From assembly GCA_964291415.2 (NCBI GenBank), contig OZ219917.1, positions 704,001 to 768,000 on the forward strand: a stretch of 64,000 nucleotides of DNA, written 5' to 3'. Each line of letters opens with the position of its first letter. Within the stretch, counting starts at the first letter, position 1. The notes beneath the pieces are model-generated. The model worked only from the letters and a program-made list of their open reading frames with translations, was not told the DNA's origin and did not search any database. Positions 1 to 64,000 of this stretch are shown here, piece after piece. A program made the position numbers and the translations under genes. Source of the stretch: Alphaproteobacteria bacterium. Lineage in GTDB: Bacteria; Pseudomonadota; Alphaproteobacteria; SP197.

Positions 1-26
1 AAGGCTTCTTCCGTGGTCATTTTCAT
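1..26 (-). CDS. xsc: 5' end of a probable sulfoacetaldehyde acetyltransferase, running off the window edge
   Basis: The reverse complement reads ATG AAA ATG ACC ACG GAA GAA GCC TT = MKMTTEEA(F/L), matching the N-terminus I recall for alphaproteobacterial Xsc. An AAAGG RBS-like motif lies upstream, and the gene is divergent from ackA. Only 8 full codons are visible. Confidence 0.6.
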
Positions 27-137
27 GGTGGGTCAACCTTTCCCTGAGAGAAGGAGACGCGCCCTGGGCGCCAGTCACCTTGTAGACCGCTACGGCAGAG
101 AATCGCAAGATGACGGCGGTATGGCCCGGGAGTAACC

Positions 138-1295
138 ATGAGGCAGGTGCTGGCGCTCAACTGCGGGTCTTCGTCGGTCCGCTTCTGCGTTTTCAAGGAT
201 GATCTCACCCCCGTGTTCCGGGGTCAGGTGGAGAACATCGCCGAAGGTCTCGAGCCGCGGCTCCTTCTCGAAGGCAGGACGGAGGCGTTTCTTCCCGCCG
301 GCCTTGCCGGCCACGGTCCCGTTATCGGCTTCCTCCTCGACTCGGTCATTCTGCCGGAATGCGGAGACATTGCCGTGGCTGGTCATCGCGTGGTGCATGG
401 CGGCACTCGCTTTGCCGGACCGACGCCCATCGATGCGGACGTGACGGAAGAGATTGAGGCACTGTCAGTCCTGGCACCCTCGCACCAGCCGCACAACCTC
501 GCCGGAATCAGGGCACTCGCGACGGCGCTGCCCGGAATTCCGCAGGTCGCATCATTCGATACAGCCTTTCACCGCACGATCCCCGAGGTACGTCAGCTGA
601 TGGCCCTGCCACGAGAATTCGCTGATGCGGGGCTGCGGCGCTTCGGTTTTCACGGCCTTTCCTATCAGTCCGTCGTCGCCCGCTTCACCCGCATCACCGG
701 GACGACCATGCCGAGGCGCACGGTGATCTGTCATCTCGGCAACGGTTGCAGCATCGCCGGTCTCGTCGACGGCGCGTCGGTCTTCACCTCCATGGGGTTC
801 ACGCCTCTCGACGGTCTGGTGATGGGCCGGCGTCCCGGCAGGCTCGATCCCGGCGCCGTGCTGTGGCTCGTTGCCCGCCACGGCGGCGATGCTGCCGCCG
901 TCGACCGGCTGCTCAACCGTGGTTCGGGTCTGCTCGGTGTCTCCGGAATCTCTCCCGACATGCGCACGCTGCTGGCCAGCGGCGACGAGAAGGCGGCCCT
1001 TGCCGTCGCCATGTTCATCGACCGGCTCGTTCTCGAAATCGGTTCCGCCGTCACGGCAATCCGCGGCCTCGACGCCCTCGTCTTCACCGGCGGCATCGGC
1101 GAGAACGCGGCCCCTGTCAGGGCGGCGGTGGTCGAGGCACTCGGCTGGCTTTGCCTTCAACTGGACGAGAATGCCAACGTCCGCCACGCGTCCACGATCA
1201 CGAGAGGCCAACCAGCAGCCCACGTCATCGCCACGGACGAGGAGCGCATGATCGCCGAAAACGCGTTGTCATGCGCAGTACCCCGCACTCCCTGA
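138..1295 (+). CDS. ackA: acetate/propionate kinase
   Basis: Motifs LNCGSSS, GHRVVHGG, FDTAFH, GFHGLSY, HLGNGCS, TSMGFTPLDG, FTGGIGEN and TDEERMIA. Confidence 0.95.
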   Translation: MRQVLALNCGSSSVRFCVFKDDLTPVFRGQVENIAEGLEPRLLLEGRTEAFLPAGLAGHGPVIGFLLDSVILPECGDIAVAGHRVVHGGTRFAGPTPIDADVTEEIEALSVLAPSHQPHNLAGIRALATALPGIPQVASFDTAFHRTIPEVRQLMALPREFADAGLRRFGFHGLSYQSVVARFTRITGTTMPRRTVICHLGNGCSIAGLVDGASVFTSMGFTPLDGLVMGRRPGRLDPGAVLWLVARHGGDAAAVDRLLNRGSGLLGVSGISPDMRTLLASGDEKAALAVAMFIDRLVLEIGSAVTAIRGLDALVFTGGIGENAAPVRAAVVEALGWLCLQLDENANVRHASTITRGQPAAHVIATDEERMIAENALSCAVPRTP

Positions 1296-1539
1296 AATCA
1301 TGCGATGGTCAGTCCTCGAGTGCCAGGTGAAGGGAAGCTCCCGGTCAGAAGACCGACTGGTGGCAAGTGGGTGGATACAACCGCGTGACATCCATGTCTG
1401 TACAGATGCTGTGTGCGGGTCCGGCGGAATTCTACCGATACCACAAAGCCGAAGCCGCACAGGCGGCCCCGGCAAGGGTGCCGAAACCGGGGATGCTGTC
1501 ATCGGGTTCGCACGCCGCTAGAATGGCGCCTCGCAATTC

Positions 1540-1767
1540 TTGATCGGGTCTCCAGAAGTGCAGAGCTACACCGCCGTTGTCGAACGTTGTCCGGACACGG
1601 GCCTCTATGTCGGTTACGTTCCGGGTTTCCCCGGCGCGCACAGCCAGGGCGAGTCCCTCGAGGAACTCAACGGCAATCTCAAGGAAGTCATCGCCATGAT
1701 CCTCGAGGAGGGGGTTCCCCCGATGGTGGGCGAGTTCGTCGGCACGCAAATCGTCTTGGTGTCCTGA
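1540..1767 (+). CDS. hicB: HicB-family antitoxin (short form; the true start may be GTG at 1558)
   Basis: YTAVVERCPDTGLYVGYVPGFPGAHSQGESLEEL is a typical HicB RNase-H-like fold. Confidence 0.85.
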   Translation: MIGSPEVQSYTAVVERCPDTGLYVGYVPGFPGAHSQGESLEELNGNLKEVIAMILEEGVPPMVGEFVGTQIVLVS

Positions 1768-1773
1768 AGTCGG

Positions 1774-1982
1774 GTGCCTTCCGTTCCCGTCCTCAAGCCG
1801 CGAGAGGTTACGGCCTCGTGGAGATTCGCCAGCGCAGTTCGTACCAGCGTTTTCGCCACCCGGACGGGCGGGTGACGACGGTGCCTGTGCATGGTGGGCG
1901 TGACGTGTCTCCGGTCCTGTTGCGCTGCATTGCGCGCGATGTCGGACTGACGGTGCGGGAGTTCGTGGCGTATCGTCGATAG
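1774..1982 (+). pseudogene. hicA: HicA-family toxin, frameshifted
   Basis: GTG at 1774 gives VPSVPVLKPREV. After about 1815 another frame gives GLVEIRQRSSYQRFRHPDGRVTTVPVHGGRDVSPVLLRCIARDVGLT. The usual GSH motif reads SSY. Confidence 0.75.
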
Positions 1983-2204
1983 TTCGTATGCCAATGCGCG
2001 GCCGAATCGATCGCCGCCATAGGGTGACGCGGCGACCGAAGTTGACGCCGGAGCGACCAGGTTCCTCGCTCCTGACGGAAACGGTCGGTGCGCTTCGGGA
2101 CCTGGCGAGGGCCATTCGCGTCCAGTCACCGCTGTCAAGACAACTTGGTTGAGAGAAGCGAAAGGTCGCCCGGCTCCGCGTTTGTTCCCTTGTCTTGGCC
2201 GGGA

Positions 2205-3758
2205 TCAGCCGGGATAGGCCTCCTCGTCCTTGTAGGGGAACCACCAGAAGTCCGCGGGCTTGTTCTCGTGGTCGATCATGGTGAGCTTCGTGTGGCGGAA
2301 CTGGTCGATTCCCTCGCTGCCCAGCTGGCGGCCGGTTCCCGACATCTTGCGTCCGCCGAAGGGCCCGGCATCGTTGTCGAGAAGAGCCGTGGCGTTGATC
2401 CACGTCATGCCTGCCTCGATCTCGTTGATGGACCGCATGGTTTCGCAGAGATCGTTCGTGAAGACGAAGGAGCCAAGCCCGTAGCGCGAGTTGTTGGCGT
2501 GTTCGAGGGCCTCGTCGAAACTGCCGACCCGGCAGATGGGCATCACCGGGCCGAAGCTCTCGTTGTTCATGATCTCCATATCCGGCGTGCACCCGGTGAG
2601 AATGGTCGCATCGCAGTAGTAGCCGCGGTTGAAACCTTCCGGTCGGCCGCCGCCGGTGACCACGGTCGCACCTTCGTCGATGGCCCGTGCGAGCATGCCC
2701 TCGTAGCGGTCACGCTCGCGCTGGGCGGCCATTGGTCCCATGTCCACCTTGTCGAGACCGTTGCCGATGCGCAGTTGGCGCGTCAGGCGCGTGACCTCGT
2801 CGACAAAGTGGTCGTGCACGGAATCGTGGACATAGAAACGCTCGGCAGCGGCGCACACCTGCCCGCAATTGAGATAGGCGCCGAACACCGCGCCCTGGGT
2901 AGCCATGGACATGTCGGCCGACGGCAGCACCAGGAAGGGATCGTTCCCGCTTGCTTCCACGAGACAGCGCTTGAAGGTAGACGCGCAGGTCTGGGCGACA
3001 GCCTGTCCGGCCGGGATCGACCCGGTAAAGGCGACCCCGTCGACCCCGTCATGACCGACCAGGGCCTTGCCCGTCTCGACGGCCCCGGTGAGGCACTGCA
3101 CGAGACCGGTCGGCAGGTGGTCGAAGCACTCCATCATCATGAGCGAGGAAAAGCTCGTCAGTTCCGATGGCTTGAGGATGACCGCGTTGCCGGCGCCGAG
3201 TGCCGCACCGGCTTCCCAGCCGAACAGCACATAGGGGAAATTGAAGGGAAGGATGATGCCGACGACGCCCAGGGGCGACTTGGTGACGACGTGAAAGTCC
3301 CCGTCGACCACCGGACCGACGACGCGCCCGGCCTCGTGGCGCGAGACTTCCGCGTAGTAGTCGAAGGCGGTCGCGGTCCACTCCACTTCATCCGCCGATT
3401 CCTTGTAGGGCTTGCCCATTTCCCGGGTCAGGGCCTCGGCGAGGCGCGGCGTGTTCTTCCGCAGCCGGTGCGCCACCTCGTGGAGCTCCTCGGAGCGCTT
3501 GAGGCCGTTCATGCGGTCCCACTGCTTCTGGGCGCGCCGGGCGATGGCGACGGCCTCGTCGACCTCGCGAACCGTGGCGAAGGCCAGTTCGCCATTGACC
3601 GCTTCGGTTGCCGGATCGATGGCGTCGAACCCATCGCTCGACTCGCTGCGGCGCAGGCGGCCATCCATGTACACCTGGCCCGACAGGTCCCTGAACGTGT
3701 CCGTCACCGTCATGATCTCTTTCCCCATGGTCTGTTCCGGTGCCATTGTAGGAATCAT
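2205..3758 (-). CDS. NAD(P)-dependent aldehyde dehydrogenase (start may be ~3713, MTVTDT)
   Basis: Motifs PFNFP, LKPSE, FTGS, EASGND, GQVCAA (catalytic Cys), ESFGP and PFGGRKMSG. Confidence 0.93.
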   Translation of the reverse strand: MIPTMAPEQTMGKEIMTVTDTFRDLSGQVYMDGRLRRSESSDGFDAIDPATEAVNGELAFATVREVDEAVAIARRAQKQWDRMNGLKRSEELHEVAHRLRKNTPRLAEALTREMGKPYKESADEVEWTATAFDYYAEVSRHEAGRVVGPVVDGDFHVVTKSPLGVVGIILPFNFPYVLFGWEAGAALGAGNAVILKPSELTSFSSLMMMECFDHLPTGLVQCLTGAVETGKALVGHDGVDGVAFTGSIPAGQAVAQTCASTFKRCLVEASGNDPFLVLPSADMSMATQGAVFGAYLNCGQVCAAAERFYVHDSVHDHFVDEVTRLTRQLRIGNGLDKVDMGPMAAQRERDRYEGMLARAIDEGATVVTGGGRPEGFNRGYYCDATILTGCTPDMEIMNNESFGPVMPICRVGSFDEALEHANNSRYGLGSFVFTNDLCETMRSINEIEAGMTWINATALLDNDAGPFGGRKMSGTGRQLGSEGIDQFRHTKLTMIDHENKPADFWWFPYKDEEAYPG

Positions 3759-3791
3759 CCCCGACCCCTCAAGTCCCCCCAGGGAGGTGGC

Positions 3792-6044
3792 ATGGAACCA
3801 GGACTACGGCCGCTCAACGGCTATGCAGACAGGATGTCGGTGAGGCCCGGGGAGAGCATCCGCTTCCATGTGAGCTGCGACGGTCCCGCCACCTACCGCG
3901 CCGGCATCGTCCGTCTCCACTCGGCAGACGACAATCCCGCCGGCGCCCCGTTCAGGAGCGTCCCCGTCGAGACGCCGGTGAGCGGCCTCCACGAGGGCAG
4001 GGCGCACGTCATCCACGCCGGTTCGCACGCGGTCGTTCCGGCCTCGCCGCACCTCGTCCCCGCACGTGCCTTCACGCTCCAGGCACTGGTCATGCCGACC
4101 ACGCCGCAGATGGGACGCCAGGGCATCATCGGCACCTGGTCCGAAAGTGATCACACCGGTGCCAGCCTCGTTGTCGGCGACGACGGCGCCGTGGGCCTGG
4201 TGGCCGGGAACGGACACGCCAGCATCGTTGCCACCACGGGCGAGGCCATGGTGACCGGAGCCTGGTATCGCGTTGCCGCAACCCTCGATCCGGATTCGGG
4301 CACGCTGTGCCTTCTCCAGGAGGCACTCGACACCGGCCGTCCGGTGCTGCGCCAGGTCGCGATTCCGTTCCCGCCGATCCTGCGGGCGACCCGCTGGCTG
4401 ATGGCCGCCTGGCATCGCGATGCCGGGGACGGCCGCGGCTATCACGCCGGCTGCTTCAACGGCCGGATCGAGGCGCCGCGCGTGGCGAGCCGTGCCTTCA
4501 CGCCCGACGAGGTCGTCATTGCCGGAGCCCGTCCGGCCGCGCCGGCGGTCCGTGATGCGGTTCTGGCCGCCTGGGACTTTTCGCGCGGGATCGACACGCT
4601 CACCATCGAGGACATGTCAGGTCATGGCCATCACGGGACCCTCGTTCACCTGCCCGAACGCGCCGTGACCGGTTCTGCCTGGAGCGGACGCGAGATGTCC
4701 TGGCGCCACCGGCCCGAAGACTACGCTGCGATCCACTTTCACGATGACGACGTCCATGATGCCGGGTGGCCGGCAAGCCACGTCTGGCAGGTGCCCGAAG
4801 GCACCCCGAGCGCCATCCACGCGCTCCATGTCACGGCCGGGGACGCCGAGGACTTCATTCCCTTCGCCGTCGTGCCGCCCCGCGGCCGGAGGACATCGAA
4901 CGTCTGCTTCCTCATGCCCACCGCCACCTACATGGCCTACGCCAACTCGGGACGGCACTTCCGCAACGACACCGTCGAGATGAAGCAGTTCCGCGCCACC
5001 GTCATGACGCGCGACGACTGTTTCCTGCAGGCCCATTCGGAGTACGGACTTTCGACCTACGACACCCATTCCGACGGCAGCGGCGTCAGTCTCTCGTCGC
5101 GCCTGCGCCCGGTGCTCAACTTCCGGCCCAAGGGGCGCGTGTGGGGCCTCGTTGCCGACACCCACATCACCTCATGGCTGGACCGGGCGTGCGACGGCTT
5201 CGACGTCGTCACCGACGAGGAACTCGACAGCGAGGGGCTGGCTGTGCTCGAGGACTATGCCGTCGTCGTCACCGGCAGCCACCCCGAGTATCACACCGCT
5301 GCCATGCTCGATGCCCTGGAGGCCTGGCTCGCCCGGGGCGGTCGGTTGATCTACACCGGCGCCAACGGGTTCTACTGGCGCATCGCCCTCAGGCAGGATC
5401 TTCCAGGGGTCCTGGAGTGCCGCAAGACCGAGGGCGGCACCCGGTCCTGGGTGTCGCGGGCGGGCGAGTCCTTCATGAGTCTCACCGGGGAGTACGGTGG
5501 ACTGTGGCGGCGCAGCGGGCGTCCGCCGCAGCAGCTTGCCGGCATCGGTTTCACGGCCCAGGGCTTCGACAAGTCCACGTGGTACCGGCGCACCCCGGCC
5601 GCCGATGATCCCCGTGCTGCCTTCATCTTCGCCGGCATCGACGACGAGATCATCGGTGATGCCGGTCTTGTCGGCGGCGGCGCCGCGGGCCTCGAGATCG
5701 ACCGCGCCGATACGTGTCTCGGCACGCCGCCCCATGCCCTGGTCGTCGCCCATTCGGAAGAGCATGCCGCCGGCATGCTGGTGGTGCTCGAGGAGCTTAC
5801 CTCCAACCAGCCGGTGATTGCCGACGATCATCCCCTGGTGCGGGCCGACATGACCTTCTTCGAGCACCCGGGAGGCGGGGCCGTGTTCTCCGCCGGGTCC
5901 ATCGCCTTCGGCTCGGCCCTGCCGGTCAACGGCTACGACAACCCGGTCGCCCGTCTTCTCGGCAACGTGCTCGACCGCTTCCGCGACCCGGAACCCTTCG
6001 CGATGCCGGAACCCGCGTTGCCCCGCGCCGAACCCGGAGGGTAG
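3792..6044 (+). CDS. N,N-dimethylformamidase large (beta) subunit family protein
   Basis: GYADRMSVRPGESIRFHVS, a LamG-like segment, TYMAYAN, GLSTYDTHSDGSGV, GSHPEYH, GANGFYW and GGAVFSAGSI. GGAGG RBS before ATG 3792. Confidence 0.85.
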   Translation: MEPGLRPLNGYADRMSVRPGESIRFHVSCDGPATYRAGIVRLHSADDNPAGAPFRSVPVETPVSGLHEGRAHVIHAGSHAVVPASPHLVPARAFTLQALVMPTTPQMGRQGIIGTWSESDHTGASLVVGDDGAVGLVAGNGHASIVATTGEAMVTGAWYRVAATLDPDSGTLCLLQEALDTGRPVLRQVAIPFPPILRATRWLMAAWHRDAGDGRGYHAGCFNGRIEAPRVASRAFTPDEVVIAGARPAAPAVRDAVLAAWDFSRGIDTLTIEDMSGHGHHGTLVHLPERAVTGSAWSGREMSWRHRPEDYAAIHFHDDDVHDAGWPASHVWQVPEGTPSAIHALHVTAGDAEDFIPFAVVPPRGRRTSNVCFLMPTATYMAYANSGRHFRNDTVEMKQFRATVMTRDDCFLQAHSEYGLSTYDTHSDGSGVSLSSRLRPVLNFRPKGRVWGLVADTHITSWLDRACDGFDVVTDEELDSEGLAVLEDYAVVVTGSHPEYHTAAMLDALEAWLARGGRLIYTGANGFYWRIALRQDLPGVLECRKTEGGTRSWVSRAGESFMSLTGEYGGLWRRSGRPPQQLAGIGFTAQGFDKSTWYRRTPAADDPRAAFIFAGIDDEIIGDAGLVGGGAAGLEIDRADTCLGTPPHALVVAHSEEHAAGMLVVLEELTSNQPVIADDHPLVRADMTFFEHPGGGAVFSAGSIAFGSALPVNGYDNPVARLLGNVLDRFRDPEPFAMPEPALPRAEPGG

Positions 6045-6056
6045 CCCCGCCGGCCG

Positions 6057-6260
6057 TCAGGCGCCGGGGACCCGGAAGGCAACGAACGTGTCGATGGCAT
6101 TGGCCGGCACAAAGGGCACGCCGCAGCGCTGGCGACCGGTGAGGAGGGACGCCCGGGCGGTGAGGCCGCCGAAACCCCTCCTGCCCAGGCGAGAAGAGGC
6201 CGATGGCCAGAATGCCGCCACCACCGGCGAGGCGCCAGGCAGTATCCCGGTCGCTGTCAA
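6057..6260 (-). pseudogene. degenerate copy of the 3' part of the A24 prepilin peptidase gene at 18055-18501
   Basis: Shares tcaggcgccggggac, tggccggc, ggcgaccggtgagga, gaggccgccgaa and tatcccggtc in the same order as 18055-18340, with internal deletions. Translates to ...GVPFVPANAIDTFVAFRVPGA* versus ...GMPFAPAIAVGTLVAIHVPGA*. Confidence 0.75.
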
Positions 6261-6455
6261 GCTTGGTTCCGCGACCGGGCCGGAAGCCAGTGATGACTCA
6301 TGGGTCGGCCACGACAACCTTCCCAACGCGGCATCACACCGGCGTTCCTGGCAATGGAACTCCTGACGTTCGGTCTTGGCGCTCCCGGATGATCCGGTCT
6401 AGTCTTGCTGTTCACACACCCGAGAGGGCCCGTCCATCAGCAGGGAGGAATTGAG

Positions 6456-7622
6456 ATGACACGATCCATGAAGGTCAATGAATTCAAGGAGCGACTCGCC
6501 AATGCGGAGATCACCCGCCGCGAAGCATCTGCGGTTCTGGCGTCCGCGGGCGTCGGCATGGCAACGATGATGTTTGGGCCAGGCATGGCGCGGGCACAGA
6601 CCGACCTGGCCATCGACCATTCGCTCAACGTCTTCGAGTGGGGCGGATACGACCTGCCCGAGTTCTATACGAGCTATGTCGACAAGTACCAGATGCAGCC
6701 CGCCTTCGTGCTCTTCGGCGAAGAGGAAGAGGCACTCCAGAAGCTGCGCAGCGGCTTCACCGCGGATGTGGGCCATCCCTGTACCTACAGTACCCGACGC
6801 TGGCGAGACGCCGGCGTGCTCGATCCGATCGACACGTCCCGCCTGACCAACTACGGCGACGTCTTTCCGAGCCTGAAGACGCTGCCCGGCAGTCAGGACG
6901 AAACCGGACAGGACTGGTTCATTCCCGCCGACTGGGGCAACTCGTCGGTGCTGTTCCGCCACGACCTTGCACCGGAGTATGTCGACACCGCGACCGAGAA
7001 GAACGAATCCTGGGCCATCCTGTTTGACGAGAAGTACGCAGGCCGACTGGGCATCTTCGATTCCGTCGATGGCGTGATGGCTGTCGTCGGGTCCGTGATC
7101 GGAGCGGAAGACGTCTTCAACATGACCGACGATGAACTCGAGGAAGCCACCAAGCTGCTGCGCAAGCAACGCGAGATCCTGCGCTTCTACTGGACCGATC
7201 AGAGCAGCGTCGAACAGGCGCTGGCTGCCGGCGAACTTGTGGCGTCCTATGCCTGGAACAGTGCGGTCGTCGAACTCAAGAACCAGGGCGTTGAAATCAC
7301 CTACATGAACCCGAAGGAAGGAATCTGGACCTGGGTGTGCGGGCTGGTCCTGCTCGCCGGTGGTCCTGGCGACCGGGACAGGGCCTACGAGTTCATCGAT
7401 GCGTGGATTTCACCGGAATCGGGCAAGAACCTGATCGAGATGTATGGCTACGGCAGTTCGAACACCAAGGCGTTCGAACTGGTCGATCCGGCCACTCTGG
7501 ATGCCCTCGGCATCTCCGATCCCGACACGATGATGGCCAACAGCCGGTTCTTTGGCGAGATCGAGCCCGACGTTCGCGAGAAGTACATCAATCTGTTCGA
7601 CGAGATCAAAGCCGGCTTCTGA
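6456..7622 (+). CDS. PotD/PotF-family (polyamine-type) ABC substrate-binding protein, probably Tat-exported
   Basis: ITRREAS twin-arginine signal, LNVFEWGGY, PADWGNSS and PKEGIWTWVCG. GGAGG RBS. Confidence 0.88.
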   Translation: MTRSMKVNEFKERLANAEITRREASAVLASAGVGMATMMFGPGMARAQTDLAIDHSLNVFEWGGYDLPEFYTSYVDKYQMQPAFVLFGEEEEALQKLRSGFTADVGHPCTYSTRRWRDAGVLDPIDTSRLTNYGDVFPSLKTLPGSQDETGQDWFIPADWGNSSVLFRHDLAPEYVDTATEKNESWAILFDEKYAGRLGIFDSVDGVMAVVGSVIGAEDVFNMTDDELEEATKLLRKQREILRFYWTDQSSVEQALAAGELVASYAWNSAVVELKNQGVEITYMNPKEGIWTWVCGLVLLAGGPGDRDRAYEFIDAWISPESGKNLIEMYGYGSSNTKAFELVDPATLDALGISDPDTMMANSRFFGEIEPDVREKYINLFDEIKAGF

Positions 7623-7644
7623 GCCGGTTCCCGTCGCTGTTTCC

Positions 7645-7674
7645 GGAACGGGCCGGCCGGCGCCGGCCCGTTCC
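7645..7674 (+). terminator. GC-rich hairpin after the binding-protein gene (terminator or stabiliser)
   Basis: ggaacgggccggc-cggc-gccggcccgttcc is a perfect 13-bp stem with no clear U-tract. Confidence 0.55.
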
Positions 7675-7904
7675 AGTTCCGCCGAGCGGCCAGGCATGCC
7701 TCATGGGCCGGCCGGCCGGTCCTCCCCGCTTTCGCCGCGGGTGACGCAGAATCAGCCGTTGACCAACTCAATCCCGAAGCGCCCAGGCAGGCGGCCTTCA
7801 TGGGCGGGGCGCGGCACGGCACGCGGGCTTCGATCCTGTTCACGTTGTATTCGCCGCACAAGGCGGTCACAATCGCATCCCTCATCCTCATTCTGGAGAA
7901 CAAC

Positions 7905-9026
7905 ATGAAGGCCAGAGAAATCGCGAATCTCTACAAGAATGGGCAGATTTCGCGTCGTCAGTTCAACAAGCTTGCATCCGCGCTGGGTGTCGGCCTCGTG
8001 ACCGTTCCGGTGACCCGGAACGCTGCTGCTGCCGGCACACCCATTTATTTCGGCTGGGCCGGTTACGACAACGAGGGATTCATCGGTTCCTATCTCGAAA
8101 AATACGGGGCGCCGCCCGAGTACACATTCTGGGGATCGGAGGACGAGGCGTTCCAGAAAATGCGCGCCGGCGGATTCCAGCCGGACGTCATGGCTCCCTG
8201 TACCTATGAACTGTTCAAGTGGAACGATGGAGGCCTTCTCGCTCCGCTGGATCCGGAACGCCTGGTGCACCTTCCCGACATGTTCCCCAGCCTCGAGAAC
8301 ATTGAAGGATCGGTCATCAACGGTCAGCGCTTCTTGATGCCGATTGACTGGGGCAACTCCACGATCATCTATCGCCGCGATCTGGTCGGCGAGAAGTGGC
8401 GCGACGAAAACGTTTCCTGGGAGATCTTCTATACGGACGAGTTCCGCAATCGTCTGGGTTTCTACGACTCCGCCGGCGCGATTGTCGAGATTTCCGCTCT
8501 CGTGCTGGGCTACGACAACATCTTCACACTGACCGACGAACAATTGGTTGAAGTGCGCAAGATGGTTGCCATTCAGCGCGACAACATGCGGATGTACTGG
8601 GGCGATCAGACGGAAGCCGTGCAGGCGCTGGCGTCTGGTGAACTGGTCGCAAGCTACGGGTGGAACGATGCTTACGTGACCCTGAAGTCCCAGGGTTTCG
8701 ATGTCGGCCTGGGGATACCCAAGGAGGGAATCTTCACGTGGTGTTGCGGTCTGGTCATGCATTCACAAACCGAACTGGTCGACGAGTCCTACGACCTGAT
8801 CAACGCCTTCGCCAGTCCGGAAGCCGGTGCTTTCGAGATCTCGAACTGGGGCTATGGTCACGCCAACATGAAGGCGTTCGAGCTTGTTGCCGACGACGTT
8901 CTCGAGGAGCTGGGGCTTTCAACGCCCGAGAATCTTCTCAACAACGGCATCTTCTTCCAGGCCCTGGCTCCCGAGATCGAGGAAAAGTACATTCGGCTGT
9001 GGGACGAAGTGCGCGCCGGCTACTGA
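7905..9026 (+). CDS. PotD/PotF-family ABC substrate-binding protein, paralog of 6456-7622
   Basis: ISRRQF Tat motif, FGWAGY, PIDWGNST and PKEGIFTWCCG. GGAG RBS. Confidence 0.88.
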   Translation: MKAREIANLYKNGQISRRQFNKLASALGVGLVTVPVTRNAAAAGTPIYFGWAGYDNEGFIGSYLEKYGAPPEYTFWGSEDEAFQKMRAGGFQPDVMAPCTYELFKWNDGGLLAPLDPERLVHLPDMFPSLENIEGSVINGQRFLMPIDWGNSTIIYRRDLVGEKWRDENVSWEIFYTDEFRNRLGFYDSAGAIVEISALVLGYDNIFTLTDEQLVEVRKMVAIQRDNMRMYWGDQTEAVQALASGELVASYGWNDAYVTLKSQGFDVGLGIPKEGIFTWCCGLVMHSQTELVDESYDLINAFASPEAGAFEISNWGYGHANMKAFELVADDVLEELGLSTPENLLNNGIFFQALAPEIEEKYIRLWDEVRAGY

Positions 9027-9051
9027 CGGGATCCGCACCGCGACAATCGGG

Positions 9052-9083
9052 GTGAGCCCGGCACGCCCACGTGCCGGGCTCAC
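9052..9083 (+). terminator. hairpin, probable terminator
   Basis: gtgagcccggcacg-ccca-cgtgccgggctcac is a perfect 14-bp stem 25 nt after the stop codon. Confidence 0.6.
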
Positions 9084-9422
9084 GTCACCGGCAATTCCGC
9101 GAAACCGTCCTGCACCCGGACGGCGCGGGAGCCGGTCGCTGTCATTCGCCCCGTTCACTCCTCGGGCGACGCTGCAGAGACGAGTCGACTTCGCGGCAGT
9201 GGAGCCGCTGACCGGCGTCTCTTCGACTCCTGAAGACAACAGTTGAGGCCAAGGGAGCTTTCGGCTGGCAGGTCGGCTGGAGGGTCCCGCAACCTTCAGG
9301 AAGGGAAGGCCCGGCAGGACACCAACGGCGATGGTGGAGCAGAAGGGAAGGCTGACGGCCCCGGGCGCCGGGATAAGTGAATCCGGCCCCGCAGGCCACT
9401 GCGGCACGCGTCTTCGCCAGTC

Positions 9423-9512
9423 CCATTGCGTTCGCCTCGGCCTGCCGGTCAACGGTCATGGCAACCCGGTCGCCCTCCGCGACCCGGAACCCGCGTTGTT
9501 CCGCGCCGAACC
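9423..9512 (+). repeat. degenerate duplicate of the 3' end of the DMFase-like gene (source ~5899-6034)
   Basis: cctgccggtcaacgg..caacccggtcgccc..tccgcgacccggaacccgcgttg..ccgcgccgaacc is collinear with the source, with two internal deletions. Confidence 0.8.
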
Positions 9513-9581
9513 TTGCGGGTGATCATCCGACCCCTGATTGAATCAACACCCGAGGGAAGCCGGATCAAGGAGGATGCGGCC

Positions 9582-10358
9582 TCACTTGCCGGACGCAGGG
9601 CTTCGCGTCTGGTAGCTGTCCACGGCGGGTTGTGGTGCCTGCTCCAGCGTGACGCCGAGCTCCCTTGCGGCTCCTTCGAGAAGCAGTCGATGCATCCGGT
9701 CGATCGACATGCCCTTGTGGTGGATGAGGACGCGAATACCGAGACCGTCAGCCAGGGACACGAAGCGTGCCGCCACGTCGTCGGGCGAAGAACTGGTTGT
9801 GAATTCTCCGCTCTCGATGCCGCTTTCGATGACCGACCGGACCCGCCCTGACCAGCGCTGCCAGAGTTCCGAACCCAGGGTGGCGAATTCCGGATCCCTG
9901 TTGCACAGGGAGAAAAACTCGAGCCACAGGGAGTTGATGGCTTCGAAGGGTTCCCTTGTCAGCATGCGGCACAGGCTCTCGACATGTTGCCAGGGCGTGC
10001 TGTCGTCTTGCAGACGCGACCCGTAGGAGGCAAGGGATTCCTCGAGTTTCCACTGAAAGGTCTCACGGACAAGATTGTTACGGCTTCGAAAGTAGTGCTG
10101 GATCATTCCGACGGACACGTGGGCTTCGTCCGCGATGTCGACGAGTCGCGTGCGGTGAACGCCTCGTCTGCTGATGACTTGGCTCGCCGCTTTCAGTATT
10201 GCCCAGCGGCGCTGATTAGCGAGAGTGCCGGAGGGTTCGGGGCCGTTGTTTGCCGCGCCCTCCCGTAGTGCTGAGGTTTGCAACGCGTCTCTCTCCTGAT
10301 CGGCACCCCTCTCCCTCTCGTCGAAGGAAGGGGCACTGGCCCGTTCTATTGACGACAT
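9582..10358 (-). CDS. TetR-family transcriptional regulator with a BetI-like C-terminus (start uncertain)
   Basis: HTH segment ILKAASQVISRRGVHRTRLVDIADEAHVSVGMIQHYFRSR, then LWLEF and DGLG. Confidence 0.9.
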   Translation of the reverse strand: MSSIERASAPSFDERERGADQERDALQTSALREGAANNGPEPSGTLANQRRWAILKAASQVISRRGVHRTRLVDIADEAHVSVGMIQHYFRSRNNLVRETFQWKLEESLASYGSRLQDDSTPWQHVESLCRMLTREPFEAINSLWLEFFSLCNRDPEFATLGSELWQRWSGRVRSVIESGIESGEFTTSSSPDDVAARFVSLADGLGIRVLIHHKGMSIDRMHRLLLEGAARELGVTLEQAPQPAVDSYQTRSPASGK

Positions 10359-10388
10359 ATCGACAGGGTTACAATATCACCATATTAT
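10349..10388 (+). promoter_or_regulatory. candidate sigma70 promoter with an overlapping palindrome (possible TetR operator)
   Basis: AT-rich divergent region with TCGACA-17nt-TATTAT (alternatively TTGACG-15nt-TACAAT) and the inverted repeat AATAT-cacc-ATATT at 10373-10386. Confidence 0.35.
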
Positions 10389-10455
10389 TTTGAGTTCATG
10401 TGCCGGGTCGCCACTTGGCAATGTTCCCTGGCACAACACAACAGGGAGGATCGTC

Positions 10456-11613
10456 ATGTCAGATGACAGAAGTATCATCAAGACAGTCTCATCGTTCGGT
10501 TCACCCATCTCCCGGCGTCGTCTCCTTCGTGCATCGGCCCAGGCAGCCGTGGGATTGAGTGTTGTCCCGTCGCTCGCCTCGACCAGCCTTGCGGACGGAG
10601 CCGTTGGTGGTGACATCGACTATTTCTGGTACGAAGGTTACGACATGCTGGGTCTTGCACCCATGGAGGCCTGGATGGAAGAGGCCGGAGTCACGATGCG
10701 CTCTTCCTACATTTCGGCCAACGCCGACGTCATCGCCAAGCTCCGGCGTCCGGGAGGTGTGACCTGGGATCTGGTCGGAACATTCAATGGCCTTGCCCGC
10801 AGACTTGAAGATCTGGTGATTCCCATCAGTCCGGACGAGGTGCCACTCTCGCACAAGATTCATCCGACCTTTGCCGATGAACGGTTCTTCAAGGACGAGA
10901 ACGGCGACTGGATTCTTGTCCCGTTCACATGGGGCCGTTCGGTGACGAACTATCTGCCGGATCGCATCGATCCGCCGCAATCATGGTTCGATCTCCTGAA
11001 GGACGAGTACAGGGGCCATGTCGGTTGGGGTGGCGGCCCCGATGGGGGCATGGTGATCGCGGGCCGTACGCTTGGAATCGAAAGTACGCCGCTCTACAAC
11101 CGGCAGGAGTTCGACGAAGTCATGAACTTCATGCGGAAGATGCGCGATCAGGTGCCAGCGGTTGGCATGTCGTTCGGTGATGTGGCCGAACTGATGGCAT
11201 CCGGTGACATCTGGTGCACCTACAACGGTTGGGAGCCCGTATCGGCATGGGCCAACGATCGTGGAGCCAATGCGGCGAATGTCGAACCGAAAGAAGGCGG
11301 AATCGGCTGGGTCGAGGCCTTTGCGATTCCCGAGATCTCCGACAACAAGGCAACCGCTCTGGCGTTCATCAACAAGGTGCTCGAGCCTGAAGTCCAGGCG
11401 GCTATCGGCTCAAACATCCAGGTGGCGGTCGTCAACATGGATGCCGTGCCGTTGATGGATGCGAAGTCCGCCAGTCTCTACGACTACGGTGACCTCGACA
11501 ACGCGCTTGCACGCAGCCCCCTGACCCCGTGGCCGCCGGACGAAACAACCGACGAGGTTGTGGGTTATCTGGAATGGTTGAACGAATGGGCGAAACTGAA
11601 GGCAGGCGGATAA
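10456..11613 (+). CDS. PotD/PotF-family ABC substrate-binding protein, probably Tat-exported
   Basis: ISRRRLL Tat motif, WYEGYD, VPFTWG and PKEGGIGWVE. GGGAGG RBS. Confidence 0.85.
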   Translation: MSDDRSIIKTVSSFGSPISRRRLLRASAQAAVGLSVVPSLASTSLADGAVGGDIDYFWYEGYDMLGLAPMEAWMEEAGVTMRSSYISANADVIAKLRRPGGVTWDLVGTFNGLARRLEDLVIPISPDEVPLSHKIHPTFADERFFKDENGDWILVPFTWGRSVTNYLPDRIDPPQSWFDLLKDEYRGHVGWGGGPDGGMVIAGRTLGIESTPLYNRQEFDEVMNFMRKMRDQVPAVGMSFGDVAELMASGDIWCTYNGWEPVSAWANDRGANAANVEPKEGGIGWVEAFAIPEISDNKATALAFINKVLEPEVQAAIGSNIQVAVVNMDAVPLMDAKSASLYDYGDLDNALARSPLTPWPPDETTDEVVGYLEWLNEWAKLKAGG

Positions 11614-12497
11614 CTGGTTCCCCCGCTTTGTCCGGAGGACAGTACGGCGCGGGGAGGACCTGGGTTCTCCTCGCGCCCGGTTTCCTCGCCCTTGCGCTGA
11701 CGTTTGTTGCACCGCTCCTGTTGTTCGGGGCCTATGCCTTTGCACGCGGCGGGCTGTTTACGGTCACATGGGACTTCACTCTCGACAACTTCGTGACTGT
11801 CCTGACCGATCCCTTCGTCGGACTGCTGATTGTTCGGTCGCTCGTCACGGGATTCATCGTGGCAGGCATCTGTCTGGTGATTGCCCTTCCGCTGGCGTTC
11901 TACCTCAGGTTCCGGGCAGGCCGACTCGAGACACCGCTGTTCGTGCTGCTGGTCGTGGCCCTGTTCGTGAGCTACCTCGCCAGGATCTACGCGTGGCGGG
12001 CGCTGTTCACCTCGAGCGGCGTGTTTACGGTCTTCATCGAATCACTGGGGGTCACCGATCCTCCGCAGCTGCTCTTCACGCGCACGCTGGTGGTCATCGC
12101 CCTCGTGCACATCTATCTGCCCTTCGTCACGCTGGCGATCTACGCGACAATGCGCAATCTCCCTCGTACGGTGCTTGAAGTCGCCGAGGACCTGGGGGCA
12201 ACCGGACTCATGAGTTGGCGCCGTGTCATTCTTCCCCTGATGGCTTCGACATCGCTCGCTCCCTTCATGTTCACCCTCGGTCTCGCCGCGAGTGACTTTG
12301 CGACGCCGCAGCTTCTTGGTGGAACGAAGGGCACACTGGTCGGCGTTCTCGTGCAGCAGCAGTTTGCGGAAGCGGGCAACTTTCCGATGGGAGCCGCGAT
12401 GTCCCTTGTGCTCCTCGCCGTTTTCGTGCTGCTGTACTTTGCCTTGACGTCGCTCCTGTTCGCCACCCGGCTTCATCGTGTTTCGGTACGTCTCTAG
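11586..12497 (+). CDS. polyamine-type ABC permease (PotB-like; start uncertain)
   Basis: Hydrophobic helices, SYLARIYAW, and EAA-loop motif LEVAEDLGA. Confidence 0.88.
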   Translation: MGETEGRRITGSPALSGGQYGAGRTWVLLAPGFLALALTFVAPLLLFGAYAFARGGLFTVTWDFTLDNFVTVLTDPFVGLLIVRSLVTGFIVAGICLVIALPLAFYLRFRAGRLETPLFVLLVVALFVSYLARIYAWRALFTSSGVFTVFIESLGVTDPPQLLFTRTLVVIALVHIYLPFVTLAIYATMRNLPRTVLEVAEDLGATGLMSWRRVILPLMASTSLAPFMFTLGLAASDFATPQLLGGTKGTLVGVLVQQQFAEAGNFPMGAAMSLVLLAVFVLLYFALTSLLFATRLHRVSVRL

Positions 12498-12520
12498 GCG
12501 GTAGCGGGAGGAGGCGGGCC

Positions 12521-13357
12521 ATGGGAAGAAAGCCGGCGCTGGCAAACCGCGTTCTTGCGGGGCTGTTTGTCACGGCCGTCTTCGTGTTTCTGTTTGCACC
12601 CGTCCTGATCGTCGTTGTGTTCTCGTTCCAGGGGCCACCGAGGCTCGGACCGCCGCTCGAGGACATCGGGCTGCATTGGTACCGGAGCATGTTCAACAAC
12701 ACCGTCTACATGGACGCGTTCCAGAATACGATCGTGCTGGCAGCCGTCAGCATGGTCATTGCGCTGGTCCTCGGAACGATGACGGCGCTCGGGCTCAGGC
12801 GGGCTGGCCGCAGGCTCGGCGCGCTGGGCAACATCCTGTTCTTCATGCCGCTGGCGACACCGTCATTGTTTGTCGGTCTGGCGCTTCTCGCCTACTTCGA
12901 TACCGTGGGTGTTCCCCTGTCGCACGGGACGGTGGCGGTCGCCCATTTCCTTTGGGTCTTTCCCTACTTTCTGATCGTGGCCCGATCCGGACTGGATCGT
13001 CTCGACCCGCAGTACGAGGAAGTGGGCGCCGATCTTGGCCTGGCGCCGCTGGATCAGTTCAGGCGCATCGTGCTGCCGCTGACCTTCCCCGTCCTTATCG
13101 GCGGGGCGGTCCTGGCGTTCGCACTGTCGACGGATGAGTTTGTTCGCACGCTGTTCACCATCGGTCCGGACAGCACGATTCCCATCGTGCTGTGGGGGCA
13201 GTTCAGGAGAGGCAGCGATCCAACGGTCAACGCACTGGCCACGATTCTTCTCGTGATCAGCATCACTGCTGCCATAGGGGCCCTCGGACTCTTCGGTGCG
13301 CGATTGAACCGTTTCGCAAGGACCTCCGGACGTGGTCGCAAGAGAGGTGCTCGATGA
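12521..13357 (+). CDS. polyamine-type ABC permease (PotC-like)
   Basis: APVLIVVVFSF, EAA-loop motif YEEVGADLG, FALSTDEF and PTVNALA. Confidence 0.9.
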   Translation: MGRKPALANRVLAGLFVTAVFVFLFAPVLIVVVFSFQGPPRLGPPLEDIGLHWYRSMFNNTVYMDAFQNTIVLAAVSMVIALVLGTMTALGLRRAGRRLGALGNILFFMPLATPSLFVGLALLAYFDTVGVPLSHGTVAVAHFLWVFPYFLIVARSGLDRLDPQYEEVGADLGLAPLDQFRRIVLPLTFPVLIGGAVLAFALSTDEFVRTLFTIGPDSTIPIVLWGQFRRGSDPTVNALATILLVISITAAIGALGLFGARLNRFARTSGRGRKRGAR

Positions 13358-14427
13358 CGCAGGAACGCTCGGGGGGACGGCTCCAAGTCACGGATGTCCG
13401 CAAACGCTTCTCGGAGGTCGTGGCCCTTGACGGTGTCAGCATGGAATTCCGGGAGGGAGAGTTCGTCACCCTCCTGGGCCCCAGCGGTTGCGGCAAGACC
13501 ACACTCCTACGTATCGTCGCCGGGTTCGACTGGCCGGATGATGGCACCGTGGTGCTCGACGGTCACGACATCACCCGGCTTCCCCCCTACCATCGCCCTG
13601 TCAACACGGTCTTCCAGAAGCCGGTGCTCCTGCCTCACCTGGATGTCTTCGAGAACATCGCCTTCGGATTGCGGTCAAGGCGGATGCCCGAGGACTCGAT
13701 CCACAAGACGGTGACGGACATGCTTGAGGTCGTGCGCCTTTCCGGGTTTGAAAGGAGGCGCTCGGACGAACTCAGCGGTGGTCAGGCGCAACGCGTCAAC
13801 CTTGCCAGGGCGCTTGTCAATCAGCCCCGTGTGCTGTTGCTGGACGAACCCTTGTCGGCTCTCGATCTTCAGGTCCGCATGGAGATGCAGGCGGAACTGA
13901 AACGCATCCACAGGGAGACCGGCGTCACCTTTCTCTACGTGACTCACGACCAGCAGGAAGCGATGGCGATGTCCGATCGCATCGCTGTCATGCAGGAAGG
14001 GGCGATCCGGCAGAGCGGGACGCCGATGGACGTCTACCATGCTCCGAACTGCTACTTCGTCGCCAGTTTCGTCGGCAATGCCAACGTCCTTCCGGTGACA
14101 GTGGACAGCGATCGCGAGACCGGAAGCCGCGTACGCGTGACGGACACCGACGTCACGGTACCCGTGGACGACATCCCGGCGGACGTGCGGACCGGCTGGA
14201 TCAGCATGCGGCCCGAAACCCTCCGCCTGACACGCCCCGACGAGGCCGGGATCGCGGGCAGGGTCACCGACAGGAGCTTTCTGGGGGCGCATGTCATATG
14301 GCGTGTCGACGTCGGACCTCACGAGATCCGTGTGCAGGGAGAGGTCGGTGAGGATGAGGCGGCCCGGTCCGGCGACCTTGTCGGCATCAGGCCTGATCCC
14401 AGGTGGGTGCGGTTTCTCCAGGATTGA
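13354..14427 (+). CDS. polyamine-type ABC ATP-binding protein (PotA-like)
   Basis: Walker A GPSGCGKT, LSGGQ, LLLDEP, VTHDQQEA and a TOBE-like C-terminus. ATGA overlap with the permease. Confidence 0.93.
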   Translation: MTQERSGGRLQVTDVRKRFSEVVALDGVSMEFREGEFVTLLGPSGCGKTTLLRIVAGFDWPDDGTVVLDGHDITRLPPYHRPVNTVFQKPVLLPHLDVFENIAFGLRSRRMPEDSIHKTVTDMLEVVRLSGFERRRSDELSGGQAQRVNLARALVNQPRVLLLDEPLSALDLQVRMEMQAELKRIHRETGVTFLYVTHDQQEAMAMSDRIAVMQEGAIRQSGTPMDVYHAPNCYFVASFVGNANVLPVTVDSDRETGSRVRVTDTDVTVPVDDIPADVRTGWISMRPETLRLTRPDEAGIAGRVTDRSFLGAHVIWRVDVGPHEIRVQGEVGEDEAARSGDLVGIRPDPRWVRFLQD

Positions 14428-14603
14428 TGCCCGGTATCCGGAGGAGCCACAGCGATGAGTCGCACACGGGAGGGATCGAGGGTCAGGCTTGCCGTGAAGG
14501 CGATCCTGTCACACCGCGTGGAAGAGGGCCGGTGACGCACGATACGGCAGGGTTGCTGCCGGGAGACACAGGATCAGCAAGCCAACCGGAGAGGACGGCC
14601 GAC

Positions 14604-15572
14604 ATGCCCGATGTTCCCACCTTGCTGGACCGATACCGTCTGATGGTGACCATGCGGGCCTTCGAGGAAGCCTGCGCTGAGGGCATTCCGACCGGCGAAC
14701 TGCGCGGCGAGCTTCATCTTGCCGATGGTCAGGAGGCGGTGGCGGCAGGAATGGTGGGCGCCCTGCGCCCAGATGACTGGATGGTGAGCACGCATCGCAG
14801 CCACCAGCACGCGATCGCCAAGGGCGTCCCCCTCGAAGCGATGATGGCCGAGATCTACGAGCGGGTGACGGGCCTGAGTCGGGGCAAGGGCGGACATGTC
14901 CATCTGTTCGACATGAAACGAAGGTTCTCGGTGACGGGGATTGTCGGATCCTCGTTGCCGGTTGCGCTTGGACACGCCTATGCGTGTCGCCTGGAGAGTT
15001 CCGGCTGCGTCGCCGTTGGAATCACGGGCGACGGGGGTACCAACACCGGGCAATTCCATGAAACGATGAACATGGCGGCCATCTGGCGGCTCCCCCTGGT
15101 CATTCTGGTTGAGAACAACCACTACGCCATCTCGGTGCCGGCCGAGGACGTGATTGCCGGAAAGGGAATCGCCGAACGCGCCGAAACCTACGGCGCGTGG
15201 GGGCGCCGTGTCGACGGTACGGACGTCGACGAGGTGGCCGTCGCGTTCGCGGAGGCTGTCGAGCATGCGCGGAGCGGCAGCGGACCGGCGCTGCTGGAGG
15301 CTGTGTGCTATCGTTTCCGCGGGCACTACGAAGGCGATATCGACCACTACCGGAAGACTGTGGCGAAACGCCGCATGCGCCATGAGGGTGACCCCCTGAC
15401 GATCGTCCGCCACCGCCTTCTTGAGCGCGGCGAGGTGGACGATGCCGAGCTTGCGGGTGTGGAAAGCGAAGCCCGGGACCGGATTCGCGACATCCTGCAG
15501 AGAGTCAGGGAGGCCCCCGGTCCGGATGCAGCGGATGCGTTCAGGGATGTCTTTGCGGAGACGGCGACATGA
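14604..15572 (+). CDS. TPP-dependent dehydrogenase E1 alpha subunit (acetoin/2-oxoacid dehydrogenase-like)
   Basis: GQEAVAAG, STHRSH, GKGGHVH, GDGG...ENN TPP motif and YRFRGH. Confidence 0.9.
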   Translation: MPDVPTLLDRYRLMVTMRAFEEACAEGIPTGELRGELHLADGQEAVAAGMVGALRPDDWMVSTHRSHQHAIAKGVPLEAMMAEIYERVTGLSRGKGGHVHLFDMKRRFSVTGIVGSSLPVALGHAYACRLESSGCVAVGITGDGGTNTGQFHETMNMAAIWRLPLVILVENNHYAISVPAEDVIAGKGIAERAETYGAWGRRVDGTDVDEVAVAFAEAVEHARSGSGPALLEAVCYRFRGHYEGDIDHYRKTVAKRRMRHEGDPLTIVRHRLLERGEVDDAELAGVESEARDRIRDILQRVREAPGPDAADAFRDVFAETAT

Positions 15573-16597
15573 GTGGGAACGGGAAACACCCACGGGCCGG
15601 GCGACAGCTGAACGTTTCCCAGCTGATTGCCGAGACGATCGGAATCGAGATGGAAAGGGATCCCGGACTCGTGTTCCTGGGAGAGGATATCGGTTACTCG
15701 GGAGGAACGTTCGGTGCCAGCCGCGACCTGTTCGAGCGCTTCGGGGAATGGCGCGTTCGTGACACGCCGATCTCCGAGATGGGGTTCGCAGGCATGGCGG
15801 TTGGCCTGGCCATGAGTGGATGGCGGCCGCTCGTCGAAATCATGTTCGTGGATTTCGTCGGTGTGTGCCTCGAGCAGATCTACAATGCCATGGCCAAGAA
15901 TCGCTACATGTCGGGAGGTCACGTCGCCATGCCGGTGACGATCCGGGCAGCGGGCGGCTGTATCGGTGTTGCGGCGCAGCACTCCCAGACCCTGTGGGGA
16001 ATGCTGGCCCATCTGCCGGGACTCAAGGTGGTGACGCCAAGCAATCCCTATGACTACCGGGGACTGCTTGCAGCATCGATCGAGTCGGAGGATCCGGTGA
16101 TCGTCATCGAGCACAAGGACGCCTACCTCCGCAAGACCACGGAGTTTCCGCTTGGCACCGAAATCCCGCGTGGACGCTACACCGTCGCGCTTGGCAAGGC
16201 GCATGTCGTTCGCCGGGGCGGAGACCTGACACTTGCCACGCTGAGCACCATGGTCGAGAAGAGTCTTGCTGCTGCTGACATCCTGCATGCCGAGGGAATC
16301 GGCGTCGAGGTTATCGACCTGCGTTCCGTCGTGCCGCTCGACGACGCCACAGTCACCGACTCCGTTGCCAGGACCGGCCGGCTGCTTGTCGTGGACGAGG
16401 ATTACCTGAGTTTCGGTTTGTCCGGCGAGCTTGTGGCACGTGTCGTCGAGAACCTCGGACCGTCCGCGGTCAAGAGAGTGTCCCGCCTCGCGAACCCCGA
16501 CCTGCCGATCCCGGCGGCCCTTTCCCTCGAGCGGGAGGTCATCCCGAACGAGAACAGGATCCTCTCGGCGGCCAGGGCGATTGTCGGGAGCGGATGA
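15569..16597 (+). CDS. TPP-dependent dehydrogenase E1 beta subunit
   Basis: GEDIG, DTPISEMG, EIMFVDF, AAQHSQ and EVIDLRS. Confidence 0.92.
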   Translation: MSGNGKHPRAGRQLNVSQLIAETIGIEMERDPGLVFLGEDIGYSGGTFGASRDLFERFGEWRVRDTPISEMGFAGMAVGLAMSGWRPLVEIMFVDFVGVCLEQIYNAMAKNRYMSGGHVAMPVTIRAAGGCIGVAAQHSQTLWGMLAHLPGLKVVTPSNPYDYRGLLAASIESEDPVIVIEHKDAYLRKTTEFPLGTEIPRGRYTVALGKAHVVRRGGDLTLATLSTMVEKSLAAADILHAEGIGVEVIDLRSVVPLDDATVTDSVARTGRLLVVDEDYLSFGLSGELVARVVENLGPSAVKRVSRLANPDLPIPAALSLEREVIPNENRILSAARAIVGSG

Positions 16598-16689
16598 CAC
16601 ATGGCACGCTCGGCAACCATCATGCAGACCGTTCCCGGAAGGCTGTGCACGTCGGGCGTTCCCATCGGTGTAACCCCACGTGGCCGATC

Positions 16690-17445
16690 ATGACGCTTGC
16701 CGGAAAGACAGTCATCGTCACAGGCGCGAGGAGCGGTATCGGTTTCGCCGCGGCGCAGCGGTTCGCTGCGGACGGTGCGACGGTCATCATGGCGGATGTC
16801 AGGGATGCCAGCGAAGAAGCCGCACAACTCGCTGAAGCTGGAGGCGACGTGCGGTTCGTGCGTACGGATGTCAGCCGGGAGGCGGAAGTCCAGGCTCTGA
16901 TCGATGGAGTCGTGTCTCGTGACGGCGGGGTGGATGTCCTTGTCAACAACGCCGGCATCGTTCTGGCGCGGACCGTCCCGGACACGACCCTGGACGAATG
17001 GGACCGGCTCCTGGATGTCAACCTCAAGGGTGTCTTCCTGTGTTCCAGGGCGGCGATCCCGGTGATGCGACGACGGCACTGCGGAGTGATCGTCAACGTG
17101 GCGTCGGAGCAGGGACTGGTCGGCGCCGCCACGAACGCGGTCTATACGGCAACGAAAGGCGGCATCATCCAGCTCACGAAGTCGATGGCCATCGATCACG
17201 GACAGGAGGGGATCCGGATCAACTGTGTGGCGCCCGGGCCGGTGAAGACACCCATGTTCGACACGTTCGTGGCAAGTGTCGAGGACCCGGAGGCGGAGGT
17301 CCGGGGGTTTCTTGACGGCACGATCCTGAAACGCCTCGGCCGTCCGGAGGAGATCGCGAGCGTCATCGCGTTTCTGGCATCGGACGAGTCGTCCTACATG
17401 ACGGGATCTGTCGTCGTCGTGGATGGCGGGCTGACCGCAATGTGA
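16690..17445 (+). CDS. short-chain dehydrogenase/reductase
   Basis: TGARSGIG, NNAG, YTATK (YxxxK) and VDGG. Confidence 0.93.
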   Translation: MTLAGKTVIVTGARSGIGFAAAQRFAADGATVIMADVRDASEEAAQLAEAGGDVRFVRTDVSREAEVQALIDGVVSRDGGVDVLVNNAGIVLARTVPDTTLDEWDRLLDVNLKGVFLCSRAAIPVMRRRHCGVIVNVASEQGLVGAATNAVYTATKGGIIQLTKSMAIDHGQEGIRINCVAPGPVKTPMFDTFVASVEDPEAEVRGFLDGTILKRLGRPEEIASVIAFLASDESSYMTGSVVVVDGGLTAM

Positions 17446-17473
17446 CCCCTGAACGAGCACGGGACAGGAAACG

Positions 17474-17986
17474 ATGATCGGCGAGAAGACGAAGGCCGTC
17501 GAACTCTTCTGGCAACAATGCCGGAAGATCTTCGATATCGAGACATCCAGGTATCATGCATGCACGCTGGCTGATCCGCGATATCTGGATCCGTCTGTGC
17601 CGAACCTTGACCTGTCGGATCACCCGCGCCTCATCAGAAACCGCCAGAAGAACGGCACGGCCCACCTCGAAATCGACTTCGAGCGCAGCCGGGTTCCGCG
17701 CCGCTCGGTCGGTGATTACTGGCTCATCGTGGATTTTGACAGCGCCCCCCTCTACCTGGTCCGGATCACCGATGTTCTTGTCTTCCGGTTCAGCGATGTC
17801 CCGCAATCCTGGGCCGAGGTGGAGGGAGAGGGCGACTGCAGCCTGACGTGGTGGCGCGATGCCCATCGGGATTACTTCAGCCGCCAGTGCGCCTTCTGGA
17901 GTATCCCGTGGCGGGAAGACTTGCGGGTCGTCTGCGAGCAGTGGGGCCTGGTGGCTTTTGTCGACGGGGATCGTGTCCGGACCTGA
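17474..17986 (+). CDS. ASCH domain protein
   Basis: VGDYWLIVD...F.DV...AEVEGEGDCSLTWWRDAHRDYF, the ASCH (YhfF-like) pattern. Confidence 0.8.
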   Translation: MIGEKTKAVELFWQQCRKIFDIETSRYHACTLADPRYLDPSVPNLDLSDHPRLIRNRQKNGTAHLEIDFERSRVPRRSVGDYWLIVDFDSAPLYLVRITDVLVFRFSDVPQSWAEVEGEGDCSLTWWRDAHRDYFSRQCAFWSIPWREDLRVVCEQWGLVAFVDGDRVRT

Positions 17987-18054
17987 ATGCAGGGTCACCG
18001 ATGCTCCACTCGGGCGTCATCCGCCGCCTTGCGCTGCTCCGTCCTCCGCGTCTG

Positions 18055-18501
18055 TCAGGCGCCGGGGACATGGATGGCGACGAGGGTGCCGACGGCGATG
18101 GCCGGCGCGAAGGGCATGCCGCGGTGCCGGCGACCGGTGAGGACGAGCACCAGGGCGATGAGAGCGCCGGAGAGTGCCGTGGCGCACAGGAAGGGGACGA
18201 GGCCGCCGAAGCCCGTCCAGCAGGAGACAGCCGCCATCAGTTTCGCGTCCCCGGCGCCGAGCCATCCGCCCCATGCGAGAGCAAGGCCGATGACGAGAAC
18301 GCCGCCGCCACACGCCAGGTACCAGGCGATATCCCGGTCACCGCCAAGGAGGGCGACGAGGGGCGAGGTGGCGGCGATCGCCAGCACGACGGGATCGGGG
18401 ATCCTTTGCCGGCGCAGGTCCTCGACAGCCGCGATCGCGACGAGGACCACCGGCACGAGGGAGACGTCAATCAGCCCTGGTCCTCCCCGTCTTCCGCCCA
18501 C
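18055..18501 (-). CDS. A24-family prepilin peptidase (CpaA/TadV-like, short)
   Basis: EDLRRQRIPD, GAGDAKL (aspartic peptidase motif) and C-terminal MPFAPAIAVG. Confidence 0.85.
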   Translation of the reverse strand: MGGRRGGPGLIDVSLVPVVLVAIAAVEDLRRQRIPDPVVLAIAATSPLVALLGGDRDIAWYLACGGGVLVIGLALAWGGWLGAGDAKLMAAVSCWTGFGGLVPFLCATALSGALIALVLVLTGRRHRGMPFAPAIAVGTLVAIHVPGA

Positions 18502-18658
18502 GACGGATGATCATGCCATCATCGCCACGCCGGGCAACGGCATGAGCGTCGTGTTCTGCGATGCCACGGACGCTGCATGAACCACGCGACGGCATGTCGT
18601 TCAGAGATGAACGCGTGATCGGCCAGAATCAGGGCGCACATTGCGCATGGGCTCGCTG

Positions 18659-19345
18659 TCAGGCGAGAGGCTCGACACAGCGAGGGTCATCGTTGGTGGC
18701 CTTGTTCACCAGTGAACTCACCGGATGAAGGGTCATCGTGTCCGGCGGCGAGGGACCGAGAGACATGTCATCTCCGGCAAGCCACGGCGCGCATGCCTCG
18801 ATCGGCAGGATCACCGGCATGCGGTGGTGCACCCGCGAGATGTCCGTGTTGGCTGCCGTCGTCAGGATCGTGCAGGTCTCCAGCGCGTCGCCCTCCCGCA
18901 AGTCGGCCAGCGATCCTGTCAGATTCAGACCAGCCGGCACTCTCCAGCTCTCCCACAGGCCGGCGAAGCAGAAGATGCCGCCCTCCTTCATCGTGATCAG
19001 CCAGGGCTGTCTCGCCTTCTTCTCCCCCGTCCACTCGTAGAACCCGTCGGCCGGGATCAGGCAGCGGCGCGACCGCCAGGCCGAGCGGAAGGACGGTTTC
19101 GTCCGCGCCGTCTCCGAGCGGGCATTGATCAACCGGTAGCCGATGTTGGGCTCCTTCGCCCACGAGGGAATCAGGCCCCAGCGCATCATGGCGAGACGCC
19201 GCCCGCCATCTTCAGCGCGCACGGCCGCGACCTGCTGTCCCGGCGCCACGTTGTAGCGCGGCGCCAGGTTCGCCGGTGATCCGATGAGGTCGAGCAATTC
19301 GTGGAGCTCGCGCCAGCCGAAGCGCTGTGTGAAGCGGCCGCACAT
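18659..19345 (-). CDS. SOS response-associated peptidase (SRAP/YedK/HMCES family)
   Basis: N-terminal MCGRF, RYNVAPGQ, MRWGLIP, INARSET, GFYEW and HHRMPVIL. Confidence 0.95.
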   Translation of the reverse strand: MCGRFTQRFGWRELHELLDLIGSPANLAPRYNVAPGQQVAAVRAEDGGRRLAMMRWGLIPSWAKEPNIGYRLINARSETARTKPSFRSAWRSRRCLIPADGFYEWTGEKKARQPWLITMKEGGIFCFAGLWESWRVPAGLNLTGSLADLREGDALETCTILTTAANTDISRVHHRMPVILPIEACAPWLAGDDMSLGPSPPDTMTLHPVSSLVNKATNDDPRCVEPLA

Positions 19346-19533
19346 GTCGCCACCTTGGCACAGTTGCCGGGAACCTTCATCTCGCGTTGATTGATGGCAG
19401 GCGCTCGCCCGCACGATCTCGGATGCCGGGGCAATGTCGTTTGTGCGGTCGGGCGGCGCGCGATAACATTCACGGCATTCCGGAAGCGGCCACATGGAGA
19501 GCCGCTCCATTCATTGAGGAGGATACCGGAACC

Positions 19534-21066
19534 ATGCAAATCAGGAGATGGATGCTGCGTTGCGCAGCGGTTGTTGCGGCGTTGGGGCTCGCAAGTCCCG
19601 TTGCGGCAGAAGGGACCTACGGGGGCACGCTGGTGGCGGCGTTCTCGGCCGACCCGGGAGGATTCGATCCGGCCCGCGGTCCCAGCGGCATGTCGCACGT
19701 GGTGATCGAGCAGGTCTATTCGACACTGCTCAACCTGGACGAGAATGCCAAGCCCTATGCCGGGATCGCCGAATCGTGGTCCCAGGCAGAGGATGGGCTG
19801 TCGTGGACGTTCACCCTTCGCGAGGGCCTGACGTTCCACAACGGCGAGGCGCTGACCGCCGAGGATGTCGTCTTCTCGTTCGAGCGCATCCTCGCCCCCG
19901 ACTCGGGCTACGCCTACAGTTCACAGATCGAGACCATCGCGGAAGTCGTGGCGGTGGACGACCTGACCGTCGAGTTCCGGCTCAACCGGGTGACGGGACC
20001 GTTCGAGATCTACATGGCCTTCCCCGGTTCATCGATCGTGCCGAAGGATCTCGTTGAATCGGACTGGGATCTCAATGCCCACCCGGTCGGCAGCGGACCC
20101 TTCAAGTTTGTCTCCTATACGCCCCGCGATTCGATCGTCTTCGAGAAGAACGAGGACTACTACGAGGAGGGGCGACCCTATTTCGATGGCATGGTCTACC
20201 GGATCATCTCGGACCCGACGGCGCTTTCCAACGGACTGAAGTCCGGCGAGATCCACTTCTCCAACGAGGTGCCGCCCAAGGACTGGAGCGCCATCGTCTC
20301 GCAGGACAACATGGTCGATGCGGCGATCGAGGGATCCCGCTACTTCTGGATGGTGCCGAACCATACCCGCGAACCCCTGGGCAATCCGCTCGTGCGCCGG
20401 GCCATCGCCCACGCCCTCAACAGGGCGGCAATCGTGCAGGGCGCCTTCTACGGCCAGGCGACGGCCATCCTGGGCGGGGTGATTCCCGAGTGGAACTGGG
20501 GCTATGCTGGCCTTGCCGAGTTCGCGCCCGAAGGCGACATCGAGAAGGCGAAGGCGCTGATGGCCGAGGCGGGAATCGCGGAAGGCACGCCGCTCTCGCT
20601 CACCATGGTGTCGTCATGGCCCCCGATGATGTCGATGGCGCCGATCATCCAGGCCAACCTGGCGCAGATCGGCTTCAATGCGACGATCGACACCATGGAG
20701 GTGCCGCGCTACTGGGACGAGGTCTGGGGTCCCTCCAACTTCGATCTCACGGTGATGTACTGGCTGTCGCCCCTGGCGGATCCGGATGATTTCGTGACCA
20801 ACACCTACGCCACGACATCCGCCGTCAACGTGCAGCTCGGCGGTTCGCAGGAGATGGACGATCTCATGCTGGCGGCCAAGTCGGCCGTCACCGTCGAGGA
20901 GCGCAAGGCGCTCTATCTCGAACAGCAGCAGCTCTCTCTCGACACCATGGACGTCATTCCGGTGGTGAACGGCTGGGTGCTGACGGCGCACACCGACAGC
21001 CTGAAGAACTTCAAGCCGATGCGGACCGGGTTCCTCAAGACCCTGAAGGACTCCTGGCTGGAGTAG
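19534..21066 (+). CDS. peptide/nickel-type ABC substrate-binding protein (family 5)
   Basis: Signal peptide, IAESW, WTFTLREGLTFHNGE, PVGSGPFKF and VRRAIAHA. GAGGAGG RBS. Confidence 0.92.
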   Translation: MQIRRWMLRCAAVVAALGLASPVAAEGTYGGTLVAAFSADPGGFDPARGPSGMSHVVIEQVYSTLLNLDENAKPYAGIAESWSQAEDGLSWTFTLREGLTFHNGEALTAEDVVFSFERILAPDSGYAYSSQIETIAEVVAVDDLTVEFRLNRVTGPFEIYMAFPGSSIVPKDLVESDWDLNAHPVGSGPFKFVSYTPRDSIVFEKNEDYYEEGRPYFDGMVYRIISDPTALSNGLKSGEIHFSNEVPPKDWSAIVSQDNMVDAAIEGSRYFWMVPNHTREPLGNPLVRRAIAHALNRAAIVQGAFYGQATAILGGVIPEWNWGYAGLAEFAPEGDIEKAKALMAEAGIAEGTPLSLTMVSSWPPMMSMAPIIQANLAQIGFNATIDTMEVPRYWDEVWGPSNFDLTVMYWLSPLADPDDFVTNTYATTSAVNVQLGGSQEMDDLMLAAKSAVTVEERKALYLEQQQLSLDTMDVIPVVNGWVLTAHTDSLKNFKPMRTGFLKTLKDSWLE

Positions 21067-21082
21067 CGCCAGACCCTGCGCT

Positions 21083-21112
21083 CCGGTGCCGGCCCATCCG
21101 GGCCGGCACCGG
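21083..21112 (+). terminator. intra-operon hairpin between the binding-protein and permease genes
   Basis: ccggtgccggccc-atcc-gggccggcaccgg is a perfect 13-bp stem, a typical position for stabilising binding-protein mRNA. Confidence 0.5.
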
Positions 21113-21124
21113 GTGCACCTGACG

Positions 21125-22081
21125 ATGCTGGCGCTTGTCTTCTGGAGGCTTGCCTCCTTCATTCCGACGCTGATCGTGGCGTCGGCCATCCTGTTCGTCG
21201 CCGTCAACGTCGTTCCCGGTTCGGCGGCGCTGTCAGCGCTCGGCATCCACGCCACGCCCCAGGCCCTCAAGCGTTTCGAGCACCAGCACGGTCTCGACCG
21301 GCCCCTTGCCGTCCAGTACGTGGAGTGGGCGGGCAAGGCGCTGCAGGGCGACTTCGGCACGTCATTCCAGAACGCCGTGCCTGTCGGCCCGGAGGTGAGG
21401 AAGCGCATTCCCGTCACCCTGCAGCTGGCCGGGATGGCCTTCGTGGTGGCCATCGCGCTCGCGATTCCCCTGGGCGTGGTGGCGGGATTCCGCCACCAGA
21501 CCGGCACCGACGGAGTGGTGACGACGCTGGCCACTCTCTTCGGCTCGACGCCGAACTTCTGGCTGGCCACGCTGTTGATCTGGTTTTTCTCGCTCAAGAT
21601 GGGTTGGTTGCCCACCGGGGGCTACGTTGCGTTTGCCGAGGATCCGGCAGGCAATCTCGAGCGCATGCTGCTTCCGTGCATCGCCCTTGGCGTCGTTTCG
21701 TCCGGTCTTCTCATCCGCATCATGCGCACCGCGGTGATCGAGGTGATGTCCTCGAATTTCATCGAAACGGCACGCTCCAAGGGGGTCGGCGACCTGCGCC
21801 TCGTCAGCTTCCACGTGCTGCGCAACGCCCTCATCCCGTTCTTCACCGTCAGCGCCGTCGAGTTCGGTTTCCTTGTCGGCAGCGTCGTCATCATCGAGGA
21901 CGTGTTCCGCATTCCGGGAATCGGATCCCTCGTCCTCGTGGGGATCATCAACCGCGACTATCCGGTGCTCCTGGCGGCGGCCATGACGGTCACCGTCATC
22001 GTTCTCGTCGTCAATCTCATCGTCGATCTGGCGGCCCAGGTGATCGACCCGCGCCAGGTCCGCACCGGACACGGATCATGA
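21125..22081 (+). CDS. DppB/OppB-like ABC permease
   Basis: GLDRPLAVQY, GDFGTS, TARSKG, HVLRNAL and DPR. Confidence 0.92.
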   Translation: MLALVFWRLASFIPTLIVASAILFVAVNVVPGSAALSALGIHATPQALKRFEHQHGLDRPLAVQYVEWAGKALQGDFGTSFQNAVPVGPEVRKRIPVTLQLAGMAFVVAIALAIPLGVVAGFRHQTGTDGVVTTLATLFGSTPNFWLATLLIWFFSLKMGWLPTGGYVAFAEDPAGNLERMLLPCIALGVVSSGLLIRIMRTAVIEVMSSNFIETARSKGVGDLRLVSFHVLRNALIPFFTVSAVEFGFLVGSVVIIEDVFRIPGIGSLVLVGIINRDYPVLLAAAMTVTVIVLVVNLIVDLAAQVIDPRQVRTGHGS

Positions 22082-22905
22082 TCCGACGGCTGAACTGGCG
22101 GCGCTACGGCCTCGTTGCCGTGACCCTGCCCGTGGTGGCCATGGTGTTTCTGGCAGCCGCCCTGGCTCCCGTCATCGCCCCCTATGATCCGTTCGAGCTC
22201 GATGTTCTCGTCATGCTGCAGGGCCCTGGTGGGGACCACCTCCTGGGCACCGACGAACTGGGACGCGACATCCTGTCGCGGGTCATCCACGCTTCGCGTG
22301 TCTCGATCGTCGTCGGTCTCGTCGCTGTCGCCATCGGCGCCACCGGGGGCGTCCTCATCGGGGTTCTGGCGGCCCACTTCGGGGGTGCTGTGGACTCCGT
22401 GCTGATGCGCTTCATGGAGATCGTCTTCTGCTTTCCGGCGATCCTTCTGGCCGTCATCCTCATGGCCAACCTGGGGACGTCCGTCCTCAACGCGATGCTC
22501 GCCATCGGCATTATCTTCATACCCGGTTTCGCGCGGCTGACCCGGGCCGTGGCGCAGACGGTGCAACGCCAGCCCTTTCTCGAGGCGGCGATCTGCCTCG
22601 GGGTGGGCCCGGTGCGCCTCATTACCCGCGAGATCCTGCCCAACGTCATCGGACCGGTCCTGGTCGAGGCGGCGGTTGCCTTCTCCTATGCCGTGCTTCT
22701 CGAATCGGCGCTGTCGTTCCTCGGTCTGGGCGCCCAGCCTCCGGAGCCGTCATGGGGCAACATGATCAACACCGGACGCGGCTTCATCGACCAGGCGCCG
22801 TGGATCAGTCTGGCACCCGGCGCCGCACTCTTCGTCACGGTGTTCAGTTTCAATCTCCTGGGAGACGGGCTGCGCGACGTGCTCGACCCGAAACTCCATG
22901 ACTGA
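22078..22905 (+). CDS. DppC/OppC-like ABC permease
   Basis: HLLGTDELGRDILSR, LSFLGLG, PSWGNM and GDGLRD. Confidence 0.92.
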   Translation: MIRRLNWRRYGLVAVTLPVVAMVFLAAALAPVIAPYDPFELDVLVMLQGPGGDHLLGTDELGRDILSRVIHASRVSIVVGLVAVAIGATGGVLIGVLAAHFGGAVDSVLMRFMEIVFCFPAILLAVILMANLGTSVLNAMLAIGIIFIPGFARLTRAVAQTVQRQPFLEAAICLGVGPVRLITREILPNVIGPVLVEAAVAFSYAVLLESALSFLGLGAQPPEPSWGNMINTGRGFIDQAPWISLAPGAALFVTVFSFNLLGDGLRDVLDPKLHD

Positions 22906-23872
22906 TTCCGGCCTCGCACCCGACAGCCTTCTCGAGGTCGAAGGCCTCACCATCGTGCTCCGCCACCGCCACCGGCCGCCGGCAAGCATTGCCCGGGATG
23001 TGTCGTTCCGAGTGAATGCCGGCGAGATCGTCGGTCTCATCGGCGAATCGGGCAGTGGCAAGACCATGACCGCCAAGTCGCTGATCGGCCTGCTTCCCGA
23101 CCGCATGGAAGTGGTCTCCGGCCGCGTCCGGTTCCGCGGGCGCGACCTTCTCGGTGGCGAGGATCCGGCACGTGTGCGCGGCAGGGACATCGCGCTCATT
23201 CCCCAGGACGCCCTCCATGCGCTCAATCCGGTGAAGACGATCGGCTGGCAGGTCGGCGAACCGCTGCAGGTGCATGGCGGACTGCGGCGGCGGCGCATCG
23301 CAAGCGTTGTCGGGGACCTTCTCGAACGCGTGCACATTCCCGATGCGAGGCGTCGTGGCGTTGACTATCCGCACCAGTTCTCCGGAGGCATGCAGCAAAG
23401 GGCCTTGACGGCCATGGCGCTCTCGATGGAGCCGCCGCTCATCCTTGCAGACGAACCGACGACGGCTCTCGACGTCACCATCCAGGCGGAGATCATTGAT
23501 CTCATCGGTGAGTTGCGGGACGCCACCGGAGCCAGTTTTCTCTTCATCTCCCACGATCTGGCGCTGGTCTCCAGCTTCTGCGACAGGATCTACGTCATGT
23601 ATGCCGGCGAGATCGTCGAGAGCGGGACGAAGGACGCCATCTTCAGCCATACCCGTCATCCCTACACGCGGGCGCTCATTGGCGCCGCGCCGCGCCTTGC
23701 CGGCAATCCGGAGAGACTGCCGACGATCCCGGGAAGGATCCCCCGGCCCCACGAGGAGATCCGCGGATGCCGGTTCCGCGAGCGATGCCCCGCCGCCGGC
23801 GCCGCGTGCGGGGAGCCGCCGCGCCTCGAGACGGCGGACGGTGATCATGCCGTTCGCTGCTGGTATGCCTGA
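22898..23872 (+). CDS. DppD/OppD-like ABC ATPase
   Basis: GESGSGKT, YPHQFSGGMQQR, ADEPTTALD, HPYT and a Cys-containing C-terminus. Confidence 0.93.
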   Translation: MTDSGLAPDSLLEVEGLTIVLRHRHRPPASIARDVSFRVNAGEIVGLIGESGSGKTMTAKSLIGLLPDRMEVVSGRVRFRGRDLLGGEDPARVRGRDIALIPQDALHALNPVKTIGWQVGEPLQVHGGLRRRRIASVVGDLLERVHIPDARRRGVDYPHQFSGGMQQRALTAMALSMEPPLILADEPTTALDVTIQAEIIDLIGELRDATGASFLFISHDLALVSSFCDRIYVMYAGEIVESGTKDAIFSHTRHPYTRALIGAAPRLAGNPERLPTIPGRIPRPHEEIRGCRFRERCPAAGAACGEPPRLETADGDHAVRCWYA

Positions 23873-24683
23873 CGCGATGCTTCTCGTTGCAAGGGAACTC
23901 TCCACGACCTTTCGTGGCCGCGGCCTGCTGCGCCGGGGCGGCGACGTCCGGGCCCTGAACGAGGTCTCCTTCAGCCTGGCGAAGAACCAGACCCTGGGCA
24001 TCGTCGGCGAATCGGGGTCCGGCAAGTCAACCCTGTTGCGCGTCATCCTGCGCCTCACGCCCTACCAGGCGGGACGTCTCGCATTCGACGGCGCCGAGAT
24101 CGCCACGCTGTCCGGCACGGCGCTGAAGGATCTGCGGCGGCGCGTCCAGCCGGTGTTCCAGGATCCCTATGCGACGTTCAATCCGCGGTTCTCCATAGGC
24201 TCGTCGATCGGCCTGGGTTTCGAACTCCTGGGAGAACACCGGCGCCAGGAGGTCAGGGAGGAGGTCAGGCGTCTTCTCGACGACGTCGGTCTTGATCCCG
24301 ATCTCGAGCGGGCGCTGCCTCACGAACTCTCCGGGGGCCAGCGGCAGCGTGCCGCCATCGCCCGCGCGCTGGCGGTCCGGCCGGACCTCCTGCTGCTCGA
24401 TGAGCCGACGTCCGCCCTCGACGTTTCGGTCCAGGCGCAGGTCCTGAACCTCTTCAAGGATCTTCGCCGGCGCTATGGTTTCTCCCTCATTCTCGTGACC
24501 CACGATCTCCCGGTCGTCGGCTTCATGTGCGACCATCTCCTCGTCATGAAGTCAGGAGAGGTGGTCGAAAGGGGCGCGACGGCGACCGTGATCGGCAACC
24601 CGGTGTCCCCGTACACCCGCGCGCTGGTCAATTCGGCGCCCGAGGTATCGGGGAAGAAGGCGCAACCGGCAGCGAGGCAGTGA
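23865..24683 (+). CDS. DppF/OppF-like ABC ATPase
   Basis: GESGSGKS, FQDP, LSGGQRQR and DEPTSALD. Confidence 0.92.
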   Translation: MPDAMLLVARELSTTFRGRGLLRRGGDVRALNEVSFSLAKNQTLGIVGESGSGKSTLLRVILRLTPYQAGRLAFDGAEIATLSGTALKDLRRRVQPVFQDPYATFNPRFSIGSSIGLGFELLGEHRRQEVREEVRRLLDDVGLDPDLERALPHELSGGQRQRAAIARALAVRPDLLLLDEPTSALDVSVQAQVLNLFKDLRRRYGFSLILVTHDLPVVGFMCDHLLVMKSGEVVERGATATVIGNPVSPYTRALVNSAPEVSGKKAQPAARQ

Positions 24684-26338
24684 TGAGCGACATCAGCAAC
24701 GACACCATCGCCGCGGCCGAGACCGTGCTCGGCGTGCGTTACAGCGATTCGGAGCGGGCGCTGATGCGCGACAACCTTGCACCGCAGATCGAGAACGCCA
24801 GAAGACGAAGGGCGCTCGTCTTTGCCAACGGTCTGGGGCCTGCCACCCGGTTCGATCCGCGGTTGCCCGGATTCCGGGCGCCGCCGTCCGGGCCTTCCCC
24901 GGTCTGGCAGGACCGCGAGGTGCGGCCGCTTCCCGAATCGGATGAGGACATCGCCTTTGCCCCGGTTCACACGCTCTCCGGGTGGATCCGGTCAGGCGCC
25001 CTCACCAGCCGGCGGCTTGTCGGAATCTGTCTTGACCGGATCGACCGCCTGGCCGGCCGCCTCGAGTGTTTCGTCACGGTCACGGGCGAGAGGGCGCTTG
25101 CGGAGGCGGACGCCATGGACGCCATGACGCGCGCCGGCCACTGGCAGGGGCCGCTTCACGGCATCCCCTATGCGCTGAAGGATCTCTTCGATGCGCGGGA
25201 GACACGGACGACCTGGGGAGCCGAACCCTTCCGGGACCGGATCGCAACAGGAGATGCCGCAGTGGTGACGAGACTGCGGCAGGCCGGCGCCGTGCTGCTC
25301 GGCAAGTCGACCGTTGGCGCGCTCGCCTACGGCGACATCTGGTTCGGGGGCAAGACCCGCAACCCCTGGAACCTAAACGAGGGTGCGAGCGGTTCGAGTG
25401 CCGGTTCGGCAGCGGCCACCGCTGCCGGGCTGTGCGCATTTTCCATCGGCACGGAAACCCTCGGATCCATCACGTCACCCTCGGAGCGCTGCGGCACGAC
25501 GGGGCTGAGACCCACCTTCGGCCGCGTGTCGCGCACCGGCGGGATGGCATTGTGCTGGTCGCTCGACAAGGTGGGACCGATCTGCCGCACCGTCGAGGAC
25601 ACCGGCTTCGTGCTGGCGGCAATCAACGGCGGAGACGCGACGGATCCGGGCTCCATCGACATGCCGTTCCTTCACGACGCGACGCAGCCGCCGGAGGGTT
25701 TGCGTCTCGGCTGGCTGCCGGAAGCCTACGAGGGCGACGACGTGACGGACGTCGACCGCCAGGCGCTGGATACCGTGCGTTCTCTTTTCCCTTCGATTCG
25801 CGAGGTGGGCCTGCCCGATCTTCCCTACGACACCCTGATCGCCGTGCTCTATGCGGAAGCCGCCGCGGCCTTCGAGGATCTCACGCTCGACGACATCGAC
25901 GACACGCTGACACGCCAGGACGAGGGGGCCTGGCCCAACGCATTCAGAAAGGCGCGCTTTCTTTCGGCGGTGGACCACGTGCAGTTCGACCGTCTGCGCC
26001 GCCTGGTGATGGAGGCCCTCGACAGGCTGTTCATGGAGATCGACGTGCTCGTCGGTCCGTTCTCGACCGGCCCGATGCTGGTGGCGAGCAACTTCACCGG
26101 CCATCCCTGTCTGCACTTGAGGTGCGGTTTCGAGGACCTGGCGACCCGTTCGGAACTCTCGCTGGCCGAAGGGCGGCTCGAACTCGGCCGTGCAACGTCG
26201 TCGGAACGCACATTCACCGTGCCCCGCGGTCTTTCACTGTGGGCCGGGCTCTTCAAGGAATCGCACCTGCTCCATGTCGGTGAATCCCTGGAACGCCTGT
26301 TCGACGTCCACCACCGCCGGCCGACCCTTGCCGCCTGA
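24683..26338 (+). CDS. amidase-signature family amidase
   Basis: GPLHGIPYALKD, SGSSAGS, IGTETLGSI and GLRPTFGRV. Confidence 0.92.
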   Translation: MSDISNDTIAAAETVLGVRYSDSERALMRDNLAPQIENARRRRALVFANGLGPATRFDPRLPGFRAPPSGPSPVWQDREVRPLPESDEDIAFAPVHTLSGWIRSGALTSRRLVGICLDRIDRLAGRLECFVTVTGERALAEADAMDAMTRAGHWQGPLHGIPYALKDLFDARETRTTWGAEPFRDRIATGDAAVVTRLRQAGAVLLGKSTVGALAYGDIWFGGKTRNPWNLNEGASGSSAGSAAATAAGLCAFSIGTETLGSITSPSERCGTTGLRPTFGRVSRTGGMALCWSLDKVGPICRTVEDTGFVLAAINGGDATDPGSIDMPFLHDATQPPEGLRLGWLPEAYEGDDVTDVDRQALDTVRSLFPSIREVGLPDLPYDTLIAVLYAEAAAAFEDLTLDDIDDTLTRQDEGAWPNAFRKARFLSAVDHVQFDRLRRLVMEALDRLFMEIDVLVGPFSTGPMLVASNFTGHPCLHLRCGFEDLATRSELSLAEGRLELGRATSSERTFTVPRGLSLWAGLFKESHLLHVGESLERLFDVHHRRPTLAA

Positions 26339-26939
26339 GGCGTCCCTCGTCCTTGCCTCCGCGAGTGCGGCGAGACGGCAACTGCTGCACGACGCCGGGG
26401 TGCGATTCCGGGTGGTGCCTGCCGCCGTTGACGAGACGACGCTGCGCCGGGACCTCGAGGCCCGCGCGATGCCGCTCGGCGACATGGCCTTGGCCCTGGC
26501 CTGCGAGAAGGCCCTCGCCGTCAGCCGGGACGAGCCCGATTCCCTCATACTGGGGGCCGACCAGATGCTCGAATGCGACGGCCGCCGTCTTGACAAGGCG
26601 ACGGACCTGGGCGAGGCCCGCCGGCACCTCGAGGCCCTCCGGGGGCGCACGCACAGGCTTGTGACCGCCACCGTTCTGGTGGTCAACGGAGAACGACAAT
26701 GGCATCACACGGAAACGTGCATGCTGACGATGCGCTCCCTTGATGACGACTCGCTTGCGGCCTATATCGCGGCTGCCGGAGAGCGCATTCTCCAAAGTGT
26801 GGGCTGCTACCAGGTCGAGGGGCGCGGAATCAGGCTGTTCGAACGGATAGAGGGCGACTGGCACGCCATCATCGGATTGCCGCTGCTGGCCGTTCTCAAT
26901 GAACTTGACGCGAGGGGGGCGCTCGGCCCGTGGGACTGA
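26328..26939 (+). CDS. maf: Maf-family nucleotide pyrophosphatase (TTG start inferred)
   Basis: LVLASASAARRQLL, LGADQ, VGCYQVEG and IIGLPL. Upstream of aroE. Confidence 0.9.
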   Translation: MPPEASLVLASASAARRQLLHDAGVRFRVVPAAVDETTLRRDLEARAMPLGDMALALACEKALAVSRDEPDSLILGADQMLECDGRRLDKATDLGEARRHLEALRGRTHRLVTATVLVVNGERQWHHTETCMLTMRSLDDDSLAAYIAAAGERILQSVGCYQVEGRGIRLFERIEGDWHAIIGLPLLAVLNELDARGALGPWD

Positions 26940-27769
26940 CCGGAAGTGCGCGCGTCGCCGGAGTCATGGGCTGGCCGGTGGCCCATTCACGATCGCCTCT
27001 CCTGCATGGCCATTGGCTCGAGACCTGCGGCATCGACGGCGTCTATGTGCCCCTTGCCGTGCCGCCGCACCGGTTCGAGGCCGCCTTCAGGGCCTTGCCC
27101 GATCTCGGCTTCAGGGGCTGCAACGTGACGTTGCCGCACAAGGAGAAAGCCCTGGCCCTGGCCGACAGCGTCGACGATCTCAGCATGCGGATCGGTGCCG
27201 CCAACACGATCGTTGTCGGCGACGACGGCGCTCTCGCGGCCAGCAACACGGATGCCTTCGGATTCCTCGAGAACCTGAAGAGCCGGGCCCCCGGGTGGCG
27301 AGGAGACCGGCCGGTCCTGGTGCTGGGAGCCGGCGGGTCGAGTCGCGCCGTCATCGTCGCTCTCCTTGATGCGGGCGTGCGCGAGGTGCGTGTCGCCAAC
27401 CGGACTCTCGAGCGCGCCGCGGCGCTCGTCGAACGGTTCGGGCCTTCGGTGACAGCCGTCAGCTGGGACGACCGTCACGCGGCTGTCGACGGCGTCGGCC
27501 TGGTGGTCAACACCACCCAACTCGGCATGACCGGACAACCCGCGCTCGACCTTGCGCTTGACGCGCTGGGCGTCGAGGCGGTGGTCTGCGATCTCGTTTA
27601 CGTGCCGCTCGTCACGGATGTCCTGCAGCGCGCCCGGCAGCGCGGACACGTCACGGTCGACGGTCTCGGCATGCTGCTGCACCAGGCGCGCCCGGGCTTC
27701 GCCGCGTGGTTCGGCGTCGATCCGCCCGTGACGGAAGACCTTCGCTCCGTGGTGTCACAAGGACTGTGA
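26930..27769 (+). CDS. aroE: shikimate dehydrogenase
   Basis: HSRSPLLH, NVTLPHKE, GAANT, NTD, GAGG, NRT and DGLGMLLHQA. Confidence 0.96.
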   Translation: MGLTGSARVAGVMGWPVAHSRSPLLHGHWLETCGIDGVYVPLAVPPHRFEAAFRALPDLGFRGCNVTLPHKEKALALADSVDDLSMRIGAANTIVVGDDGALAASNTDAFGFLENLKSRAPGWRGDRPVLVLGAGGSSRAVIVALLDAGVREVRVANRTLERAAALVERFGPSVTAVSWDDRHAAVDGVGLVVNTTQLGMTGQPALDLALDALGVEAVVCDLVYVPLVTDVLQRARQRGHVTVDGLGMLLHQARPGFAAWFGVDPPVTEDLRSVVSQGL

Positions 27770-27893
27770 AGTGGCCACGCCCGGATCGGACGTTGCAGGG
27801 CATCCGCGCCAGCGATGGTTCCCGCGGGACCTGCGGTCCTTGGATCATCCGGAGTTGTCCGAAGGGTGCGGTTTTCCGGCCTGGCGCACGACG

Positions 27894-28472
27894 TCATCGG
27901 TCACCTTCGAGGCTTTCGGAGCCGAGAGCGTTTCCGCCTTGTTTCGGTTCATCGCCGGCCGTCCTCCGGTGAGTTTGACCGGGGAATCGTGTCGCTGGGT
28001 CGGGTGAGGTTCGGTCGAACAAATCCTCGAGTGCGCAAATCGTCTTTTGCGGAATTCGTTCAACCGGGTAGTAGCGGCCCATGATCTCGAGTGCGGCATC
28101 GAATCCTGTGAGATTGAGGTAACGCAGGAGAAAGCGCACATCGTCGATGTCGTGGAACTCTCGTCCTATGCGCATCGCCATGCACTTCATGGCCAGAAGG
28201 TACTCCGGGGCTGCAGTGAGGACCCTCAGGTTCGGCAGGTCCAGGCAAGGGTGGAATTCTCCGCGTTCGCTCAGAAATCCCTTGACGGCATCGTTGAGCC
28301 AGTCGGTACCAAAGTTGACACGCCGTGCCGCCTCTCTCACCTCCCTTGCCGGGTGAAAGAAGGCGTCCACGTCCTTCGTCGTGAGACGTGCGTCGAAGAC
28401 AAGGCACATGACAGCGCCGCCGACCAGGTAGACTTCTCCGACGATGCCATGGCGCGCATCCAGCTTCGCCAA
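27894..28472 (-). CDS. nucleotidyltransferase-fold protein (DUF6036/AbiEii-like), possibly decaying
   Basis: VYLVGGAVM...TKDVD (GG..DxD), WLND, PEYLLAMK and DIDD. The start is poor (TTG) and the C-terminus looks like read-through. Confidence 0.6.
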   Translation of the reverse strand: MAKLDARHGIVGEVYLVGGAVMCLVFDARLTTKDVDAFFHPAREVREAARRVNFGTDWLNDAVKGFLSERGEFHPCLDLPNLRVLTAAPEYLLAMKCMAMRIGREFHDIDDVRFLLRYLNLTGFDAALEIMGRYYPVERIPQKTICALEDLFDRTSPDPATRFPGQTHRRTAGDEPKQGGNALGSESLEGDR

Positions 28473-28670
28473 GAAAGAAATGTCAATACAATGTCATGAC
28501 ATCATGCGGGTGCGTGGAAGCACCCCTTCGGCCTGGTTCGGTCACGGGCGCAGACCGGGTTCCCCGATCCTTCCGGTCCCTCAACTGGGCCTTCACCTGT
28601 CCAACCGGGCTTGTTGCCTCGCTTCGAATCCTGCAGGCTCGCAGGGTGAGGGGATCGGGGATCAGCAACG

Positions 28671-29294
28671 GTGTTCGTGCTCGGCCTGACTGGTTCGATC
28701 GGCATGGGAAAGTCCGCCGTTGCCGGCATGTTCGCCCAGTGCGGCGCCCTCATTCACGATGCCGATCGCAGTGTGCACCGGCTCTACGGTCCAGGCGGCG
28801 CCGCTGTCGGGCCTGTGGGCAGCGCCTTTCCCGGGGTGGTGACGGGTGAGGGAAAGGGAGCCCGCATCGACCGTCAGCTTCTTGGCGCCCGTGTCATCGG
28901 TGATGCCGGGGCACTCGCCCGACTTGAATCGCTGGTCCATCCCCTGGTGCGCCGGGATCAGGACTGCTTTCTCAGACGAGCCGCCCGAAACGGCTGCCGT
29001 CTCGTGGTCTTCGATGTGCCCCTGCTCTTCGAGACCGGTGGCGAATCGCGTGTCGATGCCACCTGCGTGGTCCATGCACCGCCGTTCATCCAGGCAGCCC
29101 GGGTGCTGCGCCGCCCCGGCATGACACGAGAGATCCTCGAGGACATCCGCCGCCGCCAGATGCCGGATCGGGAAAAGCTGCGCCGGGCGGACCATGTCGT
29201 GATGACCGGTCTTGCCAAGGGCCATACCCGGGCCCGCGTCAACAGGCTGTGGCGCCATCTCTCGGTTCGCCAGGGAAGGATCTGGCCACCTTAG
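28671..29294 (+). CDS. coaE: dephospho-CoA kinase
   Basis: LGLTGSIGMGKS, DAD, LESLVHPLV and DVPLLFE. Confidence 0.95.
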   Translation: MFVLGLTGSIGMGKSAVAGMFAQCGALIHDADRSVHRLYGPGGAAVGPVGSAFPGVVTGEGKGARIDRQLLGARVIGDAGALARLESLVHPLVRRDQDCFLRRAARNGCRLVVFDVPLLFETGGESRVDATCVVHAPPFIQAARVLRRPGMTREILEDIRRRQMPDREKLRRADHVVMTGLAKGHTRARVNRLWRHLSVRQGRIWPP

Positions 29295-29391
29295 GATCCG
29301 GTTCATCGGAGCCTGTTGATGAGCGTCGTGGAAGCGTGTCGATTTCCGGGTGCTCACGGGATACCATGACGGCCCCTGGCTCGTGATCGTC

Positions 29392-29916
29392 ATGCGCGAG
29401 ATCGTTCTCGATACGGAAACCACCGGCCTCGACATCATGGATGGTCACAGGCTTGTCGAGATCGGCTGTGTCGAGCTCGTGGACCGGGTGGTGACCGGGC
29501 GGACCTGGAACACCTTTCTCAATCCCCGGCGCTGCAACCATGCCGAAGCCTTCGACATCCACAGGCTGCCCGATGCCTTCCTCAGGAAACAGCCGCTGTT
29601 CAGGGAACGGGCGAAGGACCTGATGGGGTTTCTCGCTTCCAGCCGCCTTGTCATGCACAACGCGGCGTTCGATCTCGCCTTCCTCAACAACGAACTGGTT
29701 CTGGAAGGCATGGAGCCGATCCGCGGCTCCCGGGCCATAGACACGCTCAGCATGGCGCGCAGTATCTTTCCCGGAAGAGCCAACGATCTTGGCGCCCTGG
29801 CACAGCGGCTCGGCATCGAGATCGTCCCCGGGCGCACCCATCGCGCCCTCTCCGATGCCAGGCTGCTGGCCGTCGTCTACATCGCACTCCTCAAGCACCG
29901 GGAAGACCATGCGTGA
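29392..29916 (+). CDS. DnaQ-like DEDDh 3'-5' exonuclease (short paralog)
   Basis: MREIVLDTETTGL, EIGCVE, HNAAFD, DTL and HRALSDA. Lacks the C-terminal tail. Confidence 0.85.
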   Translation: MREIVLDTETTGLDIMDGHRLVEIGCVELVDRVVTGRTWNTFLNPRRCNHAEAFDIHRLPDAFLRKQPLFRERAKDLMGFLASSRLVMHNAAFDLAFLNNELVLEGMEPIRGSRAIDTLSMARSIFPGRANDLGALAQRLGIEIVPGRTHRALSDARLLAVVYIALLKHREDHA

Positions 29917-30595
29917 AGTCGTCCTCGACACCGAAACCACAGGGCTCGACCACGCCGCCGGTCATCGCGTCGTCGAGATCGGCTGCGTCGAACTCAGCAA
30001 CCACGTTCCCACGGGGCGTTCCTGGAGCACCTATCTCAATCCCGGGCGCGACAGCGAGGACGCCGCTCTCGCCGTTCACGGTCTGACTGCCGCCTTCCTC
30101 GCCGAGCAGCCGTCGTTCCCGGACAAGGCCGAGGAATTCCTGGAATTCCTGGCAGACAGCCGCCTCGTCATCCACAACGCCGAGTTCGACCTGAATTTTC
30201 TCAACAGCGAGCTCGAGCGATGCGGCCTCGGCCCGATCGATCCGGGCCGCGCCGTCGACACCCTCATCCTGGCGCGGCGGAAGTATCCCGGCGAGCCAAA
30301 CAGTCTCGACGCCCTGACGAGGCGCTTTCGCATCGACGCCTCGACGCGCCAGGAGGCCCATGGCGCCCTTGTCGACGCACGACTCCTGGCGGAGGTCTAT
30401 CTCGAGTTGGTCGGCGGACGCCAGTCGGCCCTCGATTTCGCGGGTTCCGAGGGCTCCCTCCTGTCTGCGGCATCCGGCGAACCCTCCCGCACGTTCCGTC
30501 CGCCCCGTCCCCACGAGGCCACGGCGGAAGAGATCGCCCGCCACGAGGATTTCCTGCGCGAACACGTCAAGGATCCGATCTGGCTGCGGTCATGA
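29909..30595 (+). CDS. dnaQ: DNA polymerase III epsilon subunit
   Basis: MREVVLDTETTGL, HNAEFD, HGALVDA, clamp-motif-like GGRQSALDF, and C-terminal E.ARH..F...PIW. Confidence 0.93.
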   Translation: MREVVLDTETTGLDHAAGHRVVEIGCVELSNHVPTGRSWSTYLNPGRDSEDAALAVHGLTAAFLAEQPSFPDKAEEFLEFLADSRLVIHNAEFDLNFLNSELERCGLGPIDPGRAVDTLILARRKYPGEPNSLDALTRRFRIDASTRQEAHGALVDARLLAEVYLELVGGRQSALDFAGSEGSLLSAASGEPSRTFRPPRPHEATAEEIARHEDFLREHVKDPIWLRS

Positions 30596-30848
30596 TTTCC
30601 GCGTTGCACGGCGCTCTTCCATGACGATGTCGGCAAGACCGACGCCACGACCTTCGCCTGATCCGCCTTCCCGGGTGTCGAGGTTGCGCGAGGCGCCGGC
30701 ACCCTGACCCGGACAGATCCCGTTGCTACAGGGATTGGCATGCGACAACAGGGCCGATTCCGGGCAAGGCGCATTGACGACATGGTTCGCATGACCGATC
30801 GAATCGCAGTCCCCGGACCGCCTGGCAACCGGACACAAAGAGTGACCA

Positions 30849-30863
30849 GTCATATTACATGAC
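30849..30863 (+). promoter_or_regulatory. palindrome upstream of the TA operon, possible autoregulatory operator
   Basis: GTCAT-attac-ATGAC inverted repeat with repeated TGACCA, about 22 nt before the antitoxin ATG. Confidence 0.4.
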
Positions 30864-30885
30864 CATAGTGAGAGGGAGTGACGCG

Positions 30886-31110
30886 ATGAGAGTGATCGGT
30901 GCGGCAAAGTTCAAGGAACAGTGCCTGGCGCTGCTCGACAATCTGGGCAACGACGGCCTGATCATCACCAAGCGCGGTAAGCCCGTTGCCCGCCTGCTTC
31001 CGCTGGCGCACCACGACGCCGAATTGATCGGCAGTCTGCGCGACAAGATCGTTGTCCGCGGCGACATCCTGGCCACGGGGGTCGATTGGGACGCAGATGC
31101 TCAATCTTGA
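30886..31110 (+). CDS. Phd/YefM-family antitoxin
   Basis: IGAAKFKEQCL and IITKRGKPVARLLP. Confidence 0.9.
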   Translation: MRVIGAAKFKEQCLALLDNLGNDGLIITKRGKPVARLLPLAHHDAELIGSLRDKIVVRGDILATGVDWDADAQS

Positions 31111-31489
31111 CACGCACATTCTCGTCTTTTCACTCACCGGTGCATTGCGATCCGGGGAATGTGCGGCATTGAGTCAAGCGAGGTGGTCGATTTCCGCGAT
31201 CGTGTTGTGGGAACTGGCAAAGCTCATCCGGCTTGGACGGCTGGACATGGATCTCGAAGACCGCCAGATTGCCCGTGTTCTGAATGGTCTGCATGTCTGG
31301 CCATTCGATCTGGACGTCGCCAGAATGTCAGTAAATCTCGATTTCAGAGGCGATCCGGCCGACGAGATCATCGCCGCGACGAGCATCGTTCACGACGTAC
31401 CCCTGATCACCCGCGACCGCGTCATCCGACAATCCAGGATGGTTCCACTCGCCGCATTGCACGAAACGGCAGGGAGGTCTGAAACCTGA
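31097..31489 (+). CDS. vapC: VapC-family PIN-domain toxin
   Basis: LDTH, ISAIVLWE, DPADEIIAAT and LITRD. Overlaps the antitoxin. Confidence 0.9.
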   Translation: MLNLDTHILVFSLTGALRSGECAALSQARWSISAIVLWELAKLIRLGRLDMDLEDRQIARVLNGLHVWPFDLDVARMSVNLDFRGDPADEIIAATSIVHDVPLITRDRVIRQSRMVPLAALHETAGRSET

Positions 31490-31637
31490 AGTTGCATCGC
31501 ATGGCCCAATCGCGCGGGCGCCTGTCCGTCAACCCCGTCTTCCGTCACCTGTGTAACGGCCTGCTGGAGCCTTGAGGCGCTGGCGACCGACATCACTTGA
31601 ACGTCAACATCAGCCACATGGGTAGAGGCAAGCTGCG

Positions 31638-31875
31638 ATGACATTGATCTCCATGGTGGAGTTTCGGCGGAACGCTGAAGGTGTCCTCCGACGAATTGAG
31701 CAAGGCGAATCATCTGATACTGACGTATCGAGGCCGGCCCGTGGCCCGGCTGGAACCCTGCGCACCCCCAACCGTGCCGGCCGACGACCCGATCTATCGT
31801 CTGGCCGAGCTTGCTGCGGAAGAAGGAGAGTCTCTGTGCAACGACGAGGTGGACGCGACCATCTATGGTCGATGA
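31638..31875 (+). pseudogene. Phd/YefM-family antitoxin, frameshifted and orphan
   Basis: MTLISMVEFRRNAEGVLRRIEQGES continues in another frame as LILTYRGRPVARLEP...DDPIYRL...IYGR*, with the shift near 31712. Confidence 0.7.
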
Positions 31876-32207
31876 CGCGTTCATCGAAGTGAGTGGTGAC
31901 TGGATCGTGTCCCGATCCGTGGTGCCGAAGCCTGGTGTCCCTCGTGATATCCGGCGCGTTGGGCCGAGATGCTCAGGCTGTAGCCTCCCCTGCTTGCCTG
32001 CGGCCGGCACCACCCCGAAGACCGCTGCAATGGAGACTATCGACATCTTTCGAGCCGGTCTGCGAAGGCCTTGACCATAGGTCCTGATCGGCCGGCGCGC
32101 CTGTAGCGGGGCGCTGGCGAGACAGGCCGGATCCGGTGCGAGATTGCCGCAAGCCGGATCCCCCTCTACTGTCCGGGCGCATCGCCACAACCCTGGAGCG
32201 AGGAACA

Positions 32208-32843
32208 ATGGAGAGGTCCGGGCGTTTCAGCGACGTCGTGACGACGTCGGATGAACTGCGGGAGATCGTGGGCGAGGTCATTCCGGCTGCGGTCACCAAG
32301 GTGATCGATCACCTTGACGGCTTCTGCATCGATTTCATCCGCCATGCGCCGTTCTTCGTCATCGGTTCGGGAGGGGGTTCACGCGATGTCGATGTCTCGC
32401 CGAAAGGCGATCCCGCAGGATTCGTGAGGATCATCGACAGCACGACCCTCGCCATCCCCGACCGGCCGGGCAATGCCCGCATGGACACGTTCCTCAACGT
32501 GCTCGAGAATCCGAAGGTGGCCCTCATCTTCCTGGTTCCCGGGCGCAAGGACACGCTGAGGGTGGCCGGTCGGGCGGAGATCGTGGCCGACGAGGCCCTG
32601 CGGCGCTCCATGACCGAACACGGGAAGGTACCCCGACTTGTCATGATCGTTCATGTCGAGCACGCCTTCTTCCATTGCACGAAGTGCATGGTTCGCTCGA
32701 ACCTGTGGAAGCCCGAGGCATGGCCGGACACCTCCGGCATGCAGAGTTTCGGCGCCGCGATCGTTGCCCAGGCGAAGCTCAAGGAGACGGCGAGCGAGGC
32801 CGATGCTTCCATGAAGGACGCCGAGCAGAACAGGCTCTACTGA
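32208..32843 (+). CDS. pyridoxamine-5'-phosphate-oxidase-like FMN-binding protein (MSMEG_1061-like)
   Basis: DVSPKGDPAGFV, IPDRPGN, LIFLVPG, TLRVAG and FFHCTKC..RS.LW. Confidence 0.88.
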   Translation: MERSGRFSDVVTTSDELREIVGEVIPAAVTKVIDHLDGFCIDFIRHAPFFVIGSGGGSRDVDVSPKGDPAGFVRIIDSTTLAIPDRPGNARMDTFLNVLENPKVALIFLVPGRKDTLRVAGRAEIVADEALRRSMTEHGKVPRLVMIVHVEHAFFHCTKCMVRSNLWKPEAWPDTSGMQSFGAAIVAQAKLKETASEADASMKDAEQNRLY

Positions 32844-33071
32844 TGCCGCGGTCCGCCGCTGCTGACGGACCATCACGGCGCGAGAGCGTGGTGATACGTG
32901 CGTGATGCAGGCACCTCCGGCGGTAGCCGGGACAGGCATGTGGCGTCAGCCGGCGTCCGGAGTGCGCACCTGTTCTGCTGACTGGAGTGTCCGGCTCGCC
33001 GGTTTGGCAAGGCGCGAGCCCCCTGAAGCCGCCGCCGGGGCAATCTTGGCCGGAAGAGGTCGTTCGCCCCG

Positions 33072-33944
33072 TTATCGTGCTGGCCGCGTTCCGGAGATGA
33101 AGCGGTAGGTGAACAAGCCTTGCGACAGTCCCGAAGCGTAGGAGACGGATGCGTCCATCCAGTCCAGCAAGTCCGGATTGGTCTTGCCGAGATGAGGGTT
33201 CAGGAACGACATCGTCAGGTACGTCCGGCGGATTTCCTCTGTCGACGGGATCGCCTCGGCGGAGAGGTCCCGTTCCTCGATGTCCTCGAAGCCCGCTTCT
33301 TCCAGCACCGTGCATGTATCACGCCACGTGCCCATCGGCGCCAGGCGCCAGTTTCGCTCCACGGCCTCGACAAGCGCCCGATGTTCGTCCGGCACCGGTG
33401 CTCTCTTCAGAAAGCCGCCGTCCAGGGCCTGCCAGCGCCCGCCGGGCTTCAACACCCGGTAGACACCCCGGAGATACGCTGGTTTGTCGTACGCATGGCA
33501 GAAGGACTCCTGGTTCAGGACCGCATCGAAGCAGGCGTTGGAAAACGGCAGTTCCATGAAGTCACCGCAGAGAAACTCCACCAGATGGCCGACCCCGCGC
33601 TCTTGCGCGCATCGCGCCGCCAGGGCGACATGGGGCGCGCAGTTCGTCAACCCGGTGACCCGGACGCCATGCGTCTGCGCCAGGGCGATTGCCGTGGCGC
33701 CCGCGCCGCAGCCGGCATCCAGTACATGCCGTCCCGGACCGAGGGGGCATCCTTGGGTCAGAATGTCGTTGGCGCGTTCCAGGCTTTCCCGCCTGGTCCT
33801 CGTACCCGGCCCCCAGAGGCCGCGATGAAGATGGGGCGGCTCCTCGCGTTCTGTCGACAGAAGCCCGGTCAGCGAGGCATACAGTTCGGCAACCGAACCC
33901 TGCGTTCCGGTACTGCCGGACGAATCCGCTCCCTCAGCGTCCAT
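33072..33944 (-). CDS. class I SAM-dependent methyltransferase (tocopherol/sterol/RebM-like), in the RiPP cluster
   Basis: HLHRGLW, VLDAGCGAG, GDFMELPF, FDAV...ESFCH and RVLKPGG. Confidence 0.9.
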   Translation of the reverse strand: MDAEGADSSGSTGTQGSVAELYASLTGLLSTEREEPPHLHRGLWGPGTRTRRESLERANDILTQGCPLGPGRHVLDAGCGAGATAIALAQTHGVRVTGLTNCAPHVALAARCAQERGVGHLVEFLCGDFMELPFSNACFDAVLNQESFCHAYDKPAYLRGVYRVLKPGGRWQALDGGFLKRAPVPDEHRALVEAVERNWRLAPMGTWRDTCTVLEEAGFEDIEERDLSAEAIPSTEEIRRTYLTMSFLNPHLGKTNPDLLDWMDASVSYASGLSQGLFTYRFISGTRPAR

Positions 33945-34007
33945 TCCGGATCACTCCGGCAGAGGGTTCCCACAACGCGGAATGCTGTCGGGAGCCGTGT
34001 GTTGCCC

Positions 34008-35273
34008 TCAGCTCCATTCGACTGTCAGTTGCTTCAGCCCGCGAAACGTGATTGTCCGGAAAATGTCCGGCGAACCGCCGTCCGCCAGTCTCATGCCGGG
34101 CAGGCGGCTGGTCAGTTCTTCCAGGGCGATCTTCATCTCAAGCCGGGCGAGCTGTGCCCCGAGACAGAAATGCGCGCCATGGCCGAACGAGAGATGGTCC
34201 CGGGCATTCTTGCGCTCGATGTCCATCGTCTCGCCGTCCGGGAAAACGGTCTCGTCGCGGTTGCCGGAGGCGAGCAGCAGCAGGATTGTCGCGCCCGACG
34301 GAATCTGCCGCCCGGCGATCTCGGCGTCGCGCGTGGCGAGGCGGGGGAATGCCAGAAGAGGGGTGCCGAGGCGCAGGATTTCCTCGACCGCGTTGGGGAT
34401 GAGGCCGGTGTCGGCACAAAGGCGCCCCCACACGTTTCCGTCCGCCAGCATGGCCCTGATGCCGTGGGCCAGCGAATGGCTCTGGTTGTCCGCCCCCGCG
34501 GTCTGCAGCAGGAACACGAAGTTGTGGAGATAGTTGTCGGTGAAGAGCGACGGGGTCGCCCGGCGCGTCCGCACGATGTCGCCGAGATAGTTGTCGCCGG
34601 GATTCTCGATAGCGGCCCTGGCCAGCCCGCCGCTGAACGACCACAGCCGGACAACCATTTCCATCAGGGAGACCTGCGCGGCTTCGGTCACGGTCCCCCA
34701 GGTTTCGACCCGCCGCATTCCGCCTGGCCACCTGGCGAGGTCGAACTCCTCGTCGTCGCCGCCAAGAAGGTGGAAGGTCATCCGGGCGGCAGCCGGCTGC
34801 AGGAACCGGGCGATCAGGTCGGCGCGGCCATCCTCGATGAAGCTGTCGATCTGACTCGAAACGATCGCGCGAATTCTCGGCTCGTATTGCGCCACGCTGC
34901 GTGCGGAAAGGCCGTCTGCGAAGATACGCCGGTTGTCACGGTGAGAGGCCGGCTCCTCGTCCGCCAGAGTAGGTTCCAGCCGCACTCCGGCCGAGCGATA
35001 CACTTCCTCTGCCCTGGGGCATAGCGGCACGGGGGGCTGACGCACATTGGCCGAAGAGAAGGTTTCCTGATCCCGGAAGACTGCGCGGATATCGCTGTAC
35101 CGGGCGACCGTCCACCAGCCGGTTTCGGGAACATGCAGAACCGGCGCCTCGGCTCTGGCCCAGGCGAAGAAGCGGTAGGGATCGGCATAGTACTCGGCAT
35201 GCCGCGAACCGTGCGGCGTGCCGGCGTGCGCCGCCAGCATCTCGTCGAACCGAGTCGCATTGGCTTCCGGCAT
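34008..35273 (-). CDS. cytochrome P450 (copy A), standalone heme domain resembling CYP116-type enzymes
   Basis: EEILR (ExxR), SGNRDE..F, HLSFGHGAHFCLG heme motif and I-helix AGADN. GAAGGAG RBS before ATG 35273. Confidence 0.95.
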   Translation of the reverse strand: MPEANATRFDEMLAAHAGTPHGSRHAEYYADPYRFFAWARAEAPVLHVPETGWWTVARYSDIRAVFRDQETFSSANVRQPPVPLCPRAEEVYRSAGVRLEPTLADEEPASHRDNRRIFADGLSARSVAQYEPRIRAIVSSQIDSFIEDGRADLIARFLQPAAARMTFHLLGGDDEEFDLARWPGGMRRVETWGTVTEAAQVSLMEMVVRLWSFSGGLARAAIENPGDNYLGDIVRTRRATPSLFTDNYLHNFVFLLQTAGADNQSHSLAHGIRAMLADGNVWGRLCADTGLIPNAVEEILRLGTPLLAFPRLATRDAEIAGRQIPSGATILLLLASGNRDETVFPDGETMDIERKNARDHLSFGHGAHFCLGAQLARLEMKIALEELTSRLPGMRLADGGSPDIFRTITFRGLKQLTVEWS

Positions 35274-35495
35274 CTCCTTCTCCGCGACAGCGATCCTGCT
35301 CGATCCGTCGAAAACAGTAGCGCGCCAGCCTGGAGACGGACAAGTCTGTCTCCCTGTCCGTCCGGTGTTGAAACTCCTTCCCGGCCGATGGCAGAGCCGT
35401 CCCCGGGCGGGGCGTGTGGTCGATCTGCGAGGTGAGAATTCAGGGGTTCCCACGCCGCGTTCTTGAGCCATTGCACCGCCGCCGCGGAACCAGGG

Positions 35496-36761
35496 TCAAC
35501 TCCAGTCGACCGTCAGGTGCTTCAGTCCGCGGAAACTGAAGGTCCGGAAGACTTCCGGTGGCCTGTCATCCGCCAGCCTCATGTCGGGCAGACGGCGGGT
35601 CAGTTCCTCCAGAATGACCTTCATCTGGAGCCGGGCGAGCGGCGCCCCAAGGCAGTAATGCACGCCATGGCCGAACGTCAGGTGATCCCGTGCGTTCTCC
35701 CGGTCGATGTCCATCGTCCCGCCGTCCGGGAACACCGTCTCGTCGCGGTTGCCCGAAGCGAGGAGCAACAGGACCCGGGCACCAGCCGGAATCCGCCGCC
35801 CGGCGACTTCAACGTCCCGGGTTGCGAGCCGCGGGAACATCAGCGTGGGCGTGCACAGGCGCAGGATCTCTTCGGCCGCGTTGGGGATGAGGCCGGGATC
35901 GGCGCAAAGGCGTGCCCACATGTCACCGTTCGCCAGCATGGCCCGGATGCCGTGGGCAAGCGAGTGGCTCTGGGTGTCCGCCCCCGCCATCTGGAGCGCG
36001 ATCACGACATTGTGGAGATAGTTGTCCGTGAACAGGGACGGGTCCGCCCGGCGCGACCGGACGATATCGCCGAGATAGTTGTCGCCGGGCTCCTCGATGG
36101 CGGCTTCGAGCAACGAGCCGCCGAACGACCACAACCGGACGACCATGTTGACCAGGGAGATTTGAGCTGCCTCGCTCGGGGCGCCCAGGATCTGGACCCT
36201 CGGGATGCCGCCCGGCCAGTCGGCGAGGTCGAAATTCTCGTCGTCACCGCCGAGCAGGTGGAACGTCATCCTGCTCGCGACAGGATGGAGGAACCGGATG
36301 ATGAGGTCCACCCGACCTTCGTCGGCGAGGCCGTCGATCAGTTGCGAAACGATCGCGCGGATCTTTGGTTCGTACTGCTTGACGATGCGCGCGGAGAGAC
36401 CTTTGCCGAAAAGACGCCGGCTGCGGCGGTGGGCGGTCGAATCCTCGTCGATCAGCGCGGGCTCCAGCCGCACACCGGCGGAGCGGTAGATCTCCATCGC
36501 CCTCGGGCAGAGCGGCACGGGGAACTGGCGGACGTTGGCCGACGAGAATGTCTCCGGGTCCCGGAAAACCGCGCGAATGTCGTCAAAGCGGGAGACCGCC
36601 CACGCGTCGAGCTCCGGAATGTGCAGAACGGGCGCTTCGGCCCGGGCCCAGGCGAAGAAGCGGTATGGATCGGCGAAGTACTCGGCATACCGCGAACCGC
36701 GCAGAGTGCCGGCATGCGAGGTGAGCATCTCGTCGAACCGCACCGCGCCTTGTTCGGACAT
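35496..36761 (-). CDS. cytochrome P450 (copy B), tandem paralog of copy A
   Basis: EEILR, HLTFGHGVHYCLG and I-helix AGADT. Long identical blocks with copy A (DPYRFFAWARAEAPVLH, DPSLFTDNYLHN versus TPSLFTDNYLHN). Confidence 0.95.
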   Translation of the reverse strand: MSEQGAVRFDEMLTSHAGTLRGSRYAEYFADPYRFFAWARAEAPVLHIPELDAWAVSRFDDIRAVFRDPETFSSANVRQFPVPLCPRAMEIYRSAGVRLEPALIDEDSTAHRRSRRLFGKGLSARIVKQYEPKIRAIVSQLIDGLADEGRVDLIIRFLHPVASRMTFHLLGGDDENFDLADWPGGIPRVQILGAPSEAAQISLVNMVVRLWSFGGSLLEAAIEEPGDNYLGDIVRSRRADPSLFTDNYLHNVVIALQMAGADTQSHSLAHGIRAMLANGDMWARLCADPGLIPNAAEEILRLCTPTLMFPRLATRDVEVAGRRIPAGARVLLLLASGNRDETVFPDGGTMDIDRENARDHLTFGHGVHYCLGAPLARLQMKVILEELTRRLPDMRLADDRPPEVFRTFSFRGLKHLTVDWS

Positions 36762-37255
36762 TTGCGTCTCCGCATCAGACTTCGCTGCGCCGTCAGCCGC
36801 CGGGACCGCGCCCCGGGCTGTGATGGAGGCCCCCGGCGACCATCGCGGCATCCGGCGTGCAGGGCCGACTCGTTCAGGTTGCCACGGTAAGCAACTTGAG
36901 GGCGAGAGTGTCGCTTACGGGGTCGGAGGATTCCAGAGTGGAACGGACCGTTCCGGCGGACCTCGTGATTCGCGAGTCATGCTTCGCAGAGAGGGCGTTC
37001 CGTGCCTTCGCCAGGGAGCGGCTGACAGGTCGCTCGGATTGCGGCGCATCTGTGGGTCGCGATGTCCGCGAGGAGACTGCCCTGGTTTCGATGGCGCGGG
37101 CGGGGCGGAACACGTTCGCACCCGCAGGCGGCTGGAGATCAGGGAGGTGCAGGCGAACGTCGTGCAGCAGCCGGTGGTGAAGTGGTTTTCAAATGTCATC
37201 GCTTCTGGCAGGGTGACGGCCTTGCTGTTGCACATGTCCTCGAAGGAGAACAACG

Positions 37256-37534
37256 ATGACCAAGGCGATCGAAACCAGCCAAGGGGCGATGACGGCATCC
37301 CAGGTCCGCGAACAACTCCTCGCGCAGGCGGCCGAGAGCGAAGAGTTTCGCGCGCGGTTGCTTGCAGACCCTCGGGCAACCCTGAGGGAAGACTACGGCA
37401 TCGTGTTGCCGGAGAACCTGAAAGTGTGCGTCCACGAGGAGGATGCGACAACGGCGCACCTGGTGTTGCCGCCTTCGAAGAGGCTTACCGACGCCGAACT
37501 GGAAGCAGCATCAGGCAGCGGCGGCTATTACTGA
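37256..37534 (+). CDS. NHLP-leader (proteusin-type) RiPP precursor with a very short core (GGYY)
   Basis: EEFRARLLADPRATL...GIVLPENLKVCVHEEDATTAHLVLPP...LTDAELEAASG is the classic nitrile-hydratase-like leader. Strong GAAGGAG RBS. Lies upstream of NHLP-type transporters. Confidence 0.92.
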   Translation: MTKAIETSQGAMTASQVREQLLAQAAESEEFRARLLADPRATLREDYGIVLPENLKVCVHEEDATTAHLVLPPSKRLTDAELEAASGSGGYY

Positions 37535-37603
37535 TTTCGCCTCCGGGTCCTGTCGTCGCCTGCGTGTCCGCGCAGCGACGTAGCCGGTGCGTCCCTTGTC
37601 CGG

Positions 37604-38671
37604 TTGACCGGAATGACCGGAGGCCGGCTCCCCTCAGGCCGCGGCAAGTCATCTCACGATAACGATGCGGCGAGTTTCGCCGATGTCATCGAGCTGGTCC
37701 GCTGTGTGTTGCCCGCAGGGCTCATCGACGGCCGCGGCTGGGAGCAGCTGGCGGAACGGGCCGGACGGTTGCCGATGTCGGCGGCTGACGCCATGTTCGG
37801 CTTCGAGTGCCGCCTTGATGATTCGGAAGCTTCGGCCGATTTGCTGCTCTCCGTTCTCAAGGACACGCCATTTGTCGAGGTGCTCGTCCAGGAGGGCGCG
37901 GTCGCCGGTTCGAGAGCAGCGGCGCTGGCTCGATTCCTGACCGAAGTGCGGCAGCCGGATTCCTCACTGGGAGCGGCCGTCGGCCAGGTGGCGCTGGAGT
38001 ACGACATCGTCGGAATGAAGGACTTTCCGGCTCCGGGCATTTTCTTTTGCAGCGCTGACGAGAGCGGATACACCGATCCCGGATTGTTGGCGTCAGCGGG
38101 CGCGCTGGCCGCGGGCTGGAACGAGAATGCGTCCGAGCGTCGCGGGATCGAGCGCATCCTGGCCGCCCTGCCACGAGGTGCCGCGGTGCGTTGGGCTGGC
38201 GTGTTCCCGGATCGGAAGATACGGGCGGTGCGGCTGCTGGTTCGCGCCCTGGGCGACGCCCGGCCGGCGTTCCTGGAGCAGATGGGCTGGTCGGGCGATG
38301 CGGACGCCATCGAGGGAATTGTCTCGGCGTTCCGTTCCCGGGACGTGGAGAATCCCGTTCTCGCCCTCGATGTGGCCGGAGACCGCGTTTCGACGGGGCT
38401 TGGTCTGGAGCTGTCCCGGCAGGGGCGCAGCAGTGGCTGGCGTGAGGCGCTCGACATGATGACGCGCCGCGGCTGGTGCCTGCCCGAGAAAGCGGTCGCG
38501 CTGGGCTGCGTCTCCGGTAGCGAGCGGATTTACTCGTCTGGCGGAGCGTGGGACCTTCATTGTGGACTCCACCATGTCAAGCTCGCTGTTTCCGCAGGCG
38601 GTCCTCGGTTCAAGAACTATGCCGCGCGGGCGAAAGGCTATATTACCTGCGTTCTTCGCTCCGTGCCGTGA
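37604..38671 (+). CDS. uncharacterised RiPP-cluster protein, paralog 1 (putative maturase, possibly prenyltransferase-like)
   Basis: Directly downstream of the precursor. FGFECRL, ALEYD, PGIFF, LALDV, GLGLEL, GWCLPEK, HHVKL and AKGY are shared with 44668-45720. Confidence 0.7.
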   Translation: MTGMTGGRLPSGRGKSSHDNDAASFADVIELVRCVLPAGLIDGRGWEQLAERAGRLPMSAADAMFGFECRLDDSEASADLLLSVLKDTPFVEVLVQEGAVAGSRAAALARFLTEVRQPDSSLGAAVGQVALEYDIVGMKDFPAPGIFFCSADESGYTDPGLLASAGALAAGWNENASERRGIERILAALPRGAAVRWAGVFPDRKIRAVRLLVRALGDARPAFLEQMGWSGDADAIEGIVSAFRSRDVENPVLALDVAGDRVSTGLGLELSRQGRSSGWREALDMMTRRGWCLPEKAVALGCVSGSERIYSSGGAWDLHCGLHHVKLAVSAGGPRFKNYAARAKGYITCVLRSVP

Positions 38672-38686
38672 TCGAGGGAGAGGTCC

Positions 38687-39484
38687 TTGGCTGAACTAGG
38701 CGAAAGCCAGTTTCGTGAGAGCGCGTTCGCCCGCAACGCAGAGCCCGAGCCGCTGGACGACCGAGCGCAACTGACTGCTCCGCATGAGTGGGTTGTGCTG
38801 GCGTGCCTGGGACTGGTCGCGGCGGCCATCATTGCCTGGGGCGTATTCGGCAGCGTGGAGCGAACAGTGCGGTCAGACGGCGTGCTGGTCCTGTCCGGCG
38901 ATCGGCATACCGTGCTGTCCGAAGAGTCCGGTGTGGTAGTCGAAGTCCTGACGCCGGCGGGGAATCGGGTGGATTCGGGTCAGCCGATCGTCAGGATCGC
39001 CGCTTCCGGTCCCGAACGGACAGAGGGCGACGTCACGAGTCCCGGCGATGGGGTGATTGCAACGCTCCATGTCGCACGCGGCCGGACGGTCCTGGCCGGT
39101 ACCCCGGTCGCCGAGGTGGTGTCCGGAGGCGCCCACGTGCTCGACGCCGTCGCTTTCGTGCCGCGCCAGGAGTCGTGGCGGCTCGCCCCCGGCATGGCCG
39201 GCCGCGTGACCGTGGAATCGTCCGGATCGGTCGGATCCTTCAGGGTCAACCTCACCACTGTCGGGACGCGTGCCGCAGAACCTCCGGATTGGCTTGTGCG
39301 GATGCAGCCGAGTGTCGCAGCCGGGGGCCGGGGTCATCTCCTCCGGCTCACGTTTTCGGACCCTGTGCTTCCCGCGAGCTCGACCGGGAACGCCCTGCCA
39401 GGAAGCCTTGAGGACGGGACACCCTGCCGGATCGAGATTGTCCTTGAGCGCACATCTCCATTCGGCCTGCTGCTCCGGCTCTAG
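38687..39484 (+). CDS. NHLP-system HlyD-family secretion adaptor, short form
   Basis: F..SAF..A.PEPLD, one TM helix ending AWGVFGSV, lipoyl-like halves (SGVVVEV..GQPIV / VTSPGDGVI), LAPGM and C-terminal I..ERTSP. Confidence 0.8.
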   Translation: MAELGESQFRESAFARNAEPEPLDDRAQLTAPHEWVVLACLGLVAAAIIAWGVFGSVERTVRSDGVLVLSGDRHTVLSEESGVVVEVLTPAGNRVDSGQPIVRIAASGPERTEGDVTSPGDGVIATLHVARGRTVLAGTPVAEVVSGGAHVLDAVAFVPRQESWRLAPGMAGRVTVESSGSVGSFRVNLTTVGTRAAEPPDWLVRMQPSVAAGGRGHLLRLTFSDPVLPASSTGNALPGSLEDGTPCRIEIVLERTSPFGLLLRL

Positions 39485-39520
39485 GAACGCGCCGCGGGAA
39501 ACGGAGACGCAACCCGGACA

Positions 39521-41728
39521 ATGTCTGCTTACGCCCATGGCCTGAGAGAACGGTGGCGGCATCTGTTCACGGGCCGCGTGCGCACACCTCTTGTGCTTCA
39601 GATTGAGGCGACCGAATGCGGAGCAGCCTGTCTGGCTTCGGTTCTCCGCCATTTCGGATGCTGGGTGTCGCTGGAGGAGATGCGCGAGGCGTGCGCCGTC
39701 AGCCGCGATGGCTGTTCGGCCGCCGACATCGCGCGCGCGGCGCGGCAGTACGGACTTGAAACAACGGGCTGGAAGCAGGAGATCGGAGACCTTCCCGGCC
39801 TCTCTCTTCCGGCCATTTTGTTCTGGGAATTCCGTCATTTCGTTGTTCTGGAGGGTATCGGGAAGGGACGATACCTCATCAACGATCCGGGCCGTGGCCG
39901 GCGCGTGATCGACGAAGACGGCTTCGATCGCGCCTTTACCGGTGTGGCACTGGAACTCAAGCCCAGCGGGTCGTTTTGCCGCAAGGCGCCGCCACCGGGT
40001 GTGCTGCGCCGGCTGTGGCCCTGGATAAGCGGCTTCAGATCGTCACTCCTGTTCTCGCTGCTGGCCGGGTTGCTGCTTGCGATTCCGGGAATTGCGGCTC
40101 CGGTGCTGCTTGGACTCTTCGTCGATGCTGTTCTCAGAGGCGGGCAGCACGACTGGGGCGGCACATTGATCGGCGCGATGACCGCTGCCGGCATTGCCGT
40201 CTACATCCTCACCTGGCTTCGCGAGAGGTCGTTGCGGCGTCTGGCGGTCGCCGTCGCCGTCCGTCAGGCGGACCGCTTCGTCGGCCGCCTGTTGAGCAGG
40301 TCGGCCCAGTTCTTCGCCCGGCGCATGGCGGGAGATCTGCTGTCGCGGGCGCAGTCGATCGAGCAGGTCGTCGCCATCGGCGTCGTTCAGCTCGTGGGCG
40401 TGGCCGCTGATCTGGCAATGAGTCTCGCCTTCCTGTCGCTGATGGTCGTTTACGATGCCGGACTCGCGGCTGTGGTGATCTTCATCGCGGCGGCGTGCGC
40501 CGCCGCGGCGCGTTTCACCAGCCGCTACCGGACCGATGAAAGCCATGGCCTGCAGCGCGAACAGGGTCTGTGGATCGGCGTCGGCCTCGCCGGACTGCGC
40601 AACGTCGAGGCCCTGCGCGCGACCGCGTCCGAGAACGATTTCTTCTCCCGCTGGAGCGGCCATCAGGCACGCGAGCTGAACGCCCGGCAGAGGTTCGAGG
40701 AACTCGGTCACGTCACGGAAGCCGTCCCGGTCCTGTTCACCGCGCTTGCCGGAACAGCAGTGCTCGGGATTGGCGGCTGGCAGATGATTCACGCCGAGAT
40801 GACGCTGGGCAGCCTCATGGCGTTCTACATGCTGGCCTGGGGATTCCTCCAACCGATTGGCCGGTTCGTGCAGTTCGCGGAACTGTTGCGCACGCTGGAC
40901 GCGGAGTTGGCACGGCTCGAGGAGGTGCTCGACGCTCCGAGCTCCCGAAACGACGCGGCATCGACCATCGCGCCTCGGATTGCCACTGTTGACGGGAGGC
41001 TGCGGCTGCGCGGACACCTCGAGATGCGCAACGTCACTTTCGGATTCAGGCGCTACCGGCCGCCGTTGATCGAAGGATTCAACCTCGTGATCGAACCCGG
41101 TCAGCGAATTGCCATCGTCGGGCCGAGTGGATCGGGCAAGTCCACCCTGTCGCTGCTGGCGGCGGGGATCCACCGGCCCTGGTCCGGCGAAATCCTGTTC
41201 GACGGCATTCGCCGCGACGAGGTCCCGCGCGACGTCCTCAACGATTCGATTTCGGTCGTGTCCCAGGATACGGCGCTCATCGAGGGCTCATTGCGCGACA
41301 ATCTCACCCTGTGGAATCCGACCGTCCCCGATTCGCAGCTGATCGCCGCGGCCCGGGACGCGGCGATCCATGACGACATCATGGCCAGAGTCCACGGTTA
41401 CGACGCCGAGGTCGAGGAAGGAGGGCTCAATTTCAGCGGCGGCCAGCGCCAGCGGCTGGAAATCGCCCGCGCGCTGGTTCACGGTCCCTCGTTGCTGATT
41501 CTCGACGAGGCCACGGCAGCGCTCGATGCGATCACCGAGAACCGGATCGACGACGCATTGCGCCGTCGCGGCTGCTCCTGCCTGATTGTCGCCCACCGCC
41601 TGAGCACGATCCGTGACAGCGACCGGATCATCGTGCTCGACCATGGACGTGTGGTTCAGGACGGTACCCACGACGAACTGATCGCCTCCGAGGACGGTCT
41701 CTATGCGGAGCTGGTTCATGCCTCCTGA
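39521..41728 (+). CDS. NHLP-family peptidase-containing ABC exporter (C39 peptidase + permease + ATPase)
   Basis: RTPLVLQIEATECGAACL (Q/C), FRHFVV (H), INDP (D), GPSGSGKS, FSGGQRQRLE, LILDE and AHRLSTIR. Confidence 0.95.
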   Translation: MSAYAHGLRERWRHLFTGRVRTPLVLQIEATECGAACLASVLRHFGCWVSLEEMREACAVSRDGCSAADIARAARQYGLETTGWKQEIGDLPGLSLPAILFWEFRHFVVLEGIGKGRYLINDPGRGRRVIDEDGFDRAFTGVALELKPSGSFCRKAPPPGVLRRLWPWISGFRSSLLFSLLAGLLLAIPGIAAPVLLGLFVDAVLRGGQHDWGGTLIGAMTAAGIAVYILTWLRERSLRRLAVAVAVRQADRFVGRLLSRSAQFFARRMAGDLLSRAQSIEQVVAIGVVQLVGVAADLAMSLAFLSLMVVYDAGLAAVVIFIAAACAAAARFTSRYRTDESHGLQREQGLWIGVGLAGLRNVEALRATASENDFFSRWSGHQARELNARQRFEELGHVTEAVPVLFTALAGTAVLGIGGWQMIHAEMTLGSLMAFYMLAWGFLQPIGRFVQFAELLRTLDAELARLEEVLDAPSSRNDAASTIAPRIATVDGRLRLRGHLEMRNVTFGFRRYRPPLIEGFNLVIEPGQRIAIVGPSGSGKSTLSLLAAGIHRPWSGEILFDGIRRDEVPRDVLNDSISVVSQDTALIEGSLRDNLTLWNPTVPDSQLIAAARDAAIHDDIMARVHGYDAEVEEGGLNFSGGQRQRLEIARALVHGPSLLILDEATAALDAITENRIDDALRRRGCSCLIVAHRLSTIRDSDRIIVLDHGRVVQDGTHDELIASEDGLYAELVHAS

Positions 41729-44651
41729 CCGCAGGGACAGACCGCAGCCGGATGGTCTCCCAGCCGGCGGCCCGGATCGCCGGTCCCTCGCTGAAATGGC
41801 CATGGCGCTGGGTGAGTCGGTCGTTGCCGGCAACCGTTTCCTGCCGCTCGACGATCCCGCAAGCCTGTGGTTTGTCGAGAGCGGCGCCCTCGACGTCTTC
41901 CTGGTCGGAGTCAGTGACGGACTGGACGAAGCGCCCTTTCGCCATGTGCTGAGGCTGGAGGCCGGCGGCCTCGCCTTTGGCGCCACCAGCAACGAGGAGC
42001 TGCGCCTTGCGGCCAAGGGCCTGCCGGACACGGTCCTGCGGCGCATACCAGCAGCCGGTCTCATCGCGGGCGCTGCCGGCGATGCCGATGGTTGGCAGCG
42101 CATCGTGGCGGAGGACGCCGACAACTGGGTCGCCGGCATCATCGCCGCAGTCGCCGCCGGGGTCGAGGTGCGCCCGCGTTCCGACATGCTGCTGTGCGAA
42201 GGGACTGTGACCGGGGCCAGCGGCATCCTGACGAGCAACGAAGGCGTGTTCTGGATCGAGGGCGCGCCGGCGCTGTTCTTCGGCACCGAGGATCCGATGG
42301 AAGGAGAACTCGTGGCGGTCGCGCCGGACGGTTGGGTGGCGCTGCACGGCCGCGCCGACATCACGGTCCTGTCTTCGCGGACGCTCGGGGCCGAAGCGCT
42401 GCTGTCCCGGGCCCTGCCGGGCTTCCACCGCCTGGCGTTCGCCGCTCAGATGTTCAATCGCCGGATGCTGCTGGCTGATCAGGCCGGTCTTCAGGTCGAA
42501 CGTACGATATGGCGCCGGCGCGACGAGAACCAAGCGCGGAGGAACCTGTTCACGCTTCACGCGTCGACCCGCCCCGCCGCCTCCGGCGGCGGGGCTCTGA
42601 TGGCAGCGCTGTGCGCAGTCGGACGCCATGAGGGAATTGCCATCCGGGAGCCTGGCAACCGCTCGGATGAGCCGCCGGTGCTGGCCGACCTGTTGCACGC
42701 ATCGGGAGTTCGGGCACGGCGGATACGCCTGGTGTCCGGGGAACGCTGGTGGCGCGGCGACAGCGGCGCCATTCTGGCCTTCCGGCGCGACAGCGGCGAG
42801 CCTGTTGCTCTCCTGCCCGGCGTCATGGGGCGTTACCGCCTCTTCGACCCGGCAACCGCTGAGTCGTCGCTGGTCGGACGAAGTGACACAGCCACTCTTG
42901 CCCCGGATGGTTATGTCCTCTACCGGCCGCTGCCCGATGACCGGCCCCTTGGCACGTGGACCCTGCTGGCGGGTGCCGCCGGCCGGTTCGGCGCAGATCT
43001 CGCCCGTGTCATTGCTGCCGGCCTGGCGGCTGGTGTCCTGGCCCTGGCGCCGGCGGCTGGCATCGGCGTGCTGCTCGACCGCGTGGTTCCCTCGGGCGAC
43101 GGCGGTGCGCTCCTGCAGCTCACGCTGGTGCTGGTCCTACTCGCGCTCGCGGCGGCGCTGACCCATGTGCTGCGCGGCACGGCGGTCATGCGTATCGAGG
43201 GTCGGCTCGCCGCGCGCGCGACTGCCGCCCTGTGGGACCGTCTGCTGCGGCTGCAAACCAGTTTCTACCGCCAGTACAGTTCCGGCGAGATATCCATGAG
43301 GGCGCTGGCTTTCCAGACGCTGCGCGACCGGCTCTCCGGCGCGACCGGGACCGCGGTGCTGTCCCTCCTGTTTCTCATTCCTTCGATCATCCTCGTGTTC
43401 CTGTGCGACGCCGCACTCGGCTGGGCAACTCTGGGCATCGGCATTGCCGCGCTCGCCGTAACGGTCGCATTCGGGGTAGCGCAGATGGCCGCGCAGCGCC
43501 TCCGGTTTCGCGAGGAGCGCGTGCTCGCCGGCCATCTCCTGCAGCTCATCGACTGCGTTCGCAAGCTGCAGGCCGCTGGAGCGGAAGGGTCGGCCCGGGC
43601 GTCCTGGGCGCGGCGCTACAGGAAACAGAAACAGGCCGAGATTCGCGTCGGCATCCTGAACGAGCACCTCAAGGCGTTCAGTGCCGCGGTGCCCCTGGTG
43701 GCGGCGGCGACGCTTCTTGCCGTTGCCGCCACGCGGGAAGACGGCATGCTCGATGTCGGCGAATTCCTCGTCGCCTATGTCGCCTCGATGATGTTCTACG
43801 CCTCCATCGTCGCGCTTGGCGCGGCGTTCGAGGCCATTGCCTCGTTCGGACCGGTCTGTGAACAGGTCCTGCCCATTCTCGCAGGCACACCCGACTCCCG
43901 GCCGAAGCCAGGCCCGCCACCCGTGCTCGGCGGCGCGCTTCGCTTCGAATCCGTGAGCTTCCGCTATGGTGACGACGGCCCGCTGATTCTCGATCAGGTC
44001 TCCATCGAGGCCCAGCCGGGTGAATTCGTCGCTGTTGTCGGCGAGTCCGGCGCCGGCAAGAGCACGCTCATTCGCCTCGCGCTCGGCCTCGAGATGCCCA
44101 CAAGTGGCGCGGTCTATTACGACGAGCGCGATCTTGCCCATCTCGATCCGGTTGTGGTGCGCCGGCAGGTCGGCGCGGTCCTCCAGGATTCCGGCACGCA
44201 AATCGGCACCGTTCTCAACAACATCATCAGCCTGGACCAGTCCCTGACCGCAGACGACGCCTGGCGCGCCGCACGCAAGGCAACGGTTGACCGCGACATC
44301 GCGGCAATGCCGATGCGGATGCACACCAGCATGGGGGAACGCGCGGTCGTCGTGTCCGGTGGGCAGAGTCAGCGAATCCGCATCGCTCAGGCGCTGGTCC
44401 GCGACCCACGCATCGTCTTGCTCGACGAGGCCACCAACTGGCTGGACCGTCGGAACCAGGCGGCCCTGATGAAGGGAATTCGCGACTCGACCGCCACGAG
44501 GGTGGTGGTCGCCCACCGAATATCGACGATCCGCGAAGCGCACCGAATCTATGTGCTCAAGGCCGGAAGAGTTGTTCAGGTCGGGCGCTTCGATGAACTT
44601 GCCAGCACGGACGGCCCGTTCCGCGAACTGGTGAGCCGGCAGATGTCGTGA
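41718..44651 (+). CDS. NHLP-system second ABC transporter (permease/ATPase, no active C39 domain)
   Basis: N-terminal WFVESGALDVF, SGVRARRIRL...WWRGDSG, GESGAGKS, SGGQ, LLDEAT and AHRISTIR. Confidence 0.92.
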   Translation: MPPDRRDRPQPDGLPAGGPDRRSLAEMAMALGESVVAGNRFLPLDDPASLWFVESGALDVFLVGVSDGLDEAPFRHVLRLEAGGLAFGATSNEELRLAAKGLPDTVLRRIPAAGLIAGAAGDADGWQRIVAEDADNWVAGIIAAVAAGVEVRPRSDMLLCEGTVTGASGILTSNEGVFWIEGAPALFFGTEDPMEGELVAVAPDGWVALHGRADITVLSSRTLGAEALLSRALPGFHRLAFAAQMFNRRMLLADQAGLQVERTIWRRRDENQARRNLFTLHASTRPAASGGGALMAALCAVGRHEGIAIREPGNRSDEPPVLADLLHASGVRARRIRLVSGERWWRGDSGAILAFRRDSGEPVALLPGVMGRYRLFDPATAESSLVGRSDTATLAPDGYVLYRPLPDDRPLGTWTLLAGAAGRFGADLARVIAAGLAAGVLALAPAAGIGVLLDRVVPSGDGGALLQLTLVLVLLALAAALTHVLRGTAVMRIEGRLAARATAALWDRLLRLQTSFYRQYSSGEISMRALAFQTLRDRLSGATGTAVLSLLFLIPSIILVFLCDAALGWATLGIGIAALAVTVAFGVAQMAAQRLRFREERVLAGHLLQLIDCVRKLQAAGAEGSARASWARRYRKQKQAEIRVGILNEHLKAFSAAVPLVAAATLLAVAATREDGMLDVGEFLVAYVASMMFYASIVALGAAFEAIASFGPVCEQVLPILAGTPDSRPKPGPPPVLGGALRFESVSFRYGDDGPLILDQVSIEAQPGEFVAVVGESGAGKSTLIRLALGLEMPTSGAVYYDERDLAHLDPVVVRRQVGAVLQDSGTQIGTVLNNIISLDQSLTADDAWRAARKATVDRDIAAMPMRMHTSMGERAVVVSGGQSQRIRIAQALVRDPRIVLLDEATNWLDRRNQAALMKGIRDSTATRVVVAHRISTIREAHRIYVLKAGRVVQVGRFDELASTDGPFRELVSRQMS

Positions 44652-44667
44652 GGCCCGCGCAGGGCCT

Positions 44668-45720
44668 TCATAGCGAGAGGATGTCGGATCCGATGGACTC
44701 GAAGGGAAGATAACCGGCGGCCGGATAGGCCTTGGCCTCGATCGCGTTCTCACCGTCTCGCGCCTCGAAGGACACCTTGACGTGAGCGAGGGAGGTCAAC
44801 AGGCCAAACGTCTTGCCTCCACAGAACACCAGTTCCCGTCCCGGCCAGGCCATCAGCCCGTCCATCTTCTCCGGAAGGCACAGTCCGCGTTCGCACAACC
44901 GGGCGAGGAAGGCCCCCCACGGACCTGCGCCCGAGTGGGTCAACGTCCCCGTCTTGCCCTGAAACAGCTCCAGCCCGACGCGCGGCAGGATGGCTTGCGC
45001 GGTCACGTCGAACGAGATCCGGAGCGCGTGGAACATCCCTTCGAACCGGGAAAGAAAGTCGGCAACTGCGTCGGCGGGCCCGTTCCAACCCAGGTCCTCC
45101 AGGACCGGCAATACGCGCGCCGGCTCCATCGACCGGCTGATGACCCTGTACGCTCGTGTCGGCCGGCCCGGCATGATCCCGAGATACTCGACCGCCGCGC
45201 CGTCCGCCGACATCCTGTCGAACGTCCGGCCGAGCACCCGGCGCTCCAGCCGCCAGCCGACCACGCCCGCGAGCCATTCCGCCACCGTGTCCATGGCATC
45301 GGTTCCGGTCCGGATCTTCACGAACAGTCCGGGAGGCGTGCCGTGCGGACCACCCGCTGCATCATACTCGACCGCAAGGAGTCCGAACCCGGACGCGCCG
45401 TCCCCGATCGCGGCAGGACCGGTGCCGAACTCGCCTTCCCATTCGCCGTGCCGCATGTAGTGTTCTGCAAGCGCCCCGGTTCGTGGCAGCATGACAAAGA
45501 TGTCCGCGTTGGCTGCCGTCTCGCCAAGCCGAAGCTCGAAACCGAAACCGGCGCCGGGCTCGACGGGCAGTCCCCGAACCGTCTCGTGCAGGCGGTGCCA
45601 GCCGACAGCGTCGATCAGCGCCGGGGATACCGCGCCCGAGAGGGCGTCGAGGATTGCGCCGAACGCGAAAGCGGCGTCTTCCGCCGACAGATCCGCCCGT
45701 GCTTTCCCCATGGGCGGCAC
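44668..45720 (-). CDS. uncharacterised RiPP-cluster protein, paralog 2
   Basis: FGFELRL, AVEYD, PPGLF, GIMPGR, ISFDV, RVGLEL, GLCLPEK, AHVKV and EAKAY, collinear with 37604-38671. Confidence 0.7.
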   Translation of the reverse strand: MPPMGKARADLSAEDAAFAFGAILDALSGAVSPALIDAVGWHRLHETVRGLPVEPGAGFGFELRLGETAANADIFVMLPRTGALAEHYMRHGEWEGEFGTGPAAIGDGASGFGLLAVEYDAAGGPHGTPPGLFVKIRTGTDAMDTVAEWLAGVVGWRLERRVLGRTFDRMSADGAAVEYLGIMPGRPTRAYRVISRSMEPARVLPVLEDLGWNGPADAVADFLSRFEGMFHALRISFDVTAQAILPRVGLELFQGKTGTLTHSGAGPWGAFLARLCERGLCLPEKMDGLMAWPGRELVFCGGKTFGLLTSLAHVKVSFEARDGENAIEAKAYPAAGYLPFESIGSDILSL

Positions 45721-45882
45721 GGTTCAGGTCGAGGTGGCGGGTGTCAAGCCCGTCCGGCCCCAATGCCCCATCCCTATGGCGAACAGACGTTGTCCGGCTG
45801 ACCGGTCCTCCGGGGCCGCCTTGCTCGCTGTTCGGGCGCACATTGGACGCCAACGGACTCGACGCAACCCGGCCCCTTGCCT

Positions 45883-46863
45883 TCAGGGGATGAGGACCGT
45901 GGATCCGGTTGTGTTCCTCTCCTCCATCAATTCGTGGGCCTTTGCGATGTCGGCGAGGTCGAAGGTCTGGCCGATGGTGACCTTCACCTTTCCGGTTCCC
46001 ACCATGTCGAAGACGCGCCGGGCGCAGGCTTCGAGCTCGAGGCGCGTCGCCGTGTAGTCGTCGAGCGTCGGCCGGGTGACGAAGATCGATCCCCTGGCCG
46101 CGAGCAGCAGCATGCGGAAGGGCTCCGGTTCGCCGGAGGACTGGCCGAAGGACACCAGGGTGCCGCGGGGGGCGAGGCATGCGAGACTGGATTCGAAACT
46201 CGTCCGGCCAATCGAATCGAACACCACCGGAACACCCCTGCCGGCCGTTTCGGCGCTCACCACCTCTTCTAGCGTGTCCTGGCCCCATATGACAGGGACG
46301 TGACAGCCGTTCATGCGCGCGAGGCGCGCCTTGGCGTCGCTGGAGACGGTGCCGATCACACGGGCGCCAAGCGCTCTCGCCCACTGGCAGGCAATGAGAC
46401 CGACACCGCCTGCCGCCGCATGGAAGACGATGGTCTGGCCGCGGCGCACGGGGACGCATCGCTCCAGCAGGTACTCGACCGTCATCGCCTTGGTCATCAT
46501 GGCGGCGGCTATGGTCTCCTCCATGTCCGCGGGCAGCCGCACGACCCGGGAGGCGTCGGCGTTCATGGCCTCGGCACAGTTCCCCGGGCCCGAGAGAACG
46601 GCGACGCGGTCGCCTTCGGCGAGGTGCTGGACGCCGGCGCCGAGCGCCTCCACCACGCCTGCCGACTCCGAGCCGGGCGTGACGGGAAGATCGACGGGAT
46701 AGAGTCCCCTGCGTTCGTAGATGTCGTAGAAGTTGAGAGCGATCGCGGTATTGCGCACCCGCACCTCGCCGGCGCCCGGAGGATCAAGGACCGTGTCGGC
46801 GAGTTCCAGAACCTGAGGGCCGCCACAACGCGCAAGGCGCACCGCCCTTATGGTTGCGCTCAC
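45883..46863 (-). CDS. NADPH:quinone oxidoreductase (zeta-crystallin/QOR), copy 2; GTG start overlaps the upstream stop
   Basis: GGPQVL, LNFYD...GLYP, HAAAGGVG, VVFDSIG, FGQSSG and TTGS. Confidence 0.88.
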   Translation of the reverse strand: MSATIRAVRLARCGGPQVLELADTVLDPPGAGEVRVRNTAIALNFYDIYERRGLYPVDLPVTPGSESAGVVEALGAGVQHLAEGDRVAVLSGPGNCAEAMNADASRVVRLPADMEETIAAAMMTKAMTVEYLLERCVPVRRGQTIVFHAAAGGVGLIACQWARALGARVIGTVSSDAKARLARMNGCHVPVIWGQDTLEEVVSAETAGRGVPVVFDSIGRTSFESSLACLAPRGTLVSFGQSSGEPEPFRMLLLAARGSIFVTRPTLDDYTATRLELEACARRVFDMVGTGKVKVTIGQTFDLADIAKAHELMEERNTTGSTVLIP

Positions 46864-47831
46864 GGGAGGAGAACCGTCGAACCCGTCGTTCGACGGCCTT
46901 CGAGATCGCGATGGGCTCGCTCGACGTCGTCCAGACGATAGGTCTGGTTGACCTCGATACGCACCTTGCCCGAGTCGACCATGGAGAAGAGGCGCTGTGC
47001 CGAAAGGTCGAGTTCCTCGCGGCTGGCAATGTAGTGGGCGAGGCCGGGCCGCGTGTAGTAGAGCGAGCCGCCGGCGGCAAGCCGCGCCGGATTGAAGCTC
47101 TCGACCGCGCCTGACGACTGACCGAAGGAGACCAGGGTGCCGCGAGACGCCAGCACCTCGAGCGACGCATCGAAGGTGTCCCTGCCGATCGAATCGTAGA
47201 CGACCGGAACACCCTTGCCGCCGGTGATGTCCATCACCCTTTCGACGATGTCCTCGCTGGACGTCACGATCGGATGGTGGCATCCGTGGGCGGCGGCGAG
47301 AGCCGCCTTTTCCGCGGTCGACACGGTGCCGATCACCTGGGCGCCCAGCGCCCGGGCCCACTGGCAGGCGATGAGACCGACGCCGCCTGCCGCGGCGTGA
47401 AAGAGAATGGTCTGTCCTTCCTGAACGGCGAATGTCCGCATGAGCAGGTACTCCACGGTCATGCCCTTCAGCATCATGGCGGCGGCGGTCTCGTCCGAGA
47501 CGCCGTCGGGGATCTTGACCAGCCGGTCCGCCGGCATGATGCGCTCGCCGGCGTAGGCCCCGGCAGTCATCGGGTAAGCGACCCTGTCGCCGACGCCGGG
47601 ATCCGTGACGCCGGAACCAACCGCCTCGACGACCCCGGCGGCCTCCATGCCCAGGGTCGCCGGCAGGGCGAGGGGATAGAGGCCCGAACGCTGATAGGTG
47701 TCGATGAAGTTGAGGCCGATCGCGGTCTGGCGGATCAGCACCTCGCCCGCCCCGGGTCGACCGGCATCGACCGTCTCGAGAGTCAGGACGTCGGGGCCAC
47801 CGGTCCTGTGGATACGCACGGCACGTGTCAT
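46860..47831 (-). CDS. qor: NADPH:quinone oxidoreductase, copy 1
   Basis: GGPDVL, GLNFIDTYQRSGLYP, HAAAGGVG, VVYDSIG and RRTTGS. AAGGAG RBS. Confidence 0.9.
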   Translation of the reverse strand: MTRAVRIHRTGGPDVLTLETVDAGRPGAGEVLIRQTAIGLNFIDTYQRSGLYPLALPATLGMEAAGVVEAVGSGVTDPGVGDRVAYPMTAGAYAGERIMPADRLVKIPDGVSDETAAAMMLKGMTVEYLLMRTFAVQEGQTILFHAAAGGVGLIACQWARALGAQVIGTVSTAEKAALAAAHGCHHPIVTSSEDIVERVMDITGGKGVPVVYDSIGRDTFDASLEVLASRGTLVSFGQSSGAVESFNPARLAAGGSLYYTRPGLAHYIASREELDLSAQRLFSMVDSGKVRIEVNQTYRLDDVERAHRDLEGRRTTGSTVLLP

Positions 47832-47876
47832 GGGTGTCTCCTTCAATCCCCGGATGACCTCCGGGAGGTGGTGGCG

Positions 47877-48869
47877 TCAGTGCACGGAATCGCGGACCAG
47901 CGGACAGGTGGAGCAGTGGATGCCGCCACCGTTGAGATAGACCTTGTCGTAGTCGATCTCGATGATCTCGATGTTCATCGAGGCGAGAGTGTCGGCTGTC
48001 CGGTTGGAGATGCCGCGCGGCATGACGACACGGCCGGGCCGGACCGCCAGGCAGTTGATGATGGCGTGGCTGTCCTGCGCCGTGATCTCGACGGTGCGGA
48101 TGCCGAGTTCCTTCAGTTTCTCGAGAAAGGCAAAGGGAAGCATGTCGGGATCGATGATGGCGACGTCGACGTCGATCATCGTCATGGCGCCGTCGATGTG
48201 GATCGAATAGCCGGTGAGGTCGACACGCAGCAGTTCGACACCCTGCCAGGCGAGCACTTCCTCGAGCTGGCGGGCGCCCTCCTCGTTGACGCAGATGGAC
48301 CGGCCGATGACGGCTGTGCGATGATTGAGCCAGGCGAAGCTGCCGCCTTCCACCATGCCGGTGCCGTGGATCGTGCGCAGGACCGGCATGCCAAGGCCGG
48401 CGATCGTCTTCGTGACGTGAGCCTCCTCGCCACGCCGGATCGAGCGCGCCAGGCGGCAGATCACGCTGCCCCCCTTGATGGCAATCGACGAATCGCGCGT
48501 GTAGATGGACTTCAGCCCGTCGGGTTCGATGCTGTCCAGAAAGACCACCTCGACACCCTCGCCCTGCAGCGTGCGGACCAGGCCGTCGTGCTGGGCGCGG
48601 AACTCGTCCCAGTCGGGAACCGTGTCGCTCTGGAAGTACCAGCCCTTTTCGAGGTCTCCGAATGAACCGATCTCCTCGATCCTCCGGTTGCGGTCAACGA
48701 TCTCCATCTCGGTGCCGGGACGGTGCATGAGGCAGACCCGCAGGGCGCCGACGTCGTTGTCGCATCCCCATTGCCTGCCCCACACGGAGGTCTGCCCGGC
48801 CTCGCTCTCGAAGGCAGGCTCCGGGTGCGAGCCGAAGAGCTTGATGGTCTGACCGTAGATGCTCGTCAT
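47877..48869 (-). CDS. amidinotransferase-superfamily hydrolase (DDAH/arginine deiminase-like)
   Basis: LMHRPG, YTRD, RRGEE, VEGG, IHIDG, INCL and GGGIHCST (catalytic Cys). Confidence 0.88.
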   Translation of the reverse strand: MTSIYGQTIKLFGSHPEPAFESEAGQTSVWGRQWGCDNDVGALRVCLMHRPGTEMEIVDRNRRIEEIGSFGDLEKGWYFQSDTVPDWDEFRAQHDGLVRTLQGEGVEVVFLDSIEPDGLKSIYTRDSSIAIKGGSVICRLARSIRRGEEAHVTKTIAGLGMPVLRTIHGTGMVEGGSFAWLNHRTAVIGRSICVNEEGARQLEEVLAWQGVELLRVDLTGYSIHIDGAMTMIDVDVAIIDPDMLPFAFLEKLKELGIRTVEITAQDSHAIINCLAVRPGRVVMPRGISNRTADTLASMNIEIIEIDYDKVYLNGGGIHCSTCPLVRDSVH

Positions 48870-49064
48870 GGTGCTGGTCCGGCTGTCCTCAGAGTGTGCC
48901 GTCTTTCTCACCCGTCGACAGGCACCGGGTCAAGTGTCGTCAGACCGCAGGTGCGTCGGGAATGAAACCGCATTCCGGCGGCGGCACGACAAATGGAAGT
49001 TGCCGAGGTGTCCCGTTCTCTGGAATGATCCCCCTCGATCAGGTGACAAGGGAGCAGGTCCGAC

Positions 49065-49931
49065 ATGCGGTACGAAGCACCGCGAACACTTTCCGCTGCC
49101 ACCGGAATGCTGGCATCGTGCCAGGGAGTGGCGCGGGTCCTTGCCGGCGGCACCGATCTTCTCGTCGCCCTGCGTTCGGGTCTCGTTGAGCCGGAACTCG
49201 TTGTCGACATCAAGCGAATCCCTGGAATGGCGGACATCGTTGCCGAGGATGGCGGCTGGCGCGTCGGCGCCGCGGTTCCGGGAGCGGTGCTGGGGCACCA
49301 TGACGGCGTGTGTCGCGCCTGGCCCGGCGTCGTCGAGGCGGTGGAGCTGATCGGTTCGACGCAGATTCAGGGCCGCGCCACCATGGCCGGGAATCTCTGC
49401 AATGCGTCGCCGGCGGCCGACAGTGTGCCGGCGATGATGGCAGCCGGCGCACTCGCGCGCATTGCCGGACCGGACGGCAGGGAACGCGATGTTCCGGTCG
49501 GTGACGTGGCGACGGGCCCCGGAGTCACCTCGCTCGCTCCGGGAGAACTGGTGACGTCGATCTTCCTGCCGGCGGCCCCGGCGCGGTCCGGAGACGCCTA
49601 TCTCAGACTCATTCCGCGAACCGAGATGGACATTGCCGTGGTCGGCGCTGCGGTCAGCCTGACGCTGGATGAAGGCGGTTGCTGCACCGCAGCGAGAGTG
49701 GTGCTCGGCGCCGTCGGACCACGGGCCCTGGTGGTGGAGGATGGCGCCGCAGCCATCATGGGAACGACCCTCGATGACGAAGCCCTGGCGGCGCTCGAGA
49801 GGGCGGCCTCGGCAGCGGCCCGGCCGATCGACGACAAGCGCGGCACCGCGCCCTACCGCAGGAAGGTGGCCGGCGTACTCGCCCGCCGGGCGGCGCACAT
49901 TGCGGGGATCCGAGCCGGAGAGAAATCATGA
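49065..49931 (+). CDS. xanthine-dehydrogenase-family FAD-binding subunit (CoxM/CutM-like)
   Basis: LAGGTDL, IGSTQIQGRATMAGNLCNASPAAD and PIDDKRG. Confidence 0.93.
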   Translation: MRYEAPRTLSAATGMLASCQGVARVLAGGTDLLVALRSGLVEPELVVDIKRIPGMADIVAEDGGWRVGAAVPGAVLGHHDGVCRAWPGVVEAVELIGSTQIQGRATMAGNLCNASPAADSVPAMMAAGALARIAGPDGRERDVPVGDVATGPGVTSLAPGELVTSIFLPAAPARSGDAYLRLIPRTEMDIAVVGAAVSLTLDEGGCCTAARVVLGAVGPRALVVEDGAAAIMGTTLDDEALAALERAASAAARPIDDKRGTAPYRRKVAGVLARRAAHIAGIRAGEKS

Positions 49932-50404
49932 GTCTTCAACATGTCACGACAACGGTGAACGGCGATGCGGCGGAGTTCCTGTGCGAGGCGACGGAAACCC
50001 TGCTCGATGCCCTGCGCGATCGCCTCGGTCTCACCGGATCGAAGGAAGGGTGCGCATCGGGTGACTGCGGCGCCTGTTCGGTGATGCTCGACGGCCGCCT
50101 CGTGTGTTCCTGCCTGGTGCTGGCGGCAGAGGCGGACGGCGGCGAGGTCGAGACCATCGAAGGCATGGCCGGAACCGGGGAACTCCACCCGCTGCAGACG
50201 AAGTTCCTCGAACTCGGGGCGCTGCAGTGCGGAATCTGCACTCCGGGCTTCCTCGTTGCCGCGAAGGCGTTGCTGGACGAGAATCCCGATCCCGACGAGA
50301 CCGAGGTGCGCTACTGGCTCGCCGGCAACCTGTGCCGCTGCACGGGCTACGACAAGATCATTCGCGCGGTCCTGGAGACCGCCGCCGACCTGAGGGAAGA
50401 GTGA
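49928..50404 (+). CDS. xanthine-dehydrogenase-family [2Fe-2S] subunit (CoxS/CutS-like)
   Basis: GCASGDCGAC, QCGICTPG and GNLCRCTGY. Confidence 0.95.
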   Translation: MSLQHVTTTVNGDAAEFLCEATETLLDALRDRLGLTGSKEGCASGDCGACSVMLDGRLVCSCLVLAAEADGGEVETIEGMAGTGELHPLQTKFLELGALQCGICTPGFLVAAKALLDENPDPDETEVRYWLAGNLCRCTGYDKIIRAVLETAADLREE

Positions 50405-50407
50405 GCC

Positions 50408-52684
50408 ATGGAACTCGAATTCACCACCCGGACAACATTCGACAAGGTCGGAACCCGTCCGCCCCGGCCCGACGGCACGGACAAGGTCACCGGCCGGGCG
50501 CTCTATGGAGCCGACCTCGCCGGAGCCGACATGCTTGTCGGCAAGGTGCTGCGGAGTCCCCATGCCCACGCCCGAATCCTGGCCATTGACACCTCCAGGG
50601 CCGAGACCCTGCCGGGCGTCAAGGCGATCGTGACCCGCGACGACTTTCCGGACATCGGCCCGGATGGAACGGTGAAGGGAGAGGTCGAGGAGAGCGTTTG
50701 GGACGTGGCCCGCAACGTCATGGCCCGGGACAAGGCGCTCTATGAAGGCCATGCGGTCGCCGCCGTGGCGGCGACATCGACGGCGGTGGCCCGCCAGGCG
50801 CTCAAGCTCATCGACATCACCTGGCAGGTATTGCCCCATGTCACGGATGTCGACGAGGCCATGAGGCCCGGCGCACCCCTGGTGCACGAGGACATGATCA
50901 CGGCCGGCATGGACCCGGCGCCCGAAGAGCCGTCCAACATCGCCGAGTATCGGAAGGTCGAAATGGGCGACATCGAAGCCGGATTCGCCGCGGCCGATGT
51001 CATCGTCGAGCAGACGTTCAGGACCGAGGCAGCCCACCAGGGCTACATCGAGCCCCATGCCTGCGTGGCCTCGGCTTCCGAGGATGGCGTCGCCGAGTTG
51101 TGGTGCTGCACCCAGGGTCACTTCTCCGTCCGAGACATGTGCGCCAACATCCTGGGCATGGATCTGGCAAGCCTGCGCGTGACCTCCTCGGAGATCGGCG
51201 GCGGTTTCGGCGGCAAGACCACCGTCTTTCTCGAGCCCGTGGCTCTCCTGCTGTCGCGCAAGTCCGGCCGGCCGGTGAAGATGACGATGAGCCGTGACGA
51301 GGTTTTCCGTGGATCCGGGCCCACCTCTTCGACGAGCATCACGGCCCGCATCGGCGCCACCCGCGATGGCCGGATCACCGCCTGCGACGCCACCTTCAGA
51401 TACCAGGGAGGCGCATTCCCGGGATCGCCCGTGGGCATCGGAGCCGTGTGCGGCATGGCTGCCTACGACTGTCCGAACGTGGTTCTCCACTGCTATGACG
51501 TGGTGGTGAACCGTCCCAAGGCCGCCGCCTACCGCGCGCCGGGCGCGCCGATGGCTTCCTTCGCCATCGAATCCCTTCTCGATGACATCGCCCGAAAGCT
51601 CGACATCGATCCTGTCGAACTGCGTCTGAGGAACGCCGTGAAGGAAGGCTCGAGCTCCGTCTATGGCCCGACGTTCGGACCCATCGGCTTCGTGGAGTGC
51701 CTCGAGGCGGCGCGGGACCACTCTTCGCTCGAGGCCGTCCCCGGACCCAACCAGGCGAGGGGCATCGCAGCCGGCTTCTGGCCGAACTTCGGCGGCCAGA
51801 CCAGCGTGACGGTCAATGTCAACACCGACGGCACCGTTCTCGTATCGCTGGGCACGCCCGACATCGGCGGCAGCCGCGCCAGCATGTGCCTGATGGCCGC
51901 CGAGGAACTCCAGATTCCCTATGAAAGGGTGAAGGCGATCATCGCCGACACCAGTGCGCTGGGGCACAACGACACCACCGGCGGCAGCCGGGTCACCCAT
52001 TCGGCGGGCCTCGCCACCATCGAGGCATCGCGCAAGGTCATCGATATCATGAAGCAGCGCGCCGCCGCCGTGTGGGACATCGATGTCGACGCCGTGGTCT
52101 GGGACCAGGGGTGCGTGCGTCCTTCAGGCGCAAATGCCGGCGACCACGAGCCGCTGACCTTCGATGCGATTGCCGCCATGGCGTCCGCCACCGGCGGACC
52201 GATCGCCGGCCATGCGGAAATCAATGCCGAGGGTGCCGGCGCGAGCTTTGCCGTGCATGTCTGCGATCTCGAGGTGGACCCGGAAACCGGTCGGGTCACC
52301 GTCCTGCGCTACCTCGCGGTTCAGGATGCCGGCAAGGCCATCCATCCCGACTACGTCGAGGGCCAGTACCAGGGCGGCGTGACTCAGGGCATCGGCTGGG
52401 CTCTCAACGAGGAGTACATCTACGGCGGCGACGGCGTCCTGCAGAACCCGGGTTTTCTCGACTACCGCATTCCCGTTGCGTCCGATCTGCCGATGATCGA
52501 CACCGTGATCGTCGAAGTGCCCAACCCGGGCCACCCCTATGGCGTGCGTGGTGTCGGAGAAACGCCGATCGTGCCGCCACTTGCGGCGGTGGCCAATGCC
52601 GTGTCGCGCGCCATCGACCGACGCATGACCGAGACCCCGATGTCGCCTCCGCGCATCCTTGCGGCCATCGACGGGGCGTCATGA
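50408..52684 (+). CDS. xanthine-dehydrogenase-family molybdopterin-binding subunit
   Basis: KVTGRA.Y, RSPHAHA, GGGFGGK, AYRAPG, QGIGWAL.E and GVGETP. Confidence 0.94.
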   Translation: MELEFTTRTTFDKVGTRPPRPDGTDKVTGRALYGADLAGADMLVGKVLRSPHAHARILAIDTSRAETLPGVKAIVTRDDFPDIGPDGTVKGEVEESVWDVARNVMARDKALYEGHAVAAVAATSTAVARQALKLIDITWQVLPHVTDVDEAMRPGAPLVHEDMITAGMDPAPEEPSNIAEYRKVEMGDIEAGFAAADVIVEQTFRTEAAHQGYIEPHACVASASEDGVAELWCCTQGHFSVRDMCANILGMDLASLRVTSSEIGGGFGGKTTVFLEPVALLLSRKSGRPVKMTMSRDEVFRGSGPTSSTSITARIGATRDGRITACDATFRYQGGAFPGSPVGIGAVCGMAAYDCPNVVLHCYDVVVNRPKAAAYRAPGAPMASFAIESLLDDIARKLDIDPVELRLRNAVKEGSSSVYGPTFGPIGFVECLEAARDHSSLEAVPGPNQARGIAAGFWPNFGGQTSVTVNVNTDGTVLVSLGTPDIGGSRASMCLMAAEELQIPYERVKAIIADTSALGHNDTTGGSRVTHSAGLATIEASRKVIDIMKQRAAAVWDIDVDAVVWDQGCVRPSGANAGDHEPLTFDAIAAMASATGGPIAGHAEINAEGAGASFAVHVCDLEVDPETGRVTVLRYLAVQDAGKAIHPDYVEGQYQGGVTQGIGWALNEEYIYGGDGVLQNPGFLDYRIPVASDLPMIDTVIVEVPNPGHPYGVRGVGETPIVPPLAAVANAVSRAIDRRMTETPMSPPRILAAIDGAS

Positions 52685-52926
52685 TCGACGTCCGGCTCGG
52701 TGCAACGCTGCGCTCCATGGCGGGAGGACGGCAGTCGTTCCCGGTCGAGGCCGGCACGGTCAGGCAGGTGCTCGAGCGTCTCCAGGGCGCCTACCCTGAA
52801 CTTTCGCCTGTATTCGATCAGGGCGTGGCGGTTGCCATCGATGGCCGCATCTATCGCGATGCGCTGCTGCAGCCCGTGCCCGATGGTGCGGAGGTCTATC
52901 TCATGCCCCGTGTCGCCGGAGGGTAG
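52681..52926 (+). CDS. MoaD/ThiS-family sulfur-carrier protein
   Basis: 81 aa ubiquitin-like protein with VAVAIDG and C-terminal VAGG. Confidence 0.85.
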   Translation: MIDVRLGATLRSMAGGRQSFPVEAGTVRQVLERLQGAYPELSPVFDQGVAVAIDGRIYRDALLQPVPDGAEVYLMPRVAGG

Positions 52927-52928
52927 GC

Positions 52929-53759
52929 ATGGCGGTCCATGATCCGGTCACGCCGGGAGGGGTGGACTCGGTGGAGGCGTTCCGCAGGGATGGTGTCGTC
53001 TGTCTGCGCGGTGTCTTCGCCGAGTGGGTCGACATGCTTCGCCTGGGGATCGAGAAGAACCTCGACGAACCGGGAACGGACGCGAAGCTCTACCGCGACG
53101 AAGCCGGCAGGCTGTTCATGAGCGACTACTGCAATTGGCAGAGAATTGCGGAATACGAGACCTTCGCGCGGCACGGGCCCGGCGCCAGGATCGCGGCCGA
53201 ACTCATGGACTCCGCCACGGTCCGCCTCTTCCACGAGCACGTGCTGGTCAAGGAGGCCGGCGCCGGTCTCGGGACGCCATGGCACCACGACCAGCCCTAC
53301 TATTGCGTCGACGGTCGGCAGAATGTCTCCATGTGGGTGCCGGTGGATCCGGTGGCGCGCGACACCAGCCCGGAGTTCATCGCCGGCTCGCACCGCTGGC
53401 AGCGCACCTTCACGCCCGAGCGGTTCAACGGCCAGCCGCTCTATGGAGATGACGACGACAACGAACCGCTGCCGGATGTCGACGCCGACCGTTCGGCGTT
53501 CGACATCCGGGGCTTCGATCTCGAACCGGGCGACGCCGTCTGCTTCCACTTCCTGACGGTCCATGGCGCGCCGGCCAACCGTTCCCTGGTGACGCCGAGG
53601 CGGGCCATCTCCATGCGATGGATCGGTGACGATGCGCGCTTTGCGGTGCGGCCTGGTCCGACCTCCCCGCCCTTCCAGGGCGTCACCCTCGATCCGGGCG
53701 ACGACATGATCGCGCCCGAGTTCCCGCTCTGCTGGTCCCGGGCGTCGTGCGTCACCTGA
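52929..53759 (+). CDS. phytanoyl-CoA-dioxygenase-family Fe(II)/2-oxoglutarate oxygenase
   Basis: FRRDGVVCLR, TPWHHDQPYY (HxD), GSHRW, PGDAVCFH...HGA and RRAIS. Confidence 0.9.
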   Translation: MAVHDPVTPGGVDSVEAFRRDGVVCLRGVFAEWVDMLRLGIEKNLDEPGTDAKLYRDEAGRLFMSDYCNWQRIAEYETFARHGPGARIAAELMDSATVRLFHEHVLVKEAGAGLGTPWHHDQPYYCVDGRQNVSMWVPVDPVARDTSPEFIAGSHRWQRTFTPERFNGQPLYGDDDDNEPLPDVDADRSAFDIRGFDLEPGDAVCFHFLTVHGAPANRSLVTPRRAISMRWIGDDARFAVRPGPTSPPFQGVTLDPGDDMIAPEFPLCWSRASCVT

Positions 53760-54757
53760 CCACTGGCTTGAGCCGGACCCGTCTCTTCACGCCCGATGCG
53801 GGCGATACCGCTGCGGCCGTCGGCAACCCCGGGGTCGACGTGGCGGCGACGGTGACACTGATTCTCTGGATGGAAGAAGTGTGCGGCGACCTCCTGCACC
53901 CGGCGCTCGAGGACGGCGAGGCATCCGTTGGCGCGCGGGTCGCCGTCGATCACACCGGCCCCGCCCGGGCGGCACGGCCGGTCACCGTCGAGGCAAGGGT
54001 CGCGGCGGTCGAAGGACGCAGGATCGCCTTTGCCGTGGCCGCCCGCCAGGACGGCCGCGAGGTGATGACAGGGGAGCACCACCGGGTTGTCGTGTCCCTT
54101 GCCCGGTTCCTCGAGGGCGCCTCCCGCGAGGGTTCGGGATCCACGCCTGCGGCAGGTGAACGGGTCTCCTTCTGGTTCGACGTCATCTCCCCCTGGTCCT
54201 ACCTCGCCTCGCTCACCATTGGCCGGCTGGCGCGACGCCGGGGTGTCGGCGTCGACTGGCGTCCGCTCCATCTCGGCAATCTCATGACCGCGGTCGATGG
54301 CATGAGGCCCATGGAACAGAATCCGCGGCGTCGCGCCTGGTATCTCCAGGACATCGAGGATCGCATGGCCGCGGCAGGCCTGCCCTACCATCCGCATGCC
54401 GGGCAGCCGATGAGGCCGTCGCGGGCGCTGCGCTGCATGGCCCATGCCGCCGACTCAGGACTTGCGGAACCCTTCGTGGCGCAGGTGATGCGCGGCTACT
54501 GGGCCGAAGGCGCGGACATCACCGATCCGGATGTTCTCCAGCAGATGGCGGACCGGGTGGATCTCGGTCCCCGGTCCATGGCGGATATCGCTGCCGATCC
54601 CCACTACAAGGAGGTCATTGCCGCCAACACCCGCGATGCTGCCGAGGCCGGCCTCTTCGGCGTTCCCGCCTTCATCTTCCGCGACAAGCTCTATTTCGGC
54701 AGCGACCGCATGGACATGCTCGACGCGGCCATGGCGCTGCCGGCGGTCACGCCATAG
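53747..54757 (+). CDS. fusion of an FlK-like hotdog thioesterase and a DsbA-like HCCA isomerase/kappa-GST domain
   Basis: N-terminal VAAT...WME...SVG.....DH..P...G.H.R, then C-terminal FWFDVISPWSYL, GLFGVPAF and YFGSDR. Confidence 0.75.
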   Translation: MRHLTTGLSRTRLFTPDAGDTAAAVGNPGVDVAATVTLILWMEEVCGDLLHPALEDGEASVGARVAVDHTGPARAARPVTVEARVAAVEGRRIAFAVAARQDGREVMTGEHHRVVVSLARFLEGASREGSGSTPAAGERVSFWFDVISPWSYLASLTIGRLARRRGVGVDWRPLHLGNLMTAVDGMRPMEQNPRRRAWYLQDIEDRMAAAGLPYHPHAGQPMRPSRALRCMAHAADSGLAEPFVAQVMRGYWAEGADITDPDVLQQMADRVDLGPRSMADIAADPHYKEVIAANTRDAAEAGLFGVPAFIFRDKLYFGSDRMDMLDAAMALPAVTP

Positions 54758-54777
54758 GGCAACACATCACCGGATGC

Positions 54778-55149
54778 TCAGGCCAGGTTCAGTCCGAACG
54801 GGGCAAACCGGTTGAAGTCTCCCGGATTGGAGGTCGCGACGGCCGCACCCTCCGCCAGAGCCGCTGCCGCGATCATGCAATCGATCATTGAGCCCCGCCT
54901 GCGTCCTGCGCCATTGAAGAGCATTGCGGCCATGCCAGCCATCTCTCCGGTGAAGGGGGACAGGCGCTCCACCACGACAGAGGCAGCGGCGCGTACGGCA
55001 TCATCGACGGGGCCGCGCAGAAATTCGGCCCAGGCGATCGTACTCATGACGAGCGACTCGTTTGCCATCAGCCACTCACGGATCTGCGCATCCTCGCGCG
55101 AGCCGCGACGGAGTGCATGGATGAGGAAACTGGTGTCCAGGTGAATCAC
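54778..55149 (-). CDS. vapC: VapC-family PIN-domain toxin
   Basis: IHLDTSFLI, AWAEF, DCMIAA and TSNPGDF. Confidence 0.9.
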   Translation of the reverse strand: MIHLDTSFLIHALRRGSREDAQIREWLMANESLVMSTIAWAEFLRGPVDDAVRAAASVVVERLSPFTGEMAGMAAMLFNGAGRRRGSMIDCMIAAAALAEGAAVATSNPGDFNRFAPFGLNLA

Positions 55150-55433
55150 TCGAACGTCCGTGGCGTGCCCCGGTTCCCGCTGGCCTTGCGTTCCTGCATG
55201 GCCTCATCCGCCCAGGCGTGTGCCGAATCGTGTTCGAGCGCAAGCATGTCCTGCAGGTGGTCGAGCGCATCAAGCGCTTCGTTGTAATCCAGGCGCACCC
55301 CTGCCGCCGCCGACCGGATGGCGCGGCGCAGTGCCCCGGATTTCGATGTGTTCCAGTGCTTCGCGAGGTTGTCCAGCTGCCGCACGGTGTCGACATCGAG
55401 CGAGTAGGTCGACTTGATGGTCATGGTGGCCAT
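55146..55433 (-). CDS. ribbon-helix-helix antitoxin
   Basis: MATMTIKSTYSLD...LAKHWNTSKSGALRRAI. GTGA overlap with the PIN toxin. A TATGGCCATA palindrome lies just upstream (55444-55453). Confidence 0.8.
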   Translation of the reverse strand: MATMTIKSTYSLDVDTVRQLDNLAKHWNTSKSGALRRAIRSAAAGVRLDYNEALDALDHLQDMLALEHDSAHAWADEAMQERKASGNRGTPRTFE

Positions 55434-55464
55434 AAGTTGAATATATGGCCATAATATTGCCTGG

Positions 55465-55641
55465 TCAACCCACGACTGATGGCGGAAACCCCCGCGCCCG
55501 GCGGACGAACTCGGGCTTGAGCACTGCGCCGTCGTCACAGGTCCCGTATCCCGACTCCGTCCGGGGCGATGCCGGGACCAGCCCGATATCGGCACAATGG
55601 CGCACCGTCTTCACCGGCAGGCCCGCGGCCGTGATGTTCAT
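55465..55641 (-). pseudogene. CueR/MerR-family regulator fragment
   Basis: MNI..GLPVKTVRHCADIGLV...RTESGY......KPEFVRRARGF is an eroded MerR HTH, truncated by the TA module. Confidence 0.7.
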
Positions 55642-55689
55642 CGTCAGCTCATTGACTTTCCTGCATCCGGAATCACGATGCTGACTGAC

Positions 55690-56104
55690 ATGACCGCTGC
55701 AACCGCACTCATTGCCATTGACTGGCACAGTCGCCAGGCCTCGAGGAACACGGCCTGGTGCCTGGTCGGCTGCATCATCGCAGGCATCGGCGCCATCGCC
55801 TTCTTCCGGTTCACCGGAACTCCCTGGTCGACACCGGTGATCATGGGCCTTGCGGTCCTCAATGGCCTTGTGACCCCGATTTCCCTCGAGACCGCCTCCC
55901 TGGCCCGCCAGATGGACCTGAGGACCGGCCGGTCGGCATGTCCTGCATCGCGATGATTGCCGTGGAGACCATGATGAACCGGGTACTGACCGGGGCCCCG
56001 GAGCTGACGTGGCGGGTCTGCCGATCGTGCTGGCCGCGGCATTCGTCACCCCGTTGCCCTACAATTGCTGACGGCTGAAGGCGCTGGGGAAGACATGTCA
56101 CTGA
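55690..56104 (+). pseudogene. DUF4396-like membrane protein, frameshifted
   Basis: NTAWCLVGC..., LNGLVT.I.LET..LARQM, then in shifted frames MIAVETMMN and FVTPLPYNC*RLKALGKTCH*. Confidence 0.65.
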
Positions 56105-56520
56105 AACGGTCCGCGATTATCCTGCTTATCCTGGCGGCCACCGTCGGCGTCGCCGGCTATCACCATCTCGGCGAGAGCGACGATTCCGTCGGCAGCGGAC
56201 CGCCGATCGCGGCGGTCAGCGTGCCGGAAGCTCTCTCGGCGCGGGCGCTGGCCGGGCAGAAGTCCTACGAGGCCAACTGCGCCTCCTGCCACGGCCGCAA
56301 CGCGGCGGGACAGCAGGAAATCGCCCCACCGCTGGTCCACATCATCTACGAACCCGGCCATCATGGCGACGAGTCGTTTCAGCGCGCCGTCGCGCTCGGT
56401 GTGCGCGCCCATCACTGGCCATTCGGCGACATGCCACCGGTCGAGGGTCTGAGCCGGAGCGACGTGGCGGAGATCATCGCCTATGTCCGCGAGCTCCAGC
56501 GCGCCAACGGCATCCGTTGA
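56095..56520 (+). CDS. mono-heme c-type cytochrome
   Basis: N-terminal TM helix, CASCH, APPLVH.IYEPGHH.D and HHWPFGDMP. Confidence 0.9.
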   Translation: MSLKRSAIILLILAATVGVAGYHHLGESDDSVGSGPPIAAVSVPEALSARALAGQKSYEANCASCHGRNAAGQQEIAPPLVHIIYEPGHHGDESFQRAVALGVRAHHWPFGDMPPVEGLSRSDVAEIIAYVRELQRANGIR

Positions 56521-56592
56521 AGGCGACCCCGACGGCTGGTTGGACCGCACGGTCGGAGACGACGGCACCTCCCCGATCCCGTCCCGACGCGC

Positions 56593-57456
56593 TCAGGAGC
56601 CCGGGGCGCGGCGAGCGAGGATGATCCCGGCAACGGCGATCAGCGTCATGCCGATGGCCACCATGACGGTCGGGACGTCGCCGAAGACGAGGTAGCCCAG
56701 GGCCACCGCCACCAGGAGGGACGAGTACTCGAAGGGGACGACGAAACTCGCCTCTCCCTTGCGGTAGGCGAAGATGATGAGGAAGTGGGCGGAGCCGGCG
56801 AGCAGGCCGGCCAGAACGATGAACCAGAGGTTGATTCCCCCGGCCATCTGCCAGGTGCCGGGGACGACCAGAACCGGCACGAGACCTGTCAGGGCAAAGG
56901 CGACGGTGGTGTAGAAGGCGGTCACCGGCGCCGGCTCCGTCGCCCCCAGGCGTCGCGCCAGCAGCACCGTGACGGCCACCGAGATGGCTGCGCCGATGCC
57001 CCACAGCGCCGCCGGCCTGAAGGCGTCGCTGCCCGGCTGCACGATGACGAGGGCGCCTGCGAAGCCGACGGAGATCGCCGCCCAGCGGATCAGCGAGACC
57101 CGTTCCCCCAGGACGATGCGGCTCAGGATCGCCACGACAAAGGGTGACGAGTAGGTGACGGCGGTGGCATCGGCGATGGGAAGTTCCATGATGGCCCGCA
57201 GGTAGAAGGTGTAGGCCAGTGCCATGGCCATGCCGCGGCAGGCCTGCCCCCAGGGGCGCCGGGTCCTGAGGTATCGCCAGGTGCGGCTGATGGAAAGCGC
57301 GACGAAGACCGGCAGGAACGCGATGCAGCTCCTCAGCAGTATGAAACTGAAGGGGTCCATGTCCTGCGTCACCGTCTTGGCAAGGACGTCGCAGACGGTG
57401 AGCAGACAGACGCCGGCGATCACCGAGGCAATGGCAAGTCCGGGCTGGTCATTCAT
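56593..57456 (-). CDS. DMT/EamA-family transporter
   Basis: About ten TM helices, LPIADATA, LGERV and PFEYSSL. Confidence 0.9.
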   Translation of the reverse strand: MNDQPGLAIASVIAGVCLLTVCDVLAKTVTQDMDPFSFILLRSCIAFLPVFVALSISRTWRYLRTRRPWGQACRGMAMALAYTFYLRAIMELPIADATAVTYSSPFVVAILSRIVLGERVSLIRWAAISVGFAGALVIVQPGSDAFRPAALWGIGAAISVAVTVLLARRLGATEPAPVTAFYTTVAFALTGLVPVLVVPGTWQMAGGINLWFIVLAGLLAGSAHFLIIFAYRKGEASFVVPFEYSSLLVAVALGYLVFGDVPTVMVAIGMTLIAVAGIILARRAPGS

Positions 57457-57554
57457 GGCAATCGCGGGTGCCGGTAGGGGCAGGCGGTTTAACCTGCCTT
57501 GACTTTGTCGACAATTGCGGGTGTTGTTCCGCAGCCGGTGCTGAGAGAGGGTGT

Positions 57555-58925
57555 GTGAAGAAGTCCGTTTCCCGGTTCCAGACAAGCAGTCTTGATGACC
57601 TGAAATCTGTCCTGGTTGATTCTGGCGTAAGGTTTCTGCTGCCTTCCTACGTCGACATGCACGGCGTGTCGAAGTCGAAGATGGTGCCCATGAGCCACTT
57701 CGACCGGGCCATGGAAGGCTCGGAACTGTGCACCGGTGCGGCGGTGGACGGCGTACCGCAGGACATCAGTGACGAGGAGGTGGCGGCCCATCCGGATCCC
57801 GCCTCGTGCACGATCCAGCCGTGGATGCCCGATGTCGCGTGGTTCGCCAGCAATCTCCACTGTGAGGGAAAACCCTTCGAGCCATGCAGCCGGAACATTC
57901 TCGGCCGTGTCGTCAGCGAGGCCGAATCCCTCGGTCTCGGCATGAATCTCGGTGTCGAGACGGAGTTCTTCGTGTTCCGTGATGATGGTTCGCTGTGCCA
58001 GCCGATGAGTCCGCGGCACAATCTCGACAAGCCCGCCTACGACACCTCGCGACTGCTGGACAACATCGGCTGGATGGGCGAACTCGTCGACGCCATGAAT
58101 GCATTGGGCTGGGACGTTTACAGCTTCGATCACGAAGACGGCATCGGCCAGTTCGAAATCGACTTTTCCTATGCCGACGTCATGACCATGGCCGACCGTG
58201 TCGTCTTCTTCCGCCGCATGGCCAACGAGATCGCGAGGCGCCATGGCGGCTTTGCCTCGTTCATGCCCAAGCCTTTCGGCGACTACGCCGGAAGCGGTGC
58301 GCATTTCAACATGTCGCTATGCGACGCGGCGAGCGATGCCAATCTGTTTGTTGCGGACGATGACCCGAGGGATTGCGGTCTTTCCGCGCTAGGCTATCAC
58401 TTCGTTGCCGGGTTGCTGCGCCACCTGCCCGCCATATCGGCGGTCGTGGCGCCGACGGTCAACAGCTACAAGCGTCTCATCCTCAAGGGCAGCAATTCGG
58501 GGTTCACCTGGGCGCCCGTCTTCTGTTCGTACGGCAACAACAACCGCACCAACACCATCCGCATTCCCGGTGGCGGAGGGCGCGTCGAACTGCGCCTCGC
58601 CGACTCGTCCGGCAATCCCTATCTTGGCGCCGCCATGGTGTTGGCGGCTGGCCTCGAGGGCATTCGCGAGGAACTCGATCCCGGTGAGCCGCACCGCGAG
58701 AATCTCTATGTCACCACCGAGGACGAGCGTCGCAAGACCGGCGTCGACACCCTGCCGCGCACGCTTGGCGAGGCTCTTGATGCCTTTGCGTCGAGCGACT
58801 TGGCGCGCAGGACATTCGGAGAAACCATGTTCGGGGCCTGGCTCGCGTACAAGCGGGACGAGTGGCTGGCCTATCTCAACCATGTCAGCGAGTGGGAGCG
58901 CGACCGGTACCTGCGCTTCTTCTGA
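57555..58925 (+). CDS. glnT: GlnT-type glutamine synthetase-like protein (possible gamma-glutamylmethylamide synthetase)
   Basis: SYVDMHGVSKSK, GVETEFF, SFDHEDG.GQFE, FMPKPF, GSGAHFN, NSYKRL and NNRT. Confidence 0.85.
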   Translation: MKKSVSRFQTSSLDDLKSVLVDSGVRFLLPSYVDMHGVSKSKMVPMSHFDRAMEGSELCTGAAVDGVPQDISDEEVAAHPDPASCTIQPWMPDVAWFASNLHCEGKPFEPCSRNILGRVVSEAESLGLGMNLGVETEFFVFRDDGSLCQPMSPRHNLDKPAYDTSRLLDNIGWMGELVDAMNALGWDVYSFDHEDGIGQFEIDFSYADVMTMADRVVFFRRMANEIARRHGGFASFMPKPFGDYAGSGAHFNMSLCDAASDANLFVADDDPRDCGLSALGYHFVAGLLRHLPAISAVVAPTVNSYKRLILKGSNSGFTWAPVFCSYGNNNRTNTIRIPGGGGRVELRLADSSGNPYLGAAMVLAAGLEGIREELDPGEPHRENLYVTTEDERRKTGVDTLPRTLGEALDAFASSDLARRTFGETMFGAWLAYKRDEWLAYLNHVSEWERDRYLRFF

Positions 58926-59004
58926 CGTCCGCGGCCCGGCGGCCGGCTAATCCGAGGAGGAGCCGGAAAGGGAGCATTCAACACTGCAAAGAGGGTTCAA
59001 CTAC

Positions 59005-60306
59005 ATGACTCCTGAAGAACTTCAAGCGGCAGTCGAGTGGTCGACGAAGATCAGTGCCGAAGGGTACTACTGGTGGTCGATCGGTCTCATGGTCGCCATT
59101 CATGCGGGATTCCTGATGTACGAGATGGGAGCCTCCCGGGTGAAGAACACACTGGCGTCGGGATGCAAGAACATTCTCGCCTTCGCCTTCATCATTCCGA
59201 CGATGTTCATGTTCGGCTGGTGGGTCTATCTCGCCTTCCCGCACGGCATCGTCCCCAACATGGAGTACGGATTGTTCGGGGAACCGTGGAACGAGTTCAT
59301 GGGCCCCAATCTCTCCGACAACATCACCGGTGTCATCTGGGGTGCCTTTGTGCTGTTCTCGGCCACCACCGCCTCGATCATGTCCGGCTCCGTCATCGAA
59401 CGCATCCGCATGGGATCGTTCATCATCCTCGCCGTGGCCCTGGGCTCCTTCGCCTGGCTGATTGGCGCCTCGTGGGGATGGCATCCGGAAGGCTGGCTGG
59501 TTACCGAATTCGGTTACCATGATGTCGGTGCGTCCGGCGTGGTGCACATCATCTCCGGCTTCTTCGCGCTTGGCGTGCTGATCAACCTCGGTCCGCGTAT
59601 CGGCAAGTTCGGTCCCAATGGCGAGATCAACAATCTCCAGGGCCACAGCGTGCCGATGACGATTGCCGGCCTGATGATCATCATCATCGGTTTCGTTGGC
59701 TTCATGGGCGCCTGCCTGCTCTACAACGGCACCGGCCAATGGGGGAACATCTATGGTGGCCCGACGACGCTTTCGGCGTGGTCGTTCAACCTTCTGATGA
59801 GCTTTGGTGGCGGAATCATCGGCGCCTACGCGGTCACCCGTGATCCATTCTGGATGATGTCGGGGGCGCTCGGCGGCATCTTTGCGGCCGCTGCCGGTCT
59901 CGATCTCTACTATCCACCACTCGCTTTCGCCCTCGGCTTTGCCGGCGGTGTGCTGATTCCCTATGGCCAGCGCTTCCTCGAGAAGTTGCGCATCGACGAC
60001 GCGGTCGGCGCCGTGTCGGTGCACGGTTTCTGCGGAATCCTCGGTGTGCTGGCGTGCGGCATCTTCCTCGACGGCTATCCGGCCGTCTCGGAGTCCATAC
60101 CGGGCATCACCTTCTGGGGTCAGCTTGTCGGTTGCGTGGTCATGATCCTCATCGGCTTCGTGCCGGGTTACGTGCTGTCGCTGATTCTCAAGATGCTGGG
60201 CATTCTGCGTGCAAGCGACGAAATCCAGCAGGTCGGAATGGATCTGGAGATTCCGTCTCCTGCCTATCCCGAGCAGATCACCTCACACCTTCACTGGCGC
60301 GGCTGA
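59005..60306 (+). CDS. Amt-family ammonium/methylammonium transporter
   Basis: HAGFLMYEMG, SGSVIER, WGWHPEGW, HDVGASGVVH, LGPRIGKF and DDAVGAVSVHG (twin His). Confidence 0.93.
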   Translation: MTPEELQAAVEWSTKISAEGYYWWSIGLMVAIHAGFLMYEMGASRVKNTLASGCKNILAFAFIIPTMFMFGWWVYLAFPHGIVPNMEYGLFGEPWNEFMGPNLSDNITGVIWGAFVLFSATTASIMSGSVIERIRMGSFIILAVALGSFAWLIGASWGWHPEGWLVTEFGYHDVGASGVVHIISGFFALGVLINLGPRIGKFGPNGEINNLQGHSVPMTIAGLMIIIIGFVGFMGACLLYNGTGQWGNIYGGPTTLSAWSFNLLMSFGGGIIGAYAVTRDPFWMMSGALGGIFAAAAGLDLYYPPLAFALGFAGGVLIPYGQRFLEKLRIDDAVGAVSVHGFCGILGVLACGIFLDGYPAVSESIPGITFWGQLVGCVVMILIGFVPGYVLSLILKMLGILRASDEIQQVGMDLEIPSPAYPEQITSHLHWRG

Positions 60307-60344
60307 GCTGCGTTCAGGGCAGATAATCTGAAAGGAGAACTATC

Positions 60345-60530
60345 ATGTTTGGTGGAAGTCCGATCGAGTCCTGGGAAGGAGCCACCGCGATCTACAGTTA
60401 TGCCGGATCCGGCGGCGTCCATCTCTTCCTGTGGATTTCGGTCCTCCTGTGTGTCGGCACGGTCGTCGCGTCGATCATCGCGGAGAACCGTGCAGAGGCA
60501 GAAGCAAAGCGTCTGTCCGAGGAACAGTAG
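60345..60530 (+). CDS. small single-TM membrane protein downstream of amt
   Basis: Strong AAAGGAG RBS, SPIESWEGA.AIY followed by one TM helix, then a terminator-like hairpin. Confidence 0.7.
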   Translation: MFGGSPIESWEGATAIYSYAGSGGVHLFLWISVLLCVGTVVASIIAENRAEAEAKRLSEEQ

Positions 60531-60545
60531 TAACCTCTTGTTCGA

Positions 60546-60573
60546 AGGGCAGCCGGCTCCGGCCGGCTGCCCT
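60546..60573. terminator. probable bidirectional terminator
   Basis: agggcagccggc-tccg-gccggctgccct is a 12-bp stem between convergent genes. Confidence 0.65.
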
Positions 60574-60580
60574 CCGGATT

Positions 60581-62620
60581 CTACAAGACGCCCACAAGGC
60601 GCACGGCGTCGTAGACCGCGGCGTGAATGTTGCGGCTCTCGACGGCGTCGCCGAGGCGGAAGAGCTGGAAGGCGCCCTCGGGATTGCTGCGGATCTCCTG
60701 GGGCCGGCGCTGGATCAGCGCCTCGTAGTCCACCTCCCCGCGATTGACCGAGAGGTCGCGCAGTTCGAAGTAGAGATCGTCGGCGGGAAGGGTGCCGTGC
60801 TCGATCACCACCTGATCGACCAGGCGCTCGCCGACGTCGCCCCCGGTGAATTCGCTGAACAGCGTCGCCCGCAGTCGGTTGCCCCGGCGTTCCAGTCTCG
60901 AGACCCTGGTGTTGATGGTGATGGTGACGCCGTGCTCCTGGAAGAACTCGGCATAGGGCGCATGGGTGAGCGCTCCCAGTTCGGGCGCGAACGTGCGTTC
61001 CGGCGAGACGACTTCCACCCTTGAACCGGCGTCGGCCGCCAGCCAGGCGGCCTGCATGCCCGGCTGATGGCCGTTGTCGTCGAAGACCAGAACCTCCGCT
61101 GCCGGAGCGACGGTTCCGGCAAGCAGGTCCCAGGAGCTGACGGCAAGACCGGAACCGTCGTCGAGGATCTCCTTGTTGGGTACGCCGCCCGTACAGACAA
61201 GAACGACGTCGGGGTCGAGGGCCAGCACGTCGTCCGCGCCCGCCAGCACGTTGCAGCGCACGTCGATACCCAGCCGCGTCAGGCGGGCAAGGCGCCAGTC
61301 GACGATGCCGATCAGGTCCTTGCGGTTGGGCGTGCGCGCCGCCAGGAGAATCTGGCCGCCAGGCCGGTTCGCCGCCTCCAGCACGACCACGTCGTGGCCG
61401 CGTTCGCCGGCGACGCGGGCGGCCTCCAGGCCGGCCGGTCCGGCGCCCACCACGACGATGCGCCGTCGAGGTCCCGAACGCGGTTCCACCAGCTGCGGCA
61501 GCGAGGCTTCGCGGCCCGTCGACGGATTATGAACACAGAGAGCGCCGGTTCCCGCATAGACGCTCTCGAGGCAGTAGGTGGCGCCGACACAGGGCCGGAT
61601 GTCGTCCTCGCGACCCTCGACGATGCGGTTGACGATATGGGGATCGGCGATGTGCGCCCGGGTCATGCCCACCATGTCGAGCTGGCCGGCGGCGATGGCG
61701 TGGCGTGCCGTGGCGATGTCGGCAATCTTGTTGGCGTGGAAGACCGGAAAGCGTGTCTCGGCGCGGATGCCGCCGGCAAACTCGAGGTGGGGAGAGGCCG
61801 CCATGCCGGCCACCGGAATGATGTCGGTGAGGGCCCGGTCGTGGTCGATGTGGCCCTTGATGACGTTCAGGAAGTCGATCTTGCCCGTGGCGATGAAGCG
61901 CCGGGCGATCTCGAGGCCGGCGGCGCGCCCGTAGCCCTTGCGCCAGTCTTCGTCCAGGGACATGCGGAGGCCGACGATGAAGTCGGGGCCGACGGCGCTG
62001 CGCACCTCGCCCAGCACCGCCATGGCAAAGCGCAACCGGTTGTCGAGACTGCCGCCCCACTGATCGCCGCGCCGGTTGGTGGCGGGAGACCAGAACTGGT
62101 CCATCAGGTGGCCGTAGGCCTCGAACTCGATGCCGTCGAGTCCCGCGTCGGCCATGCGCGCGGCGGCCAGTCCGTAGTCCCGCACGACCCTCTCGATGTC
62201 CCAGTCCTCCATTTCCTTGGGAAACGCGCGGTGGGCCGGTTCGCGCACCATGGAGGGCGCCAGGACGGGGAGCCAGTGCTCCTTGTTCCAGTTGGTGCGC
62301 CGGCCGAGATGGGTGAGCTGGATCATCACCGCCGTGCCATGGTCGTGGCAGGCTTCCGTGAGCCGGCGCAGGCCTGACACCACCTCGTCCTTCCACGCCT
62401 GGACGTTCATGAAGGCCTGGGCCGAATCCTTCGAGACCACGGTGGAGCCGGCGATCATGGTGAGAGCGATGCCGCCCCTTGCCTTCTCCTCGTGGTAGCG
62501 CACGTAGCGCTCTCCCACGAGACCGTCCTCGGTGTAGCCGGGCTCATGGGCCGTCGACATGATCCGGTTCTTCAACGTGAGATGCTTCAGACGGTAGGGC
62601 TGGAGCAGGGGGTCATTCAT
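60581..62620 (-). CDS. NADH:flavin oxidoreductase (OYE + Fe-S + FAD; StcD/DgcA-like N-methyl demethylation family)
   Basis: NDPLLQPYRLKHLTLKNRIMSTAHEP, QLTHLGRR, GHLMDQFWSP, IRPCVGATYC...CVHN and VVGAGPAG. Confidence 0.88.
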   Translation of the reverse strand: MNDPLLQPYRLKHLTLKNRIMSTAHEPGYTEDGLVGERYVRYHEEKARGGIALTMIAGSTVVSKDSAQAFMNVQAWKDEVVSGLRRLTEACHDHGTAVMIQLTHLGRRTNWNKEHWLPVLAPSMVREPAHRAFPKEMEDWDIERVVRDYGLAAARMADAGLDGIEFEAYGHLMDQFWSPATNRRGDQWGGSLDNRLRFAMAVLGEVRSAVGPDFIVGLRMSLDEDWRKGYGRAAGLEIARRFIATGKIDFLNVIKGHIDHDRALTDIIPVAGMAASPHLEFAGGIRAETRFPVFHANKIADIATARHAIAAGQLDMVGMTRAHIADPHIVNRIVEGREDDIRPCVGATYCLESVYAGTGALCVHNPSTGREASLPQLVEPRSGPRRRIVVVGAGPAGLEAARVAGERGHDVVVLEAANRPGGQILLAARTPNRKDLIGIVDWRLARLTRLGIDVRCNVLAGADDVLALDPDVVLVCTGGVPNKEILDDGSGLAVSSWDLLAGTVAPAAEVLVFDDNGHQPGMQAAWLAADAGSRVEVVSPERTFAPELGALTHAPYAEFFQEHGVTITINTRVSRLERRGNRLRATLFSEFTGGDVGERLVDQVVIEHGTLPADDLYFELRDLSVNRGEVDYEALIQRRPQEIRSNPEGAFQLFRLGDAVESRNIHAAVYDAVRLVGVL

Positions 62621-63137
62621 GGGCCTGGATCCACGCAATCCATCATGCATAGCACACTTCGCGAAGCGGTTGATCTGGCGGGATATCCTGGCGCACGTGG
62701 AGCAGGGCACCCCCTCTCCCGGCACGAATCGTCGCCCGTCAGTCAACCGACCGCGGACGGACACGTGTCAAGTTGCAGGGGGAACGGAACAACGGTCGTC
62801 CACGTGCGTCGATCCTGCATCCATGGTGACGGGGACATGGTGGACAGCACTTCCAGGCGGTTTTCGACCTGCGGCACGATTTTGAATGCTGTTTCGATTG
62901 TCGTGACTGTTTTTCGACGGGCCCAGAAAGGCCCCGGTTCCTTCCGACCGATGGAACCGGGTCGCGAAGCGCCCCGGCATTCCGCGATCGCCGTGCCGGT
63001 CACAGAGATCGGGCGAACGACATCCCGAGTTAACCGGCAAGGTGGCAGCGGGCTCGCTGCCCGTGCCTCACCCGAGATTGCCGTGCGCCCTTTCTTCGCC
63101 CAGACTTGCGCGCCAGAGCCAGGGAAGAGGATGGACC

Positions 63138-63914
63138 ATGGGTGGACGGCTTGACGGGAAAACCGCGCTTGTCACCGGGGGCGGACGCGGTATCGGTGCC
63201 GGCATCGCCAGGGTTTTCGCGGCGGAAGGCGCGCGGATCGTGATCGCGACGCGCACTGTTGGTCGAGGAGAGGCGGTGGCCCGCGGGATCTCGAAGGCTG
63301 GTGGAGAGGCCTGGGCGATGGCGACCGATGTCGCCGACGCGGATCAGGTCAGAACCATGATCGCCGAGGCCCGCAAACGCCTCGGCGTGATCGACATCGT
63401 CGCCCACAACGCCGGCGTTTTCCCGTCATCGACGATCGCCAGAATGAAGGAAGCCGAGTGGGATCACGTGCTCGACACGAACCTCAAGAGCCTCTTTCTG
63501 ATTGCGAAGGCCGTTCTCCCCCACATGGTTCGCCGCCATTACGGGCGGATCGTCGTGACGTCATCGATCTCAGGTCCGCGGGTGGCCATGCCCGGATGGA
63601 GCCACTACTGCGCTTCGAAGGCCGGTGTGAACGGATTCATCAAGGCCGCGGCCCTGGAAGTCGCCCGGCAAGGCATCACGATCAACGCCGTCGAACCCGG
63701 CAACATCCTCATCCGCCGCCCCGGGTCCCGCGAGGCCAGGGAGCATGAGGACGCGATGGTTCCCGCCATTCCCATGGGAGAACTCGGCACGCCCGAGGAT
63801 ATCGCCCATGCAGCACTTTACCTCGCCAGCGACGAAGCGCGTTACGTGACCGGCCAGACCATCGTCGTCGACGGCGGCCAGGTCCTTCCCGAAAGCCAGG
63901 CCGGAGTGCTTTAG
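63138..63914 (+). CDS. short-chain dehydrogenase/reductase (FabG-like)
   Basis: TGGGRGIG, HNAG, TSSISG, YCASK and VDGGQ. Confidence 0.93.
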   Translation: MGGRLDGKTALVTGGGRGIGAGIARVFAAEGARIVIATRTVGRGEAVARGISKAGGEAWAMATDVADADQVRTMIAEARKRLGVIDIVAHNAGVFPSSTIARMKEAEWDHVLDTNLKSLFLIAKAVLPHMVRRHYGRIVVTSSISGPRVAMPGWSHYCASKAGVNGFIKAAALEVARQGITINAVEPGNILIRRPGSREAREHEDAMVPAIPMGELGTPEDIAHAALYLASDEARYVTGQTIVVDGGQVLPESQAGVL

Positions 63915-64000
63915 CACGGCATCCGCCACGAACGCAGACAGCGGCCGCTCTGATCCTGGCCCTCAGCCGAACCTGACCGGTGACCATGGATGTCGGCTTC

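Follow-up and report, generated by a model that had tools for sequence, protein, structure and literature searches.

A candidate RiPP gene cluster predicted to prenylate, oxidise and methylate the C-terminal Tyr-Tyr of an NHLP-leader precursor

A divergent cluster of nine genes, situated in a 64,000-nucleotide window of alphaproteobacterial DNA (the window being the whole stretch analysed), is read here as a RiPP cluster whose useful product comprises no more than the final 2-4 residues of the precursor, the terminal Tyr-Tyr pair being prenylated, oxidised, methylated, cleaved from its leader and exported; the probability of this reading is put at approximately 0.6. An earlier note on the same DNA had proposed that a large NHLP leader carries a tiny Tyr-Tyr product bearing many modifications, a proposal supported by every computational test run.

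Gene content and borders of the cluster

The divergent layout of nine genes put forward in the earlier note was recovered in full, each open reading frame being found at its proposed position and on its proposed strand. Scans of the nine proteins against Pfam and NCBIfam yielded no match to the YcaO, LanM, radical-SAM or halogenase families, thereby bearing out the claimed absence of all four; nor was any prenyl diphosphate synthase, ferredoxin or reductase gene, any PatA/PatG-type subtilisin protease or cyanobactin precursor, or any signature enzyme of the mycofactocin, PQQ or pearlin pathways detected among them. The upstream neighbours (an RNase_T exonuclease, a Phd/PIN pair and a PNPOx-like protein) and downstream neighbours (two Zn-ADH-type oxidoreductases) are unrelated to the cluster, and its borders at 33072 and 45720 therefore hold.

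As read from the sequence, a divergent intergenic region of 404 bp (36852-37255) separates the P450 operon from the precursor operon; an AAGGAG element at 37243-37248 lies 7 nt ahead of the precursor ATG, and no sigma-70-like consensus site was found across 32800-46000. The spacer 3' of the precursor stop codon (37535-37603, plus strand) is predicted by RNA folding to form three hairpins (-30.6 kcal/mol; z = -2.61), a stability equalled by three of 200 shuffles, and these hairpins may tune read-through into the genes downstream of the precursor.

Precursor peptide

The 92-residue precursor (37256-37534, plus strand) matched the NHLP leader model TIGR03793 across residues 14-87 with 61.7 bits, above the cut-off of 50.9, a result that upheld the leader family assigned in the earlier note; it also aligned to the solved NHLP leader 8tb1 (E = 3.3e-9). 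The leader is strongly conserved, with a mean column identity of 75% and 16 invariant positions over 30 sequences. The C-terminus is ASGSGGYY, the full register reading LTDAEL-EAAS-GS-GG-YY with LTDAEL as the L-x4-L motif, a motif related to C39 cleavage in the accessible portion of a published account (PMC12715784).

Comparison of 62 close precursors established that the C-terminal residues were YY in 56, WY in four, FW in one and CY in one. The cleavage register L-x4-L-x4-G[GAS] was fixed, a G-[GAS] pair being present there in 61 of the 62 (GA in 46, GS in nine and GG in six; AG in the other), and the core that this register leaves comprised two residues in 42 cases and three in 16, with a bare Tyr-Tyr dipeptide in 40 family members. 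It is thus the terminal YY that is conserved; the GG that precedes it in the window is not kept across relatives and forms no part of a conserved core.

Barrel proteins A and B

Protein A (37604-38671, plus strand; 355 aa, or 352 aa in a database copy that begins three residues later) and the convergent protein B (44668-45720, minus strand; 350 aa) had been described as unknown paralogues, and their paralogy was confirmed (30% identity; E = 2e-29). B is an old paralogue of A, the tree placing it in a separate clade with SH-aLRT support of 100.

Both proteins are confidently modelled as having the ABBA prenyltransferase fold. The AF2 models of A (pLDDT 88.2; pTM 0.87) and B (pLDDT 88.8; pTM 0.90) each contained five alpha-alpha-beta-beta repeats, and Foldseek comparison with the PDB at E <= 0.001 gave 38 matches for A and 41 for B (best E = 9e-6 and 1.3e-6, respectively), all of which, among the matches listed, were ABBA aromatic prenyltransferases, at modest TM-scores of 0.40-0.54 and rmsd values of 6-10 Å. 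These included the peptide Tyr prenyltransferase PagF, PirF, KgpF, and DMATS1 bound to L-Tyr, the top matches of B being NphB/Orf2, EpzP, AmbP1, CdpNPT and DMATS1. The suggestion in the earlier note that the product was possibly prenylated thereby gains a structural basis.

At the level of sequence, A and B matched no known family (PTase_Orf2, Trp_DMAT, DUF5838 or the cyanobactin F family) and no Pfam or NCBIfam model; none of 68 diverse relatives of the barrel family matched any Pfam family, and a PDB profile search returned nothing relevant, giving only a chance match at E = 1.9. The nearest named protein-atlas clusters carried Trp_DMAT, DUF5838 or PTase_Orf2, a language-model likeness only (0.89-0.90). 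Alignment of the 68 relatives revealed E68, K326, K344 and Y346 to be invariant, and D79, E132, D134, R204, R210 and H324 to be conserved in at least 90%: this set of basic, tyrosine and acidic residues is presumably of the kind that binds diphosphate in ABBA barrels. The family comprises 3438 representatives at 50% identity (E <= 0.001). The genome that carries A and B also encodes a third member, which likewise adjoins an NHLP precursor, there with the five-residue core LCCCW.

Complex prediction for A with the precursor gave a median of 0.38 (runs of 0.38, 0.24 and 0.47) against 0.01 for the best control, the runs sharing at least 47% of contacts at a partner pLDDT of at least 71. This is a weak pass: in calibration, 58 of 80 solved complexes attained the mark, as did two of 110 mismatched pairs, and at scores of 0.60 or below it was attained by only seven of the 80 together with both mismatches.

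Cytochromes P450 and methyltransferase

P450 'b' (34008-35471, minus strand; PF00067 at 9.5e-20) and P450 'a', an extra copy (35496-36851, minus strand; PF00067 at 3.5e-20), are 73% identical, and the Cys-loop (FGHGAHFCLG in 'b'), I-helix and ExxR motifs could be read from the P450 alignment. The I-helix is AGADT in 'a' and AGADN in 'b', where the alignment places Asn at the position of the usual Thr; the same replacement was seen in seven of nine P450 copies compared across loci (59-89% identity), which is only a hint as to the reaction. The 'b' type occurs in every related locus; an a-type copy (AGADT) is also present in the locus designated L001, and the second P450 of locus L004 has Asn at the I-helix position and is not a-type. 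Alignments with orthologues of 'b' start at residues 62-73, and its true start probably lies downstream of 35471.

The nearest solved sequences to P450 'a' were 6ldl, 6gii, 6laa and 6kbh (E = 2e-83 to 2e-78), with 6ro8 (P450 RhF) matching at 1e-70; the nearest solved relatives are RhF-like enzymes rather than known peptide cross-linkers, and the cluster P450s scored no higher than 47-60 bits with the RiPP P450 model ApyO, whose cut-off is 525.

The remaining tailoring gene encodes a class I SAM-dependent methyltransferase (33072-33944, minus strand; 290 aa) with matches to PF08241 (2.5e-21) and PF13649 (4.1e-20), and to no NCBIfam model at its cut-off. Among its closest relatives of solved structure are the D-glucose O-methyltransferase MitM, the C6-FPP methyltransferase BezA and geranyl diphosphate 2-C-methyltransferase, and 5gm1, which we take to be TleD, was among the sequence matches (E = 3.4e-19).

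Exporter

Three consecutive plus-strand genes specify the export machinery. The C39 peptidase/permease/ATPase (39521-41728; 735 aa) scored 860.7 bits against TIGR03796 (cut-off 853.3), matched PF03412 over residues 22-149 (2.3e-33), and contains ECGAAC and HFVVLEG in its translation. The second ABC permease/ATPase (41703-44651; 982 aa) scored 669.6 bits against TIGR03797, just below the cut-off of 709.4, with residues 298-981 covered; an N-terminal extension of ~297 residues has no family match, and its orthologues in L001, L002 and L004 align from residues 2-29 onwards. The short HlyD-type adaptor (38687-39484; 265 aa, compared with a model of 421 positions) gave 78.7 bits against TIGR03794, below the cut-off of 156.2, and matched PF13437 at 1.7e-10. 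The description of the locus as proteusin-type, made in the earlier note, stands for the leader and probably for the exporter family, and fails for the tailoring enzymes, no radical-SAM, YcaO or LanM match having been obtained.

Related loci and distribution

Five related loci (L001-L005), all from metagenome-assembled genomes, were compared, their sources spanning three phyla (Acidobacteria, Alphaproteobacteria and Spirochaetia). The precursor and both barrel paralogues were present in all five (B being clipped by the contig end in L003), as was at least one P450; with the window included, a P450 adjoins a YY core in six of six loci. Methyltransferase orthologues were found in four of the five, none lying within 10 kb in L004, and their position and strand vary between loci. 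The exporter set was present in three, whereas L005 lacks it and L003 has lost most of it, and the wider flanking genes differ from locus to locus. Because the same set recurs in all five related loci, the gene arrangement is not a matter of chance. In addition, for 23 of 55 protein clusters of the A clade the recorded length of the longest contig equals that of a precursor cluster.

The earlier note had called for a search for the same neighbourhood elsewhere, and had regarded a failure of the P450s and methyltransferase to accompany NHLP precursors in other genomes as evidence against its reading; since P450 and both paralogues accompany the precursor in every related locus, and the methyltransferase does so in all except one, that objection falls. 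The cluster occurs in three phyla, and the barrel family was not found in 400 genomes sampled from the phylum to which the window belongs; together these observations suggest that the trait is mobile and under selection, and the product may accordingly have an ecological role, for example in signalling or antagonism, if the present reading is true.

Proposed pathway and alternative explanations

In the proposed pathway the folded NHLP leader would serve as a handle by which the tailoring enzymes gain access to the C-terminal Tyr-Tyr. A and B would each attach one isoprenoid, most likely one prenyl group per tyrosine at the phenol oxygen or an ortho carbon; one or two P450s would oxidise the aromatic pair by phenol coupling or ring hydroxylation; and the SAM-dependent enzyme would place a methyl group on an oxygen of a phenol or catechol, on the C-terminal carboxylate or on a prenyl carbon, this order of steps being provisional. 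The C39 peptidase domain would then cleave after the G-[G/A/S] pair behind the L-x4-L motif, and the HlyD/ABC/ABC assembly would export a small lipophilic molecule derived from a di- to tetrapeptide. A bolder formulation, to which we give appreciably less than an even chance, holds that this is the smallest leader-dependent RiPP core yet, that a folded NHLP leader of ~88 residues recruits a large new family of ABBA prenyltransferases together with a Thr-to-Asn P450 and a methyltransferase, and that the resultant ribosomal counterpart of the teleocidin pathway has been transferred horizontally among uncultured Acidobacteria, Alphaproteobacteria and Spirochaetes.

It is unlikely that A and B, their ABBA fold notwithstanding, use no prenyl donor and act instead as P450 chaperones or scaffolds that associate with the leader or with the two aromatic residues, or catalyse some other tyrosine reaction such as cyclisation or non-isoprenoid alkylation. 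Such roles would be consistent with the failure of known prenyltransferase sequence models to match, with TM-scores that reach only 0.40-0.54, with a cluster that has no isoprenoid supply gene and, weakly, with the hint of leader binding in the A-precursor complex prediction; yet every structural match among those listed is a prenyltransferase, known ABBA enzymes take DMAPP or GPP from primary metabolism, and the charged and tyrosine residues that are invariant on the predicted strands of both paralogues and of 68 distant relatives argue for catalysis over mere binding. Considerably less probable is the proposition that the P450s and methyltransferase are neighbours with some other job, leaving the prenyltransferases alone to act on the precursor: this is the least likely of the alternatives. 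The P450s and methyltransferase are indeed transcribed divergently from the precursor operon, and the methyltransferase is both unseen in L004 and variable in position and strand, but P450s of the same clade, at 59-89% identity over nine copies, directly adjoin the precursor in five of five loci from three phyla whose wider flanking genes differ.

That the 92-residue precursor stays uncleaved and, prenylated twice and methylated at YY, is itself the product in the form of a lipid-anchored or secreted small protein, is also very improbable; Rab proteins, which are doubly geranylgeranylated and carboxyl-methylated, afford a loose analogy. Very strong conservation of the leader and the absence or deletion of the peptidase-bearing exporter in L005 and L003 would both suit an intact product, but the G-[GAS] pair keeps its distance behind L-x4-L in 61 of 62 precursors, the operon includes a C39 peptidase-ABC exporter that exceeds the cut-off of an NHLP-specific model, and leaders of the NHLP family are cleaved in known systems, according to the accessible portion of PMC10853753. 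There is, finally, a small chance that the pathway is as described and already characterised in a subscription-journal or very recent paper. Genome mining for RiPPs is being pursued very actively, and the PalX/PalQ system already provides a case of an NHLP precursor whose C-terminal Trp is prenylated; against this, the literature searched, which lacks most papers from subscription journals, contained no description of the gene set (NHLP, P450, prenyltransferase, Tyr dipeptide), nor did a search for RiPPs that combine ABBA prenyltransferases with P450s yield one, as the earlier note had supposed in regarding the enzyme set as no described class. Moreover, the accessible part of a 2023 review of RiPP P450s includes none with an NHLP leader, and the barrel family is without a Pfam or NCBIfam model despite its 3438 representatives.

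Should the preferred reading, that of a prenylated, oxidised and methylated Tyr-Tyr product, be true, the cluster would represent a new class of RiPP, one that employs a ribosomal scaffold to produce, in effect, a lipophilic small molecule, extending the mycofactocin/pearlin idea to prenylated aromatic dipeptides. A large unannotated family would acquire a fold and a likely function, annotation would improve, genome-mining tools would gain a new RiPP signature, and the engineering of lipidated peptides could draw on leader-dependent peptide prenyltransferases and P450s for which a core of two residues suffices.

Comparison with known systems

In the mycofactocin, PQQ and pearlin pathways a long carrier peptide serves as a mere scaffold for a product of one or two residues, mycofactocin being built from a C-terminal Val-Tyr, and radical-SAM or PEARL enzymes lead to cofactors or amino-acid-derived metabolites. 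The polytheonamide and sponge srp brominase loci have their leader family, and probably their NHLM exporter family, in common with the present cluster, which differs from proteusins in the polytheonamide sense in having no radical-SAM epimerase, YcaO, LanM or halogenase, and in a core of 2-4 residues as opposed to tens.

The cyanobactin enzymes PagF, PirF, KgpF and DciF are ABBA barrels that act on ribosomal peptides, PagF and PirF modifying tyrosine; all four were among the Foldseek matches of A, and PagF and PirF among those of B, whereas Pfam and NCBIfam detected no sequence relationship between the F family and A or B. Cyanobactin prenyltransferases act on leaderless or cyclised peptides and their clusters carry PatA/PatG proteases, unlike the present system, where A and B are paired with a leader of the NHLP type and an exporter bearing a C39 domain.

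Cittilins (YIYY core, with CitB and the methyltransferase CitC) and biarylitides (MxYxH, with one P450) likewise feature very short, Tyr-rich cores tailored by a P450, joined in the former by a methyltransferase. CitB is described as making Tyr-Tyr C-C and C-O-C links (PMC10124130), and cittilin is freed by a prolyl endopeptidase encoded elsewhere. However, their precursors are tiny and come without an NHLP leader, a prenyltransferase or a dedicated C39 exporter, and the P450s described here are nearest to RhF-like solved enzymes.

PalX of Paenibacillus alvei is, in the accessible portion of its description, likewise an NHLP-type precursor with a prenylated, conserved C-terminal aromatic residue, and its leader improves PalQ turnover (PMC10853753). 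On the same partial evidence, PalQ belongs to the isoprene-synthase (ComQ-like) superfamily and not to the ABBA fold modelled for A and B, and the PalX core is the octapeptide DNVRRFFW, from a locus with an adjoining histidine kinase and without a P450 or methyltransferase.

The same trio of enzyme types acts on an aromatic dipeptide in the case of teleocidin, a resemblance of logic only, TleC (4yzl) being among the Foldseek matches of A. There the P450 TleB, the ABBA prenyltransferase TleC and the methyltransferase TleD act on a dipeptide made by an NRPS, whereas the dipeptide proposed here would be cut from a ribosomal precursor.

Organisation and borders of the cluster

The divergent arrangement proposed in the earlier note was borne out for all nine genes by the ORF listing together with Pfam and NCBIfam scans. 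Genes for a class I SAM methyltransferase (33072-33944) and a pair of P450s (34008-35471 and 35496-36851, the copies sharing 73% identity) run leftward, while those for a 92-residue precursor (37256-37534, with AAGGAG 7 nt 5' of the ATG), the barrel protein A (37604-38671), a short HlyD adaptor (38687-39484), a C39-peptidase ABC exporter (39521-41728) and a second ABC protein (41703-44651) run rightward. The cluster is closed by a convergent gene (44668-45720, minus strand) for a second barrel protein, B, whose identity to A is 30% (E 2e-29). Two of the family models named in the earlier note were passed, namely the NHLP leader model TIGR03793 by the precursor (61.7 bits, cut-off 50.9) and TIGR03796 by the C39-ABC exporter (860.7 bits, cut-off 853.3); however, the second ABC protein fell just below the cut-off of TIGR03797 (669.6 against 709.4 bits), and the HlyD adaptor well under that of TIGR03794 (78.7 against 156.2 bits). 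The same scans recorded no match to YcaO, LanM, radical-SAM or halogenase families among the cluster proteins, in agreement with what had been claimed. The second ABC protein carries an N-terminal extension of ~297 residues (window 41703-42590), without a Pfam or NCBIfam match, that is retained in the orthologues from three related loci (L001, L002 and L004).

Both flanks carry unrelated genes, upstream for an exonuclease, for a Phd/PIN pair and for a PNPOx-like protein, and downstream for two oxidoreductases of the Zn-ADH type, so the borders at 33072 and 45720 stand. The downstream two are tandem paralogous genes of the Zn-ADH/quinone-oxidoreductase type (45883-47846, minus strand), which lie immediately beyond B and were provisionally treated as external to the cluster. 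The Phd/YefM-type antitoxin and PIN-domain toxin pair (30859-31489) lies just upstream and, taken with the patchy taxonomic spread of the cluster, fits a horizontally acquired region.

A promoter scan of 32800-46000 detected no sigma-70-like site, and the two terminator-like sites in that interval are both located inside genes. For the 69 nt that follow the stop codon of the precursor gene (37535-37603), RNA folding yielded three hairpins (-30.6 kcal/mol, z -2.61), which may govern how much precursor transcript is made relative to enzyme transcript.

Precursor family and cleavage register

Searches with the precursor yielded 79 relatives, the 62 closest of which had E values of 2.4e-28 or lower; the more distant were ordinary NHLP peptides with longer cores. 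The leader is highly conserved (75% mean column identity over 30 sequences). The earlier note had claimed a Tyr-Tyr core with a GGYY end, and the first part of that claim was upheld by the C-terminal pair of the 62 closest precursors (YY in 56, WY in 4, FW and CY in 1 each), whereas the GG was not conserved; it is YY rather than GG that is the conserved feature of the C-terminus.

The cleavage register was anchored on a conserved S-[KR]-x-L-[TS] motif followed by L-x4-[LM]-x4 and a residue pair. The L-x4-L motif is described as a docking element for C39 domains in PMC12715784. At the register, the pair was GA in 46 precursors, GS in 9, GG in 6 and AG in 1, resulting in a predicted core of two residues in 42 of the 62 (YY in 40, WY in 2), of three residues in 16, and of four to six residues in the other 4. 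For the window precursor the register predicts GGYY (GS|GGYY), or YY if the second GG is used.

Related loci and taxonomic spread

A search of one genome per species over 185,579 species located five related loci, all in metagenome-assembled genomes: L001 (Acidobacteria), L002 and L005 (Alphaproteobacteria), L003 (Rhodospirillales) and L004 (Spirochaetia). Gene counts, made by tblastn with the nine window proteins plus a reading of the precursor frames, demonstrated that the neighbourhood described in the earlier note recurs elsewhere. All five loci contain a precursor ending in YY (GGYY, GAYY, GAYY, SSYY and GAYY), paralogue A, paralogue B (the L003 copy being cut by the contig end) and at least one P450 (two copies each in L001 and L004, a single copy in each of the other three). 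The methyltransferase is present in four; L003 has two copies and L002 a complete one accompanied by a fragment, and no copy was found within 10 kb in L004. The HlyD/ABC/ABC set is present in three loci and absent from the 21-kb locus L005. At L003:11045-11455 HlyD residues 1-104 run straight into the C-terminal 44 residues of the second ABC protein, a junction that looks like a deletion of the exporter genes. Cleavage and export in L003 and L005 would consequently rely on genes elsewhere, or else these clusters are decaying.

Beyond these loci, 23 of 55 A-clade protein clusters have a longest listed contig equal in size to that of a precursor cluster, which we take to be the same contig. When the family profile of the barrel proteins (A3) was run against 400 other genomes spread evenly over the phylum of the window, no match was recorded at E <= 1e-10, and its application to metagenomic contigs gave 33 pattern matches, none of which was confirmed. 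Mis-binning of a small contig is unlikely, since the window lies within a contig of 1.24 Mb; the patchy spread over three phyla points to horizontal transfer.

The tblastn searches with the nine proteins revealed nothing besides cluster genes in the related loci, and no conserved extra gene emerged from the flanking ORFs of L001, L002, L004 and L005. These had been selected by greedy ORF picking, and 15 of the 18 submitted lacked a Pfam match, probably being wrong-frame ORFs in high-GC DNA. The three recognised encode an EamA transporter in L005, a HEAT-repeat protein in L004 and a member of the Asp/Asn beta-hydroxylase family (PF05118, 1.4e-46) at L002:18434-18991, minus strand; this last gene adjoins paralogue B and, among the ORFs scanned in the four loci, was seen only in L002.

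Fold and family of the barrel proteins A and B

Protein A has 63 relatives among 5.8 billion proteins searched, none with a precomputed Pfam domain, and searches with Pfam, NCBIfam and PDB profiles established no sequence-level link of A or B to known families. When HMMER was run over the complete set of 1.84 billion representatives, the wider family proved large, with 3438 members at E <= 0.001 (2438 at 1e-10, 435 at 1e-30); a Pfam match was recorded for none of 68 diverse members. In a protein atlas the clusters adjacent to A had no name, and the named clusters least distant from it carried Trp_DMAT (0.90), DUF5838 (0.89) or PTase_Orf2 (0.89); the recognition value for this placement was low.

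The AlphaFold2 model of A is confident (pLDDT 88.2, pTM 0.87, 34-row alignment), and its helix and strand order corresponds to five alpha-alpha-beta-beta units. Foldseek comparison with the PDB yielded 38 matches at E <= 0.001 (TM-scores 0.40-0.54), and all those listed are ABBA aromatic prenyltransferases, including AmbP1, AmbP3, EpzP, NphB/Orf2, TleC, CloQ, PagF, PirF, KgpF, DciF, FunA and DMATS1 with bound L-Tyr. The model of B (pLDDT 88.8, pTM 0.90, 44-row alignment) presented the same picture, with 41 matches at E <= 0.001 and NphB/Orf2 on top. By their models, A and B are thus prenyltransferase-fold proteins. The earlier note had described the product as possibly prenylated, and the fold, which among the listed hits matches ABBA prenyltransferases only, favours that suggestion, although prenyl transfer itself is something that we infer.

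Across the 68 members E68, K326, K344 and Y346 are invariant, and conservation reaches 90% or more at D79, E132, D134, R204, R210, W279, K296 and H324. In ABBA enzymes a K-x-Y element and R/K residues at alternate strand positions bind diphosphate, and the conserved residues of A bear a suggestive resemblance to that set. In a tree of 70 members two clades were resolved, one containing A (57 rows, SH-aLRT 99) and one containing B (5 rows, SH-aLRT 100); as the window pairs with L001 in both, the paralogues are old and were inherited together.

Complex prediction for A with the precursor gave a median score of 0.38 (runs 0.38, 0.24 and 0.47), as against 0.01 for the best of three controls; at least 47% of contacts agreed between runs, and partner pLDDT was at least 71. 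When the tool was calibrated, 58 of 80 solved complexes reached the mark, as did 2 of 110 mismatched pairs; with scores of 0.60 or lower, those reaching it were only 7 of the 80 together with both mismatches. The counts hold only roughly here, since the alignments for A and the precursor were self-made. The prediction mildly favours binding of the precursor by A.

P450s and methyltransferase

An ExxR motif and a Cys loop of the form FGHGxHxCLG are present in both window P450s. The P450 type common to all loci has the I-helix sequence AGADN or an Asn variant (Asn in 7 of 9 copies), and wherever a locus has a single P450, that copy has Asn where the acid-alcohol pair of the I-helix normally has Thr; the window and L001 each have an extra copy that keeps the Thr (AG[AS]DT). 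Loss of this residue is unusual for a plain hydroxylase, and as the conserved Thr may often be missing in phenol-coupling P450s, it serves as a hint. Confirmation of this for phenol-coupling P450s was not found in the available portion of PMC9023744. The reaction may be either cross-linking or hydroxylation.

The nearest solved sequences were 6ldl, 6gii, 6laa and 6kbh (E 2e-83 to 2e-78), with 6ro8 (P450 RhF) also near (E 1e-70); all five presumably belong to the self-sufficient CYP116B class, and the window P450s have no fused reductase. The best NCBIfam model was TIGR04538, for cyclodipeptide-synthase-associated P450s, but this assignment was rejected because the score of 142-150 bits falls far short of the cut-off of 500, other P450 models perform similarly and the cluster has no cyclodipeptide synthase gene. 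The model for the RiPP P450 ApyO gave 47-60 bits against a cut-off of 525, and the P450s are not assigned to that family either.

For the methyltransferase, solved relatives included N- or O-type enzymes (MitM and a glucose O-methyltransferase), prenyl C-type enzymes (BezA, a C6-FPP methyltransferase, and a GPP 2-C-methyltransferase) and 5gm1, which we take to be TleD; relatives of such mixed kinds do not permit its target to be called.

A second short-core NHLP cluster in the source genome

A second mini-core NHLP cluster was located in the same genome (G000:C1:~1073000-1092000, covered by extracts L009:1-19901 and L010:1-6200). A third barrel paralogue (G000:C1:1079401-1080453, L009:11857-13035; E 5.4e-58 to the family profile) adjoins an NHLP precursor ending ...EQLEAVSAG-LCCCW (L009:13072-13413, minus strand), and its other neighbours include a YcaO protein (L009:9526-11847, 321 bits) and an MMPL transporter as well as another ABC pair of the NHLM type. 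The product is likely to be a short, thiazole-containing prenylated peptide. That a member of the barrel family is found, independently, beside another NHLP precursor with a very short core favours the reading of the barrel proteins as leader-dependent peptide-modifying enzymes. The region also encodes a 442-residue protein with an NHLP-like N-terminus (L009:8037-9365, plus strand), the first ~75 residues of which match NHase_alpha (3e-4) and, by tblastn, the window precursor (7e-15), the rest being a large domain with a weak squalene-hopene-cyclase C-terminal match (2.7e-4); it may represent a leader-like domain built into an enzyme.

Proposed pathway and comparison with known systems

It is proposed that the NHLP leader would present the C-terminal aromatic pair, that A and B would both prenylate this pair (most likely with one tyrosine apiece), that the Asn-type P450 would oxidise it by coupling or hydroxylation, and that the methyltransferase would cap a hydroxyl, a carboxylate or a prenyl carbon, before the C39-ABC exporter would cut after G-[GAS] and export the product. 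The small, heavily modified Tyr-Tyr RiPP product envisaged in the earlier note gains support and sharper detail from the terminal YY, the cleavage register, the ABBA fold and the co-occurrence of the genes. That this is a RiPP pathway focused on the terminal YY, and that these enzymes make up its tailoring set, is given a probability of about 0.75; the full statement, actual prenyl transfer included, is somewhat less secure but still favoured, and each specific chemical detail is tentative and more apt to be wrong than right. The producers are uncultured, and we infer the chemistry throughout.

No published description of this gene set was found in full-text searches for it and for ABBA prenyltransferases combined with P450s in RiPPs, which covered main texts in a library with few subscription journals. 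The cluster fell outside the proteusins in the narrow sense, the cyanobactins and all known sequence families of prenyltransferases. Nor is it the widespread sponge srp brominase NHLP cluster, there being no halogenase in the window cluster. It would be a new RiPP class built up from known superfamilies and including ABBA enzymes of a new sequence family; each of its building blocks has precedent.

The pathway may be likened to a hybrid of cyanobactin, cittilin, NHLP/NHLM and mycofactocin/pearlin principles. Mycofactocin and the pearlins exemplify the scaffold principle, to which the window precursor is compared. Teleocidin biosynthesis employs a P450-prenyl-methyl enzyme trio that the window trio mirrors, although the teleocidin substrate is an NRPS dipeptide. 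The logistics are those of NHLP/NHLM systems, and the proposed A/B step resembles the prenylation of Tyr by PagF or PirF in the cyanobactins. The proposed tailoring is likened to the P450 and methyltransferase chemistry on Tyr-Tyr in cittilin, as described in PMC10124130. According to PMC10853753, PalX/PalQ illustrates that an NHLP leader can serve C-terminal prenylation, but it does so with another enzyme fold and an octapeptide core.
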